64,000 nucleotides of DNA. It comes from Candidatus Omnitrophota bacterium (GTDB taxonomy: Bacteria; Omnitrophota; Gorgyraeia; Gygaellales; Profunditerraquicolaceae). Location: contig QZKH01000003.1 in NCBI GenBank assembly GCA_003598025.1, positions 234,048-298,047 on the forward strand, in the 5' to 3' direction. The notes below the pieces were generated by a model. The model was not told the origin of the DNA. It did no database searches and saw only the letters and a program-made list of their open reading frames with translations. Position 1 is the stretch's first letter; the number at the start of each line of letters is the position of its first letter. Shown in pieces: positions 1 through 64,000 of this stretch. The position numbers were made by a program, and so were the translations under genes.

Positions 1-803
1 CGGTTGTTCCTATTGATGACCCTCCTGTAGAGATCATTAAGGTCAGATGTGGCAAATCTTCCTCCATCTAACGGCACCAATGGCCTTAAATCCGGAGGGA
101 TTACTGGTATTATATCCAGGATAAGGTACTCTGGTTTATTCCCGGACTTCTTGAAATCTTCGATTATTTTGAGTACCTTAATGGATTTACGGTTGGAAAC
201 GGTTTCTTTTGATTTTTCTAACTCACGGCGCAGTTTTCGGCAATAGTCATCAACATCAATCTCCTTCAATAATTCCTTTATTGCTTCGGCACCGATCTTC
301 GCTTTGAAATCAGAATTATATTTAGCCAATGCTTCCTGGTATTTGTCTTCAGTAAGAAGCTCTCTTTTCTTTAACGGGCTTGAGCCAGGGTCAATAACAA
401 CATATTCTTCATAATATATGACCTTTTCAATATCTCTTAAGGTCATGTCCAGTAAAGCAGCAAGGCGGCTTGGAACGGCCTTAAAAAACCAAATATGGGT
501 CACCGAAGCTGCAAGTTCGATATGCCCCATGCGCTCGCGCCTGACTGAGGACTTATCAACGGTAACACCGCATCTATCACAGGTTATGCCTTTGAATTTA
601 ATACCTTTATATTTACCGCAGTTACATTCCCAGTCTCTCACCGGGCCAAAAATCTTCTCGCAGAACAAACCATCTTTTTCGGGTTTTAAAGTCCTGTAGT
701 TTACAGTTTCCGCTTTTTTAACTTCACCCTTAGACCACGCCTTTATTATCTGAGGCGAAGCTATCCTTATAGATATATTATCAAAAGCAACTGTTTCTTC
801 CAT
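1..803 (-). CDS. rpoC: DNA-directed RNA polymerase beta' subunit, N-terminal part; gene continues beyond window start
   Basis: Minus-strand translation from the ATG at 801-803 reads [30 protein letters not shown]...[24 protein letters not shown], the beta' N-terminal Zn-finger signature. There is no stop before the window edge. The start overlaps the rpoB stop as TAATG. The listed + ORFs 49-246 and 418-699 are antisense shadows. Confidence 0.85.
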
Positions 804-3800
804 TATTTCACCTTTTCCATTCTCATATCCAGGCAGAGCGCCTGCAATTCTTTAATCAAGACATTAAACGATTCAGGAGTACCGTGGCTTAATCTTTGTT
901 CGCCTTTGACTATGGCTTCATAAATCCTGGTCCTTCCTGAAACATCGTCACTTTTTACCGTAAGCATCTCCTGTAATGTATATGCTGCCCCATAAGCCTC
1001 CAGCGCCCAGACTTCCATTTCACCCAGCCTCTGTCCACCAAACTGGGCCTTCCCGCCAAGCGGCTGTTGTGTAACCAATGAATAAGGCCCGATAGAACGG
1101 GCATGGATCTTTTCGTCAACAAGATGGATCAACTTCATCATGTAAATGTAGCCAACAGTAATCTTATGGTCAAAAGGTTCACCAGTGTAGCCGTCATACA
1201 GCGTGATCTTTCCTTCTTCGGGAAGCTCAGCTTCCTTAAGAAGCTCTTTTATTTCTGACTCGGTGATACTATCAAAAACCGGGCATCCGATTGATAAATT
1301 CAGGATTTTTGCCGCCCAGCCAAGATGCGTCTCCAAAATCTGGCCGACATTCATTCTTGAAGGCACACCTAAAGGATTTAAAACTATATCAACGGTCCTG
1401 CCATCAGGCATAAAAGGCATATCCTCGTCAGGAACGATTCTTGCAACAACACCCTTATTACCGTGCCTACCGGCAAGCTTATCGCCTTCGGCCAGTTTAC
1501 GTTTTGTTGCTATATAGACAACCACCCTTTTTAAAACTCCAGCGGGCAATTCATCTCCCCTCTTGACCTTTTCAATCTCCTGTTCCTGTTCATTTAGCAT
1601 ATCCTGTATCTGCTCATCGAAAGAAACGGATAATATCTTAGCTTCCTCATTTTCATTCAGATCTATCTTTTCAATCTTTGATTTATCTACGCCTAATAAC
1701 TGGCTAAGCCTGGATATTTTTTCAGTCTGCAGAAACTCTATTTCTTGTTTATAATAAGCTTTTATCTCCCTGATCTTCGCCAGTTCTTTACTTTTTTCTT
1801 CTTTACTCTTCCTGCCTCTGTCTTTACGCTGAAAGATGTTTACGTTTACGACCACACCTTCAACGCCGGGAGGGACGGTTAAAGAAGTATCCCTTACATC
1901 GGAAGCTTTTTCGCCGAAGATCGCCCGTAACAACCTCTCCTCCGGGGAAAGTTCGGATTCAGTCTTAGGGGTAACTTTCCCTACTAATATATCACCGGGA
2001 GTCACCTCAGCTCCAATGCGTATAATACCGTCCTCATCCAAGTCCTTAAGCGCTTCTTCACTTACATTAGGTATATCCCTGGTTATTTCTTCATTACCAA
2101 GCCTTGTTTCGGTGGCCTCTATTTCAAATTCTTCAACATGGACTGACGTGAGGACATCATCCTTGACAATTCTTTCACTTACCAGAATAGCGTCTTCAAA
2201 ATTATATCCTCTCCAGGGCATAAAGGCTACCAGGACATTCTTGCCTAGCGCAAGCTCGCCATTCTTCGTCCCGGAACCATCTGCAATTATATCTCCGGAC
2301 TCAACATACTGCCCGGGCTTGACTAAAGGCCTCTGATTTAAACATGTGTCGGCATTAGTCCTCAGGAATTTATTCAAATGGTATGTCCTCTTACCTATAG
2401 TAATAGAGCTTGCGTCCACCTGTATTACTTTACCGGAATTTTCAGCCAAAACAACGGTACCGCTGTCTCTGGCGACTTTTTCTTCCATGAAAGTACCTAC
2501 AAGCGGGGATTCAGTAACCATTAAAGGCACTGCCTGCCTCTGCATATTTGACCCCATCAATGCTCGGTTAGCGTCATCATGCTCTAAGAAAGGTATCAAT
2601 GAAGCGGCTACTGAAACAAGCTGCTTAGGCGATACATCCATATATTCTATATCCTTTGGGTCAACCTTGGGGAAATCGCCTTTAAAACGGCAGGAAATCT
2701 CTTTACCAATAAAGCTGCCTTCGGAATCAACAGGCGCGTTTGCCTGCGCTATAACTTTATCTTCTTCAATATCGGCAGTTAAATATTCTATCTTCTTAGT
2801 TACTCTTCCATTTTCGACTTTTCTATATGGAGTCTCAAGCAAACCTAATTCATTGACCCGCACATAAGTACTAAGAGAAGAGATAAGACCGATATTCGGT
2901 CCTTCAGGGGTCTCAATCGGACAGATTCTTCCATAATGCGAAGGATGAACGTCTCTTACCTCAAATCCTGCGCGCTCGCGGGACAACCCTCCCGGGCCTA
3001 ATGCGCTTAAACGCCTTTTATGAGTCATCTCTGCAAGCGGGTTAACCTGATCCATGAATTGTGAAAGCTGGCTTCTTGCGAAGAAATCCCTTATCTGGTT
3101 AGAGAGTAATTTTGAATTTATAAGGTAATGCACGCTCAAATTGCTCAGGTCACCAAGGATGCTCAGCCTTTCCCTTACCGAACGCTCAACCCTGGACATT
3201 CCGATACGGACCTGGTTCTGCACCAGCTCGCCCACTGTTTTTACTCTTCTGTTACCCAAATGGTCTATATCGTCGATTTTACCCTGCCCGTCTTTAAGAT
3301 TGATCAAATATTCAATTACTCTGATAACAGTCGCCGAATCAAGGATGCGTTTCTCAAGAGACACATCCATTGCCAGCTTTCTGTTCAGGATAAACCTCCC
3401 GGCTCTTTCTAAATCATACCTGGTTGGGTCAAAGAACAATCTGAAAAATAAAGCCTCAGCAGCCTCCTTAGTAACAGGCTCAGTAGGCCTCATTTTATGA
3501 TAAAAATCCAGATAAGCTTCTTCTTTATTTTTGGTTATGTCTTTTTTAAGGGTGTTGGCGATCTCCGGATATTCTTTACCAAAAGCAGAAATTATATCGG
3601 AATCCTGAGAGAAACCTAAAATCCTCAATAGCTGGGTTGCGGGGAAATTTCTTCGCCTGTCAACATAGGCAATCACGGTCTCAGATAAATCATACTTGAA
3701 TTCAAGCCAGGCGCCTCTATACGGGATAATACGGCCATAAAATATTTTCTTGCCCGTAGGGTGGGCCTCCTCTTCAAAGGAAACACCCGGGGAACGCTGT

Positions 3801-4207
3801 AACTGGCTGACCACAACACGCTCATCGCCGTTGATTATAAAAGTACCTGTATCAGTCATCAATGGGATCTCGCCAAAATATGCATCCTGCTCTTTTGTGT
3901 CTTGCGGTGTCATCAACCTGAATTTTGCTTTTAACGGGGCAGCGTATGTCAATGAGCGCCTTTTTGATTCCAATACATCGTATTTAGGCTTACCCAGTGT
4001 ATAGCTGATAAATTCAAGCTTAACTGACCTGTCCTGACTCTCAATAGGAAATACTTCTTCAAATATCTCCTGAAGACCGCGGTTTCTGCGCTGATCAACG
4101 GGCTGATCCATTTGAAGAAATTCTTTGTAAGACTCCATCTGCACATCCAGCAGGTTAGGCAGATTATAGACTTCTTTCAGCTTACCGAAATTCTTTCTTT
4201 TGGCCAT
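803..4207 (-). CDS. rpoB: DNA-directed RNA polymerase beta subunit (1134 aa, compact form)
   Basis: Full-length ORF with characteristic beta-subunit motifs (e.g. ...[39 protein letters not shown]...) and a conserved C-terminus. It lies immediately downstream of rplL and upstream of rpoC. Confidence 0.95.
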
Positions 4208-4238
4208 ATTTAGCTACCTTCAGATTATTTTGTTTAAC

Positions 4239-4625
4239 TTATTTTAATTCAACCGTTGCACCAGCAGCTTCCAACTTTTTCTTCATCTCCGCAGCTTCGT
4301 CCTTAGCAACACCTTCTTTTATCGGTTTTGGAGCACCATCGACTAAGTCCTTGGCTTCTTTTAAACCCAGGTTGGTCATCGCGCGGACTTCCTTAATCAC
4401 TGCGATCTTGTTTGAACCAGCACTAGCCAAAACTACGGTAAAAGCACTCTTTTCCTCCTGTGCAGCCTGGCCAGCCTGTGCACCACCAGCCGCAGGCATT
4501 GCAGCCATCATAGGCATATTAGCCTGTACACCGAATTTTTCTTCGAGTGCCTTAACTAAATCAGCCAATTCCAAAACTGTCATGCCTTCAATTGATTTAA
4601 TCAGTTCTTCTGCCTTTGCGCTCAT
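4239..4625 (-). CDS. rplL: 50S ribosomal protein L7/L12
   Basis: 128 aa with an Ala-rich hinge and a conserved C-terminal domain ([28 protein letters not shown]). Only 31 nt separate it from the rpoB start. Confidence 0.95.
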
Positions 4626-4639
4626 TTCTTTTCCTCCTT

Positions 4640-5164
4640 TTAACCTTTCTTATTTTTAATTTGATCTAAACAAACTACTAGCTTGCGTAGTGTACCCGAT
4701 AAAACCATAACTAAACCAGAAATCGGCGATTTCAAGCTGTAGACTACTTTTGCCCTCAGTACATCCGCACTTGGAAGTTTAGCCAGGGACTCAATATCCT
4801 TGGAAGTCAAAACCCTGTCCTTTAAAAACCCGCCTTCAAGCTTTAGGTCCTGATGATCCTTTAAAAACTCATAAAGAACTTTTGAAGCGCTGACAGGTTC
4901 TTCCTTAAGAAAGATAAACCCGCACGGCCCATCCACAAAACCTGTCAAAGATTCATATTCAGTTGACTTAAGCACTCTGCGAGCCACGGTGTTTTTTACA
5001 ACAAACAAATCCGCCTTAGCATTCTTAAGCGACTGCCTCAATTGAGACATATCAGGGCTTTTAATCTTTGCATATTTAATGATTATAAAACTATTATTAT
5101 CCTTGAGACTGTTTTTAATACGGCTCTCAGATGCTTCTTTAATTATTAAACCTATTTTTTTCAT
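4640..5164 (-). CDS. rplJ: 50S ribosomal protein L10
   Basis: 174 aa. Positioned between rplA and rplL, and its start overlaps the rplA stop. L10-like sequence. Confidence 0.9.
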
Positions 5165-5841
5165 ATTTCAATCCTTAAACCCGGGCTCATTGTTGATGAA
5201 AGATAAAGGCTGCTGATAAACTTGCCCTTAACTGAAGATGGTTTTGCCTCTGTAATAGCTTCTATGGTCTTTAATGCGTTTTCGTAAAGCTTTGGCTCAT
5301 CAAAAGAAGCTCTTCCTACAGATACATGAATACCACCCTGTTTATCAACACGAAACTCAATCTTACCTTTTTTTACGTCACTTATTGCTTTTGCGATATC
5401 GTTGGTGACCGTACCGGTTTTAGGGCTTGGCATCAGGCCTCTGGGCCCAAGCACCTTGCCGAGCTTGCTTAGGTCTTTCATCATCTCAGGGGTCGAAATA
5501 GCACATTCAAAATCAAGAAAGCCTCCGGAAACCTTTTCAATCAAATCCAATCCACCAACATAATCAGCCTGCGCTTCTTTGGCAATTTTCTCATGCTCGC
5601 CTTTGCAAAAAACAGCAACTCGTATCTTCTTACCTGTGCCATGAGGTAGAGCAACTGTGCCCCTTACAAGCTGGTCTGTCTTCTTGGGGTCAATATTCAA
5701 TTTAAAATGCAGGTCAACTGAACTGTCAAACTTAAGGTTAGATATCTTTTTAGCCAAAGAAACCGCTTCTTTCAATGAATAGGTTTTTGCACTCTCTACG
5801 TTTTTGCTGACCTCATTATATCTTTTGCTGTGGTTTTTCAT
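5161..5841 (-). CDS. rplA: 50S ribosomal protein L1
   Basis: 226 aa carrying L1 family motifs ([18 protein letters not shown]...GPRGLMP). Confidence 0.93.
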
Positions 5842-5843
5842 AG

Positions 5844-6269
5844 TTAACCTTCTATTGATATGCCCATGCTTCTGGCAGTACCGGCAACGATCTTTATTGC
5901 TGCCTCTAAATCACCGGTATTTAAATCCTTGACTTTTTGTTTAGCGATCTCTTCTACCTGCTTTCGGGTAACCGTTCCGATTTTCTCTCTCCCTGCCTGG
6001 CCGGATGCTTTTGCCAGGTTTGCCGCGCGTTTCAATAACACCGAAGACGGGGGTGTCTTGATTATAAAAGTAAAACTTTTATCTTCATAGACGGATATTA
6101 CAGCCGGAAGGATCAACCCTTCCCTGCCTTTTGTCTGCTCATTGAACTGCTTGCAGAATTGCATGATGTTTACACCGTGCTGGCCGAGTGCCGGCCCTAC
6201 CGGTGGCGCCGGATTAGCTGCTCCTGCAGGAACATGTAATTTTATCTGTGCGACAATTTTTTTTGCCAT
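5844..6269 (-). CDS. rplK: 50S ribosomal protein L11
   Basis: L11 sequence ([16 protein letters not shown]...PPVGPALG). The ORF-track start at 6293 is a TTG; the ATG at 6267-6269 gives the canonical N-terminus. Confidence 0.9.
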
Positions 6270-6271
6270 AG

Positions 6272-6799
6272 TTATATCTTCTCCACCTGCCAATATTCTA
6301 ATTCTACTGGCGTAGCCCTGCCAAAGATAGAGACGCTTACTTTCAGCTTTCCTTTCTCAGGATGCACCTCTTCTATGGTACCGTTAAAATTAACAAAAGG
6401 CCCCTCGGTTACTCTGACCTGTTCACCAGATTCAAAAACAACCTTGGGGCTTGGTTTTGCTTGTGTATCTTGAGTTCTTTTTAGAATATTATCTACTTCC
6501 TCTTTAGGCAGGGGCATGGGTTTTTTGCCTAAACCTATGAAGCCTGTTACTCCGGGAGTTCCTTTTATGAGAAGGTATGAATTTTCATTTAAATCCATTT
6601 CAACCAGTATATAGCCGGGGAAAAATTTTCTTTGGGATATTTTCTTTTTGCCTGAGCGGATCTCGGAAACCTGTTCGGTAGGGATTATTATTTTGCCAAT
6701 TGCTCCCTGCAGGCCCATCACAGATATCCTGTGTTCCAAAGCAATCTTAACTTTATCCTCTAAACCAGTCTGTGTATGTACAACGTACCAATTCATCAT
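6272..6799 (-). CDS. nusG: transcription termination/antitermination factor NusG
   Basis: 175 aa with an NGN domain ([14 protein letters not shown]) and a KOW motif. Classical secE-nusG-rplK context. Confidence 0.93.
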
Positions 6800-6987
6800 T
6801 TGAATAATATGTTTAGCATATGAGAAAGAAACAAATCAATGAGGCCGATATATAAAGCCAGGATACCGGTAACTCCAATGACGACGAATGTCGAACCAAC
6901 GAGTTCCTGCCTGGTCGGCCAGGAAACCTTCAATAGCTCTTGTTTAACTTCTCTTAAAAAATTTGCTGGTTTTGATATGATGCTCAT
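6796..6987 (-). CDS. secE: preprotein translocase subunit SecE
   Basis: A small single-TM protein with SecE-like sequence (MSIISKPANFLREVKQELLKVSWPTRQE...). The longer ORF begins with a GTG at 7029; the ATG at 6985-6987 is the more likely start. Confidence 0.8.
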   Translation of the reverse strand: MSIISKPANFLREVKQELLKVSWPTRQELVGSTFVVIGVTGILALYIGLIDLFLSHMLNILFK

Positions 6988-7050
6988 TTTATCCTGGTTA
7001 AAGCTGGAGCGGCAGGAATCATCCCGCACTTTTTACTCTGGCACAAACAA

Positions 7051-7121
7051 CAGGGGTGGAGGGAATCGAACCCCCAGTCCTGGTTTTGGAGACCAGTGGT
7101 TTGCCGTTAACCGACACCCCT
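7051..7121 (-). tRNA. trnW: tRNA-Trp (anticodon CCA)
   Basis: Minus-strand sequence AGGGGTGTCGGTTAACGGCAAACCACTGGTCTCCAAAACCAGGACTGGGGGTTCGATTCCCTCCACCCCTG. It has a 7 bp acceptor stem, anticodon loop CT-CCA-AA and a T-arm GTTCGATTCC. The 3' CCA is not encoded. Confidence 0.85.
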
Positions 7122-7189
7122 ATAAACTTTTTTTAAGTGCGGGATGCCATTAACCGACGCTCCTTTATTCACAAATAAATTTTCAAATG

Positions 7190-7339
7190 CTACTTAATTT
7201 CTTTATGTGCAACGTGCTTATGACAAAATCTGCAAAACTTCTTAGTTTCCAGCTTTTCCTGATGCAGCTTCTTGTTTTTTTTAACAGTGTAGTTTTTATT
7301 CTTACACACGGAACATTCTAAAGTAATTATCTCTCTCAT
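7190..7339 (-). CDS. rpmG: 50S ribosomal protein L33
   Basis: 49 aa [25 protein letters not shown]...[14 protein letters not shown] with the C4 zinc ribbon. The 72-aa ORF-track version carries an N-terminal extension that overlaps tRNA-Thr, so it was trimmed to the ATG at 7337-7339. Confidence 0.85.
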
Positions 7340-7356
7340 ATTCTTTTTCTTCTTTT

Positions 7357-7429
7357 CCCGCTTAAAAGCTGGAGACGGGAATTGAACCCGTGACCCCGTC
7401 CTTACCAAGGACGTGCTCTACCAACTGAG
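7357..7429 (-). tRNA. trnT: tRNA-Thr (anticodon GGT)
   Basis: Minus-strand sequence GCTGGAGTAGCTCAGTTGGTAGAGCACGTCCTTGGTAAGGACGGGGTCACGGGTTCAATTCCCGTCTCCAGCT. It has a D-loop AGCTCAGTTGGTAGAGC, anticodon loop with GGT, and a T-loop GGTTCAATTCC. Confidence 0.88.
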
Positions 7430-7598
7430 CTACTCCAGCGCGACTGCGCAAATCACAGGCTTCTCTATAATAATATATAATAATATATACAAAAACAAAA
7501 ACCACCCCATTAAAGAATTGTAAAATTCTTTACTTTTCTTAATGTAAATCTTGGGATTTCCTACGAAATGTTAATGTTAGGATTTATGTAAAGAATGA

Positions 7599-7627
7599 AG
7601 TATATAGTATATTTGCTGATTTGTCAA
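7599..7627 (-). promoter_or_regulatory. candidate sigma70-type promoter (TTGACA-17-TATACT) upstream of the tRNA-Thr/rpmG/secE/nusG/rpl cluster
   Basis: Minus-strand sequence TTGACA (7627-7622), a 17-nt spacer, then TATACT (7604-7599). It lies about 170 nt upstream of tRNA-Thr. Sequence inspection only. Confidence 0.4.
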
Positions 7628-7635
7628 CTTTTTTT

Positions 7636-8430
7636 TTAACTTTTTTTGTATCTTGCAAGGTTCTTAAAATCTTCCACTGTAAGCGCTTCCGGCCGAAGTT
7701 CAAGGCTGACAGAATAATCCGTGCTAAACCTAAGAAGGTCTTCAGGAAAGATAATATTTTTTACGGTATTCTTAATTTTTTTTCTACGCTGCCCAAAAGC
7801 TGCTTCAATTAACTTTAAAAACGTCATTTCCTGTTCAGGCGCAAGGCCTGGTTCTCCCCTGAACTTAATACTTAAGAATGCGGAGTCTATTTTGGGAACA
7901 GGATAAAATGAACCCTTTGATATTTTAAAGAGTTCTTTGGCTTCAGCAAAATATTGCACAAAACAACTTAAACGCCCATATACCTTAGAGCCTGGTTTTG
8001 CAACGACGCGGTCACAGAATTCCTTCTGCGCAGTTATATATAAATAAGATATAAGCTTACGGCTTAAAATCAATTTCTCGATTATCGGGGTAGTGATGTA
8101 ATAAGGTATATTTCCGAAGACTTTAACCCTCCGACCTAATTTACCTATAATAGTATCGAGGTCGGCTTTTAAAAAATCTTTGTTTATTATGTCAATGTTC
8201 TTTTTCCCCTTAAATTTGTCCTCTAGGACTTTTACCAGGTCTTGATCAATTTCGAAAGCAAACACCTTTTTTACCATATCGCTTATCAAGCCTGTCATCT
8301 GACCCTGCCCAGCGCCTATCTCGATTACGATATCATCAGGCGAAAAAGAGCATGCCTGGATAATTTTTTTGCGAATGCCTTGATTAACAAGAAAATTCTG
8401 GCCTAACTTTTTTTTAGGTTTATCGTGCAT
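7636..8430 (-). CDS. rsmA: 16S rRNA (adenine1518/1519-N6)-dimethyltransferase
   Basis: 264 aa with the KsgA N-terminus (KKKLGQNFLVNQGIRKKII) and a SAM-binding motif (VIEIGAGQGQMT). Confidence 0.92.
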   Translation of the reverse strand: MHDKPKKKLGQNFLVNQGIRKKIIQACSFSPDDIVIEIGAGQGQMTGLISDMVKKVFAFEIDQDLVKVLEDKFKGKKNIDIINKDFLKADLDTIIGKLGRRVKVFGNIPYYITTPIIEKLILSRKLISYLYITAQKEFCDRVVAKPGSKVYGRLSCFVQYFAEAKELFKISKGSFYPVPKIDSAFLSIKFRGEPGLAPEQEMTFLKLIEAAFGQRRKKIKNTVKNIIFPEDLLRFSTDYSVSLELRPEALTVEDFKNLARYKKS

Positions 8431-9356
8431 CGTATAGCAGTATTTATTGCCTCAAGGAAACTAAGGTGGCTGGCCCTATTGGTCCCGGCAATATCAAAAG
8501 CAGTCCCGTGCAGGGGCGACGTCCTGACGAAACCAAGCCCGAGGGTAAGATTAACACCGGAATTAAAATCATCTGTCAGCTTCAGGGCAATAAGAGATTG
8601 GTCGTGATATAAGGCTATTGCGCAATCATAATAGCCGCGATAATGCTTATAAATAGCTATATCAGCAGGAAGCAAATCTATACAATTATGCCTGAATTTC
8701 CTTTTCAATTTCATTACCGCTGGTTTGATTATATTATTTTCTTCGCTGCCGATTACGCCATTGTCTGAAGCATGAGGGTTTAAAGCGCATATAACGAGCC
8801 TGGGCCTGTTTATACCGAAAAGTGTCTTCAGAGAAATAACGGCATGGGAAACCAGTTTAAACAACATCCCGGCATTAAGCGCCTTAGAAACAGACGCCAG
8901 GGGTATATGCCTGGTTGCCAATATAAATTTCATTTTTCCGTTTAAAAGCATCATTGCAAAATCCTTACATTGAAATTTTTCGGCGATATATTCCGTATGC
9001 CCTCTCCATTTGATCCCGCAGCTATTGATCCACTCTTTTGAAACCGGTGCGGTTACCAAACAGTCAAGCTGGCCATTTTTTAACAAACCCAATGCAAAAT
9101 CCAGGTACTCTACAGAACACCGGGCATTATCAAGAGATGGCTTGCCAAACTTAAAACTCCTTCTTTTAACATTAGCGAGGTCATAAAAATCCGTATTTGG
9201 ATACTGACCTTGCGCCAACTTACCTATTTTAGCCAGCACCCATGCGTCGCCAACTATTCGAAACTTAGCTTTGCCGGAAAATGAATTAAGGGCCTTTAAA
9301 ATTATTTCGGGCCCTACCCCTGAGGGGTCTCCCATGGTTATGCCAATTCTTAACAT
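8403..9356 (-). CDS. pdxA: 4-hydroxythreonine-4-phosphate dehydrogenase
   Basis: PdxA motifs: IGITMGDPSGVGPEII, HTEYIAEK, ALNPHASDNG. The ORF-track start at 9470 gives a 38-aa extension; the ATG at 9354-9356 gives the canonical N-terminus and abuts the upstream gene's stop. Confidence 0.85.
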   Translation of the reverse strand: MLRIGITMGDPSGVGPEIILKALNSFSGKAKFRIVGDAWVLAKIGKLAQGQYPNTDFYDLANVKRRSFKFGKPSLDNARCSVEYLDFALGLLKNGQLDCLVTAPVSKEWINSCGIKWRGHTEYIAEKFQCKDFAMMLLNGKMKFILATRHIPLASVSKALNAGMLFKLVSHAVISLKTLFGINRPRLVICALNPHASDNGVIGSEENNIIKPAVMKLKRKFRHNCIDLLPADIAIYKHYRGYYDCAIALYHDQSLIALKLTDDFNSGVNLTLGLGFVRTSPLHGTAFDIAGTNRASHLSFLEAINTAIRCTINLKKS

Positions 9357-9357
9357 A

Positions 9358-10290
9358 TTAGAATATTTTAATATAAGATTTTTTCTTAAGGTCGCTGATC
9401 CATTCCTCGATTTTCTCAGCCATCTTCTTCTCAAAAAGATAGGAATATATGCTGTCGCGAGAATCTTCAAGGCTTATCTTCTTTGGAGGGAAAAGATCAT
9501 AAAATAAAAAGATGTAATACGATTCGGCTATCTTAACCGGCCTGGAAAGGCCTCCTTTATTCAGTCTGGAAATCGCAGTTTCGACTTCGGGTTTTAATTC
9601 ACCTTCTTTAACCCATAAAAATTTGTTGATCCTTATGGAATATTCTTTTGAAAGATCCTCAAAACTCTTCCCATCTTTAGCCTCGCCGTAGATTTTATTA
9701 GCCAGCTCTTTGCCGCTTATAACTAGAGCCTTGAATTCTTTTTGAGCAGGCATATTAAAATCTTCCGGATTATTTTCATAAAACGAGGTTACCTCTGAAG
9801 GCCTTATAACTATTTTATCCTTTACCTTCCTTTCAATAATCGCCCTCATAAGCATCTGCTCCCTTATCCTTTTTTCTACATCTGCTAAGGTGAGCCCGCG
9901 CCGCATAAGGTCGCTATCTAAATCCCTGCTTGAACCATAGCGTCTTCTAATGTCGTCAATCCTGGACTTTACACGCATGTCATCGATAGTTATATTCTCG
10001 TTTTTGGCTTCCTGAAGTATAAGCCTGTCGTCAATCAGCTTATCCAAAAGATCGCCTTTTATAGATTCTATATGTTTCTCAGCCTCAAGTTCATTTTTAT
10101 CCTGGAAGTATTGCGCCTTCATAAAATTAACAAATTCACCCATATCCTTTTGTGTTATTGCCTCGTTATTCACTATTGCAACGATCTTGTCCTGGGCAAA
10201 TAGCAAGTTTGTATTCAACAAAAAAATAAAAGTTAAAATTCCGCACAAAAACTTAATTAGGTTTTTCATTCTCATATTTTCCCTGATCAA
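9358..10290 (-). CDS. SurA N-terminal-domain periplasmic chaperone-like protein (signal peptide, no clear PPIase domain)
   Basis: 310 aa. Has an N-terminal signal peptide (LIKFLCGILTFIFLLNTNLLFAQD) and a SurA_N-like helical region. Found next to pdxA/rsmA as in surA-pdxA-ksgA operons. Confidence 0.65.
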   Translation of the reverse strand: MIRENMRMKNLIKFLCGILTFIFLLNTNLLFAQDKIVAIVNNEAITQKDMGEFVNFMKAQYFQDKNELEAEKHIESIKGDLLDKLIDDRLILQEAKNENITIDDMRVKSRIDDIRRRYGSSRDLDSDLMRRGLTLADVEKRIREQMLMRAIIERKVKDKIVIRPSEVTSFYENNPEDFNMPAQKEFKALVISGKELANKIYGEAKDGKSFEDLSKEYSIRINKFLWVKEGELKPEVETAISRLNKGGLSRPVKIAESYYIFLFYDLFPPKKISLEDSRDSIYSYLFEKKMAEKIEEWISDLKKKSYIKIF

Positions 10291-12193
10291 AAGACCTTTT
10301 TCCGTTTAATAGTATTTTTTTAAAATTGCCGATAGCTTCCCTTAAGAGCCTGCAGTAAAGGTCAAATCCTATTGTATCAATAAAACCGTGCTGCTGTGCC
10401 CCCAGAAGGTTGCCCGCGCCCCTAAGCTCAAGATCCTCCATAGCTATCTTGAACCCTGCGCCTATATAAGAGTGTTCTTCTAAAGCTGAAAGCCTTTTGG
10501 CTGCCTGGCTTTCAATTATTTCATTTTTAGGTATTAAAAAATACGCATATGCCGGCTTATCAAATCTCCCCACCCTTCCTCTTAACTGATGAAGGTCAGA
10601 CAGCCCAAAGGTATGCGCGTTGTTTACGATAATCGTATTTACATTGGGGATATCGATCCCCGACTCGATTATCATGGTGCAGAGCAATACATCCACCTGG
10701 CCATTCAGGAATCTAAGCATAACGTCTTCAAGTATGGATGCTGGCATTTGGCCATGCGCTACAGCGATATTGACTGATGGAGGTAAAATTTTAGCCAAGC
10801 TTTCTTCAAGCTGGTCAATGTCATAAACCCGGTTATGCACAAAATAAACCTGGCCGCCCCTTGACAGTTCTTTCATGACCGCCTGCTTTATCAAATCGGT
10901 ATCATATTCTACCACAGATGTCCTTATTGGCAACCTATTTTGGGGCGGGGTGTTAATAATAGAGAGATCCTTTGCACCCATCAGGCTCATATAAAGAGTC
11001 CTGGGTATCGGAGTGGCAGTCAAAGTCAAAACATCACATGATAACCTTAAAGATTTAAGCTTTTGCTTAGCCTTTACGCCAAATCTCTGCTCTTCATCAA
11101 TTATCACCAACCCCAAATCTCTAAATTTTATATCATCTGATAGCAGCCTGTGCGTACCGATAACAATATCAACATTACCTTTGGCCAATTCCCTGATTAT
11201 ATCTTTCTGCCTGCTTTTTGTCCTGAACCTTGAAAGCATATCTACATTAACAGGCATATCTTTAAGCCTTGAGTAAATGTTCTGATACAACTGCTCTACA
11301 AGTATGGTTGTAGGAGCAAGATAGGCTACCTGCTTACCGCTTACAACAGCCTTAAAAGCAGCCCTTAAGGCAACTTCAGTCTTGCCATAGCCTACATCCC
11401 CGCATAATAACCGGTCCATGACACGAGAAGATTCCATGTCGGATTTCACTTCCTGCATTGCTTTTATCTGGCCGGGGGTCTCTTTATATGGAAACCCTGA
11501 TTCAAACTCCCTCTGTAAATCAGAATCGGCAAGGAATTGAAATCCCTTCACACTTAGCCTCATTGCTTCTAAAGATAATAATTCCCAGGCAAGCTTTTGA
11601 ATCCCTTTCTTTGCCCTGTTTTTTACCCTCTGCCATTCTTTGCTGCCTAACCTATACAACCTCGGCCTTTTTGAAGCAAAAGTAATATATTTCTGGACAA
11701 GGTGCATTTTTTCTATGGGGACAAAAAGCTTTTCCTGCCGGTCGTATTCAATGACTATATGGCTGCGCTTGTCTTTGTCGCCTTTAATTTTCTCAAGCCC
11801 CAGGAACCTGCCTATACCATACTCATTGTGTACCACGTAATCGCCTACATTAAGGTCCACAAAGCTGGATACAGGAAAATCCTCGTTAAATACCCTGGTT
11901 TTAAATTCGCTTACTCGCTTTACCGGAAGTATTATGATGATCTGGTGGTCCCAAAGCAACTCTCCGTTATCAGGGTTAAAAGCTTTGATAAATGAAATGC
12001 TATCCAATTCAATATTAATCCTTACCGGTAATTCAAAGCTAAATGGATATACATCGAGGATGCTGCCACGGCGGGAAAAATGGCCTTCGGTACTGCAGTT
12101 TTGCGCTTTGTGATATCCAAAATCCACCAGGACAGACTCAATCCTGGCAAAGTCTGCATACTCTCCAACGCATAACTTCAAAGATTTAAACAT
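10253..12193 (-). CDS. mfd: transcription-repair coupling factor, short form (RNAP-interaction domain + SF2 translocase; lacks UvrB-homology N-terminal module)
   Basis: 646 aa. Contains the CarD/TRCF RID motif (VGDYVVHNEYGIGRFLGL), Walker A (GDVGYGKTEVALRAAF), DEEQ, TATPIPRTL, and motif VI (RGRVGRFDKPAYAYFL). The start abuts the secDF stop, leaving no room for the roughly 450-aa D1-D3 region. Confidence 0.8.
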   Translation of the reverse strand: MFKSLKLCVGEYADFARIESVLVDFGYHKAQNCSTEGHFSRRGSILDVYPFSFELPVRINIELDSISFIKAFNPDNGELLWDHQIIIILPVKRVSEFKTRVFNEDFPVSSFVDLNVGDYVVHNEYGIGRFLGLEKIKGDKDKRSHIVIEYDRQEKLFVPIEKMHLVQKYITFASKRPRLYRLGSKEWQRVKNRAKKGIQKLAWELLSLEAMRLSVKGFQFLADSDLQREFESGFPYKETPGQIKAMQEVKSDMESSRVMDRLLCGDVGYGKTEVALRAAFKAVVSGKQVAYLAPTTILVEQLYQNIYSRLKDMPVNVDMLSRFRTKSRQKDIIRELAKGNVDIVIGTHRLLSDDIKFRDLGLVIIDEEQRFGVKAKQKLKSLRLSCDVLTLTATPIPRTLYMSLMGAKDLSIINTPPQNRLPIRTSVVEYDTDLIKQAVMKELSRGGQVYFVHNRVYDIDQLEESLAKILPPSVNIAVAHGQMPASILEDVMLRFLNGQVDVLLCTMIIESGIDIPNVNTIIVNNAHTFGLSDLHQLRGRVGRFDKPAYAYFLIPKNEIIESQAAKRLSALEEHSYIGAGFKIAMEDLELRGAGNLLGAQQHGFIDTIGFDLYCRLLREAIGNFKKILLNGKRSFDQGKYENEKPN

Positions 12194-12198
12194 CAGAT

Positions 12199-14403
12199 CT
12201 ATTTTTTACTTTTACTTCTTTTACTCCAGGCAAGAACCAAAGGTGAAGCAATAAAAATCGTAGAATATACGCCGGAAATAAAACCGACTAACAACGTAAA
12301 CGCAAAGTTACTTAAGATCTCTCCGCCGTAAAAATATATAGCTAAAACCATAAGAAGCGTTACCCCGCTGGTCAAAATAGTCCTGGAGAGAGTCTGGTTT
12401 ACGCTGATATTTATTAATTCATACAGGCTCATTTTATTCAACAAGCGCCCATTCTCTCTTACCCTATCGTAAATAACTATGGTATCGTTTATTGAATAGC
12501 CGGCTATTGTCAGAAATGCGGTAATCGATAAAAGATCGATCTGCCTGCCGGTAAAAATCAGGAATACCAAGGCTACAGCCACGTCATGCAATAGTGCTAT
12601 TACTCCAGCAGCTGCGAAATTAAAATGCCTAAAGCGGAATGCAACATAAACAAGTATGCCTAACAATGACCATACCAGTGCTGATATTGCTTTACCCCTT
12701 AACAATTTTCCGGCAGCAGGGCCGACTTTTTCGACACGCATGAGCTGCACATCAGAACCTGCAAAAACAGACTGAAGTTTTTCGGTCAGGATCTTGCTTT
12801 CATCTGCGCCTGTCCTGATCAAGACTAATCTCGGGTCGTCTTTAAATTGCTGTATCTGCGCATCTCCTAAATTCATATCCTTAAGCAATCCCCTTATTTT
12901 ATCTATATCCGGCGAATCGCTAAATTTGTATTCCTGAAGCTGCCCCCCTGCAAAATCTATCCCATAAACAATCTGGCCCTTTTTAAAAAATAGGAATAAA
13001 CCAACAATAATTATTATTAAGGATACAGCGTAAAATATCCTTCTTTTTGATATAAAATCAAATTTAGGCTGGCCTATAAGTTTAAGCATAGGCAGATTTT
13101 TCAAAATATTAAATTTCATCAGCCACTCCAATATCGTCCTGGTGACAACTATTGCCGTAAACATACTTGCAATAATACCTATTGTAAGAGTAACCGCAAA
13201 ACCTCTGATCGGGCCTGTTCCAAACTGAAAGAGCAAAAATGCAGCTATTAATGTAGTAAGATTCGAATCCAGTATTGCGCTAAACGCCTTGTGATAACCG
13301 CTTGCCACAGCATTCCTGATATGTTTTCCTGCGCTTAATTCCTCCCTGATCCTTTCATTAATCAGGACATTGGCATCAATTGCCATACCCAGAGAGAGGG
13401 CGATACCAGCGATCCCGGGAAGAGTTAAAGTTGCAGAAACATTAAGAAGGACAGGCAGCATGGCCAAGCCACCCAAAATTATTATAAGGTTAAATATAAA
13501 AGCGATATTTGCTATTAAGCCGGCGAAAAGATAGTATACTGCCATGAAAACAAAAACAAAGCCACCTCCGATTATACTGGCTTTTATGCCCTTATTAATC
13601 GAATCCTGGCCCAGGAGCGGACCAACAGTCCTTTCTTCTTCTATATACATAGGTGCGGGAAGAGCGCCAACCTTAAGGACGATAGATAAATCCTTAGCCT
13701 GATCAGCAGTGAACCTGCCTGTAATCATCGCCTGGCCAGAAGGAATTGCTTCTTTGATCCTGGGAGCAGACTGCACTTTTCCATCCAGTACTATTGCCAG
13801 CATCCTTCCAATATTATTTGCGGTTATTTCTGCAAACTTCCTTGCCCCCTCATTACTGAAAGTAATTTCTACTACAGGCTGGTTAAATTCGCTTTGGTTA
13901 AAACGCACAGCAGCATTAACCAATGCATCTCCGGTCAAAACAGTTTTTTTCTCAACCAATACAGGTACGTTTTCATCTTCAATATACTTAAGCTCATATT
14001 CCTCAGGGATATTACCCTCTAATGCTGCTTTAAGCTTAACCTGGTCATCAGAGACCATTTTAAATTCCAATAAAGCAGTTTTGCCGATTAGATCTATAGC
14101 CCTGTCTCTATCGGTGACTCCTGGCAGTTGGACAACTATCTCATCCTCGCCCTGTTTCTGTATAGAAGGCTCGCGCACCCCAAACTGGTCTATCCTGTTT
14201 CTTATTACCTCTAAAGCCCTATCCCTGGCATCCTCTTTTGTTTCCTTGGATAAATGGCTGGTGTCAACTTTAAGGACTAAGTGCATACCGCCTTTTAAAT
14301 CCAGGCCTAAGTTAATCCTTTTATCAAGAGGAAAAGCAAAAAATAAACAAATTACAAGGATAGCAGTAATAAATACCGACTTGACCAACAGTTTATTATC
14401 CAT
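12199..14403 (-). CDS. secDF: protein translocase subunit SecDF (fused)
   Basis: 734 aa. The SecD periplasmic domain and six TMs are followed by a SecF-like second six-TM module. Confidence 0.9.
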   Translation of the reverse strand: MDNKLLVKSVFITAILVICLFFAFPLDKRINLGLDLKGGMHLVLKVDTSHLSKETKEDARDRALEVIRNRIDQFGVREPSIQKQGEDEIVVQLPGVTDRDRAIDLIGKTALLEFKMVSDDQVKLKAALEGNIPEEYELKYIEDENVPVLVEKKTVLTGDALVNAAVRFNQSEFNQPVVEITFSNEGARKFAEITANNIGRMLAIVLDGKVQSAPRIKEAIPSGQAMITGRFTADQAKDLSIVLKVGALPAPMYIEEERTVGPLLGQDSINKGIKASIIGGGFVFVFMAVYYLFAGLIANIAFIFNLIIILGGLAMLPVLLNVSATLTLPGIAGIALSLGMAIDANVLINERIREELSAGKHIRNAVASGYHKAFSAILDSNLTTLIAAFLLFQFGTGPIRGFAVTLTIGIIASMFTAIVVTRTILEWLMKFNILKNLPMLKLIGQPKFDFISKRRIFYAVSLIIIIVGLFLFFKKGQIVYGIDFAGGQLQEYKFSDSPDIDKIRGLLKDMNLGDAQIQQFKDDPRLVLIRTGADESKILTEKLQSVFAGSDVQLMRVEKVGPAAGKLLRGKAISALVWSLLGILVYVAFRFRHFNFAAAGVIALLHDVAVALVFLIFTGRQIDLLSITAFLTIAGYSINDTIVIYDRVRENGRLLNKMSLYELINISVNQTLSRTILTSGVTLLMVLAIYFYGGEILSNFAFTLLVGFISGVYSTIFIASPLVLAWSKRSKSKK

Positions 14404-14404
14404 T

Positions 14405-14692
14405 TTAAGAAGCTTTCTTTTTAATGTAAGCTATACAATTCTTCTCTACTTCCATTTTGGCATTATCATCAATACGCAAGATTACAGATTTTTCCTTGAC
14501 GTTAACTATCGTGCCGTGAACGCCGCCGGTAGTAACTACTTCGTCATTCTTATTCAGTGCCTCTAATAATTTCTGGTGTTCTTTCTCTTTAGCCTTTTGC
14601 GGCCGTATGATCAAAAAATAAAAAATAGCAAATATTAAGATTAACGGTATTAAATTTGTTATCGGACTTACTGCTTGTGCCTGAGGCATCAT
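14405..14692 (-). CDS. yajC: preprotein translocase subunit YajC
   Basis: 95 aa with a single N-terminal TM and the YajC core (EALNKNDEVVTTGGVHGTIVNVKEKSVILRIDDNAKMEVEKNCI). Lies upstream of secDF. Confidence 0.85.
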   Translation of the reverse strand: MMPQAQAVSPITNLIPLILIFAIFYFLIIRPQKAKEKEHQKLLEALNKNDEVVTTGGVHGTIVNVKEKSVILRIDDNAKMEVEKNCIAYIKKKAS

Positions 14693-14937
14693 TTTCCTCC
14701 TTTTTTCAGCTTCTTAAATAAGCTTTTTAGGGTATCAGAAGGCTGAGCCCCGTTTTTGACCCAAGATTCGAATTTGTCTGCCTTTATGTCCAACTTACCG
14801 CTCGAAGGATCATAAAAACCTAGCTCTTCGATAAACCTGCCATCGCGGGCTGTCGTTTCTTCAAAAACACTGACCCTGAAATGGGGTTTTCCCTTTGGAT
14901 TCTTTCCTATCCTTCTTAACCTGATACGAACTGCCAT
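14689..14937 (-). CDS. rpsP: 30S ribosomal protein S16
   Basis: 82 aa: MAVRIRLRRIGKNPKGKPHFRVSVFEETTARDGRFIEELGFYDP. Confidence 0.92.
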   Translation of the reverse strand: MAVRIRLRRIGKNPKGKPHFRVSVFEETTARDGRFIEELGFYDPSSGKLDIKADKFESWVKNGAQPSDTLKSLFKKLKKGGK

Positions 14938-14952
14938 TTTTGTTTCTCCTTT

Positions 14953-16440
14953 CTAATTATTAATCGCTTCCACTAACGCCCTTGCTTTATTCAATGACTC
15001 ATTGTACTCTTTCTGAGGTAAAGAATCGGCGACTATACCGGCTCCAGCCTGGATATAAGCGTATCCATCCTTTAAAACTATAGTCCTTATTGTTATGCAG
15101 GTGTCCATATTCCCGGAAAAAGAAAAATACCCGATACAACCAGCATACGGCCCGCGCCTTACATTTTCAAGCTCATCAATTATCTGCATTGCCCTGACCT
15201 TAGGGCTTCCCGAAACGGTACCAGCCGGAAAACATGCCTTGAGAGCATCAAAACTTGACTTGCCCCTCTTAAGGTATCCGCTTACTTCCGAAACAATATG
15301 CATCACGTGAGAGTATCTTTCAATAGTCATAAATTCTGAGACTTTTACCTTGCCAGCCTGGCAAACCCTGCCTAAATCATTCCTGCCTAAATCCACAAGC
15401 ATTATATGCTCTGAACGCTCTTTAGCGTCATTTAAAAGTTCGGACTCCATTTTTTTATCCTGAGATTCATCCCTGCCCCGCGGCCTGGTACCGGCGATAG
15501 GCCTGGTCTGAGCAAAGCCATCCTCGCAACGAACCAGCATTTCCGGAGAAGAGCCTATCAGGCTGAACTTATCCATTTTTAGGTAAAACATATACGCGGA
15601 TGGGTTAATACTACGCAGTTTCCTGTAAATGTCAAAAGAATTTTTGTTAATTTTTATCTTCAATCTTTGCGAGAGGACAACTTGAATAATATCGCCTTTA
15701 TGTATATATTCTTTGGCTTTCTTGATAATATTCATGAACCCGTCTTTAGTAAAATTAGATCTTAATGTGATTTTATACGGCTTACGCTCCAGGGGACCAG
15801 AAACAGGCATGATTTTCTTAAATTTCATCTCTAAGTGATTGATCTCTTCAACAGCTTGAGAATACAGTTTTTTAACATAATTATTATTTTTGGCAGAACT
15901 TATTCGGGGTAAATAACAAATAGATATGATCTTGATTTTGTGCTTAAGATGGTCAAAGACCAGCAAGCTTTTGGTAAGCATAAACACCGAATCCGGCAGG
16001 TTAAGGTCATCTTTGTTTTTATCGGGAATGTCTTCAATAAATCTGACGGTATCATAGGAAAGGTATCCTATAAAACCTCCGTAAAACCTCGGCAGTCCGT
16101 TGACTTCAACCGGGTGGAAGTCACGCATAATACCTTCAAGCTCTTCAAGCGACCCCTTCGAGGTAACATAAGACTTGATCTTACCCATTGACGGCTTAAT
16201 GATTTTTATTTCTTTATCCCTATTAGAAAAAATCATATGGGGTTTTGTCCCCAGGAATGAAAACCTGGCTATCTTCTCCTGGCCTTCTACCGATTCAAGG
16301 AGGAATGAATATTTATCCTCTTGTATCCTTAGAAATGCTGAAACAGGAGTATCTAAATCAGCGTTTATCTCCTTAAACACAGGAATAACATTGCCCTTCT
16401 TAGCATATTTTAGAAATTGTTTATAATCAGGATAGATCAT
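14953..16440 (-). CDS. chorismate-utilising enzyme, anthranilate/aminodeoxychorismate synthase component I (TrpE/PabB family)
   Basis: 495 aa with chorismate-binding domain motifs (SPEMLVRCEDG..., PIAGTRPRG, GAVGYFS-like GCIGYFSFSG). No trp genes are adjacent, so TrpE versus PabB cannot be resolved. Confidence 0.8.
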   Translation of the reverse strand: MIYPDYKQFLKYAKKGNVIPVFKEINADLDTPVSAFLRIQEDKYSFLLESVEGQEKIARFSFLGTKPHMIFSNRDKEIKIIKPSMGKIKSYVTSKGSLEELEGIMRDFHPVEVNGLPRFYGGFIGYLSYDTVRFIEDIPDKNKDDLNLPDSVFMLTKSLLVFDHLKHKIKIISICYLPRISSAKNNNYVKKLYSQAVEEINHLEMKFKKIMPVSGPLERKPYKITLRSNFTKDGFMNIIKKAKEYIHKGDIIQVVLSQRLKIKINKNSFDIYRKLRSINPSAYMFYLKMDKFSLIGSSPEMLVRCEDGFAQTRPIAGTRPRGRDESQDKKMESELLNDAKERSEHIMLVDLGRNDLGRVCQAGKVKVSEFMTIERYSHVMHIVSEVSGYLKRGKSSFDALKACFPAGTVSGSPKVRAMQIIDELENVRRGPYAGCIGYFSFSGNMDTCITIRTIVLKDGYAYIQAGAGIVADSLPQKEYNESLNKARALVEAINN

Positions 16441-16458
16441 CTTTTAAATTATTTTATT

Positions 16459-16552
16459 CGTTCGAGTCCATAAAACCGCACATTTCAGGGTGCGGATGAA
16501 GTTTGAGCGTTCAGTATTTCGCTCCAAAAAATTTCGGGTTAAAGCCCGAGCA
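16459..16552 (-). repeat. about 100 nt intergenic repeat element, copy 2 (inverted relative to copies at 24447 and 62499); hairpin + T-tract acts as a terminator-like structure after hisI
   Basis: The reverse complement aligns with 24447-24546 and 62499-62597 (gggctttaacccgaa...ttggagcgaaatactga.cg...ccgcaccctgaaatgtgcggttttatgg). The hisI stop codon and last 5 codons (KLLGL*) lie within the element. Confidence 0.75.
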
Positions 16553-16886
16553 GCTTAATTTTTCTAAAGAAACAGCTTCTTTTGCCGGTATGGCAGGCAA
16601 CACCTACCTGTTTTACCTTGATCAATAAGGTATCCATATCGCAATCATAATAAATACTCTTAACAAACTGAAAATGGCCTGAAGTCATGCCTTTTACCCA
16701 ATACTCTTTCCTGGAACGCGACCAAAAACAAGTCTTTTTAAGCTTCAGGGTGCGTTTAATAGACTCTTTATTCATATAAGCAAGCATAAGCACGGCATTA
16801 TCCTTATAATCCTGGATAATGACAGGAATAAGGCCGTTACTATCAAATTTCAAATCTTTAATACTGACTTTTTTCTCTTTTTTCAT
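16539..16886 (-). CDS. hisI: phosphoribosyl-AMP cyclohydrolase (monofunctional)
   Basis: 115 aa of HisI fold with Cys ligands (...[26 protein letters not shown]). No fused HisE domain. Confidence 0.88.
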
Positions 16887-17644
16887 AGCCTTACCGGTAT
16901 ATTCCTCTCCTTTAAGTATTCCTTGACTTGCTTTACCGTAAACTCCTGATAGTGGAAAATCGATGCCGCCAAAGCAGCATCTGCCTTTCCTTTATCAAAA
17001 ACTTCGTAAAAATCCTCCAATTTCCCCGCTCCGCCGGAAGCGATAACGGGGATATTAACAGCCTCGCTTATCCTATTTGTAAGCTCGATATCGTAGCCAT
17101 CTTTTGTACCATCATAATCCATACTTGTCAAAAGAATTTCTCCGGCACCAAGCCTATAAGCATTTTTAGCCCATTCTATGGCGTCAAGGCCAGCCGGTGT
17201 CCTGCCCCCGTTTATATAGACTTCCCATTTTTTGCCATCGGATGATCTCTTTGCGTCGATAGCCACTACTATACACTGGCTTCCGAACTTTGCAGATGAT
17301 TCTTTAATCAACTCGGGATATTTTACTGCAGCCGTATTTATAGATACCTTATCAGCTCCTGCATTAAGCAGGTCCTTAATATCATCGGAGGTAGCTATGC
17401 CTCCACCAACAGTAAAAGGCATAAATACATTCTCGGCAATCTTTTCAACAAGCTCAATCATTGTTTTTCTTTTTTCAAAACTTGCCGTGATGTCCAGAAA
17501 AACTAATTCATCAGCCTGCTGCTTATCATAGACCTTAGCAACCTCTACCGGGTCACCCGCATCTTTAAGCCCGAGAAATTTTATTCCTTTAACTACCCTA
17601 CCCTCTTTAATATCCAGGCAGGGTATTATTCTTTTTGTAAGCAT
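16883..17644 (-). CDS. hisF: imidazole glycerol phosphate synthase cyclase subunit
   Basis: 253 aa. [16 protein letters not shown]; classic HisF TIM barrel. Confidence 0.93.
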
Positions 17645-17661
17645 CTTATTTTTTGTTAGCC

Positions 17662-18102
17662 TTATTTCATCTTTACGCTAAGGTATCTTCCTAACAGCTT
17701 CCAGGTAACTTTACCGACTCTGCCGTCAGCCGGAATATTATTATCGCGCTGAAAAGCCCTTATGGCATCTTTAGTCTGCCTTCCCAATCTTCCGTCAATT
17801 TTGCCAGGATTGTAACCGGCGTTCTTAAGGGCTAACTGTATTTGCCTTACATTCGGCCTGGATTTTACTTCAGATATTCTGCCGGGCTTAGCCGCCATCA
17901 TTTCATTCCGGGCATTCAAAGCATTTAGTTCACTTTTAAGCGAGTCTACTTCTTCCTGTTTAATCTGAAGCTGCGAGTTTAAAGCAGAAAGTTCGTTTCT
18001 TAATGATTGGATTTCCAAATCTTTCTTTTTGGCTGCCGTGGCGCACCCCTGTAAAAGCAATACTGAAAACACAAGCACGATAACTATGGCCCTTTTTACC
18101 AC
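17662..18102 (-). CDS. lipoprotein with coiled-coil and putative peptidoglycan-binding domain (PG_binding_1-like)
   Basis: 146 aa with a GTG start. Has a lipobox LLLQGC, a heptad-rich coiled coil, and a C-terminal segment ([38 protein letters not shown]) typical of the PG-binding domain. Inserted between hisF and hisA. Confidence 0.6.
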
Positions 18103-18157
18103 ATCACCCTCCTTTTATTAGCCTTGCTTTCACATGCAAAGGCAAATTCGTTTATAC

Positions 18158-18874
18158 CTATGAATACTTAGCAGCTTCAGGCAAGGTAAATTTAGCTTCA
18201 TAAAGTGCCTTACCAATAATTACGCCGCTTAAGCCATCCTTCTCCAGCATCTTGAGGCGCATTAAATCCTGTAAACAGGAAACCCCTCCGGAAGCGATAA
18301 TCCTAATCCTGTGTGTTTTTAATAGCTGCTTCAATTTCTTAATATTAGGCCCTTTGAGAGTCCCATCCATATTCACATCAGTAAAAATTATTTCTTTTAA
18401 TCCACTCTTTTTAAGGGATTTTAAAAGCTTATCAACGCTGACTCTTGCAGCGCCCTTTTTCCATCCTTTTATCAAAACAGAATCCTGCCTTGCATCAACG
18501 CTTACAATTACCCTGTCCTTATATTTTTTCAAAACTTTTTCAAGGAATTTTGCCTCGATGGCCCTTGTGCCTAAAACCACCCTGTAAATCCCGGCATCAA
18601 GAAGGCGTTTTATATCAGCCTGGGTCCTTATGCCACCGCCAAATTCAACAGGTATGCTTACTGCCCTGGCGATTTCTTGAACATATCTAAAATTTTGCAT
18701 TTTCCCTTTTATCGCTCCGTCTAAATCAACGAGATGCAAAAGCTTTGCTCCCTGCCTCTGCCAATGCTTAGCAGTCATCACAGGGTCTGATGAGTAGACC
18801 GTTTTACCGGTCTTACCCTGCACCAGGCGCACAACCTTACCCTGCATTATATCTATAGCGGGTATAATTAACAT
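18158..18874 (-). CDS. hisA: 1-(5-phosphoribosyl)-5-[(5-phosphoribosylamino)methylideneamino]imidazole-4-carboxamide isomerase
   Basis: MLIIPAIDIMQGKVVRLVQG...; HisA TIM barrel. The ATG at 18872-18874 was chosen; the ORF-track start at 18886 is a TTG. Confidence 0.9.
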   Translation of the reverse strand: MLIIPAIDIMQGKVVRLVQGKTGKTVYSSDPVMTAKHWQRQGAKLLHLVDLDGAIKGKMQNFRYVQEIARAVSIPVEFGGGIRTQADIKRLLDAGIYRVVLGTRAIEAKFLEKVLKKYKDRVIVSVDARQDSVLIKGWKKGAARVSVDKLLKSLKKSGLKEIIFTDVNMDGTLKGPNIKKLKQLLKTHRIRIIASGGVSCLQDLMRLKMLEKDGLSGVIIGKALYEAKFTLPEAAKYS

Positions 18875-18875
18875 A

Positions 18876-19484
18876 TTATAAATCAATGAAGTTTCTTAAT
18901 ATCTTCATGCCGGTATCCTGGCTTTTTTCAGGATGGAATTGCACACCAAAGATATTATTCTTCCATATTATTGAACTAAAATTCACCCCGTATTCGGTTG
19001 AGGCAGCGATAATGCTTTTATCCGCAGGCTCAGGATAATAAGAGTGGCAGAAATAAACAAAAGATCCGGATTTAATATCTTTAAGCAACGGGCATGCCCC
19101 ATTAATAATATTCAGCTGATTCCAGCCCATATGGGGGACTTTAACTTTGAGATCTTGGTCAAAAAGCTTGACGCTCCCGGTAAGCAAACCAAGCCCTTTT
19201 TCCTTTAGCGCCTCCTGGCTAGATTCAAATAAAACTTGCATACCAAGGCATATGCCAAGAAAGAACTTATTTCCAGAGACCTGTTTTAATATTGAATCAA
19301 CAAGATTAACCCTTCTTAACTCGTCAATAGCGTCATCAAAGGCACCCACTCCGGGAAAAACAATTTTTTCGCACTTATCCAGATCTTTCGGACTATTTGT
19401 GACTATAGTTTTTTTACCCATAGACTCTATAGCTTTTTTGACGCTATGGATATTACCCATTCCATAATCAATAATACAGATCAT
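18876..19484 (-). CDS. hisH: imidazole glycerol phosphate synthase glutaminase subunit
   Basis: 202 aa class-I glutamine amidotransferase (MICIIDYGMGNIHSV, GICLGMQ, HPEKS). Confidence 0.92.
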   Translation of the reverse strand: MICIIDYGMGNIHSVKKAIESMGKKTIVTNSPKDLDKCEKIVFPGVGAFDDAIDELRRVNLVDSILKQVSGNKFFLGICLGMQVLFESSQEALKEKGLGLLTGSVKLFDQDLKVKVPHMGWNQLNIINGACPLLKDIKSGSFVYFCHSYYPEPADKSIIAASTEYGVNFSSIIWKNNIFGVQFHPEKSQDTGMKILRNFIDL

Positions 19485-19497
19485 AACAAACCCTTAT

Positions 19498-20112
19498 TTA
19501 ATCAATTATGCCTTTTGTCGAAGGAATACCTTTGCGGCGGGGATCAACTTGCGTGGCCTGATCCATTGCAATCCCTAACGCTTTAAATATAGGCTCTAAA
19601 TTTGTATGTAAATCTGGGTTATTCCTTGTTTCCAGCTTTATTACTAGATTTGCCCCTAATTTATTGACAAACCCTTCGAAGAAATGGTTAGCATATTCAA
19701 GAGAGTAATTTTCCTGCGAATTTATAGCAGCGAAGGTATGCGAAGGCAAAGATATGCCCTTAAAATAAGCCCTGCCGCTTATATCCACGCTCACATCAGC
19801 CACAACTTCTTCCATAGGAACAGAAGCAGAACCAAACCGCTTTATCCCTTCTTTCTGGCCCAAGGCCTCCTTAAAGGCATCTCCTAAAACAATCCCTACA
19901 TCTTCGTTAGTATGGTGTATATCTACTTTTAGATCGCCCTTTGCAGCGATCTCTAAATCAAACAGGCCATGAAAAGCAAAAAGTTCCAGCATATGATCCA
20001 ATATACCTATACCGGTATCAATTTTTGATTCACCAGTACCATCGATGTTTAATTTAATGGTTATTTCAGTTTCCTTTGTCTTTCTGGTTTTTAGTGCTTC
20101 TCTTTTTGGCAT
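19498..20112 (-). CDS. hisB: imidazoleglycerol-phosphate dehydratase (monofunctional)
   Basis: 204 aa with IGPD motifs (DTGIGILDHML, HHTNED..., ...LHTNLEPIFKALG). Confidence 0.92.
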   Translation of the reverse strand: MPKREALKTRKTKETEITIKLNIDGTGESKIDTGIGILDHMLELFAFHGLFDLEIAAKGDLKVDIHHTNEDVGIVLGDAFKEALGQKEGIKRFGSASVPMEEVVADVSVDISGRAYFKGISLPSHTFAAINSQENYSLEYANHFFEGFVNKLGANLVIKLETRNNPDLHTNLEPIFKALGIAMDQATQVDPRRKGIPSTKGIID

Positions 20113-20120
20113 TTTATCTC

Positions 20121-21347
20121 CTATTGAAATCGGATTTTTACTGACTCCATATGCTTAGATAAACCCTCTATTGAAGCGATCTTTTCAAGAGGCTCCCTGA
20201 CTTTCTCAAGTGATTTCTTTGAATAGCTTATAATATGGTTGCATTTAAGAAAATCGCAAACAGATAATCCGGAGAAAAACCTGGCAGTCCCCGAAGTAGG
20301 CAATACATGGCTGGGCCCTGCAACATAATCCCCCACTGCGGTAGGAGAATACGGCCCGAGGAAAATCGCCCCTGCGTTTTTAATGCCCCTGACAAGCCTC
20401 CTGGGGTTATTAACAAGTATCTCCAGGTGTTCAGGCGCTATTCTGTTAGCTACATCAACAGCCTGTGATAAGTTCTTCGTAAGGACGATAAAGCCATTCA
20501 TGCCTTCCAGACTTGATTTAATTAATTTAGCCATCTTCTTTGAATTCGTAATCAATACTGCCAAGCCCTGGGCGTGCTCAGCCTGCGCTTTTAAATCGGC
20601 TATTATAAATTTAGGGTCGCTGAATTGATTAGCGATGATGACTAATTCTGTGGGGCCTGCGATCATATCGATATCCGTATAACCAAAAACCTGGCGCTTA
20701 GCTTCACTCACATACATATTCCCCGGCCCGACTATCTTGTCAACTTTAGTTATGGTCTTTGTCCCGAAAGCAAGAGCGGCTATGCCCTGAGCGCCGCCTA
20801 CTCGGTATATTTCATTTACTTTTAACAGATCAGCGACAACCAATATATGCGGGTTAATGGCGCCATTAGCATCGGGAGGACTGATTAAAACTATCTTTTT
20901 AACACCGGCGATTTTTGCCGGTAAGACTGTCATATAAACACAAGAGACCAGCGGCGCTGTCCCTGCCGGTATATAAACCCCGACCTTCTCAATAGGCTCG
21001 TATTTTTCACCGAGGATCACGCCATCTGAACCCCTGGTCCTCCATGACCTTTTAAGAGTTTTATTATAAAACTTAGTAACATTATCGATAACTATCTTTA
21101 AATTCGAGACAAAATCCGGGTTTATATTCTGATAAGCGCCGCTTATATCTGCTTCAGCAACTTTCAACTGCCTTAACTGCATTTTGACTTTATCAAATTT
21201 CTTTGTGTATTTCAAAACTGCATCATCACCGTTAAAACGGACATCTTCGATGATCTTTTTAACCTTTTCCTCAATCCGCCTATAGCGGATTTGACCGCGG
21301 TTATAAATCTTGTCCAGTTGTTTGCTTGCAGGCCGTATTATTTTCAT
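20121..21347 (-). CDS. hisD: histidinol dehydrogenase
   Basis: 408 aa. HisD motifs ...AGPTE..., QAEH, and GDYVAGPSHVLPT. Confidence 0.92.
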   Translation of the reverse strand: MKIIRPASKQLDKIYNRGQIRYRRIEEKVKKIIEDVRFNGDDAVLKYTKKFDKVKMQLRQLKVAEADISGAYQNINPDFVSNLKIVIDNVTKFYNKTLKRSWRTRGSDGVILGEKYEPIEKVGVYIPAGTAPLVSCVYMTVLPAKIAGVKKIVLISPPDANGAINPHILVVADLLKVNEIYRVGGAQGIAALAFGTKTITKVDKIVGPGNMYVSEAKRQVFGYTDIDMIAGPTELVIIANQFSDPKFIIADLKAQAEHAQGLAVLITNSKKMAKLIKSSLEGMNGFIVLTKNLSQAVDVANRIAPEHLEILVNNPRRLVRGIKNAGAIFLGPYSPTAVGDYVAGPSHVLPTSGTARFFSGLSVCDFLKCNHIISYSKKSLEKVREPLEKIASIEGLSKHMESVKIRFQ

Positions 21348-23962
21348 AATCTCATCTCTTTTATATATTTCTTGAACTCATTTATTGTTAATTCCAGATT
21401 CTCAGGTTTATCTCCACCGGCTTGAGCAAAATCCATCCTGCCCCCGCCGCTGCCGCCGATACTCTTTGCGATTATCCGGATAATACCGGAAGCATCCATA
21501 CCCCTCTGGCATAAATCATTGGTTAATCCGACCACCAGAAAAACCTTGCCATTGACAGAAGACCCTAAAATTATAGCAGAACTTGCGACTTTAGACTTGA
21601 GCAAATCAACAGTTTTTCTAAGTAATTCCATATCATAGCCATTAAGGATGTGCGCAATAATATTTATTCCGTTTATTGATTCCGAACCCTGGATCAACTC
21701 ATCGATATTCTGCCTGGTTATATTGAGCCTCTGAGAGTAAAGTTCTTTTTCAAGCTGCTTGAGCTTATCCTGCTTTTTATTAATCTCATCAACAATTTTG
21801 TCCTCTTCGACATTTAATATCGAACTTATTTGGGAGAGGGTGCGGGATTCTCTCTTGAGCAAATCATAAGCAGCATCGCCGGTTAAAGCCTCTATCCTTC
21901 TTATCCCTGAAGCCACCGAGCTCTCCTGAATAATCTTAAAAATTCCGATTTGCGATGTAGAAACCAAATGCGTCCCGCCGCAAAGCTCTTTAGATACATC
22001 TCCTATCTCTACAATACGGACATCATCTTCATATTTATCCCCAAAAAAAGCAAGGGCCCCGGTTTTCTTTGCCAGATTTAGCGATGTTTTCTTTACCCTT
22101 AAATCTATATTCTTAAGAATATAACTGTTTACAAGGTCTTCGATGCGCTCCAATTCCTGCTGGCTTAAAGCTTTAAAATGCGAAAAATCAAACCTGAGCT
22201 TATCAAAATCAACCAGAGAACCCTGTTGTTTTACATGCGCGCCCAGTATAGTCCTTAACGCTGACTGAAGAAGGTGCGTTGCAGTATGGTTCCTGGCAAT
22301 CGCAAGCCTTCTTTGAGCATCTATTGCAGAAACAACTTGGCTGCCCTTAATAAAACTGCCTTGCTCGACGTTTCCAAAATGCAAAATTACTTTGCCGATT
22401 TTCTTGGTATTTTTCACAGAAAAGACTGACTTACCTTTTACAATTTTTCCCGTGTCACCAACCTGCCCTCCGCTCTCTGCGTAAAAAGGCGATCTATCCA
22501 ATATTAATACTGCGCTATCTCCCTTTATGATTTTCTTGATTTCATCGTTATCTTTCAGAATCTTGATGATCTTTGACTTGCTTTCATGTTCATTATATCC
22601 GGAAAACCTTGTATCTTTGGCAACAGCTTTAAAATCACGGCTTTCAAATACATCGCCTTTCATAGCGCTCTGTACCTTTGAACGGTTTTTCTGCTCCATG
22701 ATGTTTGAATTAAGCTTACCCGTAGAAATATCTGCTTTATATTTTTCTTTTAGCCACTTAGCGGTAACCTCTATCGGCAAACCATAAGTATCATATAGCT
22801 GAAAGGCGATATCGGCATTCTCATCAGCATTGGAAGCAGACTCGGCATCCGCAAATTTCTCAGTAAGGTATTTATCGCTTGATTTCAATATATCGAGAAA
22901 ACTTTTTTCTTCGGCCAGAATAATTTCTGCGATATCCTCTTTTCTGCTGTTTAATTCAGGATATGGCTCAGACATTAACTTGGCGACTATAGGAGTTAAT
23001 TTGTACAGAAAAGGCCTTTTTACACCCATACTTACCATATGATAAACACTCTTACGTATTATTTTCCTGACGATGTATCCCCTTTTTTCATTCGAAGGCA
23101 TAACGCCATCATAAATAGAAAAAACTATTGCCCTGATATGGTCGGCGACAGCATTAATAAGCTCTGCCTCAGGTAAAACAACACTATTTTTAATCTCTTT
23201 TATAAGAGGGATAAAAAGATCAGTTTCAAAATTAGAATAGACCCCCTGCATTACCGCAGCCAGCCTTTCTAAGCCCATACCGGTATCTATGTTTTTATTT
23301 GGCAAAGGCTCAAGCAAACCCCCTTCCTTACGGTTAAACTGGGTAAAAACCAAATTCCATATCTCGACAAACCTGCCGCATGAACATCCGGGGCTGCATG
23401 AATCCTTACCGCAGCCAACGCCCTCCCCGAAATCATAAAATATTTCAGAACAAGGCCCGCATGGCCCATTAGGCCCTTTTTCTTTTGCTTCAGACGGCCA
23501 AAAATTATCCTTGTCTCCAAGTTTAACTATTTTATGGCTAGGAAGCTTTATGATTTTTAGCCATTTTTCATAAGCTTCGCTGTCATCCTTATAAACTGAC
23601 ACCCAAAGCCTGGATTCAGGTATCTTGAGTTCTTTGGTCAAAAATTCCCATGCCCAGCAAATCGCATCTTCCTTAAAATAATCACCGAAAGAAAAATTAC
23701 CCAGCATCTCAAACATCGTGTGATGGCAGGCTGTTTTACCCACCTTTTCCAGGTCATCAGTACGCAGGCATCGCTGGGCAGTAGCAGCACGCTTGAATCC
23801 GGAATTAAATCCCATAAATTCTTTCTTAAACTGGTTCATTCCGGCAGGGGTAAATAATACAGTATTATCATCATGCGGGATAAGGCTGTCGCTGGCGACA
23901 ATCTTATGCCCTTTCTGCTTAAAATACTGGAGAAATTTATTTCTTATTAAATCAGCTTTCAT
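21344..23962 (-). CDS. alaS: alanine--tRNA ligase
   Basis: 872 aa. Has a class-II catalytic core, an editing domain with HTATHLL, and a C-terminal DHHA1-like GGSGGG motif. Conserved recA-recX-alaS order. Confidence 0.95.
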   Translation of the reverse strand: MKADLIRNKFLQYFKQKGHKIVASDSLIPHDDNTVLFTPAGMNQFKKEFMGFNSGFKRAATAQRCLRTDDLEKVGKTACHHTMFEMLGNFSFGDYFKEDAICWAWEFLTKELKIPESRLWVSVYKDDSEAYEKWLKIIKLPSHKIVKLGDKDNFWPSEAKEKGPNGPCGPCSEIFYDFGEGVGCGKDSCSPGCSCGRFVEIWNLVFTQFNRKEGGLLEPLPNKNIDTGMGLERLAAVMQGVYSNFETDLFIPLIKEIKNSVVLPEAELINAVADHIRAIVFSIYDGVMPSNEKRGYIVRKIIRKSVYHMVSMGVKRPFLYKLTPIVAKLMSEPYPELNSRKEDIAEIILAEEKSFLDILKSSDKYLTEKFADAESASNADENADIAFQLYDTYGLPIEVTAKWLKEKYKADISTGKLNSNIMEQKNRSKVQSAMKGDVFESRDFKAVAKDTRFSGYNEHESKSKIIKILKDNDEIKKIIKGDSAVLILDRSPFYAESGGQVGDTGKIVKGKSVFSVKNTKKIGKVILHFGNVEQGSFIKGSQVVSAIDAQRRLAIARNHTATHLLQSALRTILGAHVKQQGSLVDFDKLRFDFSHFKALSQQELERIEDLVNSYILKNIDLRVKKTSLNLAKKTGALAFFGDKYEDDVRIVEIGDVSKELCGGTHLVSTSQIGIFKIIQESSVASGIRRIEALTGDAAYDLLKRESRTLSQISSILNVEEDKIVDEINKKQDKLKQLEKELYSQRLNITRQNIDELIQGSESINGINIIAHILNGYDMELLRKTVDLLKSKVASSAIILGSSVNGKVFLVVGLTNDLCQRGMDASGIIRIIAKSIGGSGGGRMDFAQAGGDKPENLELTINEFKKYIKEMRL

Positions 23963-24425
23963 AACTAGTAATTGAATCTATAATGAGGTTGGCAGGAAAC
24001 CCGCGCCTGGCAAGATACGAATAGAGCCTGTTCCTTCTTTTGCTTGGCTCCAGCTCAGCAAGTTGTTTTGATTTCTTCATTATCAAACCTTTGATTACTT
24101 CAGCCTCAGAATATTTCCCCGTTAAATCTTTTATCGTTTGATCAATAATATTATTCGAGACTCCCTTAAGCTTGAGTTCGTATTTTATTTTAGTAATACC
24201 GACTCCGCGGCTAATCCTGGTTTCAGCCCAATTCTTAGCAAATATATTATCATCGATAAAGTTATGCTCTAACAACCAGTTAATGACATTATTTATTACC
24301 CCTGCATCGTATTTCTTGCTTTTCAACCTCCGGGTTAATTCGGCAACGCTTCGCTGCCTGAATTTGAGAAGAAGAAAGGCATAATTCCTTGCCTTAATTA
24401 TCTGCGGGTTATCTATCTTGTCCAC
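23952..24425 (-). CDS. recX: recombination regulator RecX
   Basis: 157 aa helical-repeat protein with a GTG start. Lies immediately downstream of recA on the same strand. Confidence 0.8.
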   Translation of the reverse strand: MDKIDNPQIIKARNYAFLLLKFRQRSVAELTRRLKSKKYDAGVINNVINWLLEHNFIDDNIFAKNWAETRISRGVGITKIKYELKLKGVSNNIIDQTIKDLTGKYSEAEVIKGLIMKKSKQLAELEPSKRRNRLYSYLARRGFPANLIIDSITSYES

Positions 24426-24426
24426 C

Positions 24427-24546
24427 TGGTATAATTATGAAGCTCCCCGAGCTAAAGCCCGAGGTTTCTTGGAGCGAAATACTGAGCGTACACACTCCCT
24501 CCGCACCTTTCAAGGTGCGGTTTTTGTGGCCGCGAACTTATAAAAT
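24427..24546 (+). ncRNA. candidate small RNA / repeat element copy 1: extended -10 promoter (TGgTATAAT at 24427-24435) followed by about 100 nt conserved element ending in hairpin 24501-24520 + TTTTT
   Basis: Plus strand, antisense to the recA-recX spacer. Homologous copies lie at 62499-62597 (+) and 16459-16552 (-). Hairpin ccgcaccttt-caa-ggtgcgg is followed by ttttt. Confidence 0.5.
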
Positions 24547-24595
24547 GTCGCCGGCGAATTTAACCAATGCGGCTTGCGCGCATTAAACGCTTAAA

Positions 24596-25618
24596 CTAAA
24601 TCTTCTTCCTTAACTCTTTTTCGATTGTTTCCTGCAGTTTAGGATTTTCCTTAAGCAGTTTTATAGCTGCTTCTCTTCCCTGCCCGATTTTCTCTTCGCC
24701 ATAAGACAACCAGGCGCCGCTTTTGTTTACTATTTCGGCGCTGATCGCAGCATCAAGTATGCTGGCAGTCTTTGATATGCCCTCATTATGCATTATCTCA
24801 AACTCTGCTTCCCTGAAAGGCGCAGCGACCTTGTTTTTTACTACTCTAGCCCTTACCCGGTTGCCTATTACCAGGTCATCTGATTTCAAAGTGGCGATTT
24901 TTCTTAAATCTATCCTCACAGATGAATAAAACTTAAGCGCCCTGCCTCCGGGTGTGGTTTCAGGAGAACCGAACATAACCCCGATCTTCTCCCTTATCTG
25001 GTTTATAAAAACCATACATGTTCGTGATTTACTGATAGCGCCAGTCAATTTTCTTAAGGCCTGGGACATCAATCTTGCCTGTAAGCCTACATGCGAATCA
25101 CCCATTTCCCCCTCAATTTCAGCACGGGGAGTCAGCGCGGCGACAGAATCAATGATAACTAAATCAACGGCATTTGAACGCACAAGCGTCTCTGCAATTT
25201 CTAGAGCCTGCTCACCGGTATCCGGCTGAGAGATTAATAGATCATCCAGGTTAACACCAACGATTTTGGCGTAATTTGAATCAAAAGCATGCTCTGCATC
25301 AATAAATGCAGCTACTCCTCCTAACGATTGGATCTCTTTAATAAGCGACAACGTAAGAGTTGTCTTTCCGGAAGCTTCAGGGCCATATATCTCAATAACC
25401 CTTCCCCTAGGAAAACCGCCGACACCAAGGGCCAAATCAAGGGTTAATGCGCCTGTAGGGATAACTTCCACATTAACCTTTACATCTGAACCCAGTTTCA
25501 TTATGGAACCTTTACCGAATTGTTTTTCGATCTGCGATAAAGCCAATTCAAGTGCTTTTTGGCGGTTAGATAGGTCTTTTGCGGGATCCTTTTGCAAAAC
25601 TTTCTTATCTACAGTCAT
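24596..25618 (-). CDS. recA: recombinase RecA
   Basis: 340 aa with Walker [10 protein letters not shown] and a conserved L1/L2 region. Confidence 0.97.
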
Positions 25619-25677
25619 AATTCCTCCGATAGTTTATGGTTTGAGAGATAATTATATCTTACTTAATTTAGGCTGTC

Positions 25678-25848
25678 AATCAGTTAGTTCATAGTTCATG
25701 GTTCATAGTTGACAGATAACCTGGAATTCATCGGCCATAAAAACCATATAACTATGAACTGTGAACCATAAACCCTCCTTATCTATATGACGGATTAAAA
25801 ACCTAAATCTAACACATTAGTTCATTGTTCATGGTTGATGGTTGATGG
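25678..25848. repeat. arrays of tandem heptamers (TAGTTCA/TGGTTCA/TTGTTCA/TAGTTGA and complement TGAACTA) arranged as imperfect inverted arrays
   Basis: 25685-25712 holds 4 units on the + strand, 25750-25773 holds 3 units in inverted orientation, and 25818-25848 holds 4+ units. The recA-GGDEF divergent intergenic region is 458 bp. Confidence 0.85.
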
Positions 25849-26004
25849 ATAATATTATAAGCATATGGATTACATGGGTATCGCGTATATCGTGTTGAGT
25901 ATTGAGTATTATTCCTTCTTGCAGGCGAGTTAATAATTCACTGTTTAAGGCTCAAAGTTACTATTCTAATTATGTAAAACTTTGAACTATGAACTGGGTA
26001 CTTC

Positions 26005-26070
26005 TGTGTCCTTGTGACATTGTGTCTTTGTGGCTAGCTACTTTCTATGTTTCTATGAACTATGAACTAA
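26005..26070 (+). repeat. composite repeat (TGTGAC.TTGTGTC...TGTGTCTTTG..CTA.TACTTTCTATGTTTCTATG + 2 TGAACTA units), family 2; second copy at 42312-42406
   Basis: Aligns with 42312-42406 and partly with 31556-31594. Confidence 0.75.
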
Positions 26071-26112
26071 CTGACATTGACACTTATCTTAAAATATGCT
26101 ACATTTTCTTTC

Positions 26113-27303
26113 ATGGATGAATCAATACAAAAGGTTAAGCAGGATCTTGAAAAGACAAAAGCAGAGCTGGCCATTCTCTATGAAGTCTCAAATGCAATGC
26201 GCACAACTCTTAAGCTTGATGAGATCCTTTATATAATCCTTACCGGTGTTACAGCCCATACCGGGCTAGGCTTTAACAGGGCGATTCTTTTTCTTGTTAA
26301 TGAAAATGAATCAATCCTTGAAGGAAAAATGGGCATAGGCCCTGAAACCGGAGAAGAGGCAAACCGTATATGGAACCAGATAGAACATGAAAACATGGGC
26401 CTGGATGAGCTTATAAGTGTCTATAAATCTTCGTCATTCAATGTCCTTGAATCCGGGTTCAACCAACAGGTCAGGCGTTTCAAGATACCGCTGGCAGAGA
26501 AGAATGATGACCTCTTTGCCCTGGGAGTGATGGAGGGGATGCCGCTCCTGCTTACCAAAGATGCAATAAAAGGTTACACAAATTACCCGGTGATACGCGA
26601 GTTAAAAAGCGAAGAACTCGCCATTGTCCCGCTAAAAGCTAAAGACAAGATAAACGGCCTCATCATAGCTGATAATTTTATTACAAAAAAAACCATAACT
26701 AAAGATGATATGCGTATGCTTGTCATGCTGGCTAACCAGGCAGGTCTTGCAATTGAAAACTCACAGCTTTTTGAGAAAACAATGCTCAGGGCCCACTCAG
26801 ATTCACTGACCGAATTATGGAACCACGGTTATTTTCAATATCTGCTCCAGACAGAAATTGACAGAGCCAGAGCGACAAACAATAAACTAAGCCTGATAAT
26901 GCTCGATATAGACGATTTTAAGATTTATAACGACCTTTCGGGACATCAGTCAGGGGACAGGATACTGAAAGAACTGGCTAGATTATTAAAGAACCAGTCA
27001 AGAAAAATGGACCATGTATGCCGTTATGGAGGAGAAGAATTCACCATTATACTACCCCACACCGAAGGCAACGAAGCTTATATGATAGCTGAACGCTTAA
27101 GAGAAGATGTAGAAAAATATCCTTTTTGGAAAGAAGAACTGCTTCCGAATAAAAAAGTTACGATAAGTATGGGGATTGCCACTTTCCCAATGGACGGGAA
27201 GAGCTCATCAGAGCTGATATCGGCATCCGATATAGCCCTATATCAAGCAAAAGCAAAAGGAAAAAACAACACCTTCCTCTACAAAACCCCAACCGGTATT
27301 TAA
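26113..27303 (+). CDS. GAF domain-containing diguanylate cyclase (GGDEF)
   Basis: N-terminal GAF-like region, then GGDEF domain with RYGGEEFTIILP and an upstream inhibitory-site-like RxxD. The ORF-track start at 26077 is a TTG inside the heptamer array; the first ATG is at 26113. The only plus-strand gene in the window. Confidence 0.85.
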   Translation: MDESIQKVKQDLEKTKAELAILYEVSNAMRTTLKLDEILYIILTGVTAHTGLGFNRAILFLVNENESILEGKMGIGPETGEEANRIWNQIEHENMGLDELISVYKSSSFNVLESGFNQQVRRFKIPLAEKNDDLFALGVMEGMPLLLTKDAIKGYTNYPVIRELKSEELAIVPLKAKDKINGLIIADNFITKKTITKDDMRMLVMLANQAGLAIENSQLFEKTMLRAHSDSLTELWNHGYFQYLLQTEIDRARATNNKLSLIMLDIDDFKIYNDLSGHQSGDRILKELARLLKNQSRKMDHVCRYGGEEFTIILPHTEGNEAYMIAERLREDVEKYPFWKEELLPNKKVTISMGIATFPMDGKSSSELISASDIALYQAKAKGKNNTFLYKTPTGI

Positions 27304-30300
27304 GCGGGGACAAGGTCAGCCTGTTTGTCTTTTATCCCTTTATTCTGGGAAAATTTAACTGAGACAATCTTGGAAACCCCAGATTCTTCCATTGTAATAC
27401 CGTACATTACATCAGCATTCGCAATTGTCTTCTTGTTATGCGTAATTACGATAAACTGGGAGGTTTCTGTAAAGTCCTGCAGTATCCTGCCGAACCTGTC
27501 AACATTTGCTTCGTCAAGAGCAGCATCAATCTCATCTAATACACAAAATGGTGCAGGTTTAACCTTGAATATCGCAAACATAAGCGCTATTGCAGACATG
27601 GATTTCTCCCCGCCGGAAAGAAGCAGGACATTTTGCAATTTCTTTCCCGGAGGCCTGCATACAATTTCAATGCCAGACTCAAGCGGGTCCTGCTCATCAA
27701 TAAGAAAGATCTGACCGTCACCCCCGTTAAATAAAAGCCTGAAGTAACTGCGGAACTCCTCCCTGACTTTTTCAAATGTCTCAAGAAACATCTTTTTTGT
27801 CGTGCGGTTTATCTTTAATATGGCTTCATGCAGCGATTCCTTAGAAGAAACCAGATCGTTCTGCTGCTGCACGAGAAAATCGTAACGCTTCTTAAGCTCA
27901 TCGTATTCTTCTATTGCAACAAGGTTAACCGAACCGTAAGAATCAACCCTGTTCTTGAGTTTTTCTATCTCTTGAGTTAGTACGTTTTCATCAATAGTGT
28001 CTTCGCTATGAGTCTCCTGCTCTGCCCCTAAATCAAGTTTATATGCCTGTAAAATCCTATCTTTGATGCTTTGGCACTGAAAATCAAGGTCCTTCTCCTG
28101 CATTTGTATTTCATAGATCCTGGCTTTTACCGCTTCAGCTTCTTTTCTGTTTGATTCTATCATTTTTACCGTTTCGCTTGTGCCTTCAGAGAGTTCCCTG
28201 AACCTGGCCTCATTTTCTTTTAGCATTTCCTGTTTGACGACTATCTCCTTGGCAAGTGCCTCGGAGGAAATACGCAAACCGCTGATTTCAGAATTAAGCG
28301 CTTCCTGTTTCTTTGACGCATCCTGCAATTGGGTATCTATACTCATTACTACATCCCTGTCCTGCTCGTAAGTTTTTTTAAGCATCATGACCGTTTCTTC
28401 TTCAGAATCTTTCTTCTCAAGCAATGCCTGTAGCTGTGTTTTTGCTTCGGCGATAGATATAAGCACGCCCTCTTTCTGCTCATTAGTAAATGTGATATTA
28501 TTTTGCTCTTTAATAATCAACGACTCCTGGGCTTTATTATTATCTTCGAGCTCTTTTTGCTGCTGGCTTATAGCCATGACTTTACCGGTAATAACCGAAA
28601 GTTCTTTGCCAAGGTCATTTAATTCAATTGTTATTACTTCCTCTTCTTCCTTTAATTTACTAAACTGTGCAGAAACCGTTTCATGATAAGCCTTTTTATT
28701 GGCTAAATTAATTTCTACAGTGCGCAGTTCTTCCTGCACCGCCGCCAGGCTTGCCTCAAGCTCTTTAATAATCAACTCCTTTTTCTCCTTGACCAGCCTT
28801 AATTCCTGTAATTTCTTATTAACCGAATCAATCAGCTGCTCAACCCTCTGCGCATCAAGATCAATCGGCTTTGCTTCTCCGGTAAGCCTTAAATTATCCT
28901 TATCATACGATTTGATCCTGACAACAAGGCCGTTCAAAATATCTGCTGGAAGCCTGTCTATCTTTATTTCGGCTTCCATAGATTCGCCGATATCTTCATA
29001 TCTGTGTTTAAGGTTGATCAGGAATTCACGCTGTGATTCAAGGGAAAGAAGCTGTTTTTCAAAACTATCTATTTCACTCTCTAGGCCAGTGAGTTCGCCG
29101 GCCTGGGACTGCCGCTCGGATTTTAATTGCTGTATCTTTTCATTAATACTTGCAAAGTTTGACTCCATAGCTGATAATTCAGAAGTTACCAAATTAAGGC
29201 TCTCTTCAATAAGGCTCTTTTCCTCGGTTATCTTTGCGTTCTCAACCTGAAGCCTTTTCTTTCTGGCAAGAAAAACCTGCTCCTGCGAGATCAGATCCGT
29301 AATCTGGTTCTTGGCTGAAGATATTTTGGACATCAATTCAAGGATATGTTTCTTGGCATTTGCTATTGCGTCCACAGAAGACCTTACGGAAAGATTAAGC
29401 TGACTGAGTTCGTCTTCTTTGGACCGGATATAGGTGTTCTTTTGGCTTATATCACTGCTGAGAGAATCAAACTCATTCTTGACCTTCATGAATTTTTCTT
29501 CATCGAATGACAGTTTCTCTTTGACTTGAGTGAGCTGTTTAGACAAATAAATCTTTGTTAATTCAAGTTCCTGTATTTTTTCTTTATTAAAATTTACCTT
29601 TTCATTGGCCCTAAAATCCTGATTATTAAGGTCAAGAATTATATCTTTGATTTTTCTGAGACTGTCTTCAATCCCTGCCAGCTCAACCTGCCTTCCGCTT
29701 ATATTCTCCTCATCCTGGCAAATTGCGGCGGACAGCTCGGCTTCTTTCGCCGTAAGTTGAGCAACATTATTCCTTATGTCATCCTTTTCAGTTAACAACC
29801 CTTTGATATGGCTGCTGGCGAGTTTAAATTCCTTAAGCTTTAATTCCTCAAATGCCTCCTTATACTTACGTGCCTTGTTAGCCTGTCTTTCCAAAGAGGA
29901 GATCTGTCTATTTACTTCAACGATTATATCATTTACCCGTAATAAGTTCTGCTGGGTTTCTTCCAGCTTCCTCAGCGCTTCTCTTTTCTGAGATTTATAT
30001 TTAGTGATCCCCGAGGCTTCATCAAAAACAAGGCGCCTGTCTTCCGGTTTGGAACTTAAAAGAAGGTCGATCTTGCCCTGTTCAACAAGAGAATAACTCT
30101 CGGCACCGATACCTGTGCCCATCAATAACTCCAGGATGTCTTTGAGCCTTACCTGGGTTTTATTAAGAAGGTATTCGCACTCCCCTGACCTAAAAATCCT
30201 CCTGGTTATCAAGACTTCCTCACTGTCAACGGCAAAATACCTGCCCTTATTATCAAAAGCAAGGCTGACTTCGGCCATGCTTAAAGGCTCTTTGGCATCT

Positions 30301-30506
30301 GTGCCGTTAAAAATAACATCAACCATGTCAGACCCTCGCAATGATTTTACTGATTGTTCTCCCAGCACCCAGCGCATGCTGTCAAATATATTGGATTTAC
30401 CGCAGCCATTCGGGCCGACTACTGCGGTAATACCGGGCTCAAATTGCAATACGGTTTTGTTAAGGAATGACTTGAATCCCAAGATCTCCAGCCTTTTTAA
30501 ATACAT
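27300..30506 (-). CDS. smc: chromosome partition protein SMC
   Basis: 1068 aa. Has an N-terminal Walker A (GPNGCGKSN), long coiled coils, a hinge, and a C-terminal signature LSGGEKSMSAIALMFAIF plus Walker B VLDEIDAALD. Confidence 0.93.
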   Translation of the reverse strand: MYLKRLEILGFKSFLNKTVLQFEPGITAVVGPNGCGKSNIFDSMRWVLGEQSVKSLRGSDMVDVIFNGTDAKEPLSMAEVSLAFDNKGRYFAVDSEEVLITRRIFRSGECEYLLNKTQVRLKDILELLMGTGIGAESYSLVEQGKIDLLLSSKPEDRRLVFDEASGITKYKSQKREALRKLEETQQNLLRVNDIIVEVNRQISSLERQANKARKYKEAFEELKLKEFKLASSHIKGLLTEKDDIRNNVAQLTAKEAELSAAICQDEENISGRQVELAGIEDSLRKIKDIILDLNNQDFRANEKVNFNKEKIQELELTKIYLSKQLTQVKEKLSFDEEKFMKVKNEFDSLSSDISQKNTYIRSKEDELSQLNLSVRSSVDAIANAKKHILELMSKISSAKNQITDLISQEQVFLARKKRLQVENAKITEEKSLIEESLNLVTSELSAMESNFASINEKIQQLKSERQSQAGELTGLESEIDSFEKQLLSLESQREFLINLKHRYEDIGESMEAEIKIDRLPADILNGLVVRIKSYDKDNLRLTGEAKPIDLDAQRVEQLIDSVNKKLQELRLVKEKKELIIKELEASLAAVQEELRTVEINLANKKAYHETVSAQFSKLKEEEEVITIELNDLGKELSVITGKVMAISQQQKELEDNNKAQESLIIKEQNNITFTNEQKEGVLISIAEAKTQLQALLEKKDSEEETVMMLKKTYEQDRDVVMSIDTQLQDASKKQEALNSEISGLRISSEALAKEIVVKQEMLKENEARFRELSEGTSETVKMIESNRKEAEAVKARIYEIQMQEKDLDFQCQSIKDRILQAYKLDLGAEQETHSEDTIDENVLTQEIEKLKNRVDSYGSVNLVAIEEYDELKKRYDFLVQQQNDLVSSKESLHEAILKINRTTKKMFLETFEKVREEFRSYFRLLFNGGDGQIFLIDEQDPLESGIEIVCRPPGKKLQNVLLLSGGEKSMSAIALMFAIFKVKPAPFCVLDEIDAALDEANVDRFGRILQDFTETSQFIVITHNKKTIANADVMYGITMEESGVSKIVSVKFSQNKGIKDKQADLVPA

Positions 30507-30509
30507 GCT

Positions 30510-30881
30510 TCACTCCTTTTGGGTATAAATAGCGCTATTAATTTTATTTAATAATTCCTCATTAGAAATTGGCTTAGTAAGGATTTCCTTTGCGCCCATC
30601 TTAAGTGCTTTGTCTTCTAAAGCTTTATCAGATAATCCTGTAATCAGATAACAAACTGTTTTCAAAGAAAAATTTTTTGCCTCCAATAAAATATCAAACC
30701 CGGCTTCTTCATCTTCAAGCCTGAGATCGCAAAATATTATCTCTGGTTTGAAATCTTTAATTAAAGAAAGGGCATCAATTTTAGTCGAAGCAGTTGCAAC
30801 ATCGTGCTTTCTGCGAGTGAAAAAAGCCTTTTGAAACTCGAGCACATCCTTTTCATCATCAACAACTAATATTCTGGCCAT
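30510..30881 (-). CDS. stand-alone response-regulator receiver (REC) domain protein
   Basis: About 123 aa CheY-like protein with the DD acidic pair, phospho-acceptor Asp in IIFCDLRL, a conserved T (LITG) and K (TKPI). The ATG is at 30879-30881 (the ORF-track TTG at 30887). Sits 2 nt after the HTH gene stop and overlaps the smc start region. Confidence 0.8.
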   Translation of the reverse strand: MARILVVDDEKDVLEFQKAFFTRRKHDVATASTKIDALSLIKDFKPEIIFCDLRLEDEEAGFDILLEAKNFSLKTVCYLITGLSDKALEDKALKMGAKEILTKPISNEELLNKINSAIYTQKE

Positions 30882-30883
30882 AA

Positions 30884-31066
30884 TCAATTTATACTTTTTG
30901 TATTCTCAACCATCCAGGAATCAATTTTCTCTTTCTGAAAACGCCACTGGCCGACAAGCTTAACCGCAGGTATCTTATGATGCTTAAGCCATTCATAAAT
31001 AGTCCTACGGCTGACTTTTAAATATAAAGATAAATCATCAATTGTCATTAATGCTGCAATATCCAT
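30884..31066 (-). CDS. excisionase-family helix-turn-helix DNA-binding protein (HTH_17-like)
   Basis: 60 aa from the ATG at 31064-31066, preceded by a GGAG RBS. Sequence: MDIAALMTIDDLSLYLKVSRRTIYEWLKHHKIPAVKLVGQWRFQKEKIDSWM. The ORF-track 80-aa version has an unsupported N-terminal extension. Confidence 0.65.
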   Translation of the reverse strand: MDIAALMTIDDLSLYLKVSRRTIYEWLKHHKIPAVKLVGQWRFQKEKIDSWMVENTKSIN

Positions 31067-31519
31067 TTTATCTCCTAACTTATTGTTGTGTATATGATAA
31101 TAAGAATTTTTGATTTTGTCAAGCATAATTTGCAGTTTCTTACATCCTTATGCATAACAGAATGAAAGGTTGCAATATTATCCATACTTTATCATTACAT
31201 AACCTGTTGTAAATAAATAAGTTAGGGTGAAAATTGATTGGTAATCGATAACTTCTTTGTCTGCGCAGGGTTACGAATTTTTTTTCAAAATTTATCCGGT
31301 GCCGGATAATCATGAATTTGCAAATGATGCTAATAGGCTTTATTATCTCTGCCAAATAATCTGGTTCGTTGGACGGATCCATGACTGTTTTTATATTCAA
31401 TAAAATTAAAGTAGTAATCTTAGCGAAGGCATAAATCTATGGGTAGGTGTATTAGAAGGACTTTCCTGTTAACCGATTAACTCAATTAAAAATTTTTGTA
31501 TTGGTATTGCAGGGGATAT

Positions 31520-31594
31520 CAGTTCATGGTTGATAGTTCATTGTTCATAGACGTGGCTAATTTCTATGTACTACCAACCATGAACTATGAATTA
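31520..31594. repeat. heptamer arrays forming a 15-bp-arm inverted repeat (gttcatggttgatag ... ctaccaaccatgaac) directly 3' of etfA
   Basis: 31520-31547 holds 4 units in CAGTTCA/TGGTTGA/TAGTTCA/TTGTTCA form, and 31581-31594 holds units in TGAACTA/TGAATTA form. The etfA stop codon (31592-31594) lies in the last unit. Confidence 0.8.
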
Positions 31595-32815
31595 TTTCTT
31601 TAATATCTCTTTGAATTTTCTCGTTAGGGCAGGTACTACCTGGAAGACATCTCCGACGATACCATATGTTGCTACTTTAAATATAGGCGCGTCCGGGTCC
31701 TTATTGATGGCTATAATAATCTTTGAAGATTGCATCCCGACGAGGTGCTGGATCTGGCCTGATATGCCGCAGGCAAAGTAAATCTTAGGCGAGACAGTGC
31801 GCCCGGTTTGCCCCACCTGGTGAGAATAAGGCATCCATCCCGCATCAACTGCCGCCCGGGAAGCACCGACAGCTGCGCCGATAACATGGGCAAATTCTTC
31901 AAGCATTTTAAAATTCTCGGGTGCACCCATACCTCTGCCTCCTGAAACAATAATATCAGCTTCGGCTAAATTGACCAACGATTCTACTTCATCGACAATA
32001 TCCAGAAGTTTAGTCCTAGAACTAAACAGCGCTGGATCGACTTTCTCAATTATGATTTTGCCTTTCCTTGCTTTATTCGGAGCCATAGGTTGCATGACTT
32101 TATGCCTGACGGTAGCCATCTGCGGCCTGAAATTAGGAGAAATTATAGTTGCCATTATATTACCGCCAAATGCTGGTCTTGTTTGCAGCAGTATTTTTTT
32201 GTCTGGATCAATATCTAAACCTGTACAATCTGCAGTAAGCCCTGCCTTTATCCTTATCGCAACCCTGGATATAAGCGAACGGCCGATTGAAGTAGCGCCG
32301 CAGAGCACTATTTCTGGTTTATATTTTTGTATTAAATAGACTAAGATGTTGGTATAAGGCTCATCCTGGAAATTAGCTATTTCTGGCGCCTGTACCAGAT
32401 AAATGTTATCCGCACCATGCCAAATTAATTCGTCCAATTGATCATCTAAGCCGTTGCCGATTAATACTGCGCTTACATCCGTCCCCAACTTTTTTGACAA
32501 CTCATGTGCCTTACCTAAAAGTTCGTAAGATACCGACTGGATCTTTCCTTTCTTTTGTTCAATAAATACCCAAACTCCCTTGTAGTCCTTGATATCCGGC
32601 AGCTTGCAAACTGACTGGTCTTTATCAATCATTATCGCTTTGAATTTACAAGCTGATACACAGGCCCCGCACAAAGTACACTTATCCTCGTCAATTACAG
32701 CGATTTTTTTGCCTTTAGCATCTAATCTGTCCATCATGCGGATGGCATCAAAGGGGCATGTCTTAACGCATAATGTGCAACCGGTGCATTTTTCTACAAT
32801 AATCTTTATAGGCAT
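31592..32815 (-). CDS. etfA: electron transfer flavoprotein alpha subunit with N-terminal 2x[4Fe-4S] ferredoxin domain (FixB/CarE-like)
   Basis: 407 aa. Two CxxCxxCxxxCP motifs at the N-terminus (CTGCTLCVKTCP; CTLCGACVSACK), then EtfA FAD-binding domain motifs. Confidence 0.88.
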   Translation of the reverse strand: MPIKIIVEKCTGCTLCVKTCPFDAIRMMDRLDAKGKKIAVIDEDKCTLCGACVSACKFKAIMIDKDQSVCKLPDIKDYKGVWVFIEQKKGKIQSVSYELLGKAHELSKKLGTDVSAVLIGNGLDDQLDELIWHGADNIYLVQAPEIANFQDEPYTNILVYLIQKYKPEIVLCGATSIGRSLISRVAIRIKAGLTADCTGLDIDPDKKILLQTRPAFGGNIMATIISPNFRPQMATVRHKVMQPMAPNKARKGKIIIEKVDPALFSSRTKLLDIVDEVESLVNLAEADIIVSGGRGMGAPENFKMLEEFAHVIGAAVGASRAAVDAGWMPYSHQVGQTGRTVSPKIYFACGISGQIQHLVGMQSSKIIIAINKDPDAPIFKVATYGIVGDVFQVVPALTRKFKEILKK

Positions 32816-33597
32816 CAGTGGACCTCGTCCTTAATCAGCTTTACAAGTTCATCAACTATTTCCGGGATCTCGCCCTTCAAAATCTGCCCGCCAGTCCTGG
32901 GAGCAGGAGTAAATATCTTAACAACCTGTGTCGGGGAACCGCATAGACCGATTGACTGAGCATCAAGCGCCAGTTCCTTCTGACCCAGGGTAGCAATTTT
33001 AGCTTGCTTTGCCTTCATCATTCCCTTTAAAGAAGGCAGCCTTGGATTGTTTATTTCTTTTACTACTGTCAATAAAGCCGGTAAAGGAGTCTCAATGATC
33101 TCAAAGCCTTCCTCCATCATACGCTCTACTCTCATAGCTTTATCTTTGACCTCTTCTATTTTTTTAACATATGTTACCTGCGGAATATCTAAATGCGCCG
33201 ATATACCCGGCCCTACCTGGGCAGTATCACCGTCAGAAGCCTGTTTACCGCAGATTATAAGGTCGTAATCGCCTATTTTCTTTATTGCTGCAGCTAAAGT
33301 ATAACTGGTAGCCCATGTATCGCTTCCGGCAAAAGCCCTGTCACATATAAGTACACCGTCATCAGCACCCAAAGAAATAGACTCCCGCAAGACAGCTTCT
33401 GCCTGGGGCGGGCCCATCGTAATAACGGTTACTTTACCGCCAAACCTTTCTTTCAACCTGATCGCTTCTTCAATTGCATAAACATCAAAAGGGTTGATTA
33501 TGGACTTTACTCCCTCCCTAATCAAGGTGTTTGTTTCAGGGTTAATCCTGACTTCGGTAGTCTCTGGTACCTGTTTTATGCAAACGATTATATTCAT
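32815..33597 (-). CDS. etfB: electron transfer flavoprotein beta subunit (FixA-like)
   Basis: MNIIVCIKQVPETTEVRIN...; the ATG is at 33595-33597. The stop overlaps the etfA start as ATGA. Confidence 0.88.
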   Translation of the reverse strand: MNIIVCIKQVPETTEVRINPETNTLIREGVKSIINPFDVYAIEEAIRLKERFGGKVTVITMGPPQAEAVLRESISLGADDGVLICDRAFAGSDTWATSYTLAAAIKKIGDYDLIICGKQASDGDTAQVGPGISAHLDIPQVTYVKKIEEVKDKAMRVERMMEEGFEIIETPLPALLTVVKEINNPRLPSLKGMMKAKQAKIATLGQKELALDAQSIGLCGSPTQVVKIFTPAPRTGGQILKGEIPEIVDELVKLIKDEVH

Positions 33598-33611
33598 ACT
33601 TATTTTCCCTA

Positions 33612-33640
33612 TTACTGTGAACAATGAACTGTGAACTATT
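33612..33640. repeat. heptamer array (TGAACAA TGAACTG TGAACTA) between acyl-CoA dehydrogenase stop and etfB start
   Basis: 3 units. The acd stop codon TAG (33636-33638, minus strand) lies inside the last unit. Confidence 0.75.
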
Positions 33641-34787
33641 TAGCCATCTCTTTTATCAACTGCAATGCAATTATATTCCTCTGGATCTGGTTTGTGCCCT
33701 CATAAATCTGGGTAATTTTTGCATCACGTACATATTTTTCTATCGGGTATTCTTTCATATATCCGTAACCGCCAAAAACCTGCAATGCATCCACAGTCAC
33801 TTTCATCGCGACATCTGAAGCATACATTTTAGCCATAGCTGATGCCTTAGCAACATCCTTTACCCCGGCATCAACCATCCTGGCAGTAGAATATACCAAT
33901 GCCCTGGCAGCTTCGATCTCGGTTGCCATATCAGCAAGCATCCACTGTATACCCTGGAAGCTGGAAATTGATTTACCGAATTGGTGCCTCTCCTTAGCGT
34001 ATCTTACCGCCAGTTCAAGCGCGCCCTGTCCGATTCCCAGAGCCTGGGCAGCAACACCCGGTCTTGACATATCAAATGTCCTCATTGTAACGATAAAACC
34101 CATTCCTTCTTTGGCTATAAGGTTTTCCTTTGGCACTTTACAATCAGTAAATATCAGCTCCCTGGTTGAGGAAGCGCGGATGCCGAATTTATCTTCTTTT
34201 TTGCCGAAGGTAAACCCCTTCATACCTTTTTCAAGAATAAAAGCTGAAGCGCCTCTTGCGCCTTTAGTCTTATCCGTCATTGCTATAACTACGTAAGTTT
34301 CTGCATCGCCACCGTTTGTTATAAAGTGCTTTAAGCCGTTTAAGATATAATGGTCGCCTTCTTTTTTCGCTGTCGTCTTTATTGCAGAGGCATCTGAGCC
34401 TGCTTCCGGTTCGGTTACGGCAAAAGCTGCCACTTTCTTACCGCTGGCAAGATCAGGCAGGTATTTCTTTTTTTGCTCTTCACTACCGAATAAAACTATA
34501 GGAAAGGTACCTAAGGCAGAGGCAGCATAGCAGACAGCAATACCGCCGCAGGCACGCGAAAACTCCTCGGTAGCGAGGCAGAGGTTCAAAACCCCTACTG
34601 ACATACCGCCAAATTCTTCCGGGATGAATAACCCAAACAATCCTGCCTCCGCTATTACCTTTATGACCTCCCACGGATATTCTTCGCTTTCATCATATTT
34701 AGCAGCTACGGGCCTGATCTTCTCTTCAGCTATCTTATGCGCCAGGTCCTTGACCATTTTTTGTTCTTCAGTCAACAAATAATCCAT
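33636..34787 (-). CDS. acyl-CoA dehydrogenase (short/butyryl-chain type)
   Basis: 383 aa of ACAD fold with the catalytic Glu region ([12 protein letters not shown]) and FAD-binding motifs. Adjacent to etfBA. Confidence 0.9.
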
Positions 34788-34841
34788 AACTCCCTCCCTC
34801 AGTATTTTTAAAGATAATTATAATAACACAAAGAAAATCTA

Positions 34842-35291
34842 TTACAAGTTTTTTATTAGTGCGACCTCTTGGCAATCAGGAAATTTCGGGCAATTAATAC
34901 ATTCAGCCCAAACTTTATGCGGAAGATCTGCATGTTTTATCCTGCGGAAGCCGAACTTTTTAAAAAAATCCGGCTTATAGGTAAGCACAAATAATTTCTT
35001 TGCACCGAGGTCTTTTGCCTCCTCGATACAACTTGCCACCAGCTGTGTACCAATCCCTTTTGATTGGCTCTTTTTTTCAACAGCCAATGACCTAAGTTCA
35101 GCCAGATCCTGCCAGCAGATATGCAGGGCAGAACAACCGATGACCCTACCCCTTTCTTCGATGACAATAAAATCGCGCAGCCTGTCAAAAAGCTCATTTA
35201 AGGAACGCGGAAGCATAAGGTCTTCTTCGGCAAATTTATTTATCAAATTTTGGATTTTCGGTATATCGCTGACTTTGGCTTTACGGATCAT
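34842..35291 (-). CDS. GNAT family N-acetyltransferase (ArgA-like short form) with C-terminal Cys cluster
   Basis: 149 aa. Acetyl-CoA binding motif (LAVEKKSQSKGIGTQLV); C-terminus CINCPKFPDC. Confidence 0.7.
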   Translation of the reverse strand: MIRKAKVSDIPKIQNLINKFAEEDLMLPRSLNELFDRLRDFIVIEERGRVIGCSALHICWQDLAELRSLAVEKKSQSKGIGTQLVASCIEEAKDLGAKKLFVLTYKPDFFKKFGFRRIKHADLPHKVWAECINCPKFPDCQEVALIKNL

Positions 35292-36517
35292 ACTATATCT
35301 GTCCCTTTTGCAACCACGACTATCCCAGAATCAGTCACATGGAACCTTTTTCTGTCTTCAGCCTGGTCATATCCTATAACCATGCCCTGAGGTATGTTGA
35401 CATCCTTATCAATGATCGCCCTCTTTATTTTGGCGTATCTGCCGACATTTACACCTTCCATAAGGATTGAATCGTATACCTGAGAATAACTGTTTATCCT
35501 GACATTCGGAGACAAAATAGATCTCTGCACCCTGCCGCCGCTTATGATACAACCGACAGAAACCAATGAATCCAGCACTAAGCCGATTCTCCCCGTAATC
35601 TCCTCTCCGGCAAAAACATTTTTGGCAGGCGGGAACTGTTCCTGGTAAGTCCTCACCGGCCAGTCTTTATCATAGAGGTTAAACACCGGGTCAACCTGCA
35701 CTAGGTCAATATTGGCATCATAATATGCGTCTATTGTCCCTATATCCCTCCAATACAAAGCCTCTTTTTTATTTTCATCAGCAAAATTATATGCGCACAC
35801 CTTAAGGCCCTTTTTAAGCATTTGGGGGATAATATCTTTGCCAAAATCATGGGAGCTGGACGAACGCTTGCTATCCTCGCCCAATTCTTTTATAAGCACC
35901 CCGCTATTAAAAACATAAATACCCATTGAGGCATAAATTTTGTTTGGCTTTGACGGGATAGTTACTGGATTCTTGGGCTTTTCATGAAAAGCAGTCACCC
36001 TGTCTGAAGAATCAACTTCCAGGACACCGAATTGAATAGCCTCATCCTTATCTACCTCAACCACGCCCACAGTTACATCGGCATTTTTCTCGCGGTGAAG
36101 GTCTATCAGGGTGTAATAATTCATCTTATAGATATGGTCCCCGGCTAAAATCAAAACTTCATCGGGTTTTTCATCTTCAAGCGTGTATAAGTTCTGGTAT
36201 ATAGCATCTGCGGTTCCCAAATACCATGACTCTCCCACCCTTTTCTGCGCCGGCAGAATTTCAATATACTGTCCGAGTTCTGAAGGCAAAATATTCCAGC
36301 CTAACCGTATATGCCTCTGCAAAGAAGCTGACTTATACTGAGTCAAAAGGTATATCTTCCTTAACCCTGAATTAATGCAATTACTTAATGTAAAGTCTAT
36401 TATCCTGTAAATGCCGCCAAAAGGAACAGCAGGCTTTGCCCTGTCGCGGGTCAAAGGATAAAGCCTCTCGCCTTTTCCGCCAGCCATTATAAAAGTAATA
36501 ACCTTGCGCATCATCAC
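35288..36517 (-). CDS. glgC: glucose-1-phosphate adenylyltransferase
   Basis: 409 aa. Has FIMAGGKGERLYPLTRDRAKPAVPFGGIYRIIDFTLSNCINSG, the GlgC N-terminal signature, and a left-handed beta-helix C-terminus. The start is GTG or an adjacent ATG. Confidence 0.92.
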   Translation of the reverse strand: MMMRKVITFIMAGGKGERLYPLTRDRAKPAVPFGGIYRIIDFTLSNCINSGLRKIYLLTQYKSASLQRHIRLGWNILPSELGQYIEILPAQKRVGESWYLGTADAIYQNLYTLEDEKPDEVLILAGDHIYKMNYYTLIDLHREKNADVTVGVVEVDKDEAIQFGVLEVDSSDRVTAFHEKPKNPVTIPSKPNKIYASMGIYVFNSGVLIKELGEDSKRSSSSHDFGKDIIPQMLKKGLKVCAYNFADENKKEALYWRDIGTIDAYYDANIDLVQVDPVFNLYDKDWPVRTYQEQFPPAKNVFAGEEITGRIGLVLDSLVSVGCIISGGRVQRSILSPNVRINSYSQVYDSILMEGVNVGRYAKIKRAIIDKDVNIPQGMVIGYDQAEDRKRFHVTDSGIVVVAKGTDIV

Positions 36518-37113
36518 AAAAACACCCCCATAATTCCCCTTCTTATCATCATAACCCCGATAGCTGCTAACAGTATATACATAATTTTTGATACGGCTCT
36601 TACCCCGGTCTGGCCCATCACGTGCAATATATCCTCTGCGCGCGCCAAAACATACCAGACAATAAGCATATTTAAAATTATGGAAAGCAGGGTCAGCTTT
36701 ACCCCATAGATATCAATCATCATCAGGGCGGTAGTCAATACAGCCGGCCCGGTGATCAATGGCGTGCCGAGAGGAAAAATACCCAGAAACTTATCATTCT
36801 TGTCGAAATTTAAACTCTTCTTGGCGCCGGGAAGAAGCAGCCTTACGGAAATTATAAATATCAGGGCGCCGCCAGCAATCTGAAAATCCGGTATAGTTAT
36901 GCCTATTACCCCTAACAGGCCTTTGCCGATAAAAAGAAATAAAACAGCAATCAATGAAGCCGTGGTAACCGAATCAATGACTATCTTCCTTCTCTGCTTT
37001 TTAGCCTGGCCATCCACCAAAGCGATAAAAAGCGGAATAGTGCCAACGACATCGACTGCAACAAATATGGGAATAAAAACTGATATAAAATCTCTCAGCG
37101 TAATATTAAACAT
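36514..37113 (-). CDS. MarC family (UPF0056) integral membrane protein
   Basis: 199 aa with 6 predicted TMs and MarC-like sequence. Confidence 0.7.
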   Translation of the reverse strand: MFNITLRDFISVFIPIFVAVDVVGTIPLFIALVDGQAKKQRRKIVIDSVTTASLIAVLFLFIGKGLLGVIGITIPDFQIAGGALIFIISVRLLLPGAKKSLNFDKNDKFLGIFPLGTPLITGPAVLTTALMMIDIYGVKLTLLSIILNMLIVWYVLARAEDILHVMGQTGVRAVSKIMYILLAAIGVMMIRRGIMGVFL

Positions 37114-37188
37114 GATTAAATATTATAGCCCATTGAGGCTAAAAAACAAGAAAAAATGAATCATTATATCTTTTTAGCGCAACAAGCG

Positions 37189-38712
37189 TCACTTCCCGAT
37201 TCTTTTCCTCAGCTCGAACCTGTAACTCCATCTGGATTTAGAAATAGGTACCCCAAAAATATTGTTTTGGATACCTATAAACGTGCTCTTAGAAACATTA
37301 TAATTATACTTGAGATGGCTTTTATAATAAGTATATAACGACATGACGCCCACCATTGGCTCAGAAGGGCTTCCGCTGCCATTCCCGGAAAAAACTAAAT
37401 AATCATATATATCAATCCTGTAAGGATGCAGTGAAAAAGTCAGATCATAAGTAGTGTAATCACCTGCCAGCATATACCATAACTCCGGGGCTACCATTAC
37501 ACTGGAGCCGGAAGGGATACTATTTCTTAATATCCGTCTGTTATAATCGTAAGTATCTGCCTTTGTCCAGGTGGCGGGGAGAAGTATGTTCATCCTTATA
37601 AAAGGCAGGCAACCGATAAAAATAAATAAAAGTATAACCCTGATGAATTCTTTTTTAGTGGCGATTTCTTTGTTTGTCAAAAATACGACGGTAGAAATAA
37701 AAAATATTAAGAACGCCTGCGTATACATATGCCTGAGGGTAAAGACAAAAATCAGGATTAGGATAGATATTATCAAGCCTAAGAAAATCGGCAGGTTAAC
37801 TGTGTCTTTATGTTTATTCTTCCGGCTCGTTAAAGACCTGACAGCAATGTAGAAAAGAAATACACTCAACGGCAGGTAAAATAATGTGTCTGCATAACGG
37901 ACATGGGTAATAACCGAATAAGATACTGCCCTGACAAAATCGTCGCTTATAAAAAATAATGCATAACTTAGAGCCTGGCTTAAAATAAGCTTATAATCAA
38001 ACCCGGAAGCTGCAAGCCATGCGAAAAGAGTTAAGAATAATCCGATTAAAATGCTAGCAATTAGCTTGATGAAGCTTTTAATACTATTCCGGCAATAGCC
38101 TAAGAATATACTTGCCGCAAAAAAAATGATTAATAACCCAAGCCAAAAAGAAGTTGCAAGACATAAAAAGGACGACAGTAAAATAAAAATGCTATTCCTG
38201 AAAGAATTAATTTCTTTATATTTAATTGCAAAGTAAACCAATGCCAGCCCAAAAAATACAGCCAGGGTATCAGGTCGCGAAATTCCCTTGATCGCCAAGA
38301 TCCATGAAAAAAATATCAATCCTAATATATATACCGGAGGTTCGTCATCAGCGAAGATTTTAAAAAGTTTATACTGCGCATAGGCAACAAAAAGGCATAT
38401 CAAGAGCGATAATGCTAAACTGGAAGATATTGAAAAACCGAAAATCATAAACCATACTCCATAAATAAACGCATACACGGGAGGATACCACACCGAACAA
38501 TTTTCGACTCCCGGCCTGTAGCCAAAAACCCCCGGAGACGCAAAAGTATGATTTAAGGCAAAATTCCTTGCCGGCTCTTTAAAGATCATTTCGTCTGTAG
38601 AAGGAAAAGGCAGCTTAAATATGTAAAGGTAGAAGCTGATTAAAAACAATAGCAGCCAAAAGATTATTACCCGGTTCTTATGCAACATATTTTTAAGTTC
38701 TGGCAATTGCAT
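37189..38712 (-). CDS. polytopic membrane protein, putative GT-C-fold glycosyltransferase (PMT_2/ArnT-like)
   Basis: 507 aa with more than 10 predicted TMs, a DE motif in the first loop (STDEMIFKEPARN) and an aromatic-rich C-terminal soluble segment. The assignment is tentative. Confidence 0.45.
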   Translation of the reverse strand: MQLPELKNMLHKNRVIIFWLLLFLISFYLYIFKLPFPSTDEMIFKEPARNFALNHTFASPGVFGYRPGVENCSVWYPPVYAFIYGVWFMIFGFSISSSLALSLLICLFVAYAQYKLFKIFADDEPPVYILGLIFFSWILAIKGISRPDTLAVFFGLALVYFAIKYKEINSFRNSIFILLSSFLCLATSFWLGLLIIFFAASIFLGYCRNSIKSFIKLIASILIGLFLTLFAWLAASGFDYKLILSQALSYALFFISDDFVRAVSYSVITHVRYADTLFYLPLSVFLFYIAVRSLTSRKNKHKDTVNLPIFLGLIISILILIFVFTLRHMYTQAFLIFFISTVVFLTNKEIATKKEFIRVILLFIFIGCLPFIRMNILLPATWTKADTYDYNRRILRNSIPSGSSVMVAPELWYMLAGDYTTYDLTFSLHPYRIDIYDYLVFSGNGSGSPSEPMVGVMSLYTYYKSHLKYNYNVSKSTFIGIQNNIFGVPISKSRWSYRFELRKRIGK

Positions 38713-38713
38713 T

Positions 38714-39931
38714 CTATATTTTCTTGATTAATAAGAGGCAGCTAAAACTGGCTAATGAAGATATAACTATAAGCCATTTAAGCCCGATTAACGGAAGCAA
38801 GAAAGCCCCCGAAAGGTTGCTGGCGGTAAGGGCGACATTGCTAAAACTACACAATAATGCAAAGGATGTTGCTTCATAACCTTTTAAAGAGTTTCGCGCC
38901 ATAAAATCCATTACCATTAGAAATATAAACATGCCGATAAATCCGTAAAAAATGTTATATATGACTGCTGTTACGGGTGTATAGTAAAGATAACTTAATG
39001 TTACGGCCCCTCCAAGAAAAACTGACCAATAAAGCCACTTCTTAACATTTATCCGCTGGCTGAACTTATAATATAATACCGCACCCATAATTTCAAAAAT
39101 AGTGCTTATCGTGCTTAAGGCGCCAATCCAAACCTTGCCCCAGCCGAAGCTGTCTCTTTGGATAAAGAATAGCGGCGTACCAAAAGAAGGTGAAAATCTA
39201 TACAAAAAAATAAACAATCCGACAACCAGTATTTTCTTATTAGTTAATACCGGCTTAAGGCTTGCAATTATTGGCAGCCTATTCCGGCCTGGATCTCTAA
39301 CCAGGTCTTCTTTAAAATAGAAAGCAGCTAAACCTACCAATAAATAAAAAGGTATAAGCGATAAAAACCCTATTCTGAATCCCCATTTTTCGGCAATGAT
39401 CCCACCCAATATCCCGGTGAGTAACCCGGATATAGAAATAGATATCCATTGGACGCTCTGTATCTTGCCGGTTATATTATAAGCCTTCCCCTCAACGCAC
39501 ATAACACCGTCGACACAAACGTCCCTGAAGGCGGCATTTGTAGAATTCAGCAAAAGGACGAAAACCAGCATAAAAACAGGTAAAGCTACAAGTCCTACAA
39601 CCATAACAGTTGCCAGGCTCATAAGTAAAGCAAAAAATATCAGTGATCTTTTAGTGAAGAAATTATCTACGACATAGCCAATTAACGGTTTCAGCAACCA
39701 TGCAGAACTGATTATGCTGCCTAAAACCATTATTTTGGAAGGTGAAAAATATAATGACTCTTTAAGGTAATAAAAAAGGCTCTGGGAAGGAAGGGATTCT
39801 ATGCCCTGCACAAAATAAACAGAACTGCTTAATGCGTATATCCAGAATAATTTCTTATTCAAGTTATTTAACGCTGGTATCCTGTTCTTGTTCTTGGGCA
39901 ACTTGGTTAAATGCGCCCTGCTTATCGGCAT
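38714..39931 (-). CDS. MFS-type transporter, folate-biopterin transporter (BT1)-like
   Basis: 405 aa with about 12 TMs and BT1-like N-terminal motifs (SLPSQSLFYYLKESLYF...KPLIGYVVDN). The start overlaps the secG 3' end by 68 nt, so the true start may be downstream. Confidence 0.55.
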   Translation of the reverse strand: MPISRAHLTKLPKNKNRIPALNNLNKKLFWIYALSSSVYFVQGIESLPSQSLFYYLKESLYFSPSKIMVLGSIISSAWLLKPLIGYVVDNFFTKRSLIFFALLMSLATVMVVGLVALPVFMLVFVLLLNSTNAAFRDVCVDGVMCVEGKAYNITGKIQSVQWISISISGLLTGILGGIIAEKWGFRIGFLSLIPFYLLVGLAAFYFKEDLVRDPGRNRLPIIASLKPVLTNKKILVVGLFIFLYRFSPSFGTPLFFIQRDSFGWGKVWIGALSTISTIFEIMGAVLYYKFSQRINVKKWLYWSVFLGGAVTLSYLYYTPVTAVIYNIFYGFIGMFIFLMVMDFMARNSLKGYEATSFALLCSFSNVALTASNLSGAFLLPLIGLKWLIVISSLASFSCLLLIKKI

Positions 39932-40220
39932 CTAGAGGCTGCTTTTGGGCCTCCTGCTTTTCCGTTGCGGGAACCGTATTACTCATTAAAGATTTATTCC
40001 GGTTAGCTGCAAAAAGCGCCAGGCTCAGGCAAGTAATAAAAAACAACACTGATAAAATAGTAGTGACCCGTGTGAGTACTGCCGGGGTCTTCGTCCCGAA
40101 CATTGACTCAACATCAGAAAAGGTATCAACCAAACCTCCACCCCTGCCCCTCTGCACGAGTATTATTATTATTAAAAGTATGCACACGATTACATGTAAT
40201 GCTATTATTAAACCGGTCAT
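39864..40220 (-). CDS. secG: preprotein translocase subunit SecG
   Basis: 118 aa. SecG N-terminal TM with GGG motif (LVQRGRGGGLVDTF) and a Q/E-rich tail. Sits in the conserved tpiA-secG position. Confidence 0.8.
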   Translation of the reverse strand: MTGLIIALHVIVCILLIIIILVQRGRGGGLVDTFSDVESMFGTKTPAVLTRVTTILSVLFFITCLSLALFAANRNKSLMSNTVPATEKQEAQKQPLDADKQGAFNQVAQEQEQDTSVK

Positions 40221-40990
40221 TTTAATACCTCACTTGCTTTTTTTATTATCGAGATAAAGGATTCTATAGAAAGGCTTGCGCCTCCGACTAAGGCACCGTC
40301 GACATCAGGTTTAAGTAGAATCTCGCTTATATTTTCCGGCTTGACGCTGCCTCCATATTGTATTCTAACCTCAGAAGCTACCTCTTCGCTATAAATATCT
40401 TTTATTAAGTCTCTTATATACTTATGGGCCTCCTGGGCCTGTTCAGCAGTAGCAGTTTTACCGGTACCGATAGCCCATACCGGTTCATAAGCTATAATAA
40501 TACCTGCCATCTTATCTGCGCTGATCCCAGAAACCCCATTCGTGATATGGTCATTCAATACCTTAAAAGTCTGACCGCCATCGCGCTCTTTAAGGGTCTC
40601 GCCTACACAAACAATCGGGATTAAACCATGATTAAGCGCAGCTATTATCTTTTTATTTACCGTTAAATTGGTCTCCGCAAAAAACTGCCTTCTTTCAGAA
40701 TGCCCTATTATAACATATTTGCAACCGGCATCTTTAAGCATAACAGGTGATATCTCTCCGGTAAAAGCACCCTGGTCTTCCCAATAAAGATTTTGCGCCC
40801 CTAATTCTATGGGAGAATCGACAATAATTTCTGCTACTTCCGCCAGACTGGTAAATACAGGGCAAATAACTACATCCGTATTCAGGTTTTTTACAGAGAA
40901 TAACTCTCTCTTTAATCCGCTGGCAAGCTCAATTGACTGCCCGATAGTTTTGTTCATTTTCCAGTTTCCAGCAATAATAATTTTTCTCAT
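40217..40990 (-). CDS. tpiA: triose-phosphate isomerase
   Basis: 257 aa with TIM motifs (IIAGNWKMN, VIGHSERR, AYEPVWAIGTG). Confidence 0.95.
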   Translation of the reverse strand: MRKIIIAGNWKMNKTIGQSIELASGLKRELFSVKNLNTDVVICPVFTSLAEVAEIIVDSPIELGAQNLYWEDQGAFTGEISPVMLKDAGCKYVIIGHSERRQFFAETNLTVNKKIIAALNHGLIPIVCVGETLKERDGGQTFKVLNDHITNGVSGISADKMAGIIIAYEPVWAIGTGKTATAEQAQEAHKYIRDLIKDIYSEEVASEVRIQYGGSVKPENISEILLKPDVDGALVGGASLSIESFISIIKKASEVLK

Positions 40991-41004
40991 CTTGATTTCC
41001 TTGT

Positions 41005-42186
41005 TTATTTATCTGCCAATGCAGCTATTCCGGGTAAAGTTTTTCCCTCCAGATACTCAAGACTTGCCCCGCCTCCTGTTGAAATATGGGACATTTTATC
41101 TTCCAGGTTAAATTTAGCTATGGCTGCAGCCGTGTCCCCTCCTCCGATTATGCTGACAGTATCAAGACCGGCAATAAATTCTGCGACATTTTTTGTTCCT
41201 TTACTGAAAGGCTCCATCTCAAATATACCTAAGGGGCCGTTCCAGACAATAGTTTTCGAAGATTTCAACTGGCTATTAAACAATTCCACTGTCTTTGGAC
41301 CGATATCTACTGCGATCATTCCCTCAGGTATCGACTCACCGACTACCTCAGGCTTGCTAGTTTCATCAATTTTAGCGACTACAATATGGTCAACAGGCAA
41401 TAGTATTTTTTTATTTGCTTCCTTTGCTTTTTCAAGTATAGCTTTAGCGATATCTATTTTGTCCTTCTCAAGCTTAGAATTACCGATCTGAATGCCTTTT
41501 GCCTTAAGAAAGGTATAGCTCATCCCGCCGCCTATGAGTATAATATCGCATTTCGGCAGCAGGTTGTCGATAACCCCTATCTTATCTGAAACTTTTGCTC
41601 CTCCTAAAATAACGGCAAAAGGTTTAGCCGGATTTGCGACTGCTGCGCCAAGGTATTTAATCTCCTTTTCTATTAAAAAACCGGCAACTGACTTTAAATA
41701 ATGCGTAACTCCTTCAGTCGATGCGTGAGCGCGGTGTGCCGTGCCGAAAGCATCATTGACAAACAAATCAGCTGATGATGCCAGTTTCTTTGCAAACTCC
41801 GGGTCATTTCCTTCTTCTTCCTCGTGAAACCGGAGGTTTTCCAATAAGATGACCTTTTCATTTGAGGATTTTATTTTAGACTCTACTTCAGGACCGACGC
41901 AATCATCAAGCATTAATACATTCTGACCAAGCAATTCCTTCAAGCGTAAAGAAACAGGCTTGAGGCTGTATTTAGCGATAACTTTGCCATCCGGACGGCC
42001 TAAGTGGCTCATAAGGATGAGTTTCTTGGCTTTATTAGCTATTATATAATTAATAGTCTCAAGAGTGGCCTTGATCCTGGTATCATCAGTTATCTTAAGA
42101 TCGCTATCTAGCGGGACATTAAAATCAGCCCGCATAAGCACAACCTTGCCATTCAAATCAATGTCTTTAATTGACATTTTATTCAT
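41005..42186 (-). CDS. pgk: phosphoglycerate kinase
   Basis: 393 aa with PGK motifs (RADFNVP, GGGMSYTFL, GGGDT). Confidence 0.95.
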   Translation of the reverse strand: MNKMSIKDIDLNGKVVLMRADFNVPLDSDLKITDDTRIKATLETINYIIANKAKKLILMSHLGRPDGKVIAKYSLKPVSLRLKELLGQNVLMLDDCVGPEVESKIKSSNEKVILLENLRFHEEEEGNDPEFAKKLASSADLFVNDAFGTAHRAHASTEGVTHYLKSVAGFLIEKEIKYLGAAVANPAKPFAVILGGAKVSDKIGVIDNLLPKCDIILIGGGMSYTFLKAKGIQIGNSKLEKDKIDIAKAILEKAKEANKKILLPVDHIVVAKIDETSKPEVVGESIPEGMIAVDIGPKTVELFNSQLKSSKTIVWNGPLGIFEMEPFSKGTKNVAEFIAGLDTVSIIGGGDTAAAIAKFNLEDKMSHISTGGGASLEYLEGKTLPGIAALADK

Positions 42187-42311
42187 GAATTTCCTCCTAT
42201 TTAAATGCTTTAATATATATCAATTTAGTTGGTTTGTCAAAGGTTTTCCCTTTACTGTCAGGATGGTTGGTTTATAATTCGTATAGGTATAGAGTATTGC
42301 GTTATTGCAAT

Positions 42312-42406
42312 ATGTGACTTTGTGTCGTGTGTCTTTGCGACTGAATACTTTATCTATTTCTATGAACTATCAACTATGAACCATAAACTATGAACTATGA
42401 ACTAAA
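42312..42406 (+). repeat. family-2 composite repeat plus 6-unit TGAACTA heptamer array
   Basis: tgtgactttgtgtcgtgtgtctttgcgactgaatactttatctatttctatg, followed by TGAACTA TCAACTA TGAACCA TAAACTA TGAACTA TGAACTA (42363-42404). The stop codon of the upstream minus-strand gene (42395-42397) lies inside the array. Confidence 0.8.
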
Positions 42407-44656
42407 ATCCACTTTCTGTCCTATTGGTAAACTTGCGATGAGAAGGCTTGAAAGCTTAAAGAATAGCAAAAATACCAGGCTGTTTATAAGTCCGATTACA
42501 GGAAAAAAGAATATCCCGGCCAAAACCCCCGAAAGACAGCTTCCCAACAGATCTGCGGCATAAAGCAATCCGGCATTGGCAGCTTTGAAGCTGACATTAT
42601 TATTAATCAGCGAATTGGCCAAAACAAATTGAAAACCGACACAAAAACCGGGCAAAGCAAATAAGAATACAAAAAGTATATAATTATTAACAAAGATGAT
42701 ATTTTTATCAAATAAAACTATCAAAGATGAGATTATTGAAATAATCAGCAATTCACCAGATATAAACAGTTTACTAAGCAGTTTTCTTTCCGTTTTAAAT
42801 CTGCCGGCAACCAGGCTTCCCACAGCAGCTCCGGACATAAATATGCTGATAAGAAAACCTATTCTCTGGTAAAGGTAACCGAAATATACCTGAAAAGCAA
42901 ACGAAAGCATAAGCATAACCATCATCCCGAAAAACCCAGTAACAGCAACTGGATAAAAAATCTGGATATCGTTTTTCAGGTAATTTTTTAAACGCAAAAC
43001 CAATATAAAAACAGTGGCAATGATAACAAGAATCAACAACGCCGTTAAATTTATACTCTTTACCTTTTCAAAGATATATTTCATTCCGGATGAATATTTA
43101 TTACTCCATAAACGCATGCTTTCATAAACTGCGACCGGCCTGAGGTCAGTGTTAACTTCTTTTGTTGCATTCTTCAACTGAGCACTAAACCATTCCTGCC
43201 GAGCGGCATCCAATCTGTAATTAAGATAACCTGCATTCAGAAAATCAGTAGTAATCCCCATTTGTTTCATTCTGTTCTCAATTACTTTCGGGTTGAAATT
43301 ATATTTGATAAAGCGCGAATCTGTGCCTATGTATAAATTATAATCTCCGGGAATAACGGAAGTATACGCAAAAACATCTTTGAGGCCGTTAAATATGCAG
43401 GCATTCATATCTTTAAGCTCATTGCCCATATAAGTACTTGACCCTAAAAGGCTAAATACAATTAATCCGCCCCTATTTAATTTCGTTTTTACTAAAGCAA
43501 AAAACTCTTTAGTCAGAAGCCTGTTTGCCGACAAATCAACCGGGCCGCTGACACCAAGAAAAATAATATCAAATTTATCAACTGCCCGTAACAAAAAGAG
43601 CCTTCCATCAATATTACTCAGCCATAATCTTTTATCTGAGAGTTCAAGCAGGCTAAGTTCATCAGGATGCTTCTTGACCATTTCAATCAGTAAAGGATCA
43701 AGCTCGGCATAATCGACTCTATCTACAGGGTATTTAAATATTTCCGATATCACTCCCCCTATCCCGCCGCCGATCACAAGTATCCGCTTAGGGTTATCAC
43801 TTAATAACAAGGGAAAATTTACAAAATCTTCAATTAAATTAGTATCGGGATGCGGCAATATTACTGCCGGAAGGCCATTATAATAAAATACCGTCTGCTT
43901 ATTATCCTTGGTTACTGCGACATTGCCGTATACAGAATTTCTGTTTTCAACCGCCCCCTCCCTGCCAAATCTTATTTTAAGCGAAGACTTTTCCAAATCA
44001 GCCGGCCGGTTAAAAATTATTGTAAATATAAATACTGCGAATATGGAAATAAGTAGAAATTTAGCCCTGCCTGCAGAAAAACTTTTAAGAAAAACAAAGC
44101 CGACGATCGCGCTAGCTAAGGCAACCAAGTAAGCAATCTGAAATGATGAATAATGGGTTACCAGGGCATAAGTAAAAACAAAACCTCCGATTATAGTGCC
44201 CAGCGTTTCTAAGGCATAAATATTTGCGACCGGACTTGCCTTCTTGTCATTTTTTGAAGAGAATAGTGAACAGGCACAGCTGAATAAAGCGCCATGGCTG
44301 GAAGCTATAAGCAGATTCGCCATGAACGATAACAATAGCACTTGCCCTATTCCCAGCGCCTCATAGGGTTTAAGATCAAAAAGAAATTTAAATGTCCTGG
44401 AAAAATATAATGCTGCAGGCAGGCTGGCTGAAAAAATAAGGTTAAGCACAACAAAATATAACCTGGATTTATCCTTGTTACGCCTAAGCAACAGAGAAAA
44501 AATGTAGGCGCCTAAAGATTCAAGGAAAATCCAGCTGGATAATATGGCCCCGATAACAAGCTCATTACCATATGCGCTAAAAGATATCTCCCTCAATAGA
44601 AGGACCTGCGCGATTATGCCGCTTGCTCCCACTAGAACCAGAAAGAATATATTCAT
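42395..44656 (-). CDS. membrane-embedded spermidine-synthase-like (aminopropyltransferase-fold) fusion protein
   Basis: 753 aa. About 7 N-terminal TMs, then a central SpeE-like Rossmann domain (ILVIGGGIGGVISEI...DRVDYAELDP...DIIFLGVSGP), then about 7 C-terminal TMs. Inserted between gap and pgk. Confidence 0.65.
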   Translation of the reverse strand: MNIFFLVLVGASGIIAQVLLLREISFSAYGNELVIGAILSSWIFLESLGAYIFSLLLRRNKDKSRLYFVVLNLIFSASLPAALYFSRTFKFLFDLKPYEALGIGQVLLLSFMANLLIASSHGALFSCACSLFSSKNDKKASPVANIYALETLGTIIGGFVFTYALVTHYSSFQIAYLVALASAIVGFVFLKSFSAGRAKFLLISIFAVFIFTIIFNRPADLEKSSLKIRFGREGAVENRNSVYGNVAVTKDNKQTVFYYNGLPAVILPHPDTNLIEDFVNFPLLLSDNPKRILVIGGGIGGVISEIFKYPVDRVDYAELDPLLIEMVKKHPDELSLLELSDKRLWLSNIDGRLFLLRAVDKFDIIFLGVSGPVDLSANRLLTKEFFALVKTKLNRGGLIVFSLLGSSTYMGNELKDMNACIFNGLKDVFAYTSVIPGDYNLYIGTDSRFIKYNFNPKVIENRMKQMGITTDFLNAGYLNYRLDAARQEWFSAQLKNATKEVNTDLRPVAVYESMRLWSNKYSSGMKYIFEKVKSINLTALLILVIIATVFILVLRLKNYLKNDIQIFYPVAVTGFFGMMVMLMLSFAFQVYFGYLYQRIGFLISIFMSGAAVGSLVAGRFKTERKLLSKLFISGELLIISIISSLIVLFDKNIIFVNNYILFVFLFALPGFCVGFQFVLANSLINNNVSFKAANAGLLYAADLLGSCLSGVLAGIFFFPVIGLINSLVFLLFFKLSSLLIASLPIGQKVDFSS

Positions 44657-44661
44657 TTTAT

Positions 44662-44703
44662 AAAAAATGGGGGGCTTACTCTGTTTCCGTAACGTAAGCC
44701 CCC
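44662..44703 (-). terminator. rho-independent terminator-like hairpin after gap (10-bp GC-rich stem + T5)
   Basis: Minus strand: GGGGGCTTAC-loop-GTAAGCCCCC followed by ATTTTTAT. It leads directly into the ATG of the downstream gene. Confidence 0.5.
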
Positions 44704-44721
44704 GTTAAGAGATCTATACTA

Positions 44722-45756
<1,035 letters not shown>

Positions 45757-45886
45757 TTAATATTGTTAAATATTCCGACTTTACTTTTCCTTAGTTTTTG
45801 GACTATTTAAGTATGTTAATATATTTATCTGTCCCCCTTTCAAAAAAGACTGTAAAATAAATGGATCAAGTTATTTTCAAGCTGGA

Positions 45887-46882
45887 TTAATTCTCTCTTA
45901 GGATTTTTGCAGCAAGTTCCGGCGGCGTTGGCACGACGTAAAAACCTGAGCCCCATTCAAAACCAGCTAACCTGGTTAATTTAGGCATAAACTCTATATG
46001 CCAATGATAGCTGTCATAAACAGTATCTCCGTTAATCGGAGAAGAATGCACTATATAATTATAAGAAATATTTGAAAAAACTTTTTTTAGCTTGGTAACT
46101 GTATCCTTCAGGATTGAAGCTAATTCAGGTATCTCTGCATCTGCCATATGGCAGAACCTGCTATTATGAGCTTTAGGCATAATCCAGATTTCAAAAGGGA
46201 ACCGCGAAACGAACGGGCAAAAAGAAACAAAGTACTTATTCTCTATTATTACCCTTTCTTTTTCCTGAAGCTCCTGCCTGATTACATCACAGAAAATACA
46301 ACGGTCTCTATAGTCATAATAGTTCTTTGAACCCTTCAGCTCTTCTACCGCACTCTTGGGGACCATAGGAAGAGCGATAATCTGGGAATGCGGGTGCTCA
46401 AGAGAGGCGCCTGCTGCAGGGCCAAAATTTTTGAATATCATTATATATTTGAACCTGTGGTCCCGGGCTAAATCCCTTGCACGGGAGCAAGACATCGAGA
46501 TATAGCTTTCAATTTCGCTGTTAAGAAGACTGGGGATATCCTTATAATGGTAGGGGCTTTCAATCAATATTTCATGAGCGCCAACACCATTTGACATATC
46601 ATAAATGCCTACGCCTCTGCGGTCTAAATCACCTTCAATCTGTAAAGCCGGAAATTTATTAGGAACTACCCTTACTTGCCAGCCGGGAGAATTAGGTGAA
46701 GACCCATCGATCCTGACGGCATCGATCTCAGGCGGAGTCAGCTTTTCGTTACCATAGCAAAAAGGACAAATCCCGCCCTTAAAAGCATGCTGCTCATATT
46801 CAAAATCCGCAGGCAAGGCCGGATGGTCAGTATCAACAATTACCCATCTGCCGCCAATAGGATCCCTTCGTAACTCTGACAT
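45887..46882 (-). CDS. galactose-1-phosphate uridylyltransferase family protein (HIT-like, canonical HPH active site)
   Basis: 331 aa. Has the Zn motif CPFCYGNE and the nucleophile motif LEHPHSQII. This is GalT class I / ADP-glucose phosphorylase-like. Confidence 0.8.
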   Translation of the reverse strand: MSELRRDPIGGRWVIVDTDHPALPADFEYEQHAFKGGICPFCYGNEKLTPPEIDAVRIDGSSPNSPGWQVRVVPNKFPALQIEGDLDRRGVGIYDMSNGVGAHEILIESPYHYKDIPSLLNSEIESYISMSCSRARDLARDHRFKYIMIFKNFGPAAGASLEHPHSQIIALPMVPKSAVEELKGSKNYYDYRDRCIFCDVIRQELQEKERVIIENKYFVSFCPFVSRFPFEIWIMPKAHNSRFCHMADAEIPELASILKDTVTKLKKVFSNISYNYIVHSSPINGDTVYDSYHWHIEFMPKLTRLAGFEWGSGFYVVPTPPELAAKILREN

Positions 46883-46884
46883 AT

Positions 46885-47913
46885 CTATACCTCAACCTCT
46901 CTTAAATATTTAGCTGAATCTTCAGGCGATAAAGGACATATATAAAAACCTGTACCCCATTCAAAACCTGCTACCTTTGTTAGGCGCGGGATTATTTCGA
47001 TGTGCCAGTGATAATCATTATCAATGCTTTTCCAGTAACCAGACTTAGGCCTTCTAAACGGCGCAGTGTGTAAAACATAATTATAAGAAATATCATTAAG
47101 GCCTACCTTGATTTTTTGAAGTATCTTTTTCATAACTTTGGCAAGGTATAACCTATGTTCCGGCTCGATGTTGACAAAATCGCAGGAATGCTTCTTTGGC
47201 AAAATCCATACTTCAAAAGGAAACCTCGCCGCAAACGGCGTAATGGCAATAAACCCGTCTATATCAAGGATAACTCTTTCTTTAGATGACATCTCCTGGT
47301 TGATTAAATCACAAAAAATACACCTTTCATGGTATTCATAATAAAGCCTTGCGCCTTTAAGCTCTTCTTTGACTCTTTTTGGGTTAACAGGTGTTGCAAT
47401 AAGCTGGGAACGCGAATGTTTTAGCTTGCTGCCCCCGGCAGACCAGCCGTAATTCTTAAAAACTAAAACGTATTTAAAACGCTCATCCTTTTCCAGATCC
47501 CTTATGCGGTCAACATAACAGGCCAGTACCTTGGATATTTGCTGTTCTTCTAGATCAGCCATGTTAGCTATATGCTTATTCGTCTCGACAACGATTTCGT
47601 GCGCACCGATGCCGCTCATAAGATCATACAAGCCCCTGCCATGCCGGTCAAGCTGACCTTCAATCCTTAAAAATGGGGCAATACTCGGGACAACCCTGAG
47701 TTCCCATCCGGGGCTGTTTTTCGCAGAACCGGTTGGCCTGACAGCATATATTTCAGGGGGAGTTTGGGATTCATGCCCCTGGCAGAAAGGGCACGAAGGA
47801 GCTTCCTCCTGTCCATTCGTGGGGGCAATACCGAATTGATCTGGCCTGCGCAACCGCTCAGTTGCTACAATAACCCACCTGCCTATAATCGGATCTTTTC
47901 GTAATTCTGGCAT
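46885..47913 (-). CDS. GalT-family paralog with substituted active site (HSR instead of HPH)
   Basis: 342 aa, collinear with the downstream paralog. CPFCQGHE is retained, but the nucleophile motif reads LKHSRSQLI. Confidence 0.75.
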   Translation of the reverse strand: MPELRKDPIIGRWVIVATERLRRPDQFGIAPTNGQEEAPSCPFCQGHESQTPPEIYAVRPTGSAKNSPGWELRVVPSIAPFLRIEGQLDRHGRGLYDLMSGIGAHEIVVETNKHIANMADLEEQQISKVLACYVDRIRDLEKDERFKYVLVFKNYGWSAGGSKLKHSRSQLIATPVNPKRVKEELKGARLYYEYHERCIFCDLINQEMSSKERVILDIDGFIAITPFAARFPFEVWILPKKHSCDFVNIEPEHRLYLAKVMKKILQKIKVGLNDISYNYVLHTAPFRRPKSGYWKSIDNDYHWHIEIIPRLTKVAGFEWGTGFYICPLSPEDSAKYLREVEV

Positions 47914-48013
47914 ATTTTATAAATATGTTTCTTGATTAATCTTGTTGAAAGATTGGGATACACATATCGCTGCATAACTATCCCGGAGTTTCCAATTATA
48001 CCATCATATTGGC

Positions 48014-48976
48014 CTAATGCAAACAATTTTTAAAAACATCGCCGAGAATAACCTTATGCCCTGCAATAAAATCACCGGCCTTCATTGCTTTTTTATTCTC
48101 TGCCTGCAGTTCTTTTATGGTCACTGCTCCGTCGCCTGTTTTAACGACTATCCCTGCCTTAGATACTTCCAGTATCTGACCGGGTTTATATCCGCTGCCA
48201 AAACTATCATTAACTAACTCTAATTCTAGTATCCTCAGTAATTTTCCATTCAAATAAGAATAGCTGCCGGGCCAACCCAAACAGCCCCTGACATGGTTAA
48301 TAATGGCCCTGGAATGCTTACTCCATTCTATAAGCCCGTCTTCTTTCTTGAGTTTACGCGCATATGTAACTTTAGATTCTTCCTGAGGAATCAAGGTATA
48401 TTTACCGCTTGGAATTGAGCTTAAAACTTTAATGACTAATTCTGCGGATAATTCTGAAAGTTTCTCTGCCAAAGTAACGGCCGTATCGCTTTCGTTGATC
48501 TGAATAGACTTTTGGCAAATAACAGGCCCGGCATCCATTTTAGTGTTAATTTTAATAGCCGAAACTCCAGTATATTTTTCGCCGTTAATCAACGCCCAAT
48601 TAACCGGAGCAGCACCCCTGTATTTAGGGAGGAGAGAAGCGTGCATATTAAATGCCATAATTTTTGCGGTTTTTATCACAGCAGAAGAAAGAATCTGGCC
48701 ATATGCAATAACTACAAGCAGGTCCGGATCTATTTTTTTTAATGTTACTAGACTGACAGAATCGTTTATATCCTGCGGTTGATAGGTCTTGATCCCTAAA
48801 TCCTGGCATAGCTTCTTGACTGGAGTAGCGCAAATTTGCCTGCCTCTTCCCTTAGCTCTGTCGGGCTGAGTAAACACGCAAGCCACGTTATAACCGTTAT
48901 CGAAAATAGCCTTTAACGGCTTTACGGCAAACTCAGAACTGCCTAAGAAAACAATATTCATCTTTCTCTTATCCAT
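48014..48976 (-). CDS. fmt: methionyl-tRNA formyltransferase
   Basis: 320 aa with a formyltransferase N-domain (NIVFLGSSEFAV; HASLLPKYRGAAPVNWA) and a C-terminal tRNA-binding domain. Confidence 0.93.
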   Translation of the reverse strand: MDKRKMNIVFLGSSEFAVKPLKAIFDNGYNVACVFTQPDRAKGRGRQICATPVKKLCQDLGIKTYQPQDINDSVSLVTLKKIDPDLLVVIAYGQILSSAVIKTAKIMAFNMHASLLPKYRGAAPVNWALINGEKYTGVSAIKINTKMDAGPVICQKSIQINESDTAVTLAEKLSELSAELVIKVLSSIPSGKYTLIPQEESKVTYARKLKKEDGLIEWSKHSRAIINHVRGCLGWPGSYSYLNGKLLRILELELVNDSFGSGYKPGQILEVSKAGIVVKTGDGAVTIKELQAENKKAMKAGDFIAGHKVILGDVFKNCLH

Positions 48977-48979
48977 ATT

Positions 48980-50827
48980 CTAAACCGGGTCCATGTCTAT
49001 GGTTATTATTATACCTGAATGAGAAACTTTTTTTAAGCATCTTTTTATCAAGGCAGACATCGCCAATGGCCTGCTTCCTTTTGTAACTATATTCCAGTAG
49101 AAATTGCCCCTTATCTTAAATGGCTGCGCCTGCTTTAACGATAACACCTCTAAGCTTCTGCCATCAGTTTCTTTGGTAATAACCTCAAAAAACCGGTTAG
49201 CGCAATCAGAGACTTTATTTTCATCGGGGGAACGTAATTTTATTACAGCTAAATGCTTATAAGGCGGAAACCCCAGCTGTTTTCTGAAATCCATCTCAGG
49301 TAAGATAAACTCTTCGGGATTATTATTTTTTAAAGACTTAAAAACATAATGTCCCGGCATAGAAGTTTGGATGATCATTTTAGCCGTGCACAAATTTAGC
49401 AGCCCCCGCAATAATAATAATGTTTTTTCTGCAGAGCGGAAATCTATCCTGCTTAACATGCTATCAATATTTAACACACATACCAAGTCAAATTTTTTGC
49501 TGTCTAAGCTTAAAATATTTTTATTTGCGATAACAATGTCTGCATAGCTTGAGCCTGCTTCTTGTGCATGCTCAAGCTTTACGATCCTGGCTCTGGGAAA
49601 AAGCCTGTATATCTGGCTTTCTACTTTTTCAATGCCTATGCCTTCATATCTTATGTAATCCGAGTTGCATTGAGGGCAAAGCCTAGGAGCGGCGATACTA
49701 TAATTACAATAGCTGCAGCTTAAGATGTTTTTCTCGTAGTAATATACCAGGTTTACGCTGCACCTCGGGCACTCAAGCTCATAGCCGCACTTTAAACAAC
49801 TTCCATAAGATGCAAAACCTTTCTTATCAAAATATACCAGCACGCTGCCTTTGTTGCTTAGAGTCGAATCAATTACTCCTTGTAAGTACCTGGAAATCTG
49901 CTCTGTTTTCTTCGTGTTACCCTTAAAATAAGTCCTATCGTCTAAGATGAAGATATCCCTGACAGCCTGCTCAACGGCAACTTCATTAAAATCAATATTC
50001 TTATCTCTACTTAACAAAACTGTTTCGAGTGGCCTTGCTACTGAGCCCAAAATCAAACTTGTGCCATTTAATTTTGCCCTCATAATTGCCACCTGGCGTC
50101 CGCTATAATGAGGCACCTGATCCTGCTTATACACATAGTCAGTTTCTTCATCAATTATAATCAATCCTTGATTTTGAAGTGGCGCAAATACCGCGGAACG
50201 CGTTCCTACGATAATATTTACTTCTCTATTCCTGATCTTCAGCCATTCCCGAAGCTCTGATGGGCTTTTTCTAAACAATGTTGAAATCACGGCATTAGGT
50301 ATTTCCGCAGCCCTCTCTTTGAACCTGGCGACCTTTAAAATATCCGGCAGCAAAATCAATGCCTGCTTACCTAAATCAATACATTTTCTTAACTCATTTA
50401 AATAAAAATCCCAGCGCCCCTGTCGATCTGCGTTAATCAATGAAGTGATACTGGCCCTTGAGGTTTTAGGCAGATTTTCCTGAGCCTTTCCCAACTCAAG
50501 CCCTTTCTTGCAGCTTCTTGACTGCCAAGGCAAAGCTGTATCAATAACCTCACCCCACGAACAACAGTAATACTGCGATACCAATTTTGTAAGCCGTAAT
50601 AATTCCTTGCTTAATATAGGGGCATCATCAAGCAAACTTATTATAGGTTTAACGTTCTTTATTGAACTTTGTTTTGATACCCCGACAATATAACCGACGC
50701 ATTTCCTGGCTCCGAATGTAACTAACGCCCTCATGCCTGGGACAACACGGGGCACGAATGCAGCCGGAACCGAATAATCAAATGGACCGTCAACCGGAAT
50801 AGGTATTACTATTTTAACGTATAACAT
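48980..50827 (-). CDS. priA: primosomal protein N' (PriA) with degenerate helicase motifs I/III/VI
   Basis: 615 aa. Has the PriA 3'BD N-terminus, DEET Walker B (IIIDEETDYVYKQDQ) and a Cys-rich zinc-binding region (CLKCG...CPRC...CSYC...CPQC). The Walker A position reads ADRQGRWDFYL instead of GxxGSGKTEVYL. Confidence 0.8.
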   Translation of the reverse strand: MLYVKIVIPIPVDGPFDYSVPAAFVPRVVPGMRALVTFGARKCVGYIVGVSKQSSIKNVKPIISLLDDAPILSKELLRLTKLVSQYYCCSWGEVIDTALPWQSRSCKKGLELGKAQENLPKTSRASITSLINADRQGRWDFYLNELRKCIDLGKQALILLPDILKVARFKERAAEIPNAVISTLFRKSPSELREWLKIRNREVNIIVGTRSAVFAPLQNQGLIIIDEETDYVYKQDQVPHYSGRQVAIMRAKLNGTSLILGSVARPLETVLLSRDKNIDFNEVAVEQAVRDIFILDDRTYFKGNTKKTEQISRYLQGVIDSTLSNKGSVLVYFDKKGFASYGSCLKCGYELECPRCSVNLVYYYEKNILSCSYCNYSIAAPRLCPQCNSDYIRYEGIGIEKVESQIYRLFPRARIVKLEHAQEAGSSYADIVIANKNILSLDSKKFDLVCVLNIDSMLSRIDFRSAEKTLLLLRGLLNLCTAKMIIQTSMPGHYVFKSLKNNNPEEFILPEMDFRKQLGFPPYKHLAVIKLRSPDENKVSDCANRFFEVITKETDGRSLEVLSLKQAQPFKIRGNFYWNIVTKGSRPLAMSALIKRCLKKVSHSGIIITIDMDPV

Positions 50828-51905
50828 TAGAAAGGCTGATTGCAGGATTCGGTTTTATTAAGTCTTTCATGTTATCCCTGGCTTCTTTAATCCGCGCAGG
50901 GTTATCTCTTAACAATATCACTAGTTTTTTTAGTTCCTCTGTGTTTTTGGCAGCAAAACCTGCATTTTGAGAAACTATCACTCTTGCGTTGACTGTCTCC
51001 TGGCCGGGGATAGGGCTGATAAACACCGGCACAAGCCTCATGGCGATCAATTCTGAAATAGTCAGCCCACCCGGCTTTGTAATCATCAGGTCAGAAACAG
51101 CCATAAGTTCATAAATATTATTTATAAAAGCAAATATTTTAACCTTAGGGTAATTTTTGGCAATCAAACGCTTGTATAACTTTTTATTATTAGCACAAAC
51201 AACCAGTATTTGCATTTCTCCTTTCAGGGCAAAAACTATATCTTCAATCGGCCCCATTCCGAAAGAACCGGTTGATATCAATACTGTAAAAACATCGTTA
51301 TCTAACCCTATCTTGGCCCTGAGGGAAGATTTATCATAATTATCGTAAAATTCGCCTTTTGCCGGTATACCAAATACATCAATCTTATTTTCAGCTATTC
51401 CCATCCCTGCCAATTCCCGGGATGTGACCTCAGACGCAACTATATAGTTATCGATACAATCATTTAGCCAGAAAGGGTGCACGCCGAAATCAGTTATAAC
51501 CGTAATTACCTTTGCCGCTATTTTACGCTTCTTTTTAAGATGCTCAACTGCGCCTGGAGGAAGAAAATGTGTTGTAATAATATAATCTGGTTGCTCTGAA
51601 ATCATAAATCTTTCAAAACGTATAAAAAATATCCTGTTTATAAACGACTGTATCCTGTTTGTCAGCCTGGCAATACGCTTATTACTGGTCAAGTAAAATA
51701 ATAGCCCCCACAATAAAGGCATATGCGTAACTAAAATAGAGTAGCCGCCTGAATAAACAAATTTATAGAATGAATTTGAATATTCAAGTATATCAACAAT
51801 GGTTATTTGATGAGAGGTAAATTCTTTTTTGAAATGATTGAATACTGCAGTAGCAGCGCTAGCGTGGCCTGCCCCTGCTGAAGCATAAACAATTATTATT
51901 TTCAT
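50814..51905 (-). CDS. GT28-family glycosyltransferase, MGDG-synthase/UgtP-like (diacylglycerol glycosyltransferase)
   Basis: N-terminus KIIIVYASAGAGHASAATAV, typical of the MGDG_synth N-domain, with a GT-B C-terminal domain. The ATG at 51903-51905 was chosen over the upstream ORF-track start. Confidence 0.7.
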   Translation of the reverse strand: MKIIIVYASAGAGHASAATAVFNHFKKEFTSHQITIVDILEYSNSFYKFVYSGGYSILVTHMPLLWGLLFYLTSNKRIARLTNRIQSFINRIFFIRFERFMISEQPDYIITTHFLPPGAVEHLKKKRKIAAKVITVITDFGVHPFWLNDCIDNYIVASEVTSRELAGMGIAENKIDVFGIPAKGEFYDNYDKSSLRAKIGLDNDVFTVLISTGSFGMGPIEDIVFALKGEMQILVVCANNKKLYKRLIAKNYPKVKIFAFINNIYELMAVSDLMITKPGGLTISELIAMRLVPVFISPIPGQETVNARVIVSQNAGFAAKNTEELKKLVILLRDNPARIKEARDNMKDLIKPNPAISLSNVIR

Positions 51906-51910
51906 TGACC

Positions 51911-52453
51911 CTAATTCCTTAAGATGAACCTTGAGGCTTCGTAGAGGTTTTTGAATACAAAATCGGGCTTGACCTGCCAATTCTCGCTGTTAATAAGATT
52001 TTCCTGCCCGGTAAGCACTAGTATGGATGTGCACCCTGAGGATCGAGCAGCCAGAATATCTTTCATGCTATCACCTATGAAATAACTCTTGCTTAGATTA
52101 ATGTTGAATTCTTTCGCTGCTTTTTTTAGGCTGCCAATTTTGGGCTTCCGGCAAGAACAGTCTTCCTCAGGCAAATGGAAACAATAATAAACACGGTCGA
52201 TATCGCCACCGTAAGACCTTATCTCCTCAATCATCTTAGAGGTTATTAAATCTAAATCGGCTTTATCCAGTAAACCTTTGCCAACGCAAGCCTGGTTTGA
52301 GATTATAAAAATCTTAAACCCTGATTTCTTAAGATCGGCGATTGCCTTTTTCACATTGGGAAGAAATTTAAATCCTTTTATGCTCGTTACGTATTTCCCG
52401 TACCCGGGGAACTTATTAATAACGCCGTCCCGGTCAAGAAAAATAGCTCTCAT
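51911..52453 (-). CDS. gmhB: D-glycero-D-manno-heptose 1,7-bisphosphate phosphatase
   Basis: 180 aa HAD-IIIA member with FLDRDGVIN and a Zn-binding CxHx...CxC (CFHLPEEDCSCRKP). Confidence 0.88.
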   Translation of the reverse strand: MRAIFLDRDGVINKFPGYGKYVTSIKGFKFLPNVKKAIADLKKSGFKIFIISNQACVGKGLLDKADLDLITSKMIEEIRSYGGDIDRVYYCFHLPEEDCSCRKPKIGSLKKAAKEFNINLSKSYFIGDSMKDILAARSSGCTSILVLTGQENLINSENWQVKPDFVFKNLYEASRFILRN

Positions 52454-53477
52454 TATCTTTTACCCAATCTATAAGCTTGTTTATGCCGCTTTTGACTGAA
52501 ACTTTTGTATCCCATTTAAGTTCTTTCTTCACTTTTGCGGTATCAGTTATATAAACCTTCTGGTCTGATGGCCTCCAATCGGAAAATTCTGTCTTTGGCC
52601 TTTTGCCGGTAGCACTTTCAAGCTGGTCTAAGAATTCCAGGAGCGATATTGTATTATCGGGACCGCCGCCTATGTTAAACAGCCCTCTTTCTAAATCACT
52701 GTTTATGAATTTATTGAACGCATCAACAAGATCATCTACATACAGCATATCCCGGACCTGTTTACCGTTACCATAAATAGTAATTGGCTTATTGAATAAA
52801 GCAGCGATTATAAACCAGGCAACCCATCCCTGGTCCTCAAAACCGAACTGCCTTGTGCCATATGTACAAGACATGCGGAAAACCGCTGTTTTCATCTTAT
52901 AAATATGGCTATATTCCTGTACATAAAGGTCACCCACAAGCTTAGATACTCCGTAAGGTGTATGCCCCGTAAGGTCCGTAGACATGCTTTCATTGACTCC
53001 TACGACACCGTCATAAATGTATCTTTTCTCCTTTTCAATTAAGGCGATCTTATCAACGTTTTCGCCAAATGTTTTATTGGTTGAGCAATAGACAATAACC
53101 GTATCTTTGGATTTAGCCCTTGCTGCTTCAAGGACATTAAGGGTCCCAAAAGCATTGATGCTAAAATCTTCTTTAGGCATACGCACGCTAGAAGGAACTC
53201 CGGGCTGGCCTGCAGTATGTATTACCACATCAACTCCTTTACCTATTGCCTTTGCCACATCCTTCTCATCCCTGACATCCCCTTTTATAAGTTCAATATT
53301 CTTGAATTGCTGTAAATATTTCCAGTTAAATTCAACCGAATTCTTATCATAACCGAATATTTTAGAACGCATGAGATTATCAAGGACAATAACTTTATTT
53401 TTTGAATTTTGCTTTGAAAAAAACTCCGCACAGTGACTACCCACAAGCCCTGCCCCTCCGGTGACCAATACTCTCAT
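52434..53477 (-). CDS. NAD-dependent sugar-nucleotide epimerase/dehydratase (SDR family)
   Basis: 347 aa with VLVTGGAGLVGSH Rossmann and YxxxK catalytic motifs. CDP-paratose-epimerase-like. Confidence 0.8.
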   Translation of the reverse strand: MRVLVTGGAGLVGSHCAEFFSKQNSKNKVIVLDNLMRSKIFGYDKNSVEFNWKYLQQFKNIELIKGDVRDEKDVAKAIGKGVDVVIHTAGQPGVPSSVRMPKEDFSINAFGTLNVLEAARAKSKDTVIVYCSTNKTFGENVDKIALIEKEKRYIYDGVVGVNESMSTDLTGHTPYGVSKLVGDLYVQEYSHIYKMKTAVFRMSCTYGTRQFGFEDQGWVAWFIIAALFNKPITIYGNGKQVRDMLYVDDLVDAFNKFINSDLERGLFNIGGGPDNTISLLEFLDQLESATGKRPKTEFSDWRPSDQKVYITDTAKVKKELKWDTKVSVKSGINKLIDWVKDNESYFS

Positions 53478-54244
53478 TTCCTTAATCTCCTTTCAGTGAT
53501 TATTTCACGATATTTCAAATAACTTAAGAATTGATATAATGCCGCATTGAAAGCGATCATAAAGCCGATAAAACCGTCTTTATAACCCCTTCTAGTAAAA
53601 TAAGTGCGCATAAACCTGTCATAGCTCCTCCAGAGAAACCTGCCCAGGCGCATAGGCTTGTTTTGCGTAAGCCATTTTCGCGCTTCCCAGCTTGTTTGTT
53701 TATTCAGCTTAGTTATAAAATCTTCAAGGTTTCTATATGAATAATGAATAAGATCTGAATGAAGATGGCCGCAAGCGCCGTCCATAAAAGCCCGGGGATG
53801 CACTGCTGCTTCTTCATATCTGAATTTACTCTTCCTGAATAATTTAAGCTGCCCGCTAGGGTACCACCCCCCATACCTGACCCAGTAATTTCCTATATAA
53901 TTCCTCCTAGGAACAGTAAAACCGTTCTCTTTAGGGTTATCGGACAATTTTTGGGCTATTTCATTTTTTAGCTCGGATGTGACTATTTCATCTGCATCAA
54001 GGCTTAAGACCCATTCATTAGCAGCTTTTGAATAAGCCCAATTCCTATGCGCGCCCTCAACTTCCATTTTCCTAATAAAGATTTTGTCCGTGTACTTGGC
54101 AGCGATTTCTCTGGTATGATCAGTACTCTGGTCATCAACAATGATTATCTCATCAGCCCAAAACACCGAATCAAGGCACCTGGACAATCGCTCTTGTTCA
54201 TTTCTTGTTATCACAACCACAGAAAGCCTGACCTTATCAGTCAT
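53474..54244 (-). CDS. glycosyltransferase family 2
   Basis: 256 aa with a GT-A fold (LSVVVITRNEQERL...DAD motif). Confidence 0.8.
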   Translation of the reverse strand: MTDKVRLSVVVITRNEQERLSRCLDSVFWADEIIIVDDQSTDHTREIAAKYTDKIFIRKMEVEGAHRNWAYSKAANEWVLSLDADEIVTSELKNEIAQKLSDNPKENGFTVPRRNYIGNYWVRYGGWYPSGQLKLFRKSKFRYEEAAVHPRAFMDGACGHLHSDLIHYSYRNLEDFITKLNKQTSWEARKWLTQNKPMRLGRFLWRSYDRFMRTYFTRRGYKDGFIGFMIAFNAALYQFLSYLKYREIITERRLRK

Positions 54245-55359
54245 TAAACAATATCCTTGATTATTCCTGTTACGAATTTAATCTGCTCCTCAGTTATATA
54301 CGGGAACATCGGCAGCGATAATATTTCGTCGCATACTTTCTCAGCAACGGCAAAATCACCTTTCTTATATTTCAAGTGAGCATAAGCCTTTTGTAAATGC
54401 AGCGGTATAGGATAATGAATGATGCTGGAGACGCCTGCATCAGAAAGCGCCCTGTGTATCTGATCTCTCTTTGCCGATCTGATAGCATAAACATGATAGA
54501 TATGTTTTACAGAAGGCAGAGATACTGGGCAAACCACATTTTTGGCACTATTTAATTGGCTGTCATATATTTTAGCAGCTTCCTGCCGAAGGTTGTTCCA
54601 TTTATCAATTCTTTTTAATTTTATCCTAAGCAGCGCTGCCTGGATAGTATCAAGCCTGGAATTGTATCCAATCATGGCATGCTCATATTTGGATATCCTG
54701 CCATAATCTCTTAACATGCATAACTTATCAAATACAGCCTTATTTTTCGTAACCACCATGCCTCCGTCACCCATTGCGCCGAGATTCTTAGAAGGATAAA
54801 AACTGAAACAACCGACATCGCCAATCTCTCCGGCAAACATGCGCCTGCCTTCCGGCATGGTTATACTGGCACCGTGTGCCTGAGCAGCATCCTCAATGAC
54901 TTTTAAATTATGTTTATTGGCCAGTTGCATTATTTTAGGCATATTTGCCGGCTGCCCGTAAAGATGCACTACCATTATCGCCTTTGTTTTACGGGTTATC
55001 GCTTTTTCAATCTTGTTTACATCTATATTATATGTTGCCTCATCGATATCGACAAAAACAGGCTTTGCCCCCGTATAACTTACAGCTAAAGCCGAAGCAA
55101 TAAATGTAAAAGCCGGAACAATAACTTCATCGAGCTGGCCGATATCCAAGCCTTTGAGAGCAAGAAATAAAGCAGCGGTACCTGAGCTCACGCCTAAAGC
55201 GTATGGGCAATTGCAAAAAGCAGCGAATTCCTTTTCGAACTCAACTAAATCCTGGCCCAGGATAAAATCACCCCTGTTGATAACCTTCTCTATCGCCAGA
55301 GATAATTCCCTTTTAATCTCTTCATGCTGTTTACTTAAATCGCAGAATGGTACATTCAC
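54244..55359 (-). CDS. DegT/DnrJ/EryC1/StrS family PLP-dependent sugar aminotransferase
   Basis: 371 aa with a GTG start. Characteristic motifs include SFYPSKNLGAMGDGG. Confidence 0.9.
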   Translation of the reverse strand: MNVPFCDLSKQHEEIKRELSLAIEKVINRGDFILGQDLVEFEKEFAAFCNCPYALGVSSGTAALFLALKGLDIGQLDEVIVPAFTFIASALAVSYTGAKPVFVDIDEATYNIDVNKIEKAITRKTKAIMVVHLYGQPANMPKIMQLANKHNLKVIEDAAQAHGASITMPEGRRMFAGEIGDVGCFSFYPSKNLGAMGDGGMVVTKNKAVFDKLCMLRDYGRISKYEHAMIGYNSRLDTIQAALLRIKLKRIDKWNNLRQEAAKIYDSQLNSAKNVVCPVSLPSVKHIYHVYAIRSAKRDQIHRALSDAGVSSIIHYPIPLHLQKAYAHLKYKKGDFAVAEKVCDEILSLPMFPYITEEQIKFVTGIIKDIV

Positions 55360-56444
55360 ATCAGCCTCCTTACGGCATCAAAAACCTGGTCCACCTGGAT
55401 TGAATCAATGCACTCCTTGCTATGAACGCAATGAGCAAGCTTAAAATCCTTATAACATGGCCGGCAATCCAACTGGCGCTTCAATACTATATGTTCATCG
55501 TTTTTTGGATATGGTCCATAAACAACTTCACTTACCGGGCCAAAGATAGATACTGTCCTGATGTCTAAAGCAACCGCAATATGCAAAGGCCCGCCATCAT
55601 TAGTAACTAAAACCCTGCACCTCTTCAACAATGCCGGAAGATCGGTTAAGCTTACTATGCCCGTAATATCCAAAGCTTTATTACGCATACATGAAAGCAC
55701 CCCGGAAGTAATATCCTTCTCTTCCCGGCTTGCAACAATTATAACCTTAATATTAAATTGGTCAATAATTCTATCTGCCAGCTCTGCAAATTTCTCTGCA
55801 GGCCAGTGTTTTATATACGCATCCTTGCCCCAGCTCTGTCCGGCACCCGGGACTATGCCGATGACTGCTTCATCCGGCCCTATACCGTGGTTTAAAAGCA
55901 GAGAATCGATATTTTGCCGGCTTTCTTTGTTTATCTCCAGGCTCATCCTTTTATCCATAATTTCAATTCCGGATTCTCTGGCTAAATCTATATAATATTC
56001 CACCATATGCTTTTCATTGTAACCTTCAATATCCAAAGAGCGTGTAAAAAAACCCCTTTTCCTCTTAAAGTTATACCCTATTCTCTGCTTTATGTTCATC
56101 AATTTGGCGATTAGGCTGTATCTGTAGTCCAGAGAATAATCAATACAGGTATCGAATTTATATTTTTTTAACGCGCCGATCAAGCTGAATAATTTCTTTA
56201 TGCCAGCCAAAGGGGATTCTTTAAAAATCCTCTTAAGATCGCCTCTATTTAAATCAATTACTGCATCCAAATAAGGATTGGTTTTCAACAGTGCGCCTAC
56301 TCTCTGGTTGCACCAGTAGCCGATAAAACTCTCAGGATATTTCTCCTTTATCCCTTTTAAAACCGGCGTGGTAAATAAAACATCTCCGATACCGAAAGGA
56401 TTTATTATAAGGAATCTCCTGGTATTACCTTTTGAAGTCGTCAT
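55356..56444 (-). CDS. glycosyltransferase family 9 (ADP-heptose:LPS heptosyltransferase-like)
   Basis: GT9 motifs: N-terminal INPFGIGDVLFTTP and C-terminal NDGGPLHIAVAL. Confidence 0.85.
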   Translation of the reverse strand: MTTSKGNTRRFLIINPFGIGDVLFTTPVLKGIKEKYPESFIGYWCNQRVGALLKTNPYLDAVIDLNRGDLKRIFKESPLAGIKKLFSLIGALKKYKFDTCIDYSLDYRYSLIAKLMNIKQRIGYNFKRKRGFFTRSLDIEGYNEKHMVEYYIDLARESGIEIMDKRMSLEINKESRQNIDSLLLNHGIGPDEAVIGIVPGAGQSWGKDAYIKHWPAEKFAELADRIIDQFNIKVIIVASREEKDITSGVLSCMRNKALDITGIVSLTDLPALLKRCRVLVTNDGGPLHIAVALDIRTVSIFGPVSEVVYGPYPKNDEHIVLKRQLDCRPCYKDFKLAHCVHSKECIDSIQVDQVFDAVRRLM

Positions 56445-57819
56445 CAAATCTCTCTATATCATCTTCCTCAAGGTAGCTGCCTGTCTGCACCTCGACGACC
56501 CTAAGGACTGAATTACCGGGATTCTCAAGCCTGTGTTTCTGGCCGATAGGCACATAAATACTGTTGTTTGCTTTTACCACTTTTGCCTTTCCGGAGGTCG
56601 TAACCTTGGCGCATCCGGAAACCACCACCCAATGTTCAGCCCTTTTTGTATGCCTCTGCAGGCTTAATCGTTTCTTAGGATAAATCTGAATAAGCTTTAT
56701 TTTAAAACCAATTCCCTTCTGCAGTACGGTGAATTCTCCCCAGGGCCTTTTTTCCGTTATATGGGATATACATTCTTTACGCCTGCCCACTTTTAACAAA
56801 TCAACTATCTTTTTTACGTCCTGAGCATTATTGTTGTTGCATACTAATATCGCATCCGGCGTATCTGCTATTATCAGGTCGCGCACCCCTACCGCAGATA
56901 TAAACCTTGCCGAGCGGCTAAAAACACTCACCCCCCTGCAATTAAGGCCGAGAAAATCAGCTTTGGAGACATTCCCGCAGGCATCCTTGGGGAGTATTTT
57001 GGTTAAGGCATCCCAGCTGCCAAGATCAGTCCAATAGAAATCAGCCGGCACGAGCACGATCTTCTTTGAAAATGCCATTATACCGTAATCAACAGAGATC
57101 GGCTTAATACTGAACCATTTCTTCCCCACCTGCTCTATCTTCTTTACATCTTTAAATATTTGATACATGTCAGGAAGGAATTTTCTTAGTTCCTCCATAA
57201 AAACAGATGCCTTCCAAATAAAAATCCCGCTATTCCAGAAGAAACGTTTGTCTATCGCATATTTTTTAGCTAAGGCAAATGCCGGCTTTTCAATAAATTT
57301 GCTCACCTTAATACATTTGACCCCTAAGCCACTTAATGGCTTTGCTGTTTTTATATATCCGTAGCCGGTAGATGCGTCTTGGGGCTTGATCCCGATTGTC
57401 ACCATGAAATCTTTCCTGGCGCATTTTATTGCACTTTTTATACAGCTGGAAAATTCCTTTTTGCCGCGGATATAATGATCAGAAGGCAGGACCAACATTA
57501 CCGCTTCCTTATCCTTTGCCAATATCAGGCTGGCGGCAAGTGCGATAGCCGCAGCTGTATTTCTTGCATCCGGCTCAAGCACAATATTAGAATCAGGGAC
57601 TTTCAGCGTCTTTATCTGGCTTTTTAATTCATACAAATAAAGCTTATTGCTTATTATAAATATATTCTCGGGTTCAATTATCCCGCTTAGCCGTATTATG
57701 GTATTCTGAAGCAAAGAATTGTTGCTTAAGACATGCATGAATTGTTTTGGTTCAAGCTCCCTGCTAAAAGGCCAGAACCGTGTTCCTGTGCCACCAGCTA
57801 AAATCACCGCATAATTCAT
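56425..57819 (-). CDS. mannose-1-phosphate guanylyltransferase / mannose-6-phosphate isomerase (bifunctional, cupin C-terminus)
   Basis: 464 aa. N-terminus AVILAGGTGTRFWP, with a C-terminal cupin that has a conserved His/Glu (QRHTKRAEHWVVVSG). Confidence 0.88.
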   Translation of the reverse strand: MNYAVILAGGTGTRFWPFSRELEPKQFMHVLSNNSLLQNTIIRLSGIIEPENIFIISNKLYLYELKSQIKTLKVPDSNIVLEPDARNTAAAIALAASLILAKDKEAVMLVLPSDHYIRGKKEFSSCIKSAIKCARKDFMVTIGIKPQDASTGYGYIKTAKPLSGLGVKCIKVSKFIEKPAFALAKKYAIDKRFFWNSGIFIWKASVFMEELRKFLPDMYQIFKDVKKIEQVGKKWFSIKPISVDYGIMAFSKKIVLVPADFYWTDLGSWDALTKILPKDACGNVSKADFLGLNCRGVSVFSRSARFISAVGVRDLIIADTPDAILVCNNNNAQDVKKIVDLLKVGRRKECISHITEKRPWGEFTVLQKGIGFKIKLIQIYPKKRLSLQRHTKRAEHWVVVSGCAKVTTSGKAKVVKANNSIYVPIGQKHRLENPGNSVLRVVEVQTGSYLEEDDIERFDDDFKR

Positions 57820-58748
57820 AGCGCTAACACCTTTCTTACAGTATTAAAAACTTCTTCTACACTTATATCGGTTAAACTTCCGCCTTCAATTACTATTTTA
57901 TTCTCTGTCCAGGGGCCCCATCTTCTTGGTGCCTTTGAAGGGATATCATTCCTGAATAATGCTATTACTTTTGTCCCGAGGCTTGCCGCTAAATGCATGG
58001 GCCCGCTATCCCCGGATATTAATAAGTCAGCGCCTTTAATTATTTTTGCCAACTCAGGCAAGCTGGTTTTTCCGGTCATATCTGTTATAAGGCTATGCGG
58101 CGACCTGAATAGCCCGCCATACTTATTCAGCTCATCCCTACCGCCGACAATTACAACCTTTTTCTTAATCTCATTTACTATCCTTAAAACAAGCTCCTTA
58201 AACCTCTCCAGAGGCCATTGCTTAATATTATCGCTGGTCCAGGGATGAATTACAATAGTATTGTTGCCGGGAACCGGGCCAATATCAATATGCGAATCAA
58301 AACTTCTGCTTGTGGCACCGATCAAGGAAACCAGCTCAAGATTATATTCGACTTCATGCCTATCTCCGGTATATTTACGGTCAGGGATTTTACGGTTAAG
58401 CAAAAAAGGCCACTTCCGGTCAAACCCTACCCTAACAGGTATCCCGGCAAGAAAGTTTATTAAATTGAGTTCCTGCGAAGGATTAAATACTATACTTATG
58501 TCAAATTTCTTAACTGCAAGTTTTCTGGAGAAATTTAATATTTCGAAAAAACTATGTTTATGGTTATTCCAGGTGATCACCTCCCCGGCTTCATTAATAA
58601 ATCCGGCTAACTCTTTAACATAAGGGTTACAAACCAAAGTTATACCGGCATCGGGAAAAGCTTCCTTTATCGCCCTAATACAGGGAATAATCAGCAAAAA
58701 TTCGCCAAATCGGTCATTACGGAACAATAATATATTTTTCTTAGCCAT
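57816..58748 (-). CDS. glycosyltransferase family 9 (heptosyltransferase-like)
   Basis: 310 aa with a GT9 C-terminal motif (GDSGPMHLAASLG). Confidence 0.85.
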   Translation of the reverse strand: MAKKNILLFRNDRFGEFLLIIPCIRAIKEAFPDAGITLVCNPYVKELAGFINEAGEVITWNNHKHSFFEILNFSRKLAVKKFDISIVFNPSQELNLINFLAGIPVRVGFDRKWPFLLNRKIPDRKYTGDRHEVEYNLELVSLIGATSRSFDSHIDIGPVPGNNTIVIHPWTSDNIKQWPLERFKELVLRIVNEIKKKVVIVGGRDELNKYGGLFRSPHSLITDMTGKTSLPELAKIIKGADLLISGDSGPMHLAASLGTKVIALFRNDIPSKAPRRWGPWTENKIVIEGGSLTDISVEEVFNTVRKVLAL

Positions 58749-59967
58749 TTTCTTCTGAACAAAAACGTTTAAAAGATAAAAGTAAACCTATCATAAACCA
58801 GAAGATCATCGATACCCTAGAATAATAAAGACTGGTTTCTGTAAGCCCGTTTATCAAAAAAGCAGCTATTCCGGCAACCAAAGAAATTACGTAAGTCTTG
58901 AGATATCCGCTAGTAAGCTTAGAATATATTTTTTTTGCCTCAGAAAAAACGCTAATCAAGAGCCATATGAAAATACTCAATCCTATAATACCCGTCTCAC
59001 CGGCCATCTGAAGGTAATGATTATGAGCATACATATGATCTGCCGTCCCTGCATAGTCCGGCTCAGGAAGTTTGTATTTTAGATAATTTTCCGGGAAAGT
59101 AGAAAATCCTACTCCGATAAAAGGATGATGCTTGATCATATTCATAGTATTGCGGTAAACGCTTATCCTGTCATCATTCAACATAAACCTTACAGGATTA
59201 TAATTGACATCCTTAGCCCAGTTTTTTACATTTTTTGGCAGTAAAAACGGTGATATCAAGATAAATATGATAAGAAGTGTGGTTAAAAGCTTATTCCTCT
59301 TCAATATAGCTATCAAAAGAACGCTTAAATATAACGCAAGAGCTGTCCCGCGGGAAAGAGTAAGGAACACCCCGGTAATAGCAAGTAAGCTAAAAAATAG
59401 CATACAGGTTTTTTTAGCTCCCTTAAAAGCAAACAACGCCATGCCGGTAATAACGGGTGCTATAGCGCTGACATAAACACCGAAAACATTGGCATTAGGG
59501 AAAGCTGCTGTGGCGCGCTTTAGCCCGATATTTATTATCGGTGCATGGCCGCGTATAAAATCTTTTCCTGAATATAACTGCCAGAGCCCGTCAATAGAAG
59601 ACATAACAGCACCGCAGATAATCCCCCCCAGAATCCTGCCCAGATGTTTTTTATCGCGCACCTCTTCAGCGCAAATGAGAAAGAGCATGGCATATTCAAC
59701 AAATTTCCATATCCCCCTTATGCTGGACTTAAGATCAATGCTATTTTTAAAAGAGATTATTGAAATAATGACCAGTAATATAAACGGGATATTTATTGCG
59801 GTTCGGACAAAAAGTCTCTGGCGTTTAAGGATTTTCTTTAAGAGAAAACTGCAGAATAAAAAGCCCATAAATGAGTAGGTAAACGCCGGAGAAATAGAAA
59901 TTGAAAACGGGATTAATATTATTGACCAATAAATAATAAAATCACAGATGCTTATAACTTTTGACAC
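58741..59967 (-). CDS. O-antigen ligase family membrane protein (Wzy_C domain)
   Basis: 408 aa with about 10 TMs and the periplasmic loop motif HNHYLQMAGETGIIG. GTG start. Confidence 0.8.
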   Translation of the reverse strand: MSKVISICDFIIYWSIILIPFSISISPAFTYSFMGFLFCSFLLKKILKRQRLFVRTAINIPFILLVIISIISFKNSIDLKSSIRGIWKFVEYAMLFLICAEEVRDKKHLGRILGGIICGAVMSSIDGLWQLYSGKDFIRGHAPIINIGLKRATAAFPNANVFGVYVSAIAPVITGMALFAFKGAKKTCMLFFSLLAITGVFLTLSRGTALALYLSVLLIAILKRNKLLTTLLIIFILISPFLLPKNVKNWAKDVNYNPVRFMLNDDRISVYRNTMNMIKHHPFIGVGFSTFPENYLKYKLPEPDYAGTADHMYAHNHYLQMAGETGIIGLSIFIWLLISVFSEAKKIYSKLTSGYLKTYVISLVAGIAAFLINGLTETSLYYSRVSMIFWFMIGLLLSFKRFCSEENG

Positions 59968-60648
59968 TTAGCCTCCGAATCTGTATTTTATCATATAGAA
60001 AATAGCCCAAAAAGCATCATTGAGCCTTATTTTCTTGCCTTCTTTGTATGAACGCGGGATATATGAAACAGGGACCTCGATTATCCTGAGCTTACGTTTA
60101 ATTGCATTGCATACAATCTCAACGTCAATATCAAATCCATTTGCCTTTAAATCAAGGTTCAAAAAAGTCTTGCGCGAAGCCAGCTTATAACAGGTCGCAT
60201 AATCATTGAGCCTGCTTGAATAAAGCAAATTCAAGAACCCGGTAAGGGCTTTATTGCCAAGCCTGTGGAAGAATAACCCTTGATACCCCCCCAGGAACCT
60301 CACACCAAGAACCAGGCTTTCATCAGCGCAATCTTTGATGGCGCTGATTAATTTACGGTAATCTTCGGGATTATATTCCAGGTCTGCATCTTGTATCAAT
60401 ACATAATCTCCTGTTGCATTGCTAAGCCCGCTCTTAAAAGCAGCGCCCTTGCCCCTGTTGCTGGAATGATAAATAACTTTCAGGTTCAAAAGCTTTAATT
60501 CGGAAATAATACCCATTGTACCGTCTGTAGAGCCATCATCCACTACGATGATCTCTTTGTCGATATCAATACGCTGTATCTTCTCTATAACCTGCCTTAT
60601 TGTCTTTGACTCGTTGAAAACAGGCACTATCACTGATAATAACGGCAT
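59968..60648 (-). CDS. glycosyltransferase family 2
   Basis: 226 aa: LSVIVPVFNE...VVDDGSTDGT...QDADL. Confidence 0.85.
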   Translation of the reverse strand: MPLLSVIVPVFNESKTIRQVIEKIQRIDIDKEIIVVDDGSTDGTMGIISELKLLNLKVIYHSSNRGKGAAFKSGLSNATGDYVLIQDADLEYNPEDYRKLISAIKDCADESLVLGVRFLGGYQGLFFHRLGNKALTGFLNLLYSSRLNDYATCYKLASRKTFLNLDLKANGFDIDVEIVCNAIKRKLRIIEVPVSYIPRSYKEGKKIRLNDAFWAIFYMIKYRFGG

Positions 60649-60649
60649 T

Positions 60650-61345
60650 TTACTTCATCCTCTCTTTTAATGCCCAAAGATATATCCGGATATAATTAGG
60701 CAACAGCCTGAAAACCTTAAAACTGGATTTACCCTTTTCTCTTTCTTTCCATTTTGTGGGGACTTCTGTCACCTTGAAACCATTAAAATAAGCCCTTAAA
60801 GCCAGCTCCATCGATACCTCAAAGCCTTTAGAATAGATAGTTATGCCTTTAATAGCTTCCTTACGGTACATTTTAAAGGCATTTGCTATATCATGGGTAG
60901 GTACACCGATAAGTAAATGCACAGTAAAACCTCCTAACCGTGACAGCATAGCCTTGAATTTCGGCCCTCCCTGCCTCAAACCCCCTTTAATATATCTTGA
61001 GCCGCAAACAACATCATAACCCTGTATTATTTTATCATACATTTTATTGACAGTTTGAAGTTCGTCACACAAATCCGCCATTACCGGCAACAAAACATCT
61101 CCCTTGGCGTTTCCGATACCGCACATTATCGCATTAGCAAAGCCCCTCTCTTTTTCATTATTAACCAGCACTAAGTTAGGATAAGAAGTAGCTAATCTAT
61201 TTACCAATGCATGCGTATTATCGGTCGAATGGTCATTCACGACTACCAGCTCATGCTCTGGTAGCATGGCCTGTTCAAGCTTACTAATAACATCAGCGAT
61301 ATTTGCTTCTTCGTTATATGCAGGGATGATAATAGAGAGTTTCAT
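60650..61345 (-). CDS. glycosyltransferase family 2 (polyprenyl-phosphate sugar transferase-like)
   Basis: 231 aa: LSIIIPAYNEEANI...VVNDHSTDNT...MADL. Confidence 0.85.
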   Translation of the reverse strand: MKLSIIIPAYNEEANIADVISKLEQAMLPEHELVVVNDHSTDNTHALVNRLATSYPNLVLVNNEKERGFANAIMCGIGNAKGDVLLPVMADLCDELQTVNKMYDKIIQGYDVVCGSRYIKGGLRQGGPKFKAMLSRLGGFTVHLLIGVPTHDIANAFKMYRKEAIKGITIYSKGFEVSMELALRAYFNGFKVTEVPTKWKEREKGKSSFKVFRLLPNYIRIYLWALKERMK

Positions 61346-63504
61346 TTAATCAATTTGAATATTTTAATCGTATTATTAGAAAAAACCTCTTTAAATTCAC
61401 CGGGATGTTCAATTGCCCAGTAATATTCTATAGGAAATTCAATCTTTTCAGTCTGATGAAGAGAATAGATAAAAATGAAATCGGTATTACGCCTTTTAAG
61501 ATTGACCAGCCAAATATTATAATCGGCATTCCCGCGGTAATTATTTGGCTCATTTAAATTCTCATGTAATGAGGTAAAATTATAACCCCATTCGTATGAA
61601 CTGTCACTAAAATAATGGGGCATAGCCGGGTCGGTTTTATTGACCGAAACATAATAAACATTATTTTTAAAACCTGTGCCATAAAGCGGGTATACCACCG
61701 GCCTGCCGGCGTAGGCGATATTGTTTGATTGGGTATTATTATTGAGCCATTCCCAGGCATAGGTTGCTTCAGGCCAAAATCCTGAATATTCAACCATTTT
61801 TACATATCTTTTATATTCGTTACGTATATAGAATTTCTGGGCAAGGGTAAGCCCTAAAAAACAGCATAATGCTATTAAGGTTAATGCCCGAACATCCGGT
61901 CTGAATCTTAAAATCGAAGCCTGTCTCTTAATTAAAAAATAAAACAGGGCAAATGTAAGTAATCCGGAATTGGCCAATTCCCAATATGAGGATAACTCCA
62001 GGGACGGAAAAACGATACATAAAAAAATAATAATGGTAACTGCTTTTTTATTTATTCTGAGCTTCTGTATTAAAAAGAATGCGAGCACCATTCCTATAGA
62101 TAAAGCTGCAAATAAATACCTTAAATTAGCAAGGGGTATCACATACCTGTAGGTTAAATACATTAAAAAAGGCAGGATCGAAAAATAAAGCAAAAAATAG
62201 TCTTTTTTGGATTTATTCTTTACAAATATATAAACCGGGGCTATAAGCGAAGCCGGAAGGGTAAAAAATAACGTCTGCACGCCCAAGCCTTCATGGAAAA
62301 GGGCTTTTATCAGGCTATAATCTTCCGGTTTGAAATGAGCCCGGTAAATGACCGGCTCCATGACACCACGTAACAATCTAAAACCGAATAATTCTACATT
62401 AAGCGGATAAAGCGGGTTACCGGTATTTATATAATTCCTCAGATAAGAGTATCCTCCCAAAAACAGCACGGAAATAATAAAAAGAAAAATGGAGCTCATC
62501 GGGCTAAAGCCCGAGGTTTCTTGGAGCGAAACACTGAGCGGCCCAACTCCATCCGTACCTTTAAAGGTGCGGTTTTGTGGCCGCGAACGTATAAAACCCG
62601 CTTTCTTTATCTCTTTAAAAGAAATAAACACATATGGCATAAACAACAACAAACTGTAAGGCAGCCCTACAGTCTTAGTCCCCAGAAGAAGCCCGATACT
62701 TAAACCAAAAAGTATATTATTTTTTAGCGAAAATTCTTCATACAATAATAAAAGAAAATATAAAGCTGACAGGAAATAAAAACACACCATCAGGTCAACA
62801 TAAGCGATCTCCAGCTGTTTAAAATAATTTGGCATCAGCGAGAATAAAGATGCCGCAAATAATGAATAGGGCGAAGATACCCCTATCTTTCTTGCCAATG
62901 CATAAGTTGCCGTAAAGCTAAGCGCAAAAAAGGGAAGCTGCCCCAGGTCAGCGACAAATACGCTCCTAAAAGGCATGATAAGCCATAAGTAGAACAGGCT
63001 GCCATTTATTGGATAATACGAAGGGCTGGGATCGTCAAAAACCGTGATCGGGATGTTTAAATTCCTGTTTTTAAGCCATTCCACAGCAAAGGTAAAATGA
63101 TAATTTAAAGAATCCCAGCCAAAAGGCGGATTGAAAAGATTGATAGAAGATTTAATTACAACAAATCCCGTAATTGTAGAAATAGCTAAAAGTAATAATT
63201 TGCTTTTAAGTAGATCCCCAAGATTAGTTCTTACGTCCTTAATGGAAGGGTTAATTACCGGCCTATTAAAAACAAACATAGTTAAAAACATTATAATCAA
63301 ATTTAAATATATGAGATTTTCAAGGGTCAATGCCCCGGCAATACCTAAGGCCTGTTCTGACAGAATAATCTGCGAAACGTAAATAATAAATGCGCAGATC
63401 AGTGATTCGGCCAGGCCTACAGGCTTAAATCCCCTAAAGGTGATTAGAAAAGCATTAAAAATTACGATAGCATTCATAAATATGCAAGCAAGCAGCATTC
63501 TCAT
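61342..63504 (-). CDS. GT-C-fold membrane glycosyltransferase (ArnT/PMT-like) carrying an in-frame about 33-codon repeat-element insertion
   Basis: 720 aa with more than 12 predicted TMs and a C-terminal soluble domain. The segment IKKAGFIRSRPQNRTFKGTDGVGPLSVSLQETSGFSPM is encoded by repeat-element copy 3 (62499-62597). Confidence 0.6.
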   Translation of the reverse strand: MRMLLACIFMNAIVIFNAFLITFRGFKPVGLAESLICAFIIYVSQIILSEQALGIAGALTLENLIYLNLIIMFLTMFVFNRPVINPSIKDVRTNLGDLLKSKLLLLAISTITGFVVIKSSINLFNPPFGWDSLNYHFTFAVEWLKNRNLNIPITVFDDPSPSYYPINGSLFYLWLIMPFRSVFVADLGQLPFFALSFTATYALARKIGVSSPYSLFAASLFSLMPNYFKQLEIAYVDLMVCFYFLSALYFLLLLYEEFSLKNNILFGLSIGLLLGTKTVGLPYSLLLFMPYVFISFKEIKKAGFIRSRPQNRTFKGTDGVGPLSVSLQETSGFSPMSSIFLFIISVLFLGGYSYLRNYINTGNPLYPLNVELFGFRLLRGVMEPVIYRAHFKPEDYSLIKALFHEGLGVQTLFFTLPASLIAPVYIFVKNKSKKDYFLLYFSILPFLMYLTYRYVIPLANLRYLFAALSIGMVLAFFLIQKLRINKKAVTIIIFLCIVFPSLELSSYWELANSGLLTFALFYFLIKRQASILRFRPDVRALTLIALCCFLGLTLAQKFYIRNEYKRYVKMVEYSGFWPEATYAWEWLNNNTQSNNIAYAGRPVVYPLYGTGFKNNVYYVSVNKTDPAMPHYFSDSSYEWGYNFTSLHENLNEPNNYRGNADYNIWLVNLKRRNTDFIFIYSLHQTEKIEFPIEYYWAIEHPGEFKEVFSNNTIKIFKLIK
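62499..62597 (+). repeat. about 100 nt repeat element copy 3, inserted in-frame within the GT-C glycosyltransferase CDS
   Basis: About 85% identical to 24447-24546. The hairpin ccgtacctttaaaggtgcgg + tttt is retained. The -10 box is degenerate (aaaaat). Confidence 0.8.
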
Positions 63505-63523
63505 AAAATCCTCGCTAAAATTA

Positions 63524-64000
63524 TTATTTAACTTCGGTTAACCTGGCAGTTACCAGCATCCCACCGGCAAAAACCCTTATTAACAACGGTATATTTTCAT
63601 CCTTTTTTAAAAATTTAATAGTCAGGCTGGTTTGGTGATAAGGATTCTTATCTACTCTCTTTATTTTTCCGTCAATCGTAAAAATATTATTTTGTTCATT
63701 CATTATTTTTGAGCCGCTATATATCAAACCCGCGACAAATACATAATTCTTTTGATTAGAATTAATATACATTTTGATTTCTTTAGTTGCGGCTAAATCT
63801 GTTTTTATGAGTTTATGCATCAAAGAAAGAGGATCATATGTACTTGGCAGGATTTTACGCTCAACGCCTTCTATTTTCATAACAAGTTTCTTTTGGTCGT
63901 AACTGACCTCTTTTACTGATTTTTTGCCTTTAGCAATCAGTTCCTCTCTGAAGAATAATGGGACAGAGCTTGCTTTATCGATATAAGAATCCAGCGTGGC
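63524..64000 (-). CDS. hypothetical protein, C-terminal part; gene continues beyond window end
   Basis: Open minus-strand frame from the stop at 63524 to the window edge with no stop (>=159 codons); the listed 118-aa ORF is its C-terminal part. No confident family assignment; it could be an LPS-transport-type periplasmic protein given the context. Confidence 0.5.
   Translation of the reverse strand, partial: ATLDSYIDKASSVPLFFREELIAKGKKSVKEVSYDQKKLVMKIEGVERKILPSTYDPLSLMHKLIKTDLAATKEIKMYINSNQKNYVFVAGLIYSGSKIMNEQNNIFTIDGKIKRVDKNPYHQTSLTIKFLKKDENIPLLIRVFAGGMLVTARLTEVK

Follow-up and report, generated by a model that had tools for sequence, protein, structure and literature searches.

The 64-kb window (the whole stretch of Omnitrophota DNA that was analysed) carries on its reverse strand a priA open reading frame (48980..50827 (-)) encoding a protein of 615 aa with degenerate helicase motifs and no winged-helix domain. 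Directly downstream lies fmt, the methionyl-tRNA formyltransferase gene (48014..48976 (-); Pfam Formyl_trans_N/C), with 3 nt between the priA stop and the fmt start. Because priA and fmt are also adjacent in Listeria, and the order priA-def-fmt is found in Bacillus, this arrangement marks the orthologous priA locus; the priA-fmt block is likewise kept at two distant Omnitrophota loci (L064 and L065), whose family members are ~42% identical. No known PriA partner gene was found in the neighbourhood of priA within the window, and no second PriA, DnaB or loader was found within the 64 kb. The same window contains recA and recX, which we count as substrate supply for PriA.

The sequence-only reading had called the product clearly PriA, and its profile score, fold, domain set and synteny identify it as such. 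In an NCBIfam profile search the 615-aa protein scored 317.2 bits against TIGR00595 (priA; cut-off 230.35), and none of the PRK05580 full-length sub-models reached its own cut-off (best 383.9 versus 813). Pfam recognised PriA_3primeBD (residues 5-100, E 5e-28), Zn_ribbon_PriA (353-377) and PriA_C (522-614), with the DEAD profile remaining below threshold (18.4 bits, cut-off 26), and sequence matches in the PDB reached E 1e-54. An AlphaFold2 model was obtained at high confidence (pLDDT 87.9, pTM 0.86); its best Foldseek match was E. coli PriA (8fak_H, TM 0.89), and the top nine matches were all PriA. The bilobed SF2 RecA-like core, the embedded Cys-rich Zn region and the C-terminal domain are all present (AlphaFold2, Foldseek, PF18319 and PF18074).

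How much of the motor remains within this fold? Judging from the alignments, all of the ATP-contacting motifs are lost except the acidic Walker B. First, the degenerate motif I (Walker A), LINADRQGRWDFYL (50399..50440 (-)), aligns opposite LAG(V/I)TGSGKTEVYL in three independent alignments (phmmer against Klebsiella PriA and MAFFT with E. coli PriA among them), which places R138 at K230 and W139 at T231. The site reads NADRQGRW where canonical PriA has GxxGSGKT, so that the P-loop glycines are gone as well, and the pattern [AG]xxxxGK[ST] does not occur anywhere in the 615-aa protein. The loss of the Walker A Lys and Thr, as read from the sequence, was therefore upheld, since the three alignments agree on the registration and no P-loop lies elsewhere. 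Second, motif VI, LLRGLLNLCTAKMIIQT (49364..49414 (-)), has lost both arginine fingers: where canonical PriA has QVAGRAGRAGKQGE, this protein reads GLLNLCTA with 5 aa deleted, in line with the first impression that the motif was not recognisable. Third, motif Ia, ALILLPDILKV (50330..50362 (-); canonical LV.PEI.LTPQ), has changed from PEIxLTPQ to PDILKVAR, and motif V, IVIANKNILSLDSKKFDLVCV (49475..49537 (-); canonical GTQM.AKG..FP), has changed from GTQMLAKGHHFP to ANKNILSLDSK in the alignment. The degeneracy of these last two motifs had gone unmentioned in the sequence-only reading. In the AlphaFold2 model the P-loop is shortened from 5 to 3 residues, with R138 and W139 lying within helix alpha-1, and the loop from helix to strand at motif VI has 1 residue, as against 10 (SGRAGRHERT) in a model of the canonical Listeria PriA. 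Motif III, LGSVARPLE (50024..50050 (-)), had also been noted as deviating from the canonical SATP; it is indeed altered in the query genome, but the family as a whole is only mildly changed, having GSxxP in most members (P 102/120, E 120/120), so that the GSVAR of the query is an outlier. In contrast, an Mfd-like SF2 helicase in the same window is intact (GYGKTEV, DEEQ and QLRGRVGR), indicating that the motif loss is specific to priA.

The shortening of the protein by about 100 aa was borne out, and the missing piece is specifically the winged-helix domain, a domain of ~90 aa that in PriA touches the parental duplex and whose deletion mainly accounts for the length of 615 aa. It is replaced by a short linker (residues 101-126; 50450..50527 (-)), which has low pLDDT and neither helix nor strand in the model. 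In the alignment only 24 residues separate the 3'-DNA-binding domain from motif I, compared with 108-197 in 10 canonical PriAs.

These changes extend well beyond one genome. We collected the 120 best homologs of the protein, which are 40-45% identical to it and come from Omnitrophota wherever a source is named. The degenerate state is shared by 120/120, and not one of them (0/120) has a P-loop at the Walker A site or motifs V and VI, whereas among the canonical controls the P-loop was present in 150/150 and motif VI in 149/150. These controls were 150 diverse representatives from a 50%-clustered search, which replaced a set of Listeria-seeded homologs, all at least 96% identical and hence too shallow to serve as a control alignment. 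The residues that took the place of the P-loop are themselves conserved (R in 112/120, W in 116/120 and Y142 in 120/120, with R or K in the Lys column in 118/120), and the homologs are intact, sharing 54 invariant columns. The predicted loss of the motor is thus a trait of a whole deep clade. Because all 120 intact homologs share this state, the replacement residues are conserved and conservation has shifted within the protein, away from lobe 1 and toward the cysteine-rich region (CRR), the 3'-DNA-binding domain and the C-terminal domain when compared with canonical PriAs, we consider that the state is upheld by selection.

What has been kept is mostly what touches DNA, including the 3'-DNA-binding N-terminus, the DEET Walker B and the four Cys pairs already picked out from the sequence. 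The 3'-DNA-binding domain (residues 5-100; 50528..50815 (-); PF17764, E 5e-28) has an intact pocket of F16, D17, Y18 and K60, conserved in 119/120 homologs for F16/D17/Y18 and in 116/120 for the column of E. coli K61; the role of this 3'-end pocket in PriA has been described (PMC5778457). Motif Ib, VGTRSAVF (50186..50209 (-)), is kept (G 112/120, R 115/120, S 117/120, F 120/120). The Walker B DEET (residues 226-229) and the adjoining aromatic-rich loop YKQDQVPHY..R (together 50093..50158 (-)) are retained, the loop being nearly invariant, with K234, Q237, P239, H240 and Y241 each found in 120/120. In E. coli PriA this aromatic-rich loop is wedged at the fork junction (PMC10175261; PMC5175346). 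The DEE of Walker B is conserved across the family (D 110/120, E 91/120, E228 120/120); the invariance of E228 counts against pure loss, which would leave the retention of DEE unexplained.

[quoted passage not shown] E492, counted among the DNA-binding determinants, is kept in 118/120. The CRR (49667..49798 (-); PF18319), with four CxxC pairs and two Zn sites, is the best-conserved domain of the family at 64% mean identity, and its eight cysteines (344, 347, 353, 356, 371, 374, 384 and 387) are invariant in 73 aligned sequences. The C-terminal domain (48986..49264 (-); PF18074, E 1e-12) has a mean identity of 53% in the family versus 23% among canonical PriAs. In the family, the positions that form the SSB-tail pocket in E. 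coli show no clear conservation, and conservation of the PriB-docking residues is absent.

Several comparisons help to place this protein, the first being with engineered E. coli PriA. There, K230R alone abolishes ATPase and helicase activity and leaves restart intact, in agreement with the sequence-only reading, although helicase-dead PriA fails in the PriA-PriC pathway (PMC5778457). The K230R/A change (priA300) and the deletion of the winged-helix domain are separate variants in E. coli, whereas Omnitrophota PriA naturally combines both; moreover, each E. coli variant has one change and is canonical in the rest of the protein, whereas Omnitrophota PriA additionally lacks motifs Ia, V and VI. 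The E. coli variants also depend on PriB and DnaT, and in the Omnitrophota proteins the PriB-docking residues are not conserved. To our knowledge, PriB and DnaT are expected only in some Proteobacteria. A crystal form of E. coli PriA without the winged-helix domain (PDB 6DCR) was among the top structural matches to our model (TM 0.73). The higher similarity to 8fak (TM 0.89, versus 0.73 for the apo and winged-helix-deleted forms) had suggested a rotated, "CRR-up" resting conformation of a loader, and we rejected this idea on the basis of the Listeria control. The model of this canonical PriA (pLDDT 94.1) shows the same preference (TM 0.87 and rmsd 5.5 Å for 8fak, versus 0.73-0.74 and 9-12 Å), which therefore reflects how AlphaFold models PriA in general.

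The second comparison is with Deinococcus-Thermus, the other phylum that the sequence-only reading had alluded to as having a PriA without helicase activity. PriA of D. radiodurans shows neither ATPase nor helicase activity in vitro and binds ssDNA, forks and DnaB; the helicase motifs of PriA are degenerate throughout the phylum, with Walker A Lys replaced by Arg in D. radiodurans, and priB and dnaT are absent from this species (PMC4504706, Lopper, Boone and Morrow 2015). Compared by this published description, the Omnitrophota protein is similar in its Lys-to-Arg change at Walker A (R138; R in 112/120), but differs in that the Walker B D-E-E is kept, where poor matches to both motifs I and II were described for D. 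radiodurans, and in that the winged-helix domain is lost, a loss not reported in the paper on D. radiodurans PriA (PMC4504706). The two proteins come from distant phyla. No Deinococcus or Thermus record was among the matches listed in searches of plasmid collections, and when the cloning primers of PMC4504706 were compared with genome contigs, the forward primer had 0 matches and the core of the reverse primer had 49 chance matches to unrelated high-GC genomes, none from Deinococcus. A natural PriA pseudohelicase has already been published for Deinococcus, and Omnitrophota may add an independent case.

Third, the PriA of Actinomycetota (PRK14873 group) is similar in several respects: it is ~640-700 aa long, has lost motifs I, V and VI, has no winged-helix segment in the 43-57 aa between its 3'-DNA-binding domain and motif I, keeps motif IV and the eight CRR cysteines, and shows a small deletion after motif VI. 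A Trp found in all of its sequences (117/117) falls in the column of Omnitrophota W139, where the P-loop Thr used to be; two of three alignments agree on this registration, the third being one column off. In other respects the two differ, actinobacterial PriA having Asp rather than Arg in the Lys column, WDDGD rather than DEE at Walker B and EPRxPYPH rather than YKQDQVPHY in the aromatic-rich loop. Actinobacterial PriA matches PF27106 and has no PriA_C or Zn_ribbon_PriA Pfam matches, whereas the reverse holds for Omnitrophota, and PF27106 was not found among the precomputed domains of the Omnitrophota homologs; the best PRK14873 model gave 194.8 bits for the query, versus a cut-off of 812. An annotated Microbacterium PriA was left aside because of an apparent frameshift in its C-terminal half (0 CRR Cys). 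PriA of mycobacteria and Streptomyces is flagged in UniProt as having no detectable helicase domains, and the source names of the actinobacterial sequences ("Probable replication restart protein PriA" and "primosomal protein N' family DNA-binding protein") are consistent with this flag. We found nothing specific in the literature on Omnitrophota PriA or on a documented actinobacterial PriA pseudohelicase.

A grouping of the Omnitrophota and actinobacterial proteins in trees was tried and rejected: its bootstrap support was 0.92 with one actinobacterial sequence, dropped to 0.34 when the motif columns were masked, and with three actinobacterial sequences was 0.21, or 0.005 when masked, so that we regard it as an artefact of motif loss and long branches. 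Mean identity between Omnitrophota and canonical PriAs (29%) also exceeds that between Omnitrophota and Actinomycetota (21%). Because the tree separates the two, the loss of the ATPase in Omnitrophota looks independent of that in Actinomycetota, and the proposal of an independent instance holds to this extent, that is, against the degenerate lineage that was sampled.

From the motif states and the models, we infer that ATPase and helicase activity have been lost in Omnitrophota PriA, and a helicase-dead primosome protein, as first suggested from the sequence, fits the evidence best. The gene is probably the only priA of its genome and the orthologous one, and probably encodes an ATPase-dead scaffold that recognises forks and D-loops for reloading of the replisome. 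The two RecA-like lobes would be kept as a structural and DNA-binding scaffold that neither binds nor hydrolyses ATP, with the aromatic-rich loop of lobe 1 placed at the fork junction, while the motif IV basic pair, the CRR and lobe 2 would grip the ssDNA of the lagging-strand template. Surfaces of the CRR and the C-terminal domain might then bring in the next factor, either DnaB directly or its loader, possibly together with SSB. Such a protein would retain its role in restart, but a PriA with no motor would be limited to forks at which lagging-strand ssDNA is already exposed, or would need another helicase or SSB.

Might the protein instead have kept DNA binding while its role moved away from replisome reloading, toward fork protection, the binding of recombination intermediates or regulation? 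Such a shift would fit with the disappearance of the winged-helix domain, of the ATPase and of the residues that form the PriB and SSB interfaces in E. coli, and with our failure to find a known partner gene near priA. We nevertheless consider it unlikely, because the strictly kept features are those that give specificity for forks and D-loops and a grip on lagging-strand ssDNA, the CRR and C-terminal domain are conserved above the level of canonical PriAs, the helicase-dead PriA of Deinococcus still binds forks and DnaB, and PriA has been called essential in mycobacteria, whose relatives carry a degenerate form.

It is also quite improbable that the protein is a neofunctionalised paralogue, with a canonical PriA encoded elsewhere in the Omnitrophota genome. 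The contig is at least 567 kb long and the examined region covers 64 kb of it, which leaves room for a second gene; however, the short PriA sits at the ancestral priA-fmt locus, as in Firmicutes, exceeds the cut-off of the TIGR00595 equivalog, and has no second PriA-like ORF beside it in the 64-kb window, and those of the 120 best matches that are named by their source as "primosomal protein N'" of Omnitrophota are all of the short type with no P-loop.

We give very little credence to a remaining ATPase or helicase activity at a non-canonical site, whether a variant P-loop built from R-W and DEE or a second site. Such activity could be argued from the retained DEE with its invariant E228, from the R or K in the Lys column of 118/120, from the keeping of motifs Ib, IV and, in part, III, and from a proposal that E. 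coli PriA has a second, weaker nucleotide site (PMC5778457). Against it, K230R by itself kills the ATPase of E. coli PriA, and D. radiodurans PriA with the same Lys-to-Arg change is inactive in vitro; in addition, the P-loop glycines are all gone, the Mg-coordinating Thr has become a bulky Trp, motif V and both motif VI arginines are missing, the anion-hole loop is shorter in the model, and the DEAD profile stays under its threshold. The last alternative, that the gene is a pseudogene in decay or the product of a frameshift or assembly error, would be suggested by the motif loss alone and is already effectively refuted by the 120 intact homologs, the 54 invariant columns and the confidently predicted fold, together with an unbroken ORF tightly packed in an operon-like block and the synteny conserved at L064 and L065.

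Returning to the ATPase-dead scaffold, we speculate, with little confidence, on how the motor was lost. Omnitrophota and Actinomycetota share the Trp (116/120 and 117/117) despite apparently independent losses, and this might reflect a common route in which the indole acts as a "plug" in the vacated nucleotide pocket; Omnitrophota PriA would then be a minimal natural PriA, consisting of the 3'-DNA-binding domain, a locked dead core, the CRR and the C-terminal domain, that suffices for fork recognition and direct recruitment of the helicase with neither PriB nor DnaT. In Omnitrophota, the Arg beside the plug Trp might form a pair with the acidic residues still present at Walker B.

The Omnitrophota and actinobacterial sequences suggest that whole phyla would carry out replication restart with a PriA lacking both the motor and the winged-helix domain. 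This supports a view of PriA in which the core task is to recognise forks by their structure and to recruit other factors, and unwinding is an extra. A compact natural PriA of 615 aa should be a useful model for determining by which of its surfaces DnaB is recruited if PriB and DnaT do not take part, what task falls to a CRR that has no helicase to couple with, and for what reason an aromatic-rich loop stays invariant once the ATPase is gone. Helicase activity should not be assumed from the annotation "primosomal protein N' / replication restart helicase" in Omnitrophota; an identical protein in a Candidatus Omnitrophota MAG carries the name primosomal protein N'.

Is the PriA protein encoded in the window still a helicase? 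Its gene is an uninterrupted minus-strand ORF of 615 aa (48980-50827), which shares 14 nt at its start with the glycosyltransferase gene upstream and is followed by fmt 3 nt past its stop. The protein carries three PriA-specific Pfam domains, namely, the 3′-DNA-binding domain (3′BD, residues 5-100), the zinc ribbon of the Cys-rich region (CRR, residues 353-377) and the C-terminal domain (CTD, residues 522-614), and matches the generic DEAD helicase profile only below threshold. It scores 317 bits against the NCBIfam equivalog TIGR00595 (cut-off, 230), so that its identification as PriA in the sequence-only reading is upheld. Klebsiella and E. coli PriA are the closest solved structures (E ~1e-54), and an identical protein is recorded as "primosomal protein N'" on a 567-kb contig of a Candidatus Omnitrophota MAG.

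The segment LINADRQGRWDFYL aligns with LAG(V/I)TGSGKTEVYL, both in a phmmer alignment with Klebsiella PriA and in MAFFT alignments with E. coli PriA. At this site, Arg (R138) stands in place of the Walker A Lys (E. coli K230) and Trp (W139) in place of the Mg-coordinating T231, and the P-loop has lost its glycines; no [AG]xxxxGK[ST] pattern was found anywhere in the protein, which excludes a P-loop displaced to another position. Where motif VI (QVAGRAGR and the next loop) would stand, there is GLLNLCTA and a deletion of 5 residues; motif V (canonical GTQMLAKGHHFP) reads ANKNILSLDSK, and motif Ia (canonical PEIGLTPQ) reads PDILKVAR. The protein still has motif Ib (GTRSAVF), an acidic Walker B (DEET), the aromatic-rich loop (ARL), motif IV and the full set of eight CRR cysteines. 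The spacing between the 3′BD and motif I is only 24 residues, compared with 108-197 in 10 canonical PriAs from seven phyla or classes, and the winged-helix (WH) domain accounts for ~90 of the ~115 residues that are missing. The alignments therefore bear out the earlier description of a PriA with four Cys pairs and DEET, about 100 aa too short, without the P-loop Lys and Thr or a recognisable motif VI.

Could these losses be an artefact of this genome or a sign of gene decay? The Mfd-like SF2 helicase encoded in the same window (10253-12193) retains the textbook motifs GYGKTEV, DEEQ and QLRGRVGR, which shows that the loss is specific to PriA and is not a property of the genome or its assembly. 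The 120 best homologs (575-646 aa, 39-45% identity to the query), of which those named in their source records are all Omnitrophota/Omnitrophica, answer the suggested check of orthologs in sister genomes: none of the 120 has a P-loop at the site, and none has motif V or motif VI. Among 150 canonical cluster representatives (mutually <50% identical), the P-loop is found in all 150 and motif VI in 149, the exception being a truncated sequence. Moreover, the replacements are themselves conserved. The family consensus at the dead P-loop is L-I-H-D-L-D-G-x-x-R-W-D-I-Y-L, with Arg in 112/120 (Lys in 6), Trp in 116/120 and Y142 in 120/120. Mean pairwise identity within the family peaks in the CRR (64%); the 3′BD (55%), HD2 (54%) and the CTD (53%) come next, and helicase lobe 1 is the most variable (44%). 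In canonical PriAs, the two lobes are the most conserved (44-46%) and the 3′BD (28%) and CTD (23%) the least. Judged from these sequences, the motif loss is a lineage trait under selection, neither a one-off nor decay, and the pseudohelicase is present across a large Omnitrophota clade.

A template-free AlphaFold2 model of the query, built on 73 family sequences (pLDDT 87.9, pTM 0.86), was compared with a control model of the canonical Listeria PriA (pLDDT 94.1). The nine best Foldseek matches of the query model are all PriA chains (TM ≤0.89), and Mfd is the next family (E 1e-12). In the control, helix alpha-1 begins at the catalytic Lys, after the 5-residue loop VTGSG that leads out of strand beta-1; in the query, the P-loop has 3 residues (NAD) and the helix begins three residues earlier, so that R138 and W139 would lie inside it. 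The motif VI loop shrinks from 10 residues (SGRAGRHERT) in the control to 1. The models, although predictions, fit what the sequences indicate, namely, that neither the phosphate-binding loop nor the arginine fingers remain, and the two together support the proposal of a helicase-dead primosome protein, with the refinements described here. We also considered that such a PriA might rest in the CRR-rotated loader state. The query model is closer to 8fak, the fork-bound E. coli structure with a rotated CRR (TM 0.89), than to apo or delta-WH structures (0.73); this idea was dropped because the Listeria control shows the same preference (8fak, TM 0.87, rmsd 5.5 Å; apo or delta-WH structures, TM 0.73-0.74, rmsd 9-12 Å), which makes it uninformative about Omnitrophota. 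Both template-free models, compared with 8fak, 4nl4 and 6dcr, clearly favour the 2023 fork-bound "CRR-up" form over the apo crystal forms.

What has been retained points to a function, as far as residue conservation can indicate. In the 3′-end pocket, which binds the nascent leading-strand 3′ end (PMC5778457), F16, D17 and Y18 are found in 119/120 and K61 in 116/120 of the family. In the ARL, which in E. coli is wedged at the fork junction (PMC10175261), K328 and Y335 are invariant (120/120), and so are the Q, P and H that replace E. coli E331, W333 and R334; such invariance in a protein with no ATPase left to couple suggests selection for the contact with the junction. [quoted passage not shown] Neither the residues at which PriB docks in E. 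coli nor those of the candidate SSB pocket are conserved in the family; for PriB, this is expected from its narrow distribution. Most likely, Omnitrophota PriA is an ATP-independent, structure-specific binder of forks and D-loops, a reading drawn from motifs and models. It would recognise these structures without ATP and then recruit the replicative helicase or its loader; it would be limited to substrates already exposing lagging-strand ssDNA, or other factors would have to expose such ssDNA. In E. coli PriA, the K230R change by itself abolishes ATPase and helicase activity but not restart; the PriA-PriC route requires helicase activity (PMC5778457). RecA and RecX, encoded in the window (recA-recX-alaS, 21344-25618), would supply D-loop substrates; smc lies at 27300-30506, and neither DnaB nor a loader was found among the window genes.

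Did the loss occur more than once? A tblastn search with E. coli PriA against a plasmid collection that includes misfiled chromosomes recovered PriAs from many phyla. Those of Actinomycetota, sampled from Tsukamurella (L051 1440-3431), Nonomuraea (L061) and Microbacterium (L062 1489-3411) and then from 120 Mycobacteriales proteins, are likewise short proteins without a WH domain, and their motifs I, II, V and VI are degenerate; some are named "Probable replication restart protein PriA" or "primosomal protein N' family DNA-binding protein", and the mycobacterial protein has been termed a "primosomal helicase" and essential in the literature. In a simple distance tree of few taxa (neighbour-joining, Kimura distances, 200 bootstraps), the Omnitrophota and Actinomycetota clades each have a bootstrap of 1.0, whereas the bipartition uniting them has 0.21, falling to 0.005 when the ATPase-motif columns are masked. 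Mean identity is 29% between Omnitrophota and canonical PriAs and 21% between Omnitrophota and Actinomycetota, and among the matches listed, canonical Firmicutes PriAs are the query's best in the plasmid collection. Further differences between the two lineages lie in the K230 column (Arg versus Asp), Walker B (DEE versus WDDGD), the ARL (YKQDQVPHY versus EPRxPYPH) and their Pfam matches (PriA_C and Zn_ribbon_PriA versus PF27106). From these comparisons, we conclude that the Omnitrophota loss is probably independent of the actinobacterial one, in line with the sequence-only suggestion of an independent instance. The actinobacterial dead P-loop, ALPG-EDW, has a Trp (invariant, 117/117) that shares a column with W139/T231 in a MAFFT alignment of 123 sequences and in a profile-profile comparison by hhalign (probability 99.95%, 23% identity); a smaller MAFFT alignment places the two one column apart, so that the register is accurate to ±1 residue. 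Fixation of Trp in two independent losses suggests a structural role, for example, as a plug for the emptied nucleotide pocket.

In Deinococcus-Thermus PriAs, motifs I and II match poorly, with the same K-to-R change, and the D. radiodurans protein lacks ATPase and helicase activity in vitro but binds forks and DnaB (Lopper et al., PMC4504706); a 2017 review listed Deinococcus as the sole exception (PMC5778457). In contrast, the Omnitrophota proteins keep the acidic Walker B; given this difference and the distance between the phyla, that loss is likely to be independent as well. Our literature search for Omnitrophota PriA found no mention of it. Omnitrophota PriA is most likely a new, independently evolved PriA pseudohelicase; it widens what the field has treated as peculiar to Deinococcus and, as a PriA minimised by nature, lends itself to mechanistic studies.

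Other PriA variants were observed in the collection. The Nonomuraea gerenzanensis PriA has a ~54-aa Pro/Gly-rich insertion within the CRR, and in the annotated Microbacterium PriA, the CRR cysteines are missing and the C-terminal half looks frameshifted. In the 297-kb replicon of Candidatus Stammera capleta (L060 2501-2971), the match to PriA is confined to an open fragment of ~99 aa (E. coli residues 232-364), probably a priA remnant in this highly reduced insect symbiont. At least fifteen Pseudomonas records (P. aeruginosa, 160-200 kb) and at least six Vibrio records (240-320 kb), which look like genuine large plasmids, carry priA genes whose products (35-39% identity to E. coli PriA) are plasmid-encoded replication-restart proteins.

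The priA-fmt order of the window, which marks the orthologous priA locus, is found in Listeria (coaBC-priA-fmt-rsmB); in Bacillus, the order is coaBC-priA-def-fmt-rsmB. Two family members, ~42% identical to the query, lie in the same block as in the window (HAD hydrolase, MGDG synthase, priA, fmt, GalT, GalT), and the longer of these loci also shares GAPDH and a spermine-synthase-like gene. The tandem GalT/HIT-like genes (galactose-1-phosphate uridylyltransferase family; 45887-47913, minus strand), directly downstream of fmt, are both kept in the longer locus; the shorter contig stops once the first copy is complete. In answer to the suggested search for a second priA, all six frames of the 64-kb window were scanned with a profile, and none was found. 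After longest-ORF filtering, 56 of 59 ORFs are on the minus strand (the three others include a GGDEF gene at 26077-27303), and GC skew is negative in all 2-kb bins, consistent with a single replichore with strong gene co-orientation. Two minus-strand ORFs, 61342-63504 (720 aa) and 37189-38712 (507 aa), had no Pfam match at E ≤1e-5. Finally, the Mfd-like protein (10253-12193, minus strand) has only 646 aa, compared with ~1150 aa for a typical Mfd; its Pfam matches run from a UvrB-interaction domain, starting at residue 5, through RID to the two helicase domains, and none is to the TRCF C-terminal domain. Because secDF lies close upstream of its gene and a possible SurA-like ORF (9358-10290) close downstream, a frameshift does not explain its short length, and the genome may encode in it, besides PriA, a second DNA-repair protein with a minimised set of domains.

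Follow-up and report, generated by a model that had tools for sequence, protein, structure and literature searches.

A dispersed repeat of about 108 nt lies in frame within a predicted GT-C glycosyltransferase gene of an Omnitrophota bacterium

The locus and its host gene

The window, a 64-kb (64,000-nt) stretch of a Candidatus Omnitrophota genome, contains a glycan/LPS-type gene cluster in which a long ORF encodes a polytopic membrane protein (NCBI RJP28954.1, from a Candidatus Omnitrophota MAG). Two family-2 glycosyltransferase (GT2) genes lie directly downstream, and the operon partners are intact as judged by Pfam (Table 1). The AF2 model of the host protein (pTM 0.87) has a polytopic N-terminal membrane domain that is predicted to resemble those of STT3/PglB, ArnT and PMT. 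A Foldseek search of the PDB retrieved 6ezn_F (E 6.9e-6), PglB 3rce_A (3.5e-4) and ArnT 5f15 (4.5e-3); the matches, which comprise STT3/PglB, PMT, ArnT and ALG9, have a probability of 1.00 and TM values of ~0.35-0.49. The designation 'ArnT/PMT-like' in the first-pass annotation thus stands at the level of the fold but not of the sequence family (PMT_2/ArnT and others), since the protein gave zero Pfam and zero NCBIfam matches.

One copy of a short repeat lies inside this gene. Scanning with a covariance model (CM) built from 29 family members located exactly three copies of ~108 nt in the window; shuffled versions of the window gave zero matches. Copy 3, antisense relative to the host gene, is the best preserved and copy 1 the most decayed; the three differ pairwise by 14-25%, and copy 3 shares 86% identity with the nearest of the others. 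Copy 2 is intergenic between recA and recX and antisense to both, and copy 1 lies between hisI and trpE in the same orientation as both, the last seven codons and the stop codon of hisI being derived from its 5′ end. The repeat had initially been taken as 100 nt long with a start at 62499; the covariance model and the codon mapping extend the unit to ~108 nt and move the start to 62488, the first 11 nt (AATGGAGCTCA) having been missed.

Table 1. Features of the window (positions in the 64-kb stretch)
Feature	Positions	Strand	Basis
Repeat copy 1	16452..16560	-	CM 89.8 bits, several broken pairs; ORFs; Pfam
trpE	14953..16440	-	
hisI	16539..16886	-	
Repeat copy 2	24436..24545	+	CM 99.7 bits; Pfam on neighbour genes
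recX	23952..24425	-	
recA	24596..25618	-	
Two family-2 glycosyltransferase genes, directly downstream of the host gene	59968..61345	-	Pfam PF00535
Host gene, 720-aa polytopic membrane protein, predicted GT-C fold	61342..63504	-	ORF; AF2; Foldseek
Repeat copy 3	62488..62596	+	CM 115.5 bits, E 6e-24, full length 1-109
Hairpin P2 of copy 3 (TCGGGCTAAAGCCCGA), enclosed by short stem P1 (GCTC.../...GGAGC)	62499..62514	+	
Hairpin P4 of copy 3 (CCGTACCTTTAAAGGTGCGG) and TTTT, enclosed by stem P3 (GCGGCC/GGCCGC)	62553..62576	+	

An assembler might have spliced a repeat copy into the gene. Metagenome contigs of the Ga0172 population do show chimeric flanks at the repeat, and many contigs at the metagenome loci break or stop within it. 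Copy 3 is, however, unique sequence: no other window copy exceeds 86% identity to it, and a repeat-collapse artefact is therefore implausible. The halves of the protein that flank the insert align to the same orthologs. Moreover, Ga0394679_014105, another contig, which differs in length (101 kb) and is listed under two samples, overlaps the window for 12,659 nt, insert included, at 100% identity. Mis-assembly is excluded by this evidence for practical purposes, and we give it almost no weight.

Structure, ends and spread of the repeat

The ~108-nt repeat consists of two hairpins around a near-invariant core. In copy 3 the second hairpin, CCGTACCTTTAAAGGTGCGG followed by TTTT, is preserved as originally described, and it is terminator-like only on the + (element-sense) strand, antisense to the host gene; the family-conserved 3′ end GTATAAA is also intact. 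The degenerate -10 box that was reported with the hairpin finds no support, as copies 1-3 all lack a predicted sigma-70-like site.

Across the family both hairpins covary, with double changes in three pairs of P2 and both-sided changes in six of the eight pairs of P4, a score reached by none of 500 shuffles. Stems P1 and P3 and an AUAC/GUAU stem, which RNAalifold adds independently, never vary. In some copies the hairpins are longer or shorter or contain nested inserts, and in others they are missing cleanly (L054, 68 nt; L023; L052). The 68-nt core can be written AAUGAA-P1-GAA-AUAC-UGA-P3-GAAU-GUAU-AAA with optional peripheral hairpins. The core and the two ends hardly vary, and the search pattern fixed no more than 20 nt of the core.

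Several further assignments were tried and rejected. A pseudoknot between the 5′ AUGAA and a UUCAU in the internal loop of P3 can pair in 88.6% of cells, but its covariation is no better than that of shuffles (202/500). A small peptide (an ATG-initiated 24-aa ORF) is altered by the compensatory hairpin changes and shifted by 1-nt indels, which rules out a conserved peptide encoded by the element. The defining core positions of the hammerhead, the k-turn and the dif/Xer site are mismatched when inspected by eye. In the whole window only two tRNAs pass the gathering thresholds of Rfam 15, and at E <=10 the best sub-threshold match to the element reaches 20 bits (E 0.56).

The ends of the element are sharp (AATGAAGCTCC...GGCCGCGAATGTATAAA), and the flanking sequences are unrelated to one another except for A's. 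The element inserts in A-rich sites: on the 5′ flank A occurs in 98% of copies at -1, 77% at -2 and 50% at -3, and falls to background further out. The two ends show no complementarity and hence no terminal inverted repeats. In a search for target-site duplications of up to 12 nt, the longest words shared by the two flanks were the same as in shuffled flank pairs; only 1-3 A's are shared.

A 20-nt core pattern finds the element in four other Omnitrophota MAGs and two 'Planctomycetia' MAGs, whose copies are 70-88% identical, and most of the 73 metagenome loci that match the pattern carry the element; it gave zero matches to viral contigs. Outside this genome the 108-nt unit occupies more than 60 unrelated loci, mostly intergenic, in both orientations and with constant boundaries. 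In Ga0172362-67, a single lake population, dozens of near-identical 108-nt copies lie at different sites. Two other copies are read through in frame. In a PfkB kinase (L018) the antisense frame is used, as in copy 3, and the Pfam profile is broken between positions 32 and 33; in a DUF4062 protein (L053) the sense frame is used, and a homolog 90% identical to it lacks 34 residues (P0121/L088). Sense-oriented copies are the rarer ones both upstream of co-oriented genes (11 versus 28) and inside ORFs (3 versus 7). Among all fetched loci no autonomous parent, with the element termini separated by an ORF, was found. In a Pfam survey of the 149 ORFs adjoining copies, the 25 most frequent families were housekeeping only, with no recurrent transposase, integrase or reverse transcriptase. 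Our literature search found no description of Omnitrophota repeats or MITEs. We read the repeat as a new and apparently undescribed family of non-autonomous elements resembling the Rickettsia palindromic elements (RPEs).

The element could instead be primarily a structured RNA (an sRNA, ribozyme-like or retro-mobile), in which case copy 3 would be a nested antisense RNA gene able to modulate the glycosyltransferase gene. The near-invariance of the core, the covariation of P2 and P4, the variable or dispensable hairpins, the RNAalifold stem and the terminator-like hairpin at the end of the element all agree with such a role, as does the finding that copy 3 is as similar to copies of other species (88%) as to those of its own genome, although the host proteins are only ~50% identical. 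Yet no promoter-like site is present in or at the element, Rfam offers no match, and copies are not preferentially oriented for co-transcription with the genes beside them. The invariant stems contribute no covariation, and counts of G-U versus A-C wobbles (26 versus 20) single out neither strand. DNA hairpins recognized in single-stranded form would predict the same covariation, and dozens of identical copies within a single population demonstrate selfish spread. We therefore consider an RNA gene unlikely. A related proposal, also improbable in our view, is that the element represents a new class of mobile elements that either are based on structured RNA (ribozyme-like or retro-mobile) or depend on host machinery. 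If it were true, functional constraint would account for the scarcity of changes in the core throughout Omnitrophota and related lineages, and several features would be explained together: copies as alike across species as within a genome, the precise deletion or expansion of hairpins without loss of the core, and the lack of a transposase travelling with the element. Because recent insertions are plentiful in the Ga0172362-67 population, the choice between an RNA role and a single-stranded-DNA role of the core is testable.

The in-frame insertion and its encoded loop

The ORF and the codon mapping agree that copy 3 lies wholly within the host gene and leaves its frame open, as the first-pass annotation had it. 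It amounts to exactly 36 codons (amino acids 304-339, window positions 62595 down to 62488), which encode the peptide FIRSRPQNRTFKGTDGVGPLSVSLQETSGFSPMSSI. The earlier estimate of ~33 added residues is thus replaced by 36 residues encoded by the element and a net gain of 34 over the orthologs.

At E <=0.001 the host protein has 484 homologs (~480 from Omnitrophota), of ~685 aa and mostly ~661-720 aa among those listed. Each ortholog is likewise followed by two GT2 genes, with the same gene order in L085, L086, L087 and L089, and this conserved synteny marks the compared proteins as orthologs. In 23 of the 25 that were aligned, no residues occupy the insert position; the gap spans query residues 303-336 and coincides with the element to within 1-3 residues of alignment slack, which supports the expected lineage-specific indel co-terminal with the repeat. 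The other two (P0078 and P0101) carry inserts of their own in the same loop, which is therefore length-variable in its own right. This variability is what would speak for the 36 residues being an old lineage-specific loop from which the intergenic copies were derived. However, the loop is missing from the great majority of orthologs, and the same unit, with the same boundaries, recurs at dozens of unrelated and mostly intergenic loci in both orientations; we regard such an origin as having practically no chance of being correct. Because the nearest ortholog is only ~50% identical and the gene has no isogenic empty site, the insertion can be dated, and its exact junction placed, only by inference. 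An element of 36 codons against a net gain of 34 residues, here and in the DUF4062 protein, shows that a simple pure insertion is not an exact fit.

The orthologs also carry several further small in-frame hairpin inserts. BLAST similarity between the element and the inserts of three of them (L085-L087) was not significant, and only that of L085 gives a weak CM match (23 bits).

In the AF2 model the insert forms a disordered loop (pLDDT <50 for residues 306-330) between helices 280-304 and 335-361, in keeping with the position between two transmembrane helices that had been proposed from the sequence. The loop is rich in Lys and Arg and is therefore probably cytoplasmic.

An open frame is in itself weak evidence for a working gene. 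The length of the element is a multiple of three and three of the six frames of its consensus are open, so that about half of random intragenic insertions would stay open, and the glycosyltransferase could have been inactivated by the insertion with its frame open by chance. Against this, the host protein keeps 125 of the 127 residues that are invariant in the 25 orthologs, 51/51 on the N-terminal side of the insert and 74/76 on the C-terminal side, which equals the leave-one-out median of the insert-free orthologs. The divergence among the three copies of this genome indicates that the insertion is not recent, and a 2.2-kb pseudogene would by now have gained stops or frameshifts; the intact operon partners also count against decay. 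A dead gene is accordingly a very unlikely explanation. Residue retention and the predicted GT-C fold together argue that the gene is still under purifying selection, and the longer 720-aa protein is presumably made and active.

We conclude that copy 3 is, with high probability, a small non-autonomous mobile repeat that sits antisense in a GT-C gene and is translated as a tolerated 36-residue loop while the gene remains under selection. Direct support exists for the insertion and the repeat family to which it belongs, for an uninterrupted frame, for placement in a loop and for a conserved host gene. In the proposed course of events, the repeat would have landed antisense in the part of the gene for a short loop that joins two transmembrane helices on the cytoplasmic side. 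The frame would have stayed open on three counts: a whole number of codons was added, the orientation and phase correspond to one of the three stop-free frames of the element, and the terminator-like hairpin with its T-tract came to lie on the non-coding strand. The element would then be transcribed and translated with the gene, giving a disordered loop that the protein tolerates. Detection of peptides such as GTDGVGPLSVSLQETSGFSPM would prove that the loop is translated.

With a covariance model now at hand, the family forms a compact and sharply bounded motif. For annotation, insertions of such repeats explain why some members of a protein family have outlying lengths and why contigs break in metagenome assemblies.

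Comparison with known systems

The defining marks of MITEs are terminal inverted repeats and a target-site duplication, which for Correia is TA. The Omnitrophota element resembles them in being small, non-coding and multi-copy at different loci, but its ends (AATGAAGCTCC and GGCCGCGAATGTATAAA) do not form an inverted repeat, it shows no fixed-length target duplication beyond 1-3 A's, and no parent IS sharing these ends was found. It is therefore not Correia-like, and of the two parallels that were first drawn, to RPEs and to Correia elements, only the former is apt, as a mode of action. Bacterial MITEs (Correia/NEMIS, ERIC and cyanobacterial) are small, multi-copy and non-autonomous; they can lie within genes, where in-frame fusions may result, and some bear regulatory signals (PMC10969869).

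Like IS200/IS605-derived elements and REP/REPIN-RAYT systems, the element has a strand-asymmetric structure with subterminal hairpins, and it lacks both terminal inverted repeats and target duplications. An element of that kind would be expected to have an invariant 4-5-nt target immediately 5′ of the left end. Here, the left end is preceded only by the A gradient (98/77/50% at -1/-2/-3) rather than by a fixed target, and direct reading of the consensus finds no GTAG/CGTC tag. The sequences of P2 and P4 are unlike, and some conserved copies do without the hairpins. Neither tnpA nor RAYT was found near any copy, the survey of 149 neighbouring ORFs showing no transposase among their 25 most frequent Pfam families. 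Our leading, though tentative, suggestion for how the element moves is mobilization in trans by an HUH/Y1-type enzyme that recognizes structured single-stranded DNA, as in IS200/IS605-derived elements and REPs. We consider it somewhat less likely than not, and the unlike hairpins, the 5′ flank that is only A-rich and the finding of no transposase beside any copy speak against it.

Dispersed small repeats with a terminator-like hairpin and a T-run cluster and insert into one another (PMC10969869). The Omnitrophota element is also dispersed and has such a hairpin and T-run as its recognizable feature; compared by description, it differs in that a further conserved stem, P3, surrounds the hairpin, which makes up just one module of a larger conserved structure. 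Small self-cleaving ribozymes that occur in repeats are likewise multi-copy, with conserved junction nucleotides and covarying stems of variable length, but no Rfam family matched the element and, by eye, the hammerhead core CUGANGA...GAAA is not in the required arrangement.

The closest parallel in behaviour is with RPEs. These are ~100-150 bp long, are predicted to form hairpins, encode nothing themselves and transpose by an unexplained mechanism; they recur in frame within genes that are unrelated to one another, adding a fold-compatible peptide (PMC10969869). Copy 3 likewise lies inside an ORF whose frame is kept, its segment is absent from orthologs, and its peptide falls in a loop compatible with the modelled fold of a conserved host protein. 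The likeness is one of behaviour, RPEs being compared by description, and there are differences: the host phylum is Omnitrophota, which makes sequence homology to the Rickettsia families RPE-1 to RPE-10 unlikely, most copies are intergenic, the core is 70-88% conserved over very divergent hosts, and the hairpins behave as modules that some copies lack. In-frame insertion recurs in Omnitrophota (GT-C enzyme, PfkB kinase and DUF4062 protein), and the RPE phenomenon, in which selfish repeats are translated as extra loops in conserved proteins, would thereby be extended to a poorly known and mostly uncultured phylum.

The element copy within the GT-C gene

The minus-strand ORF called at 61342–63504 encodes a host protein of 720 amino acids (RJP28954.1, from a Candidatus Omnitrophota MAG) and contains a sequence of about 110 nt that occurs twice more in the window. 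Scored with a covariance model (CM) of this element that was trained on 29 members of the family, the window yields three full-length copies and no more; the intragenic copy 3 is the best preserved. The first-pass annotation had placed this copy inside the GT-C ORF from 62499 onwards; the CM match lies within the ORF as described, with its true start at 62488, 11 nt further out. Read on the minus strand, copy 3 forms exactly 36 codons (amino acids 304–339, FIRSRPQNRTFKGTDGVGPLSVSLQETSGFSPMSSI; window 62595 to 62488). The mis-assembly that had been considered is ruled out by a second contig, Ga0394679_014105 (101 kb, catalogued under two samples), which differs in length and agrees with the window at every one of the 12,659 bases that they share, insert included. 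Confusion of copies by the assembler is also excluded, since neither of the other window copies exceeds 86% identity to copy 3.

Coordinates of element copies, heptamer runs and small ortholog inserts
Feature	Sequence	Position	Strand	CM score (bits)	Location
Element copy 1	window	16452–16560	-	89.8	
Element copy 2	window	24436–24545	+	99.7	
Element copy 3	window	62488–62596	+	115.5	within host ORF
Heptamer run	window	25685–25715			upstream of recA
Heptamer run	window	25750–25775			upstream of recA
Heptamer run	window	25818–25845			upstream of recA
Heptamer run	window	25983–25996			upstream of recA
Heptamer run	window	26052–26069			upstream of recA
Heptamer run	window	31558–31594			elsewhere
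Heptamer run	window	33620–33656			elsewhere
Heptamer run	window	42328–42405			elsewhere
Ortholog insert	locus L085	2566–2616			
Ortholog insert	locus L085	3718–3735			
Ortholog insert	locus L086	3895–3948			
Ortholog insert	locus L086	4054–4083			
Ortholog insert	locus L087	565–660			

The host ORF has 484 homologs at E <= 0.001, and those with a named source all belong to Omnitrophota; among the matches listed, identity is about 50% and most lengths are about 661–720 amino acids. The same two GT2 genes follow as in the window in all four homologs checked at the DNA level, which identifies these four as orthologs. A gap covers query residues 303–336 in 23 of 25 aligned orthologs and is co-terminal with the element codons to within 1–3 residues, bearing out the indel that had been proposed. 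Of 127 positions without variation among the 25 orthologs, the query retains the shared residue at 125 (51/51 on the N-terminal side of the insert and 74/76 after it), equal to the leave-one-out median of the orthologs themselves. The three window copies have diverged by 14–25%, so the insertion is not recent. Residue conservation indicates that the host gene is under purifying selection throughout, with the insert in place.

An AlphaFold2 model built from a 26-sequence alignment (pTM 0.87) has its longest stretch of low confidence at the insert (pLDDT below 50, residues 306–330), which has no secondary structure and lies between helices 280–304 and 335–361, in the loop position anticipated for it. 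The loop is probably cytoplasmic, because in the orthologs it is short (few residues) and Lys-rich and the next loop, TGNPLYPL, is strongly conserved. Foldseek neighbours of the model are GT-C enzymes (yeast and human STT3, PglB, PMT, ALG9 and ArnT; E down to 7e-6), and neither Pfam nor NCBIfam assigns a sequence family; the earlier label thus holds for the GT-C fold and not for an ArnT/PMT-like family. The surrounding glycan/LPS-type gene cluster also encodes Wzy_C, GT9, GT2, GT4 and sugar-nucleotide enzymes. We infer that the 720-residue protein is made and functional. The in-frame insertion is real and was correctly interpreted: a mobile, non-autonomous repeat lies in frame, co-linear with a predicted disordered loop, in a conserved host gene.

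Orthologs in other Omnitrophota carry further short in-frame inserts of 18–96 nt that form small hairpins (for example TCCGCCTTCGGCGGA and CCCCGTTAGAGAA...TTCTCTAACGGGG) and are unrelated in sequence to the element; in-frame hairpin inserts seem to be common across the phylum. Ortholog P0078 (L085 3433–3606) has a 58-residue insert in the identical loop, in sense orientation. The 3' part of this insert matches the CM weakly (23 bits; E 0.009 in 121 kb, 3e-5 locally), its tail resembles the element (...TTCATCC-hairpin-GGTTTTCTG.GCGAAGGT...), and it is possibly a distant relative that arrived independently in the same permissive loop.

Distribution, ends and insertion sites

The 20-nt core TTGGAGCGAAAYACTGARCG, used as a query on species-representative genomes, matched four further MAGs from Omnitrophota and two that bear the label Planctomycetia, besides five apparent chance matches; in metagenomes it matched 73 loci. 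By MAG label the element is present outside Omnitrophota. The lake-population samples Ga0172362-67 contain dozens of near-identical 108-nt copies with unrelated flanks, and at least 14 contigs there terminate within the element, the signature of a recently active, multi-copy repeat. Some Ga0172 contigs share one element flank and differ in the other (L051/L055, L062/L084/L075, L053/L060 and L020/L035), the cause being either recombination among element copies or chimeric assembly at the repeat. A copy from another species (L008) matches copy 3 at 88% identity, against 86% and 77% for the other two copies in the genome of copy 3 and about 50% for host proteins; either the element lineage is under strong constraint, or the element moves between genomes. 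Two related contigs labelled Planctomycetia carry it at orthologous positions, between pstS and the pst gene that follows (L009 5298–5407, L021 4164–4273), several substitutions apart; the element can thus be passed on vertically over long periods.

The boundaries are sharp (5' AATGAAGCTCC, 3' GGCCGCGAATGTATAAA), with no terminal inverted repeats at the ends and no target duplication above the shuffled control. The flanks have only A's in common, at -1/-2/-3 in 98%/77%/50% of copies and, directly past GTATAA, in 96% and 53%. The sole filled/empty comparison is a DUF4062 protein gene (L053, element in sense) with a 90%-identical homolog (P0121, L088) that lacks 34 residues; the site is A-rich, and GCGCAAA[ATGAAGC...GTATAA]ACACAAG against the empty GCGCAAAAGAAGCACAAG is too unclean to define the cut. 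Inverted dimers occur head-to-head with overlap (L078 2180–2359) and tail-to-tail (L048 311–547), and a canonical copy is preceded, 27 nt upstream, by a weak 169-nt relative (35.7 bits; L028 2113–2281, L083 1054–1222). Four contigs with two well-separated canonical copies (L031, L035, L043 and L053) have them in the same orientation, hinting at clustering and a possible strand bias.

Element architecture and relation to genes

In the layout of the element, stem P1 (GCUCC/GGAGC) surrounds hairpin P2, with the junction GAA next. A 4-bp AUAC/GUAU stem, predicted independently by RNAalifold, encloses UGA, P3 and GAAU; within P3 (GCGGCC/GGCCGC) lie an internal loop and hairpin P4, the latter followed by a U-tract. 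Changes on both sides occur in three pairs of P2 and six of P4, 94.6% of P2/P4 cells are paired against about 30–40% with partners slid, and none of 500 shuffles attained their covariation score. Both hairpins vary in length, with nested inserts in L004, L018, L011 and L052, and hairpins are cleanly absent from L023, L052 and the 68-nt L054. P1, P3 and AUAC/GUAU are invariant and hence neither supported nor refuted by covariation; the termini and P3 are nearly invariant though outside the search pattern. The 5' AUGAA (62489–62493) could pair with UUCAU in the internal loop before P4 (62547–62551; columns 3–7 with 105–109 of alignment A4) in 88.6% of cells, with a single double change, in copy 3 (AUGGA/UCCAU), and covariation not above shuffles. 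G–U and A–C counts (26 versus 20) do not distinguish the folding strand, and no Rfam family matches. The modular, conserved core is what favours an RNA-based function or mobility, which we regard as improbable; should the core prove to be a functional RNA or to define a new mobilisation mechanism, the finding would gain in interest. The P4 loop (L004 ~670–715; L018 within 4181–4340) or the P2 loop (L052 within 246–362) can hold another, TCCCTCGACTTCGCTCGGGA-like mini-element; small hairpin units are thus inserted within each other.

Three of the six consensus frames (one sense, two antisense) lack a stop, where about 1.1 would be expected (P around 0.07), and copies are commonly 108 nt long; an insertion at a random place in a gene would therefore leave the frame open in about half of cases. 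Read-through ORFs occur at about 10 of 61 distinct loci, two of them backed by homology: the DUF4062 protein and a PfkB kinase, whose Pfam profile is broken by the element at positions 32/33 in the antisense frame used in the window. A terminator-like hairpin with T-run is detected on the element-sense strand only. No sigma-70-like promoter was detected in any copy, leaving the '-10 box' previously ascribed to the element unsupported. Relative to neighbouring genes, copies show no preference for co-orientation (upstream gene: 21 same, 26 opposite). By a crude, partly redundant count, sense copies are scarcer upstream of a co-oriented gene (11 versus 28) and within ORFs (3 versus 7), which fits selection against a terminator placed in a transcript; copy 3 conforms to this pattern, with its terminator-like side on the non-coding strand.

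Copy 1 supplies, with its 5' end (16539–16560), the last seven codons and the stop codon of hisI (PRA-CH; 16539–16886, minus strand); in the 115-residue product the Pfam domain stops at residue 107. Copy 2 separates recA from recX, a pair that is usually co-transcribed, and is in antisense orientation, so its terminator-like hairpin faces away from their transcript. Antisense copies also occupy the extreme start of secreted or outer-membrane proteins: in L064 (1404–2282) between MKK and the signal-peptide hydrophobic core, and in L046 (TolC-like ORF), where an element-internal ATG preceded by AAGGA could be the start codon. The intergenic region upstream of recA is filled with TATGAAC/GTTCATA heptamer runs (for example TAGTTCATAGTTCATGGTTCATAGTTGACAG), also found in three other places, which may be regulator binding sites, perhaps SOS-box-like direct repeats. 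Direct repeats 75–77% identical (families D2 and D6) lie about 1 kb apart at 45939–46071 and 46943–47093.

Mobility and comparison with known repeats

None of the retrieved loci carries a longer element that shares these ends, and the 149 neighbouring ORFs include no recurrent transposase. The subterminal position of the hairpins and the lack of both inverted repeats and target duplications point most readily to single-strand mobilisation of the HUH/Y1 type, a reading that we hold at somewhat less than even odds, as the two hairpins are dissimilar and there is no fixed target sequence. Derivation from IS200/IS605 or REP sequences is a candidate only. Identity with Correia-type elements or a classical MITE is rejected, inverted repeats and target duplication having been tested and found absent. 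The literature searched contained nothing on repeats in Omnitrophota. Rickettsia palindromic elements (RPEs) are the classic repeats translated in frame inside many genes (PMC10969869). The likeness to RPEs drawn at the outset stands, as the present element likewise lies in frame within host genes and would be translated with them; we classify it as a new family of small, dispersed repeats of the RPE-like kind.
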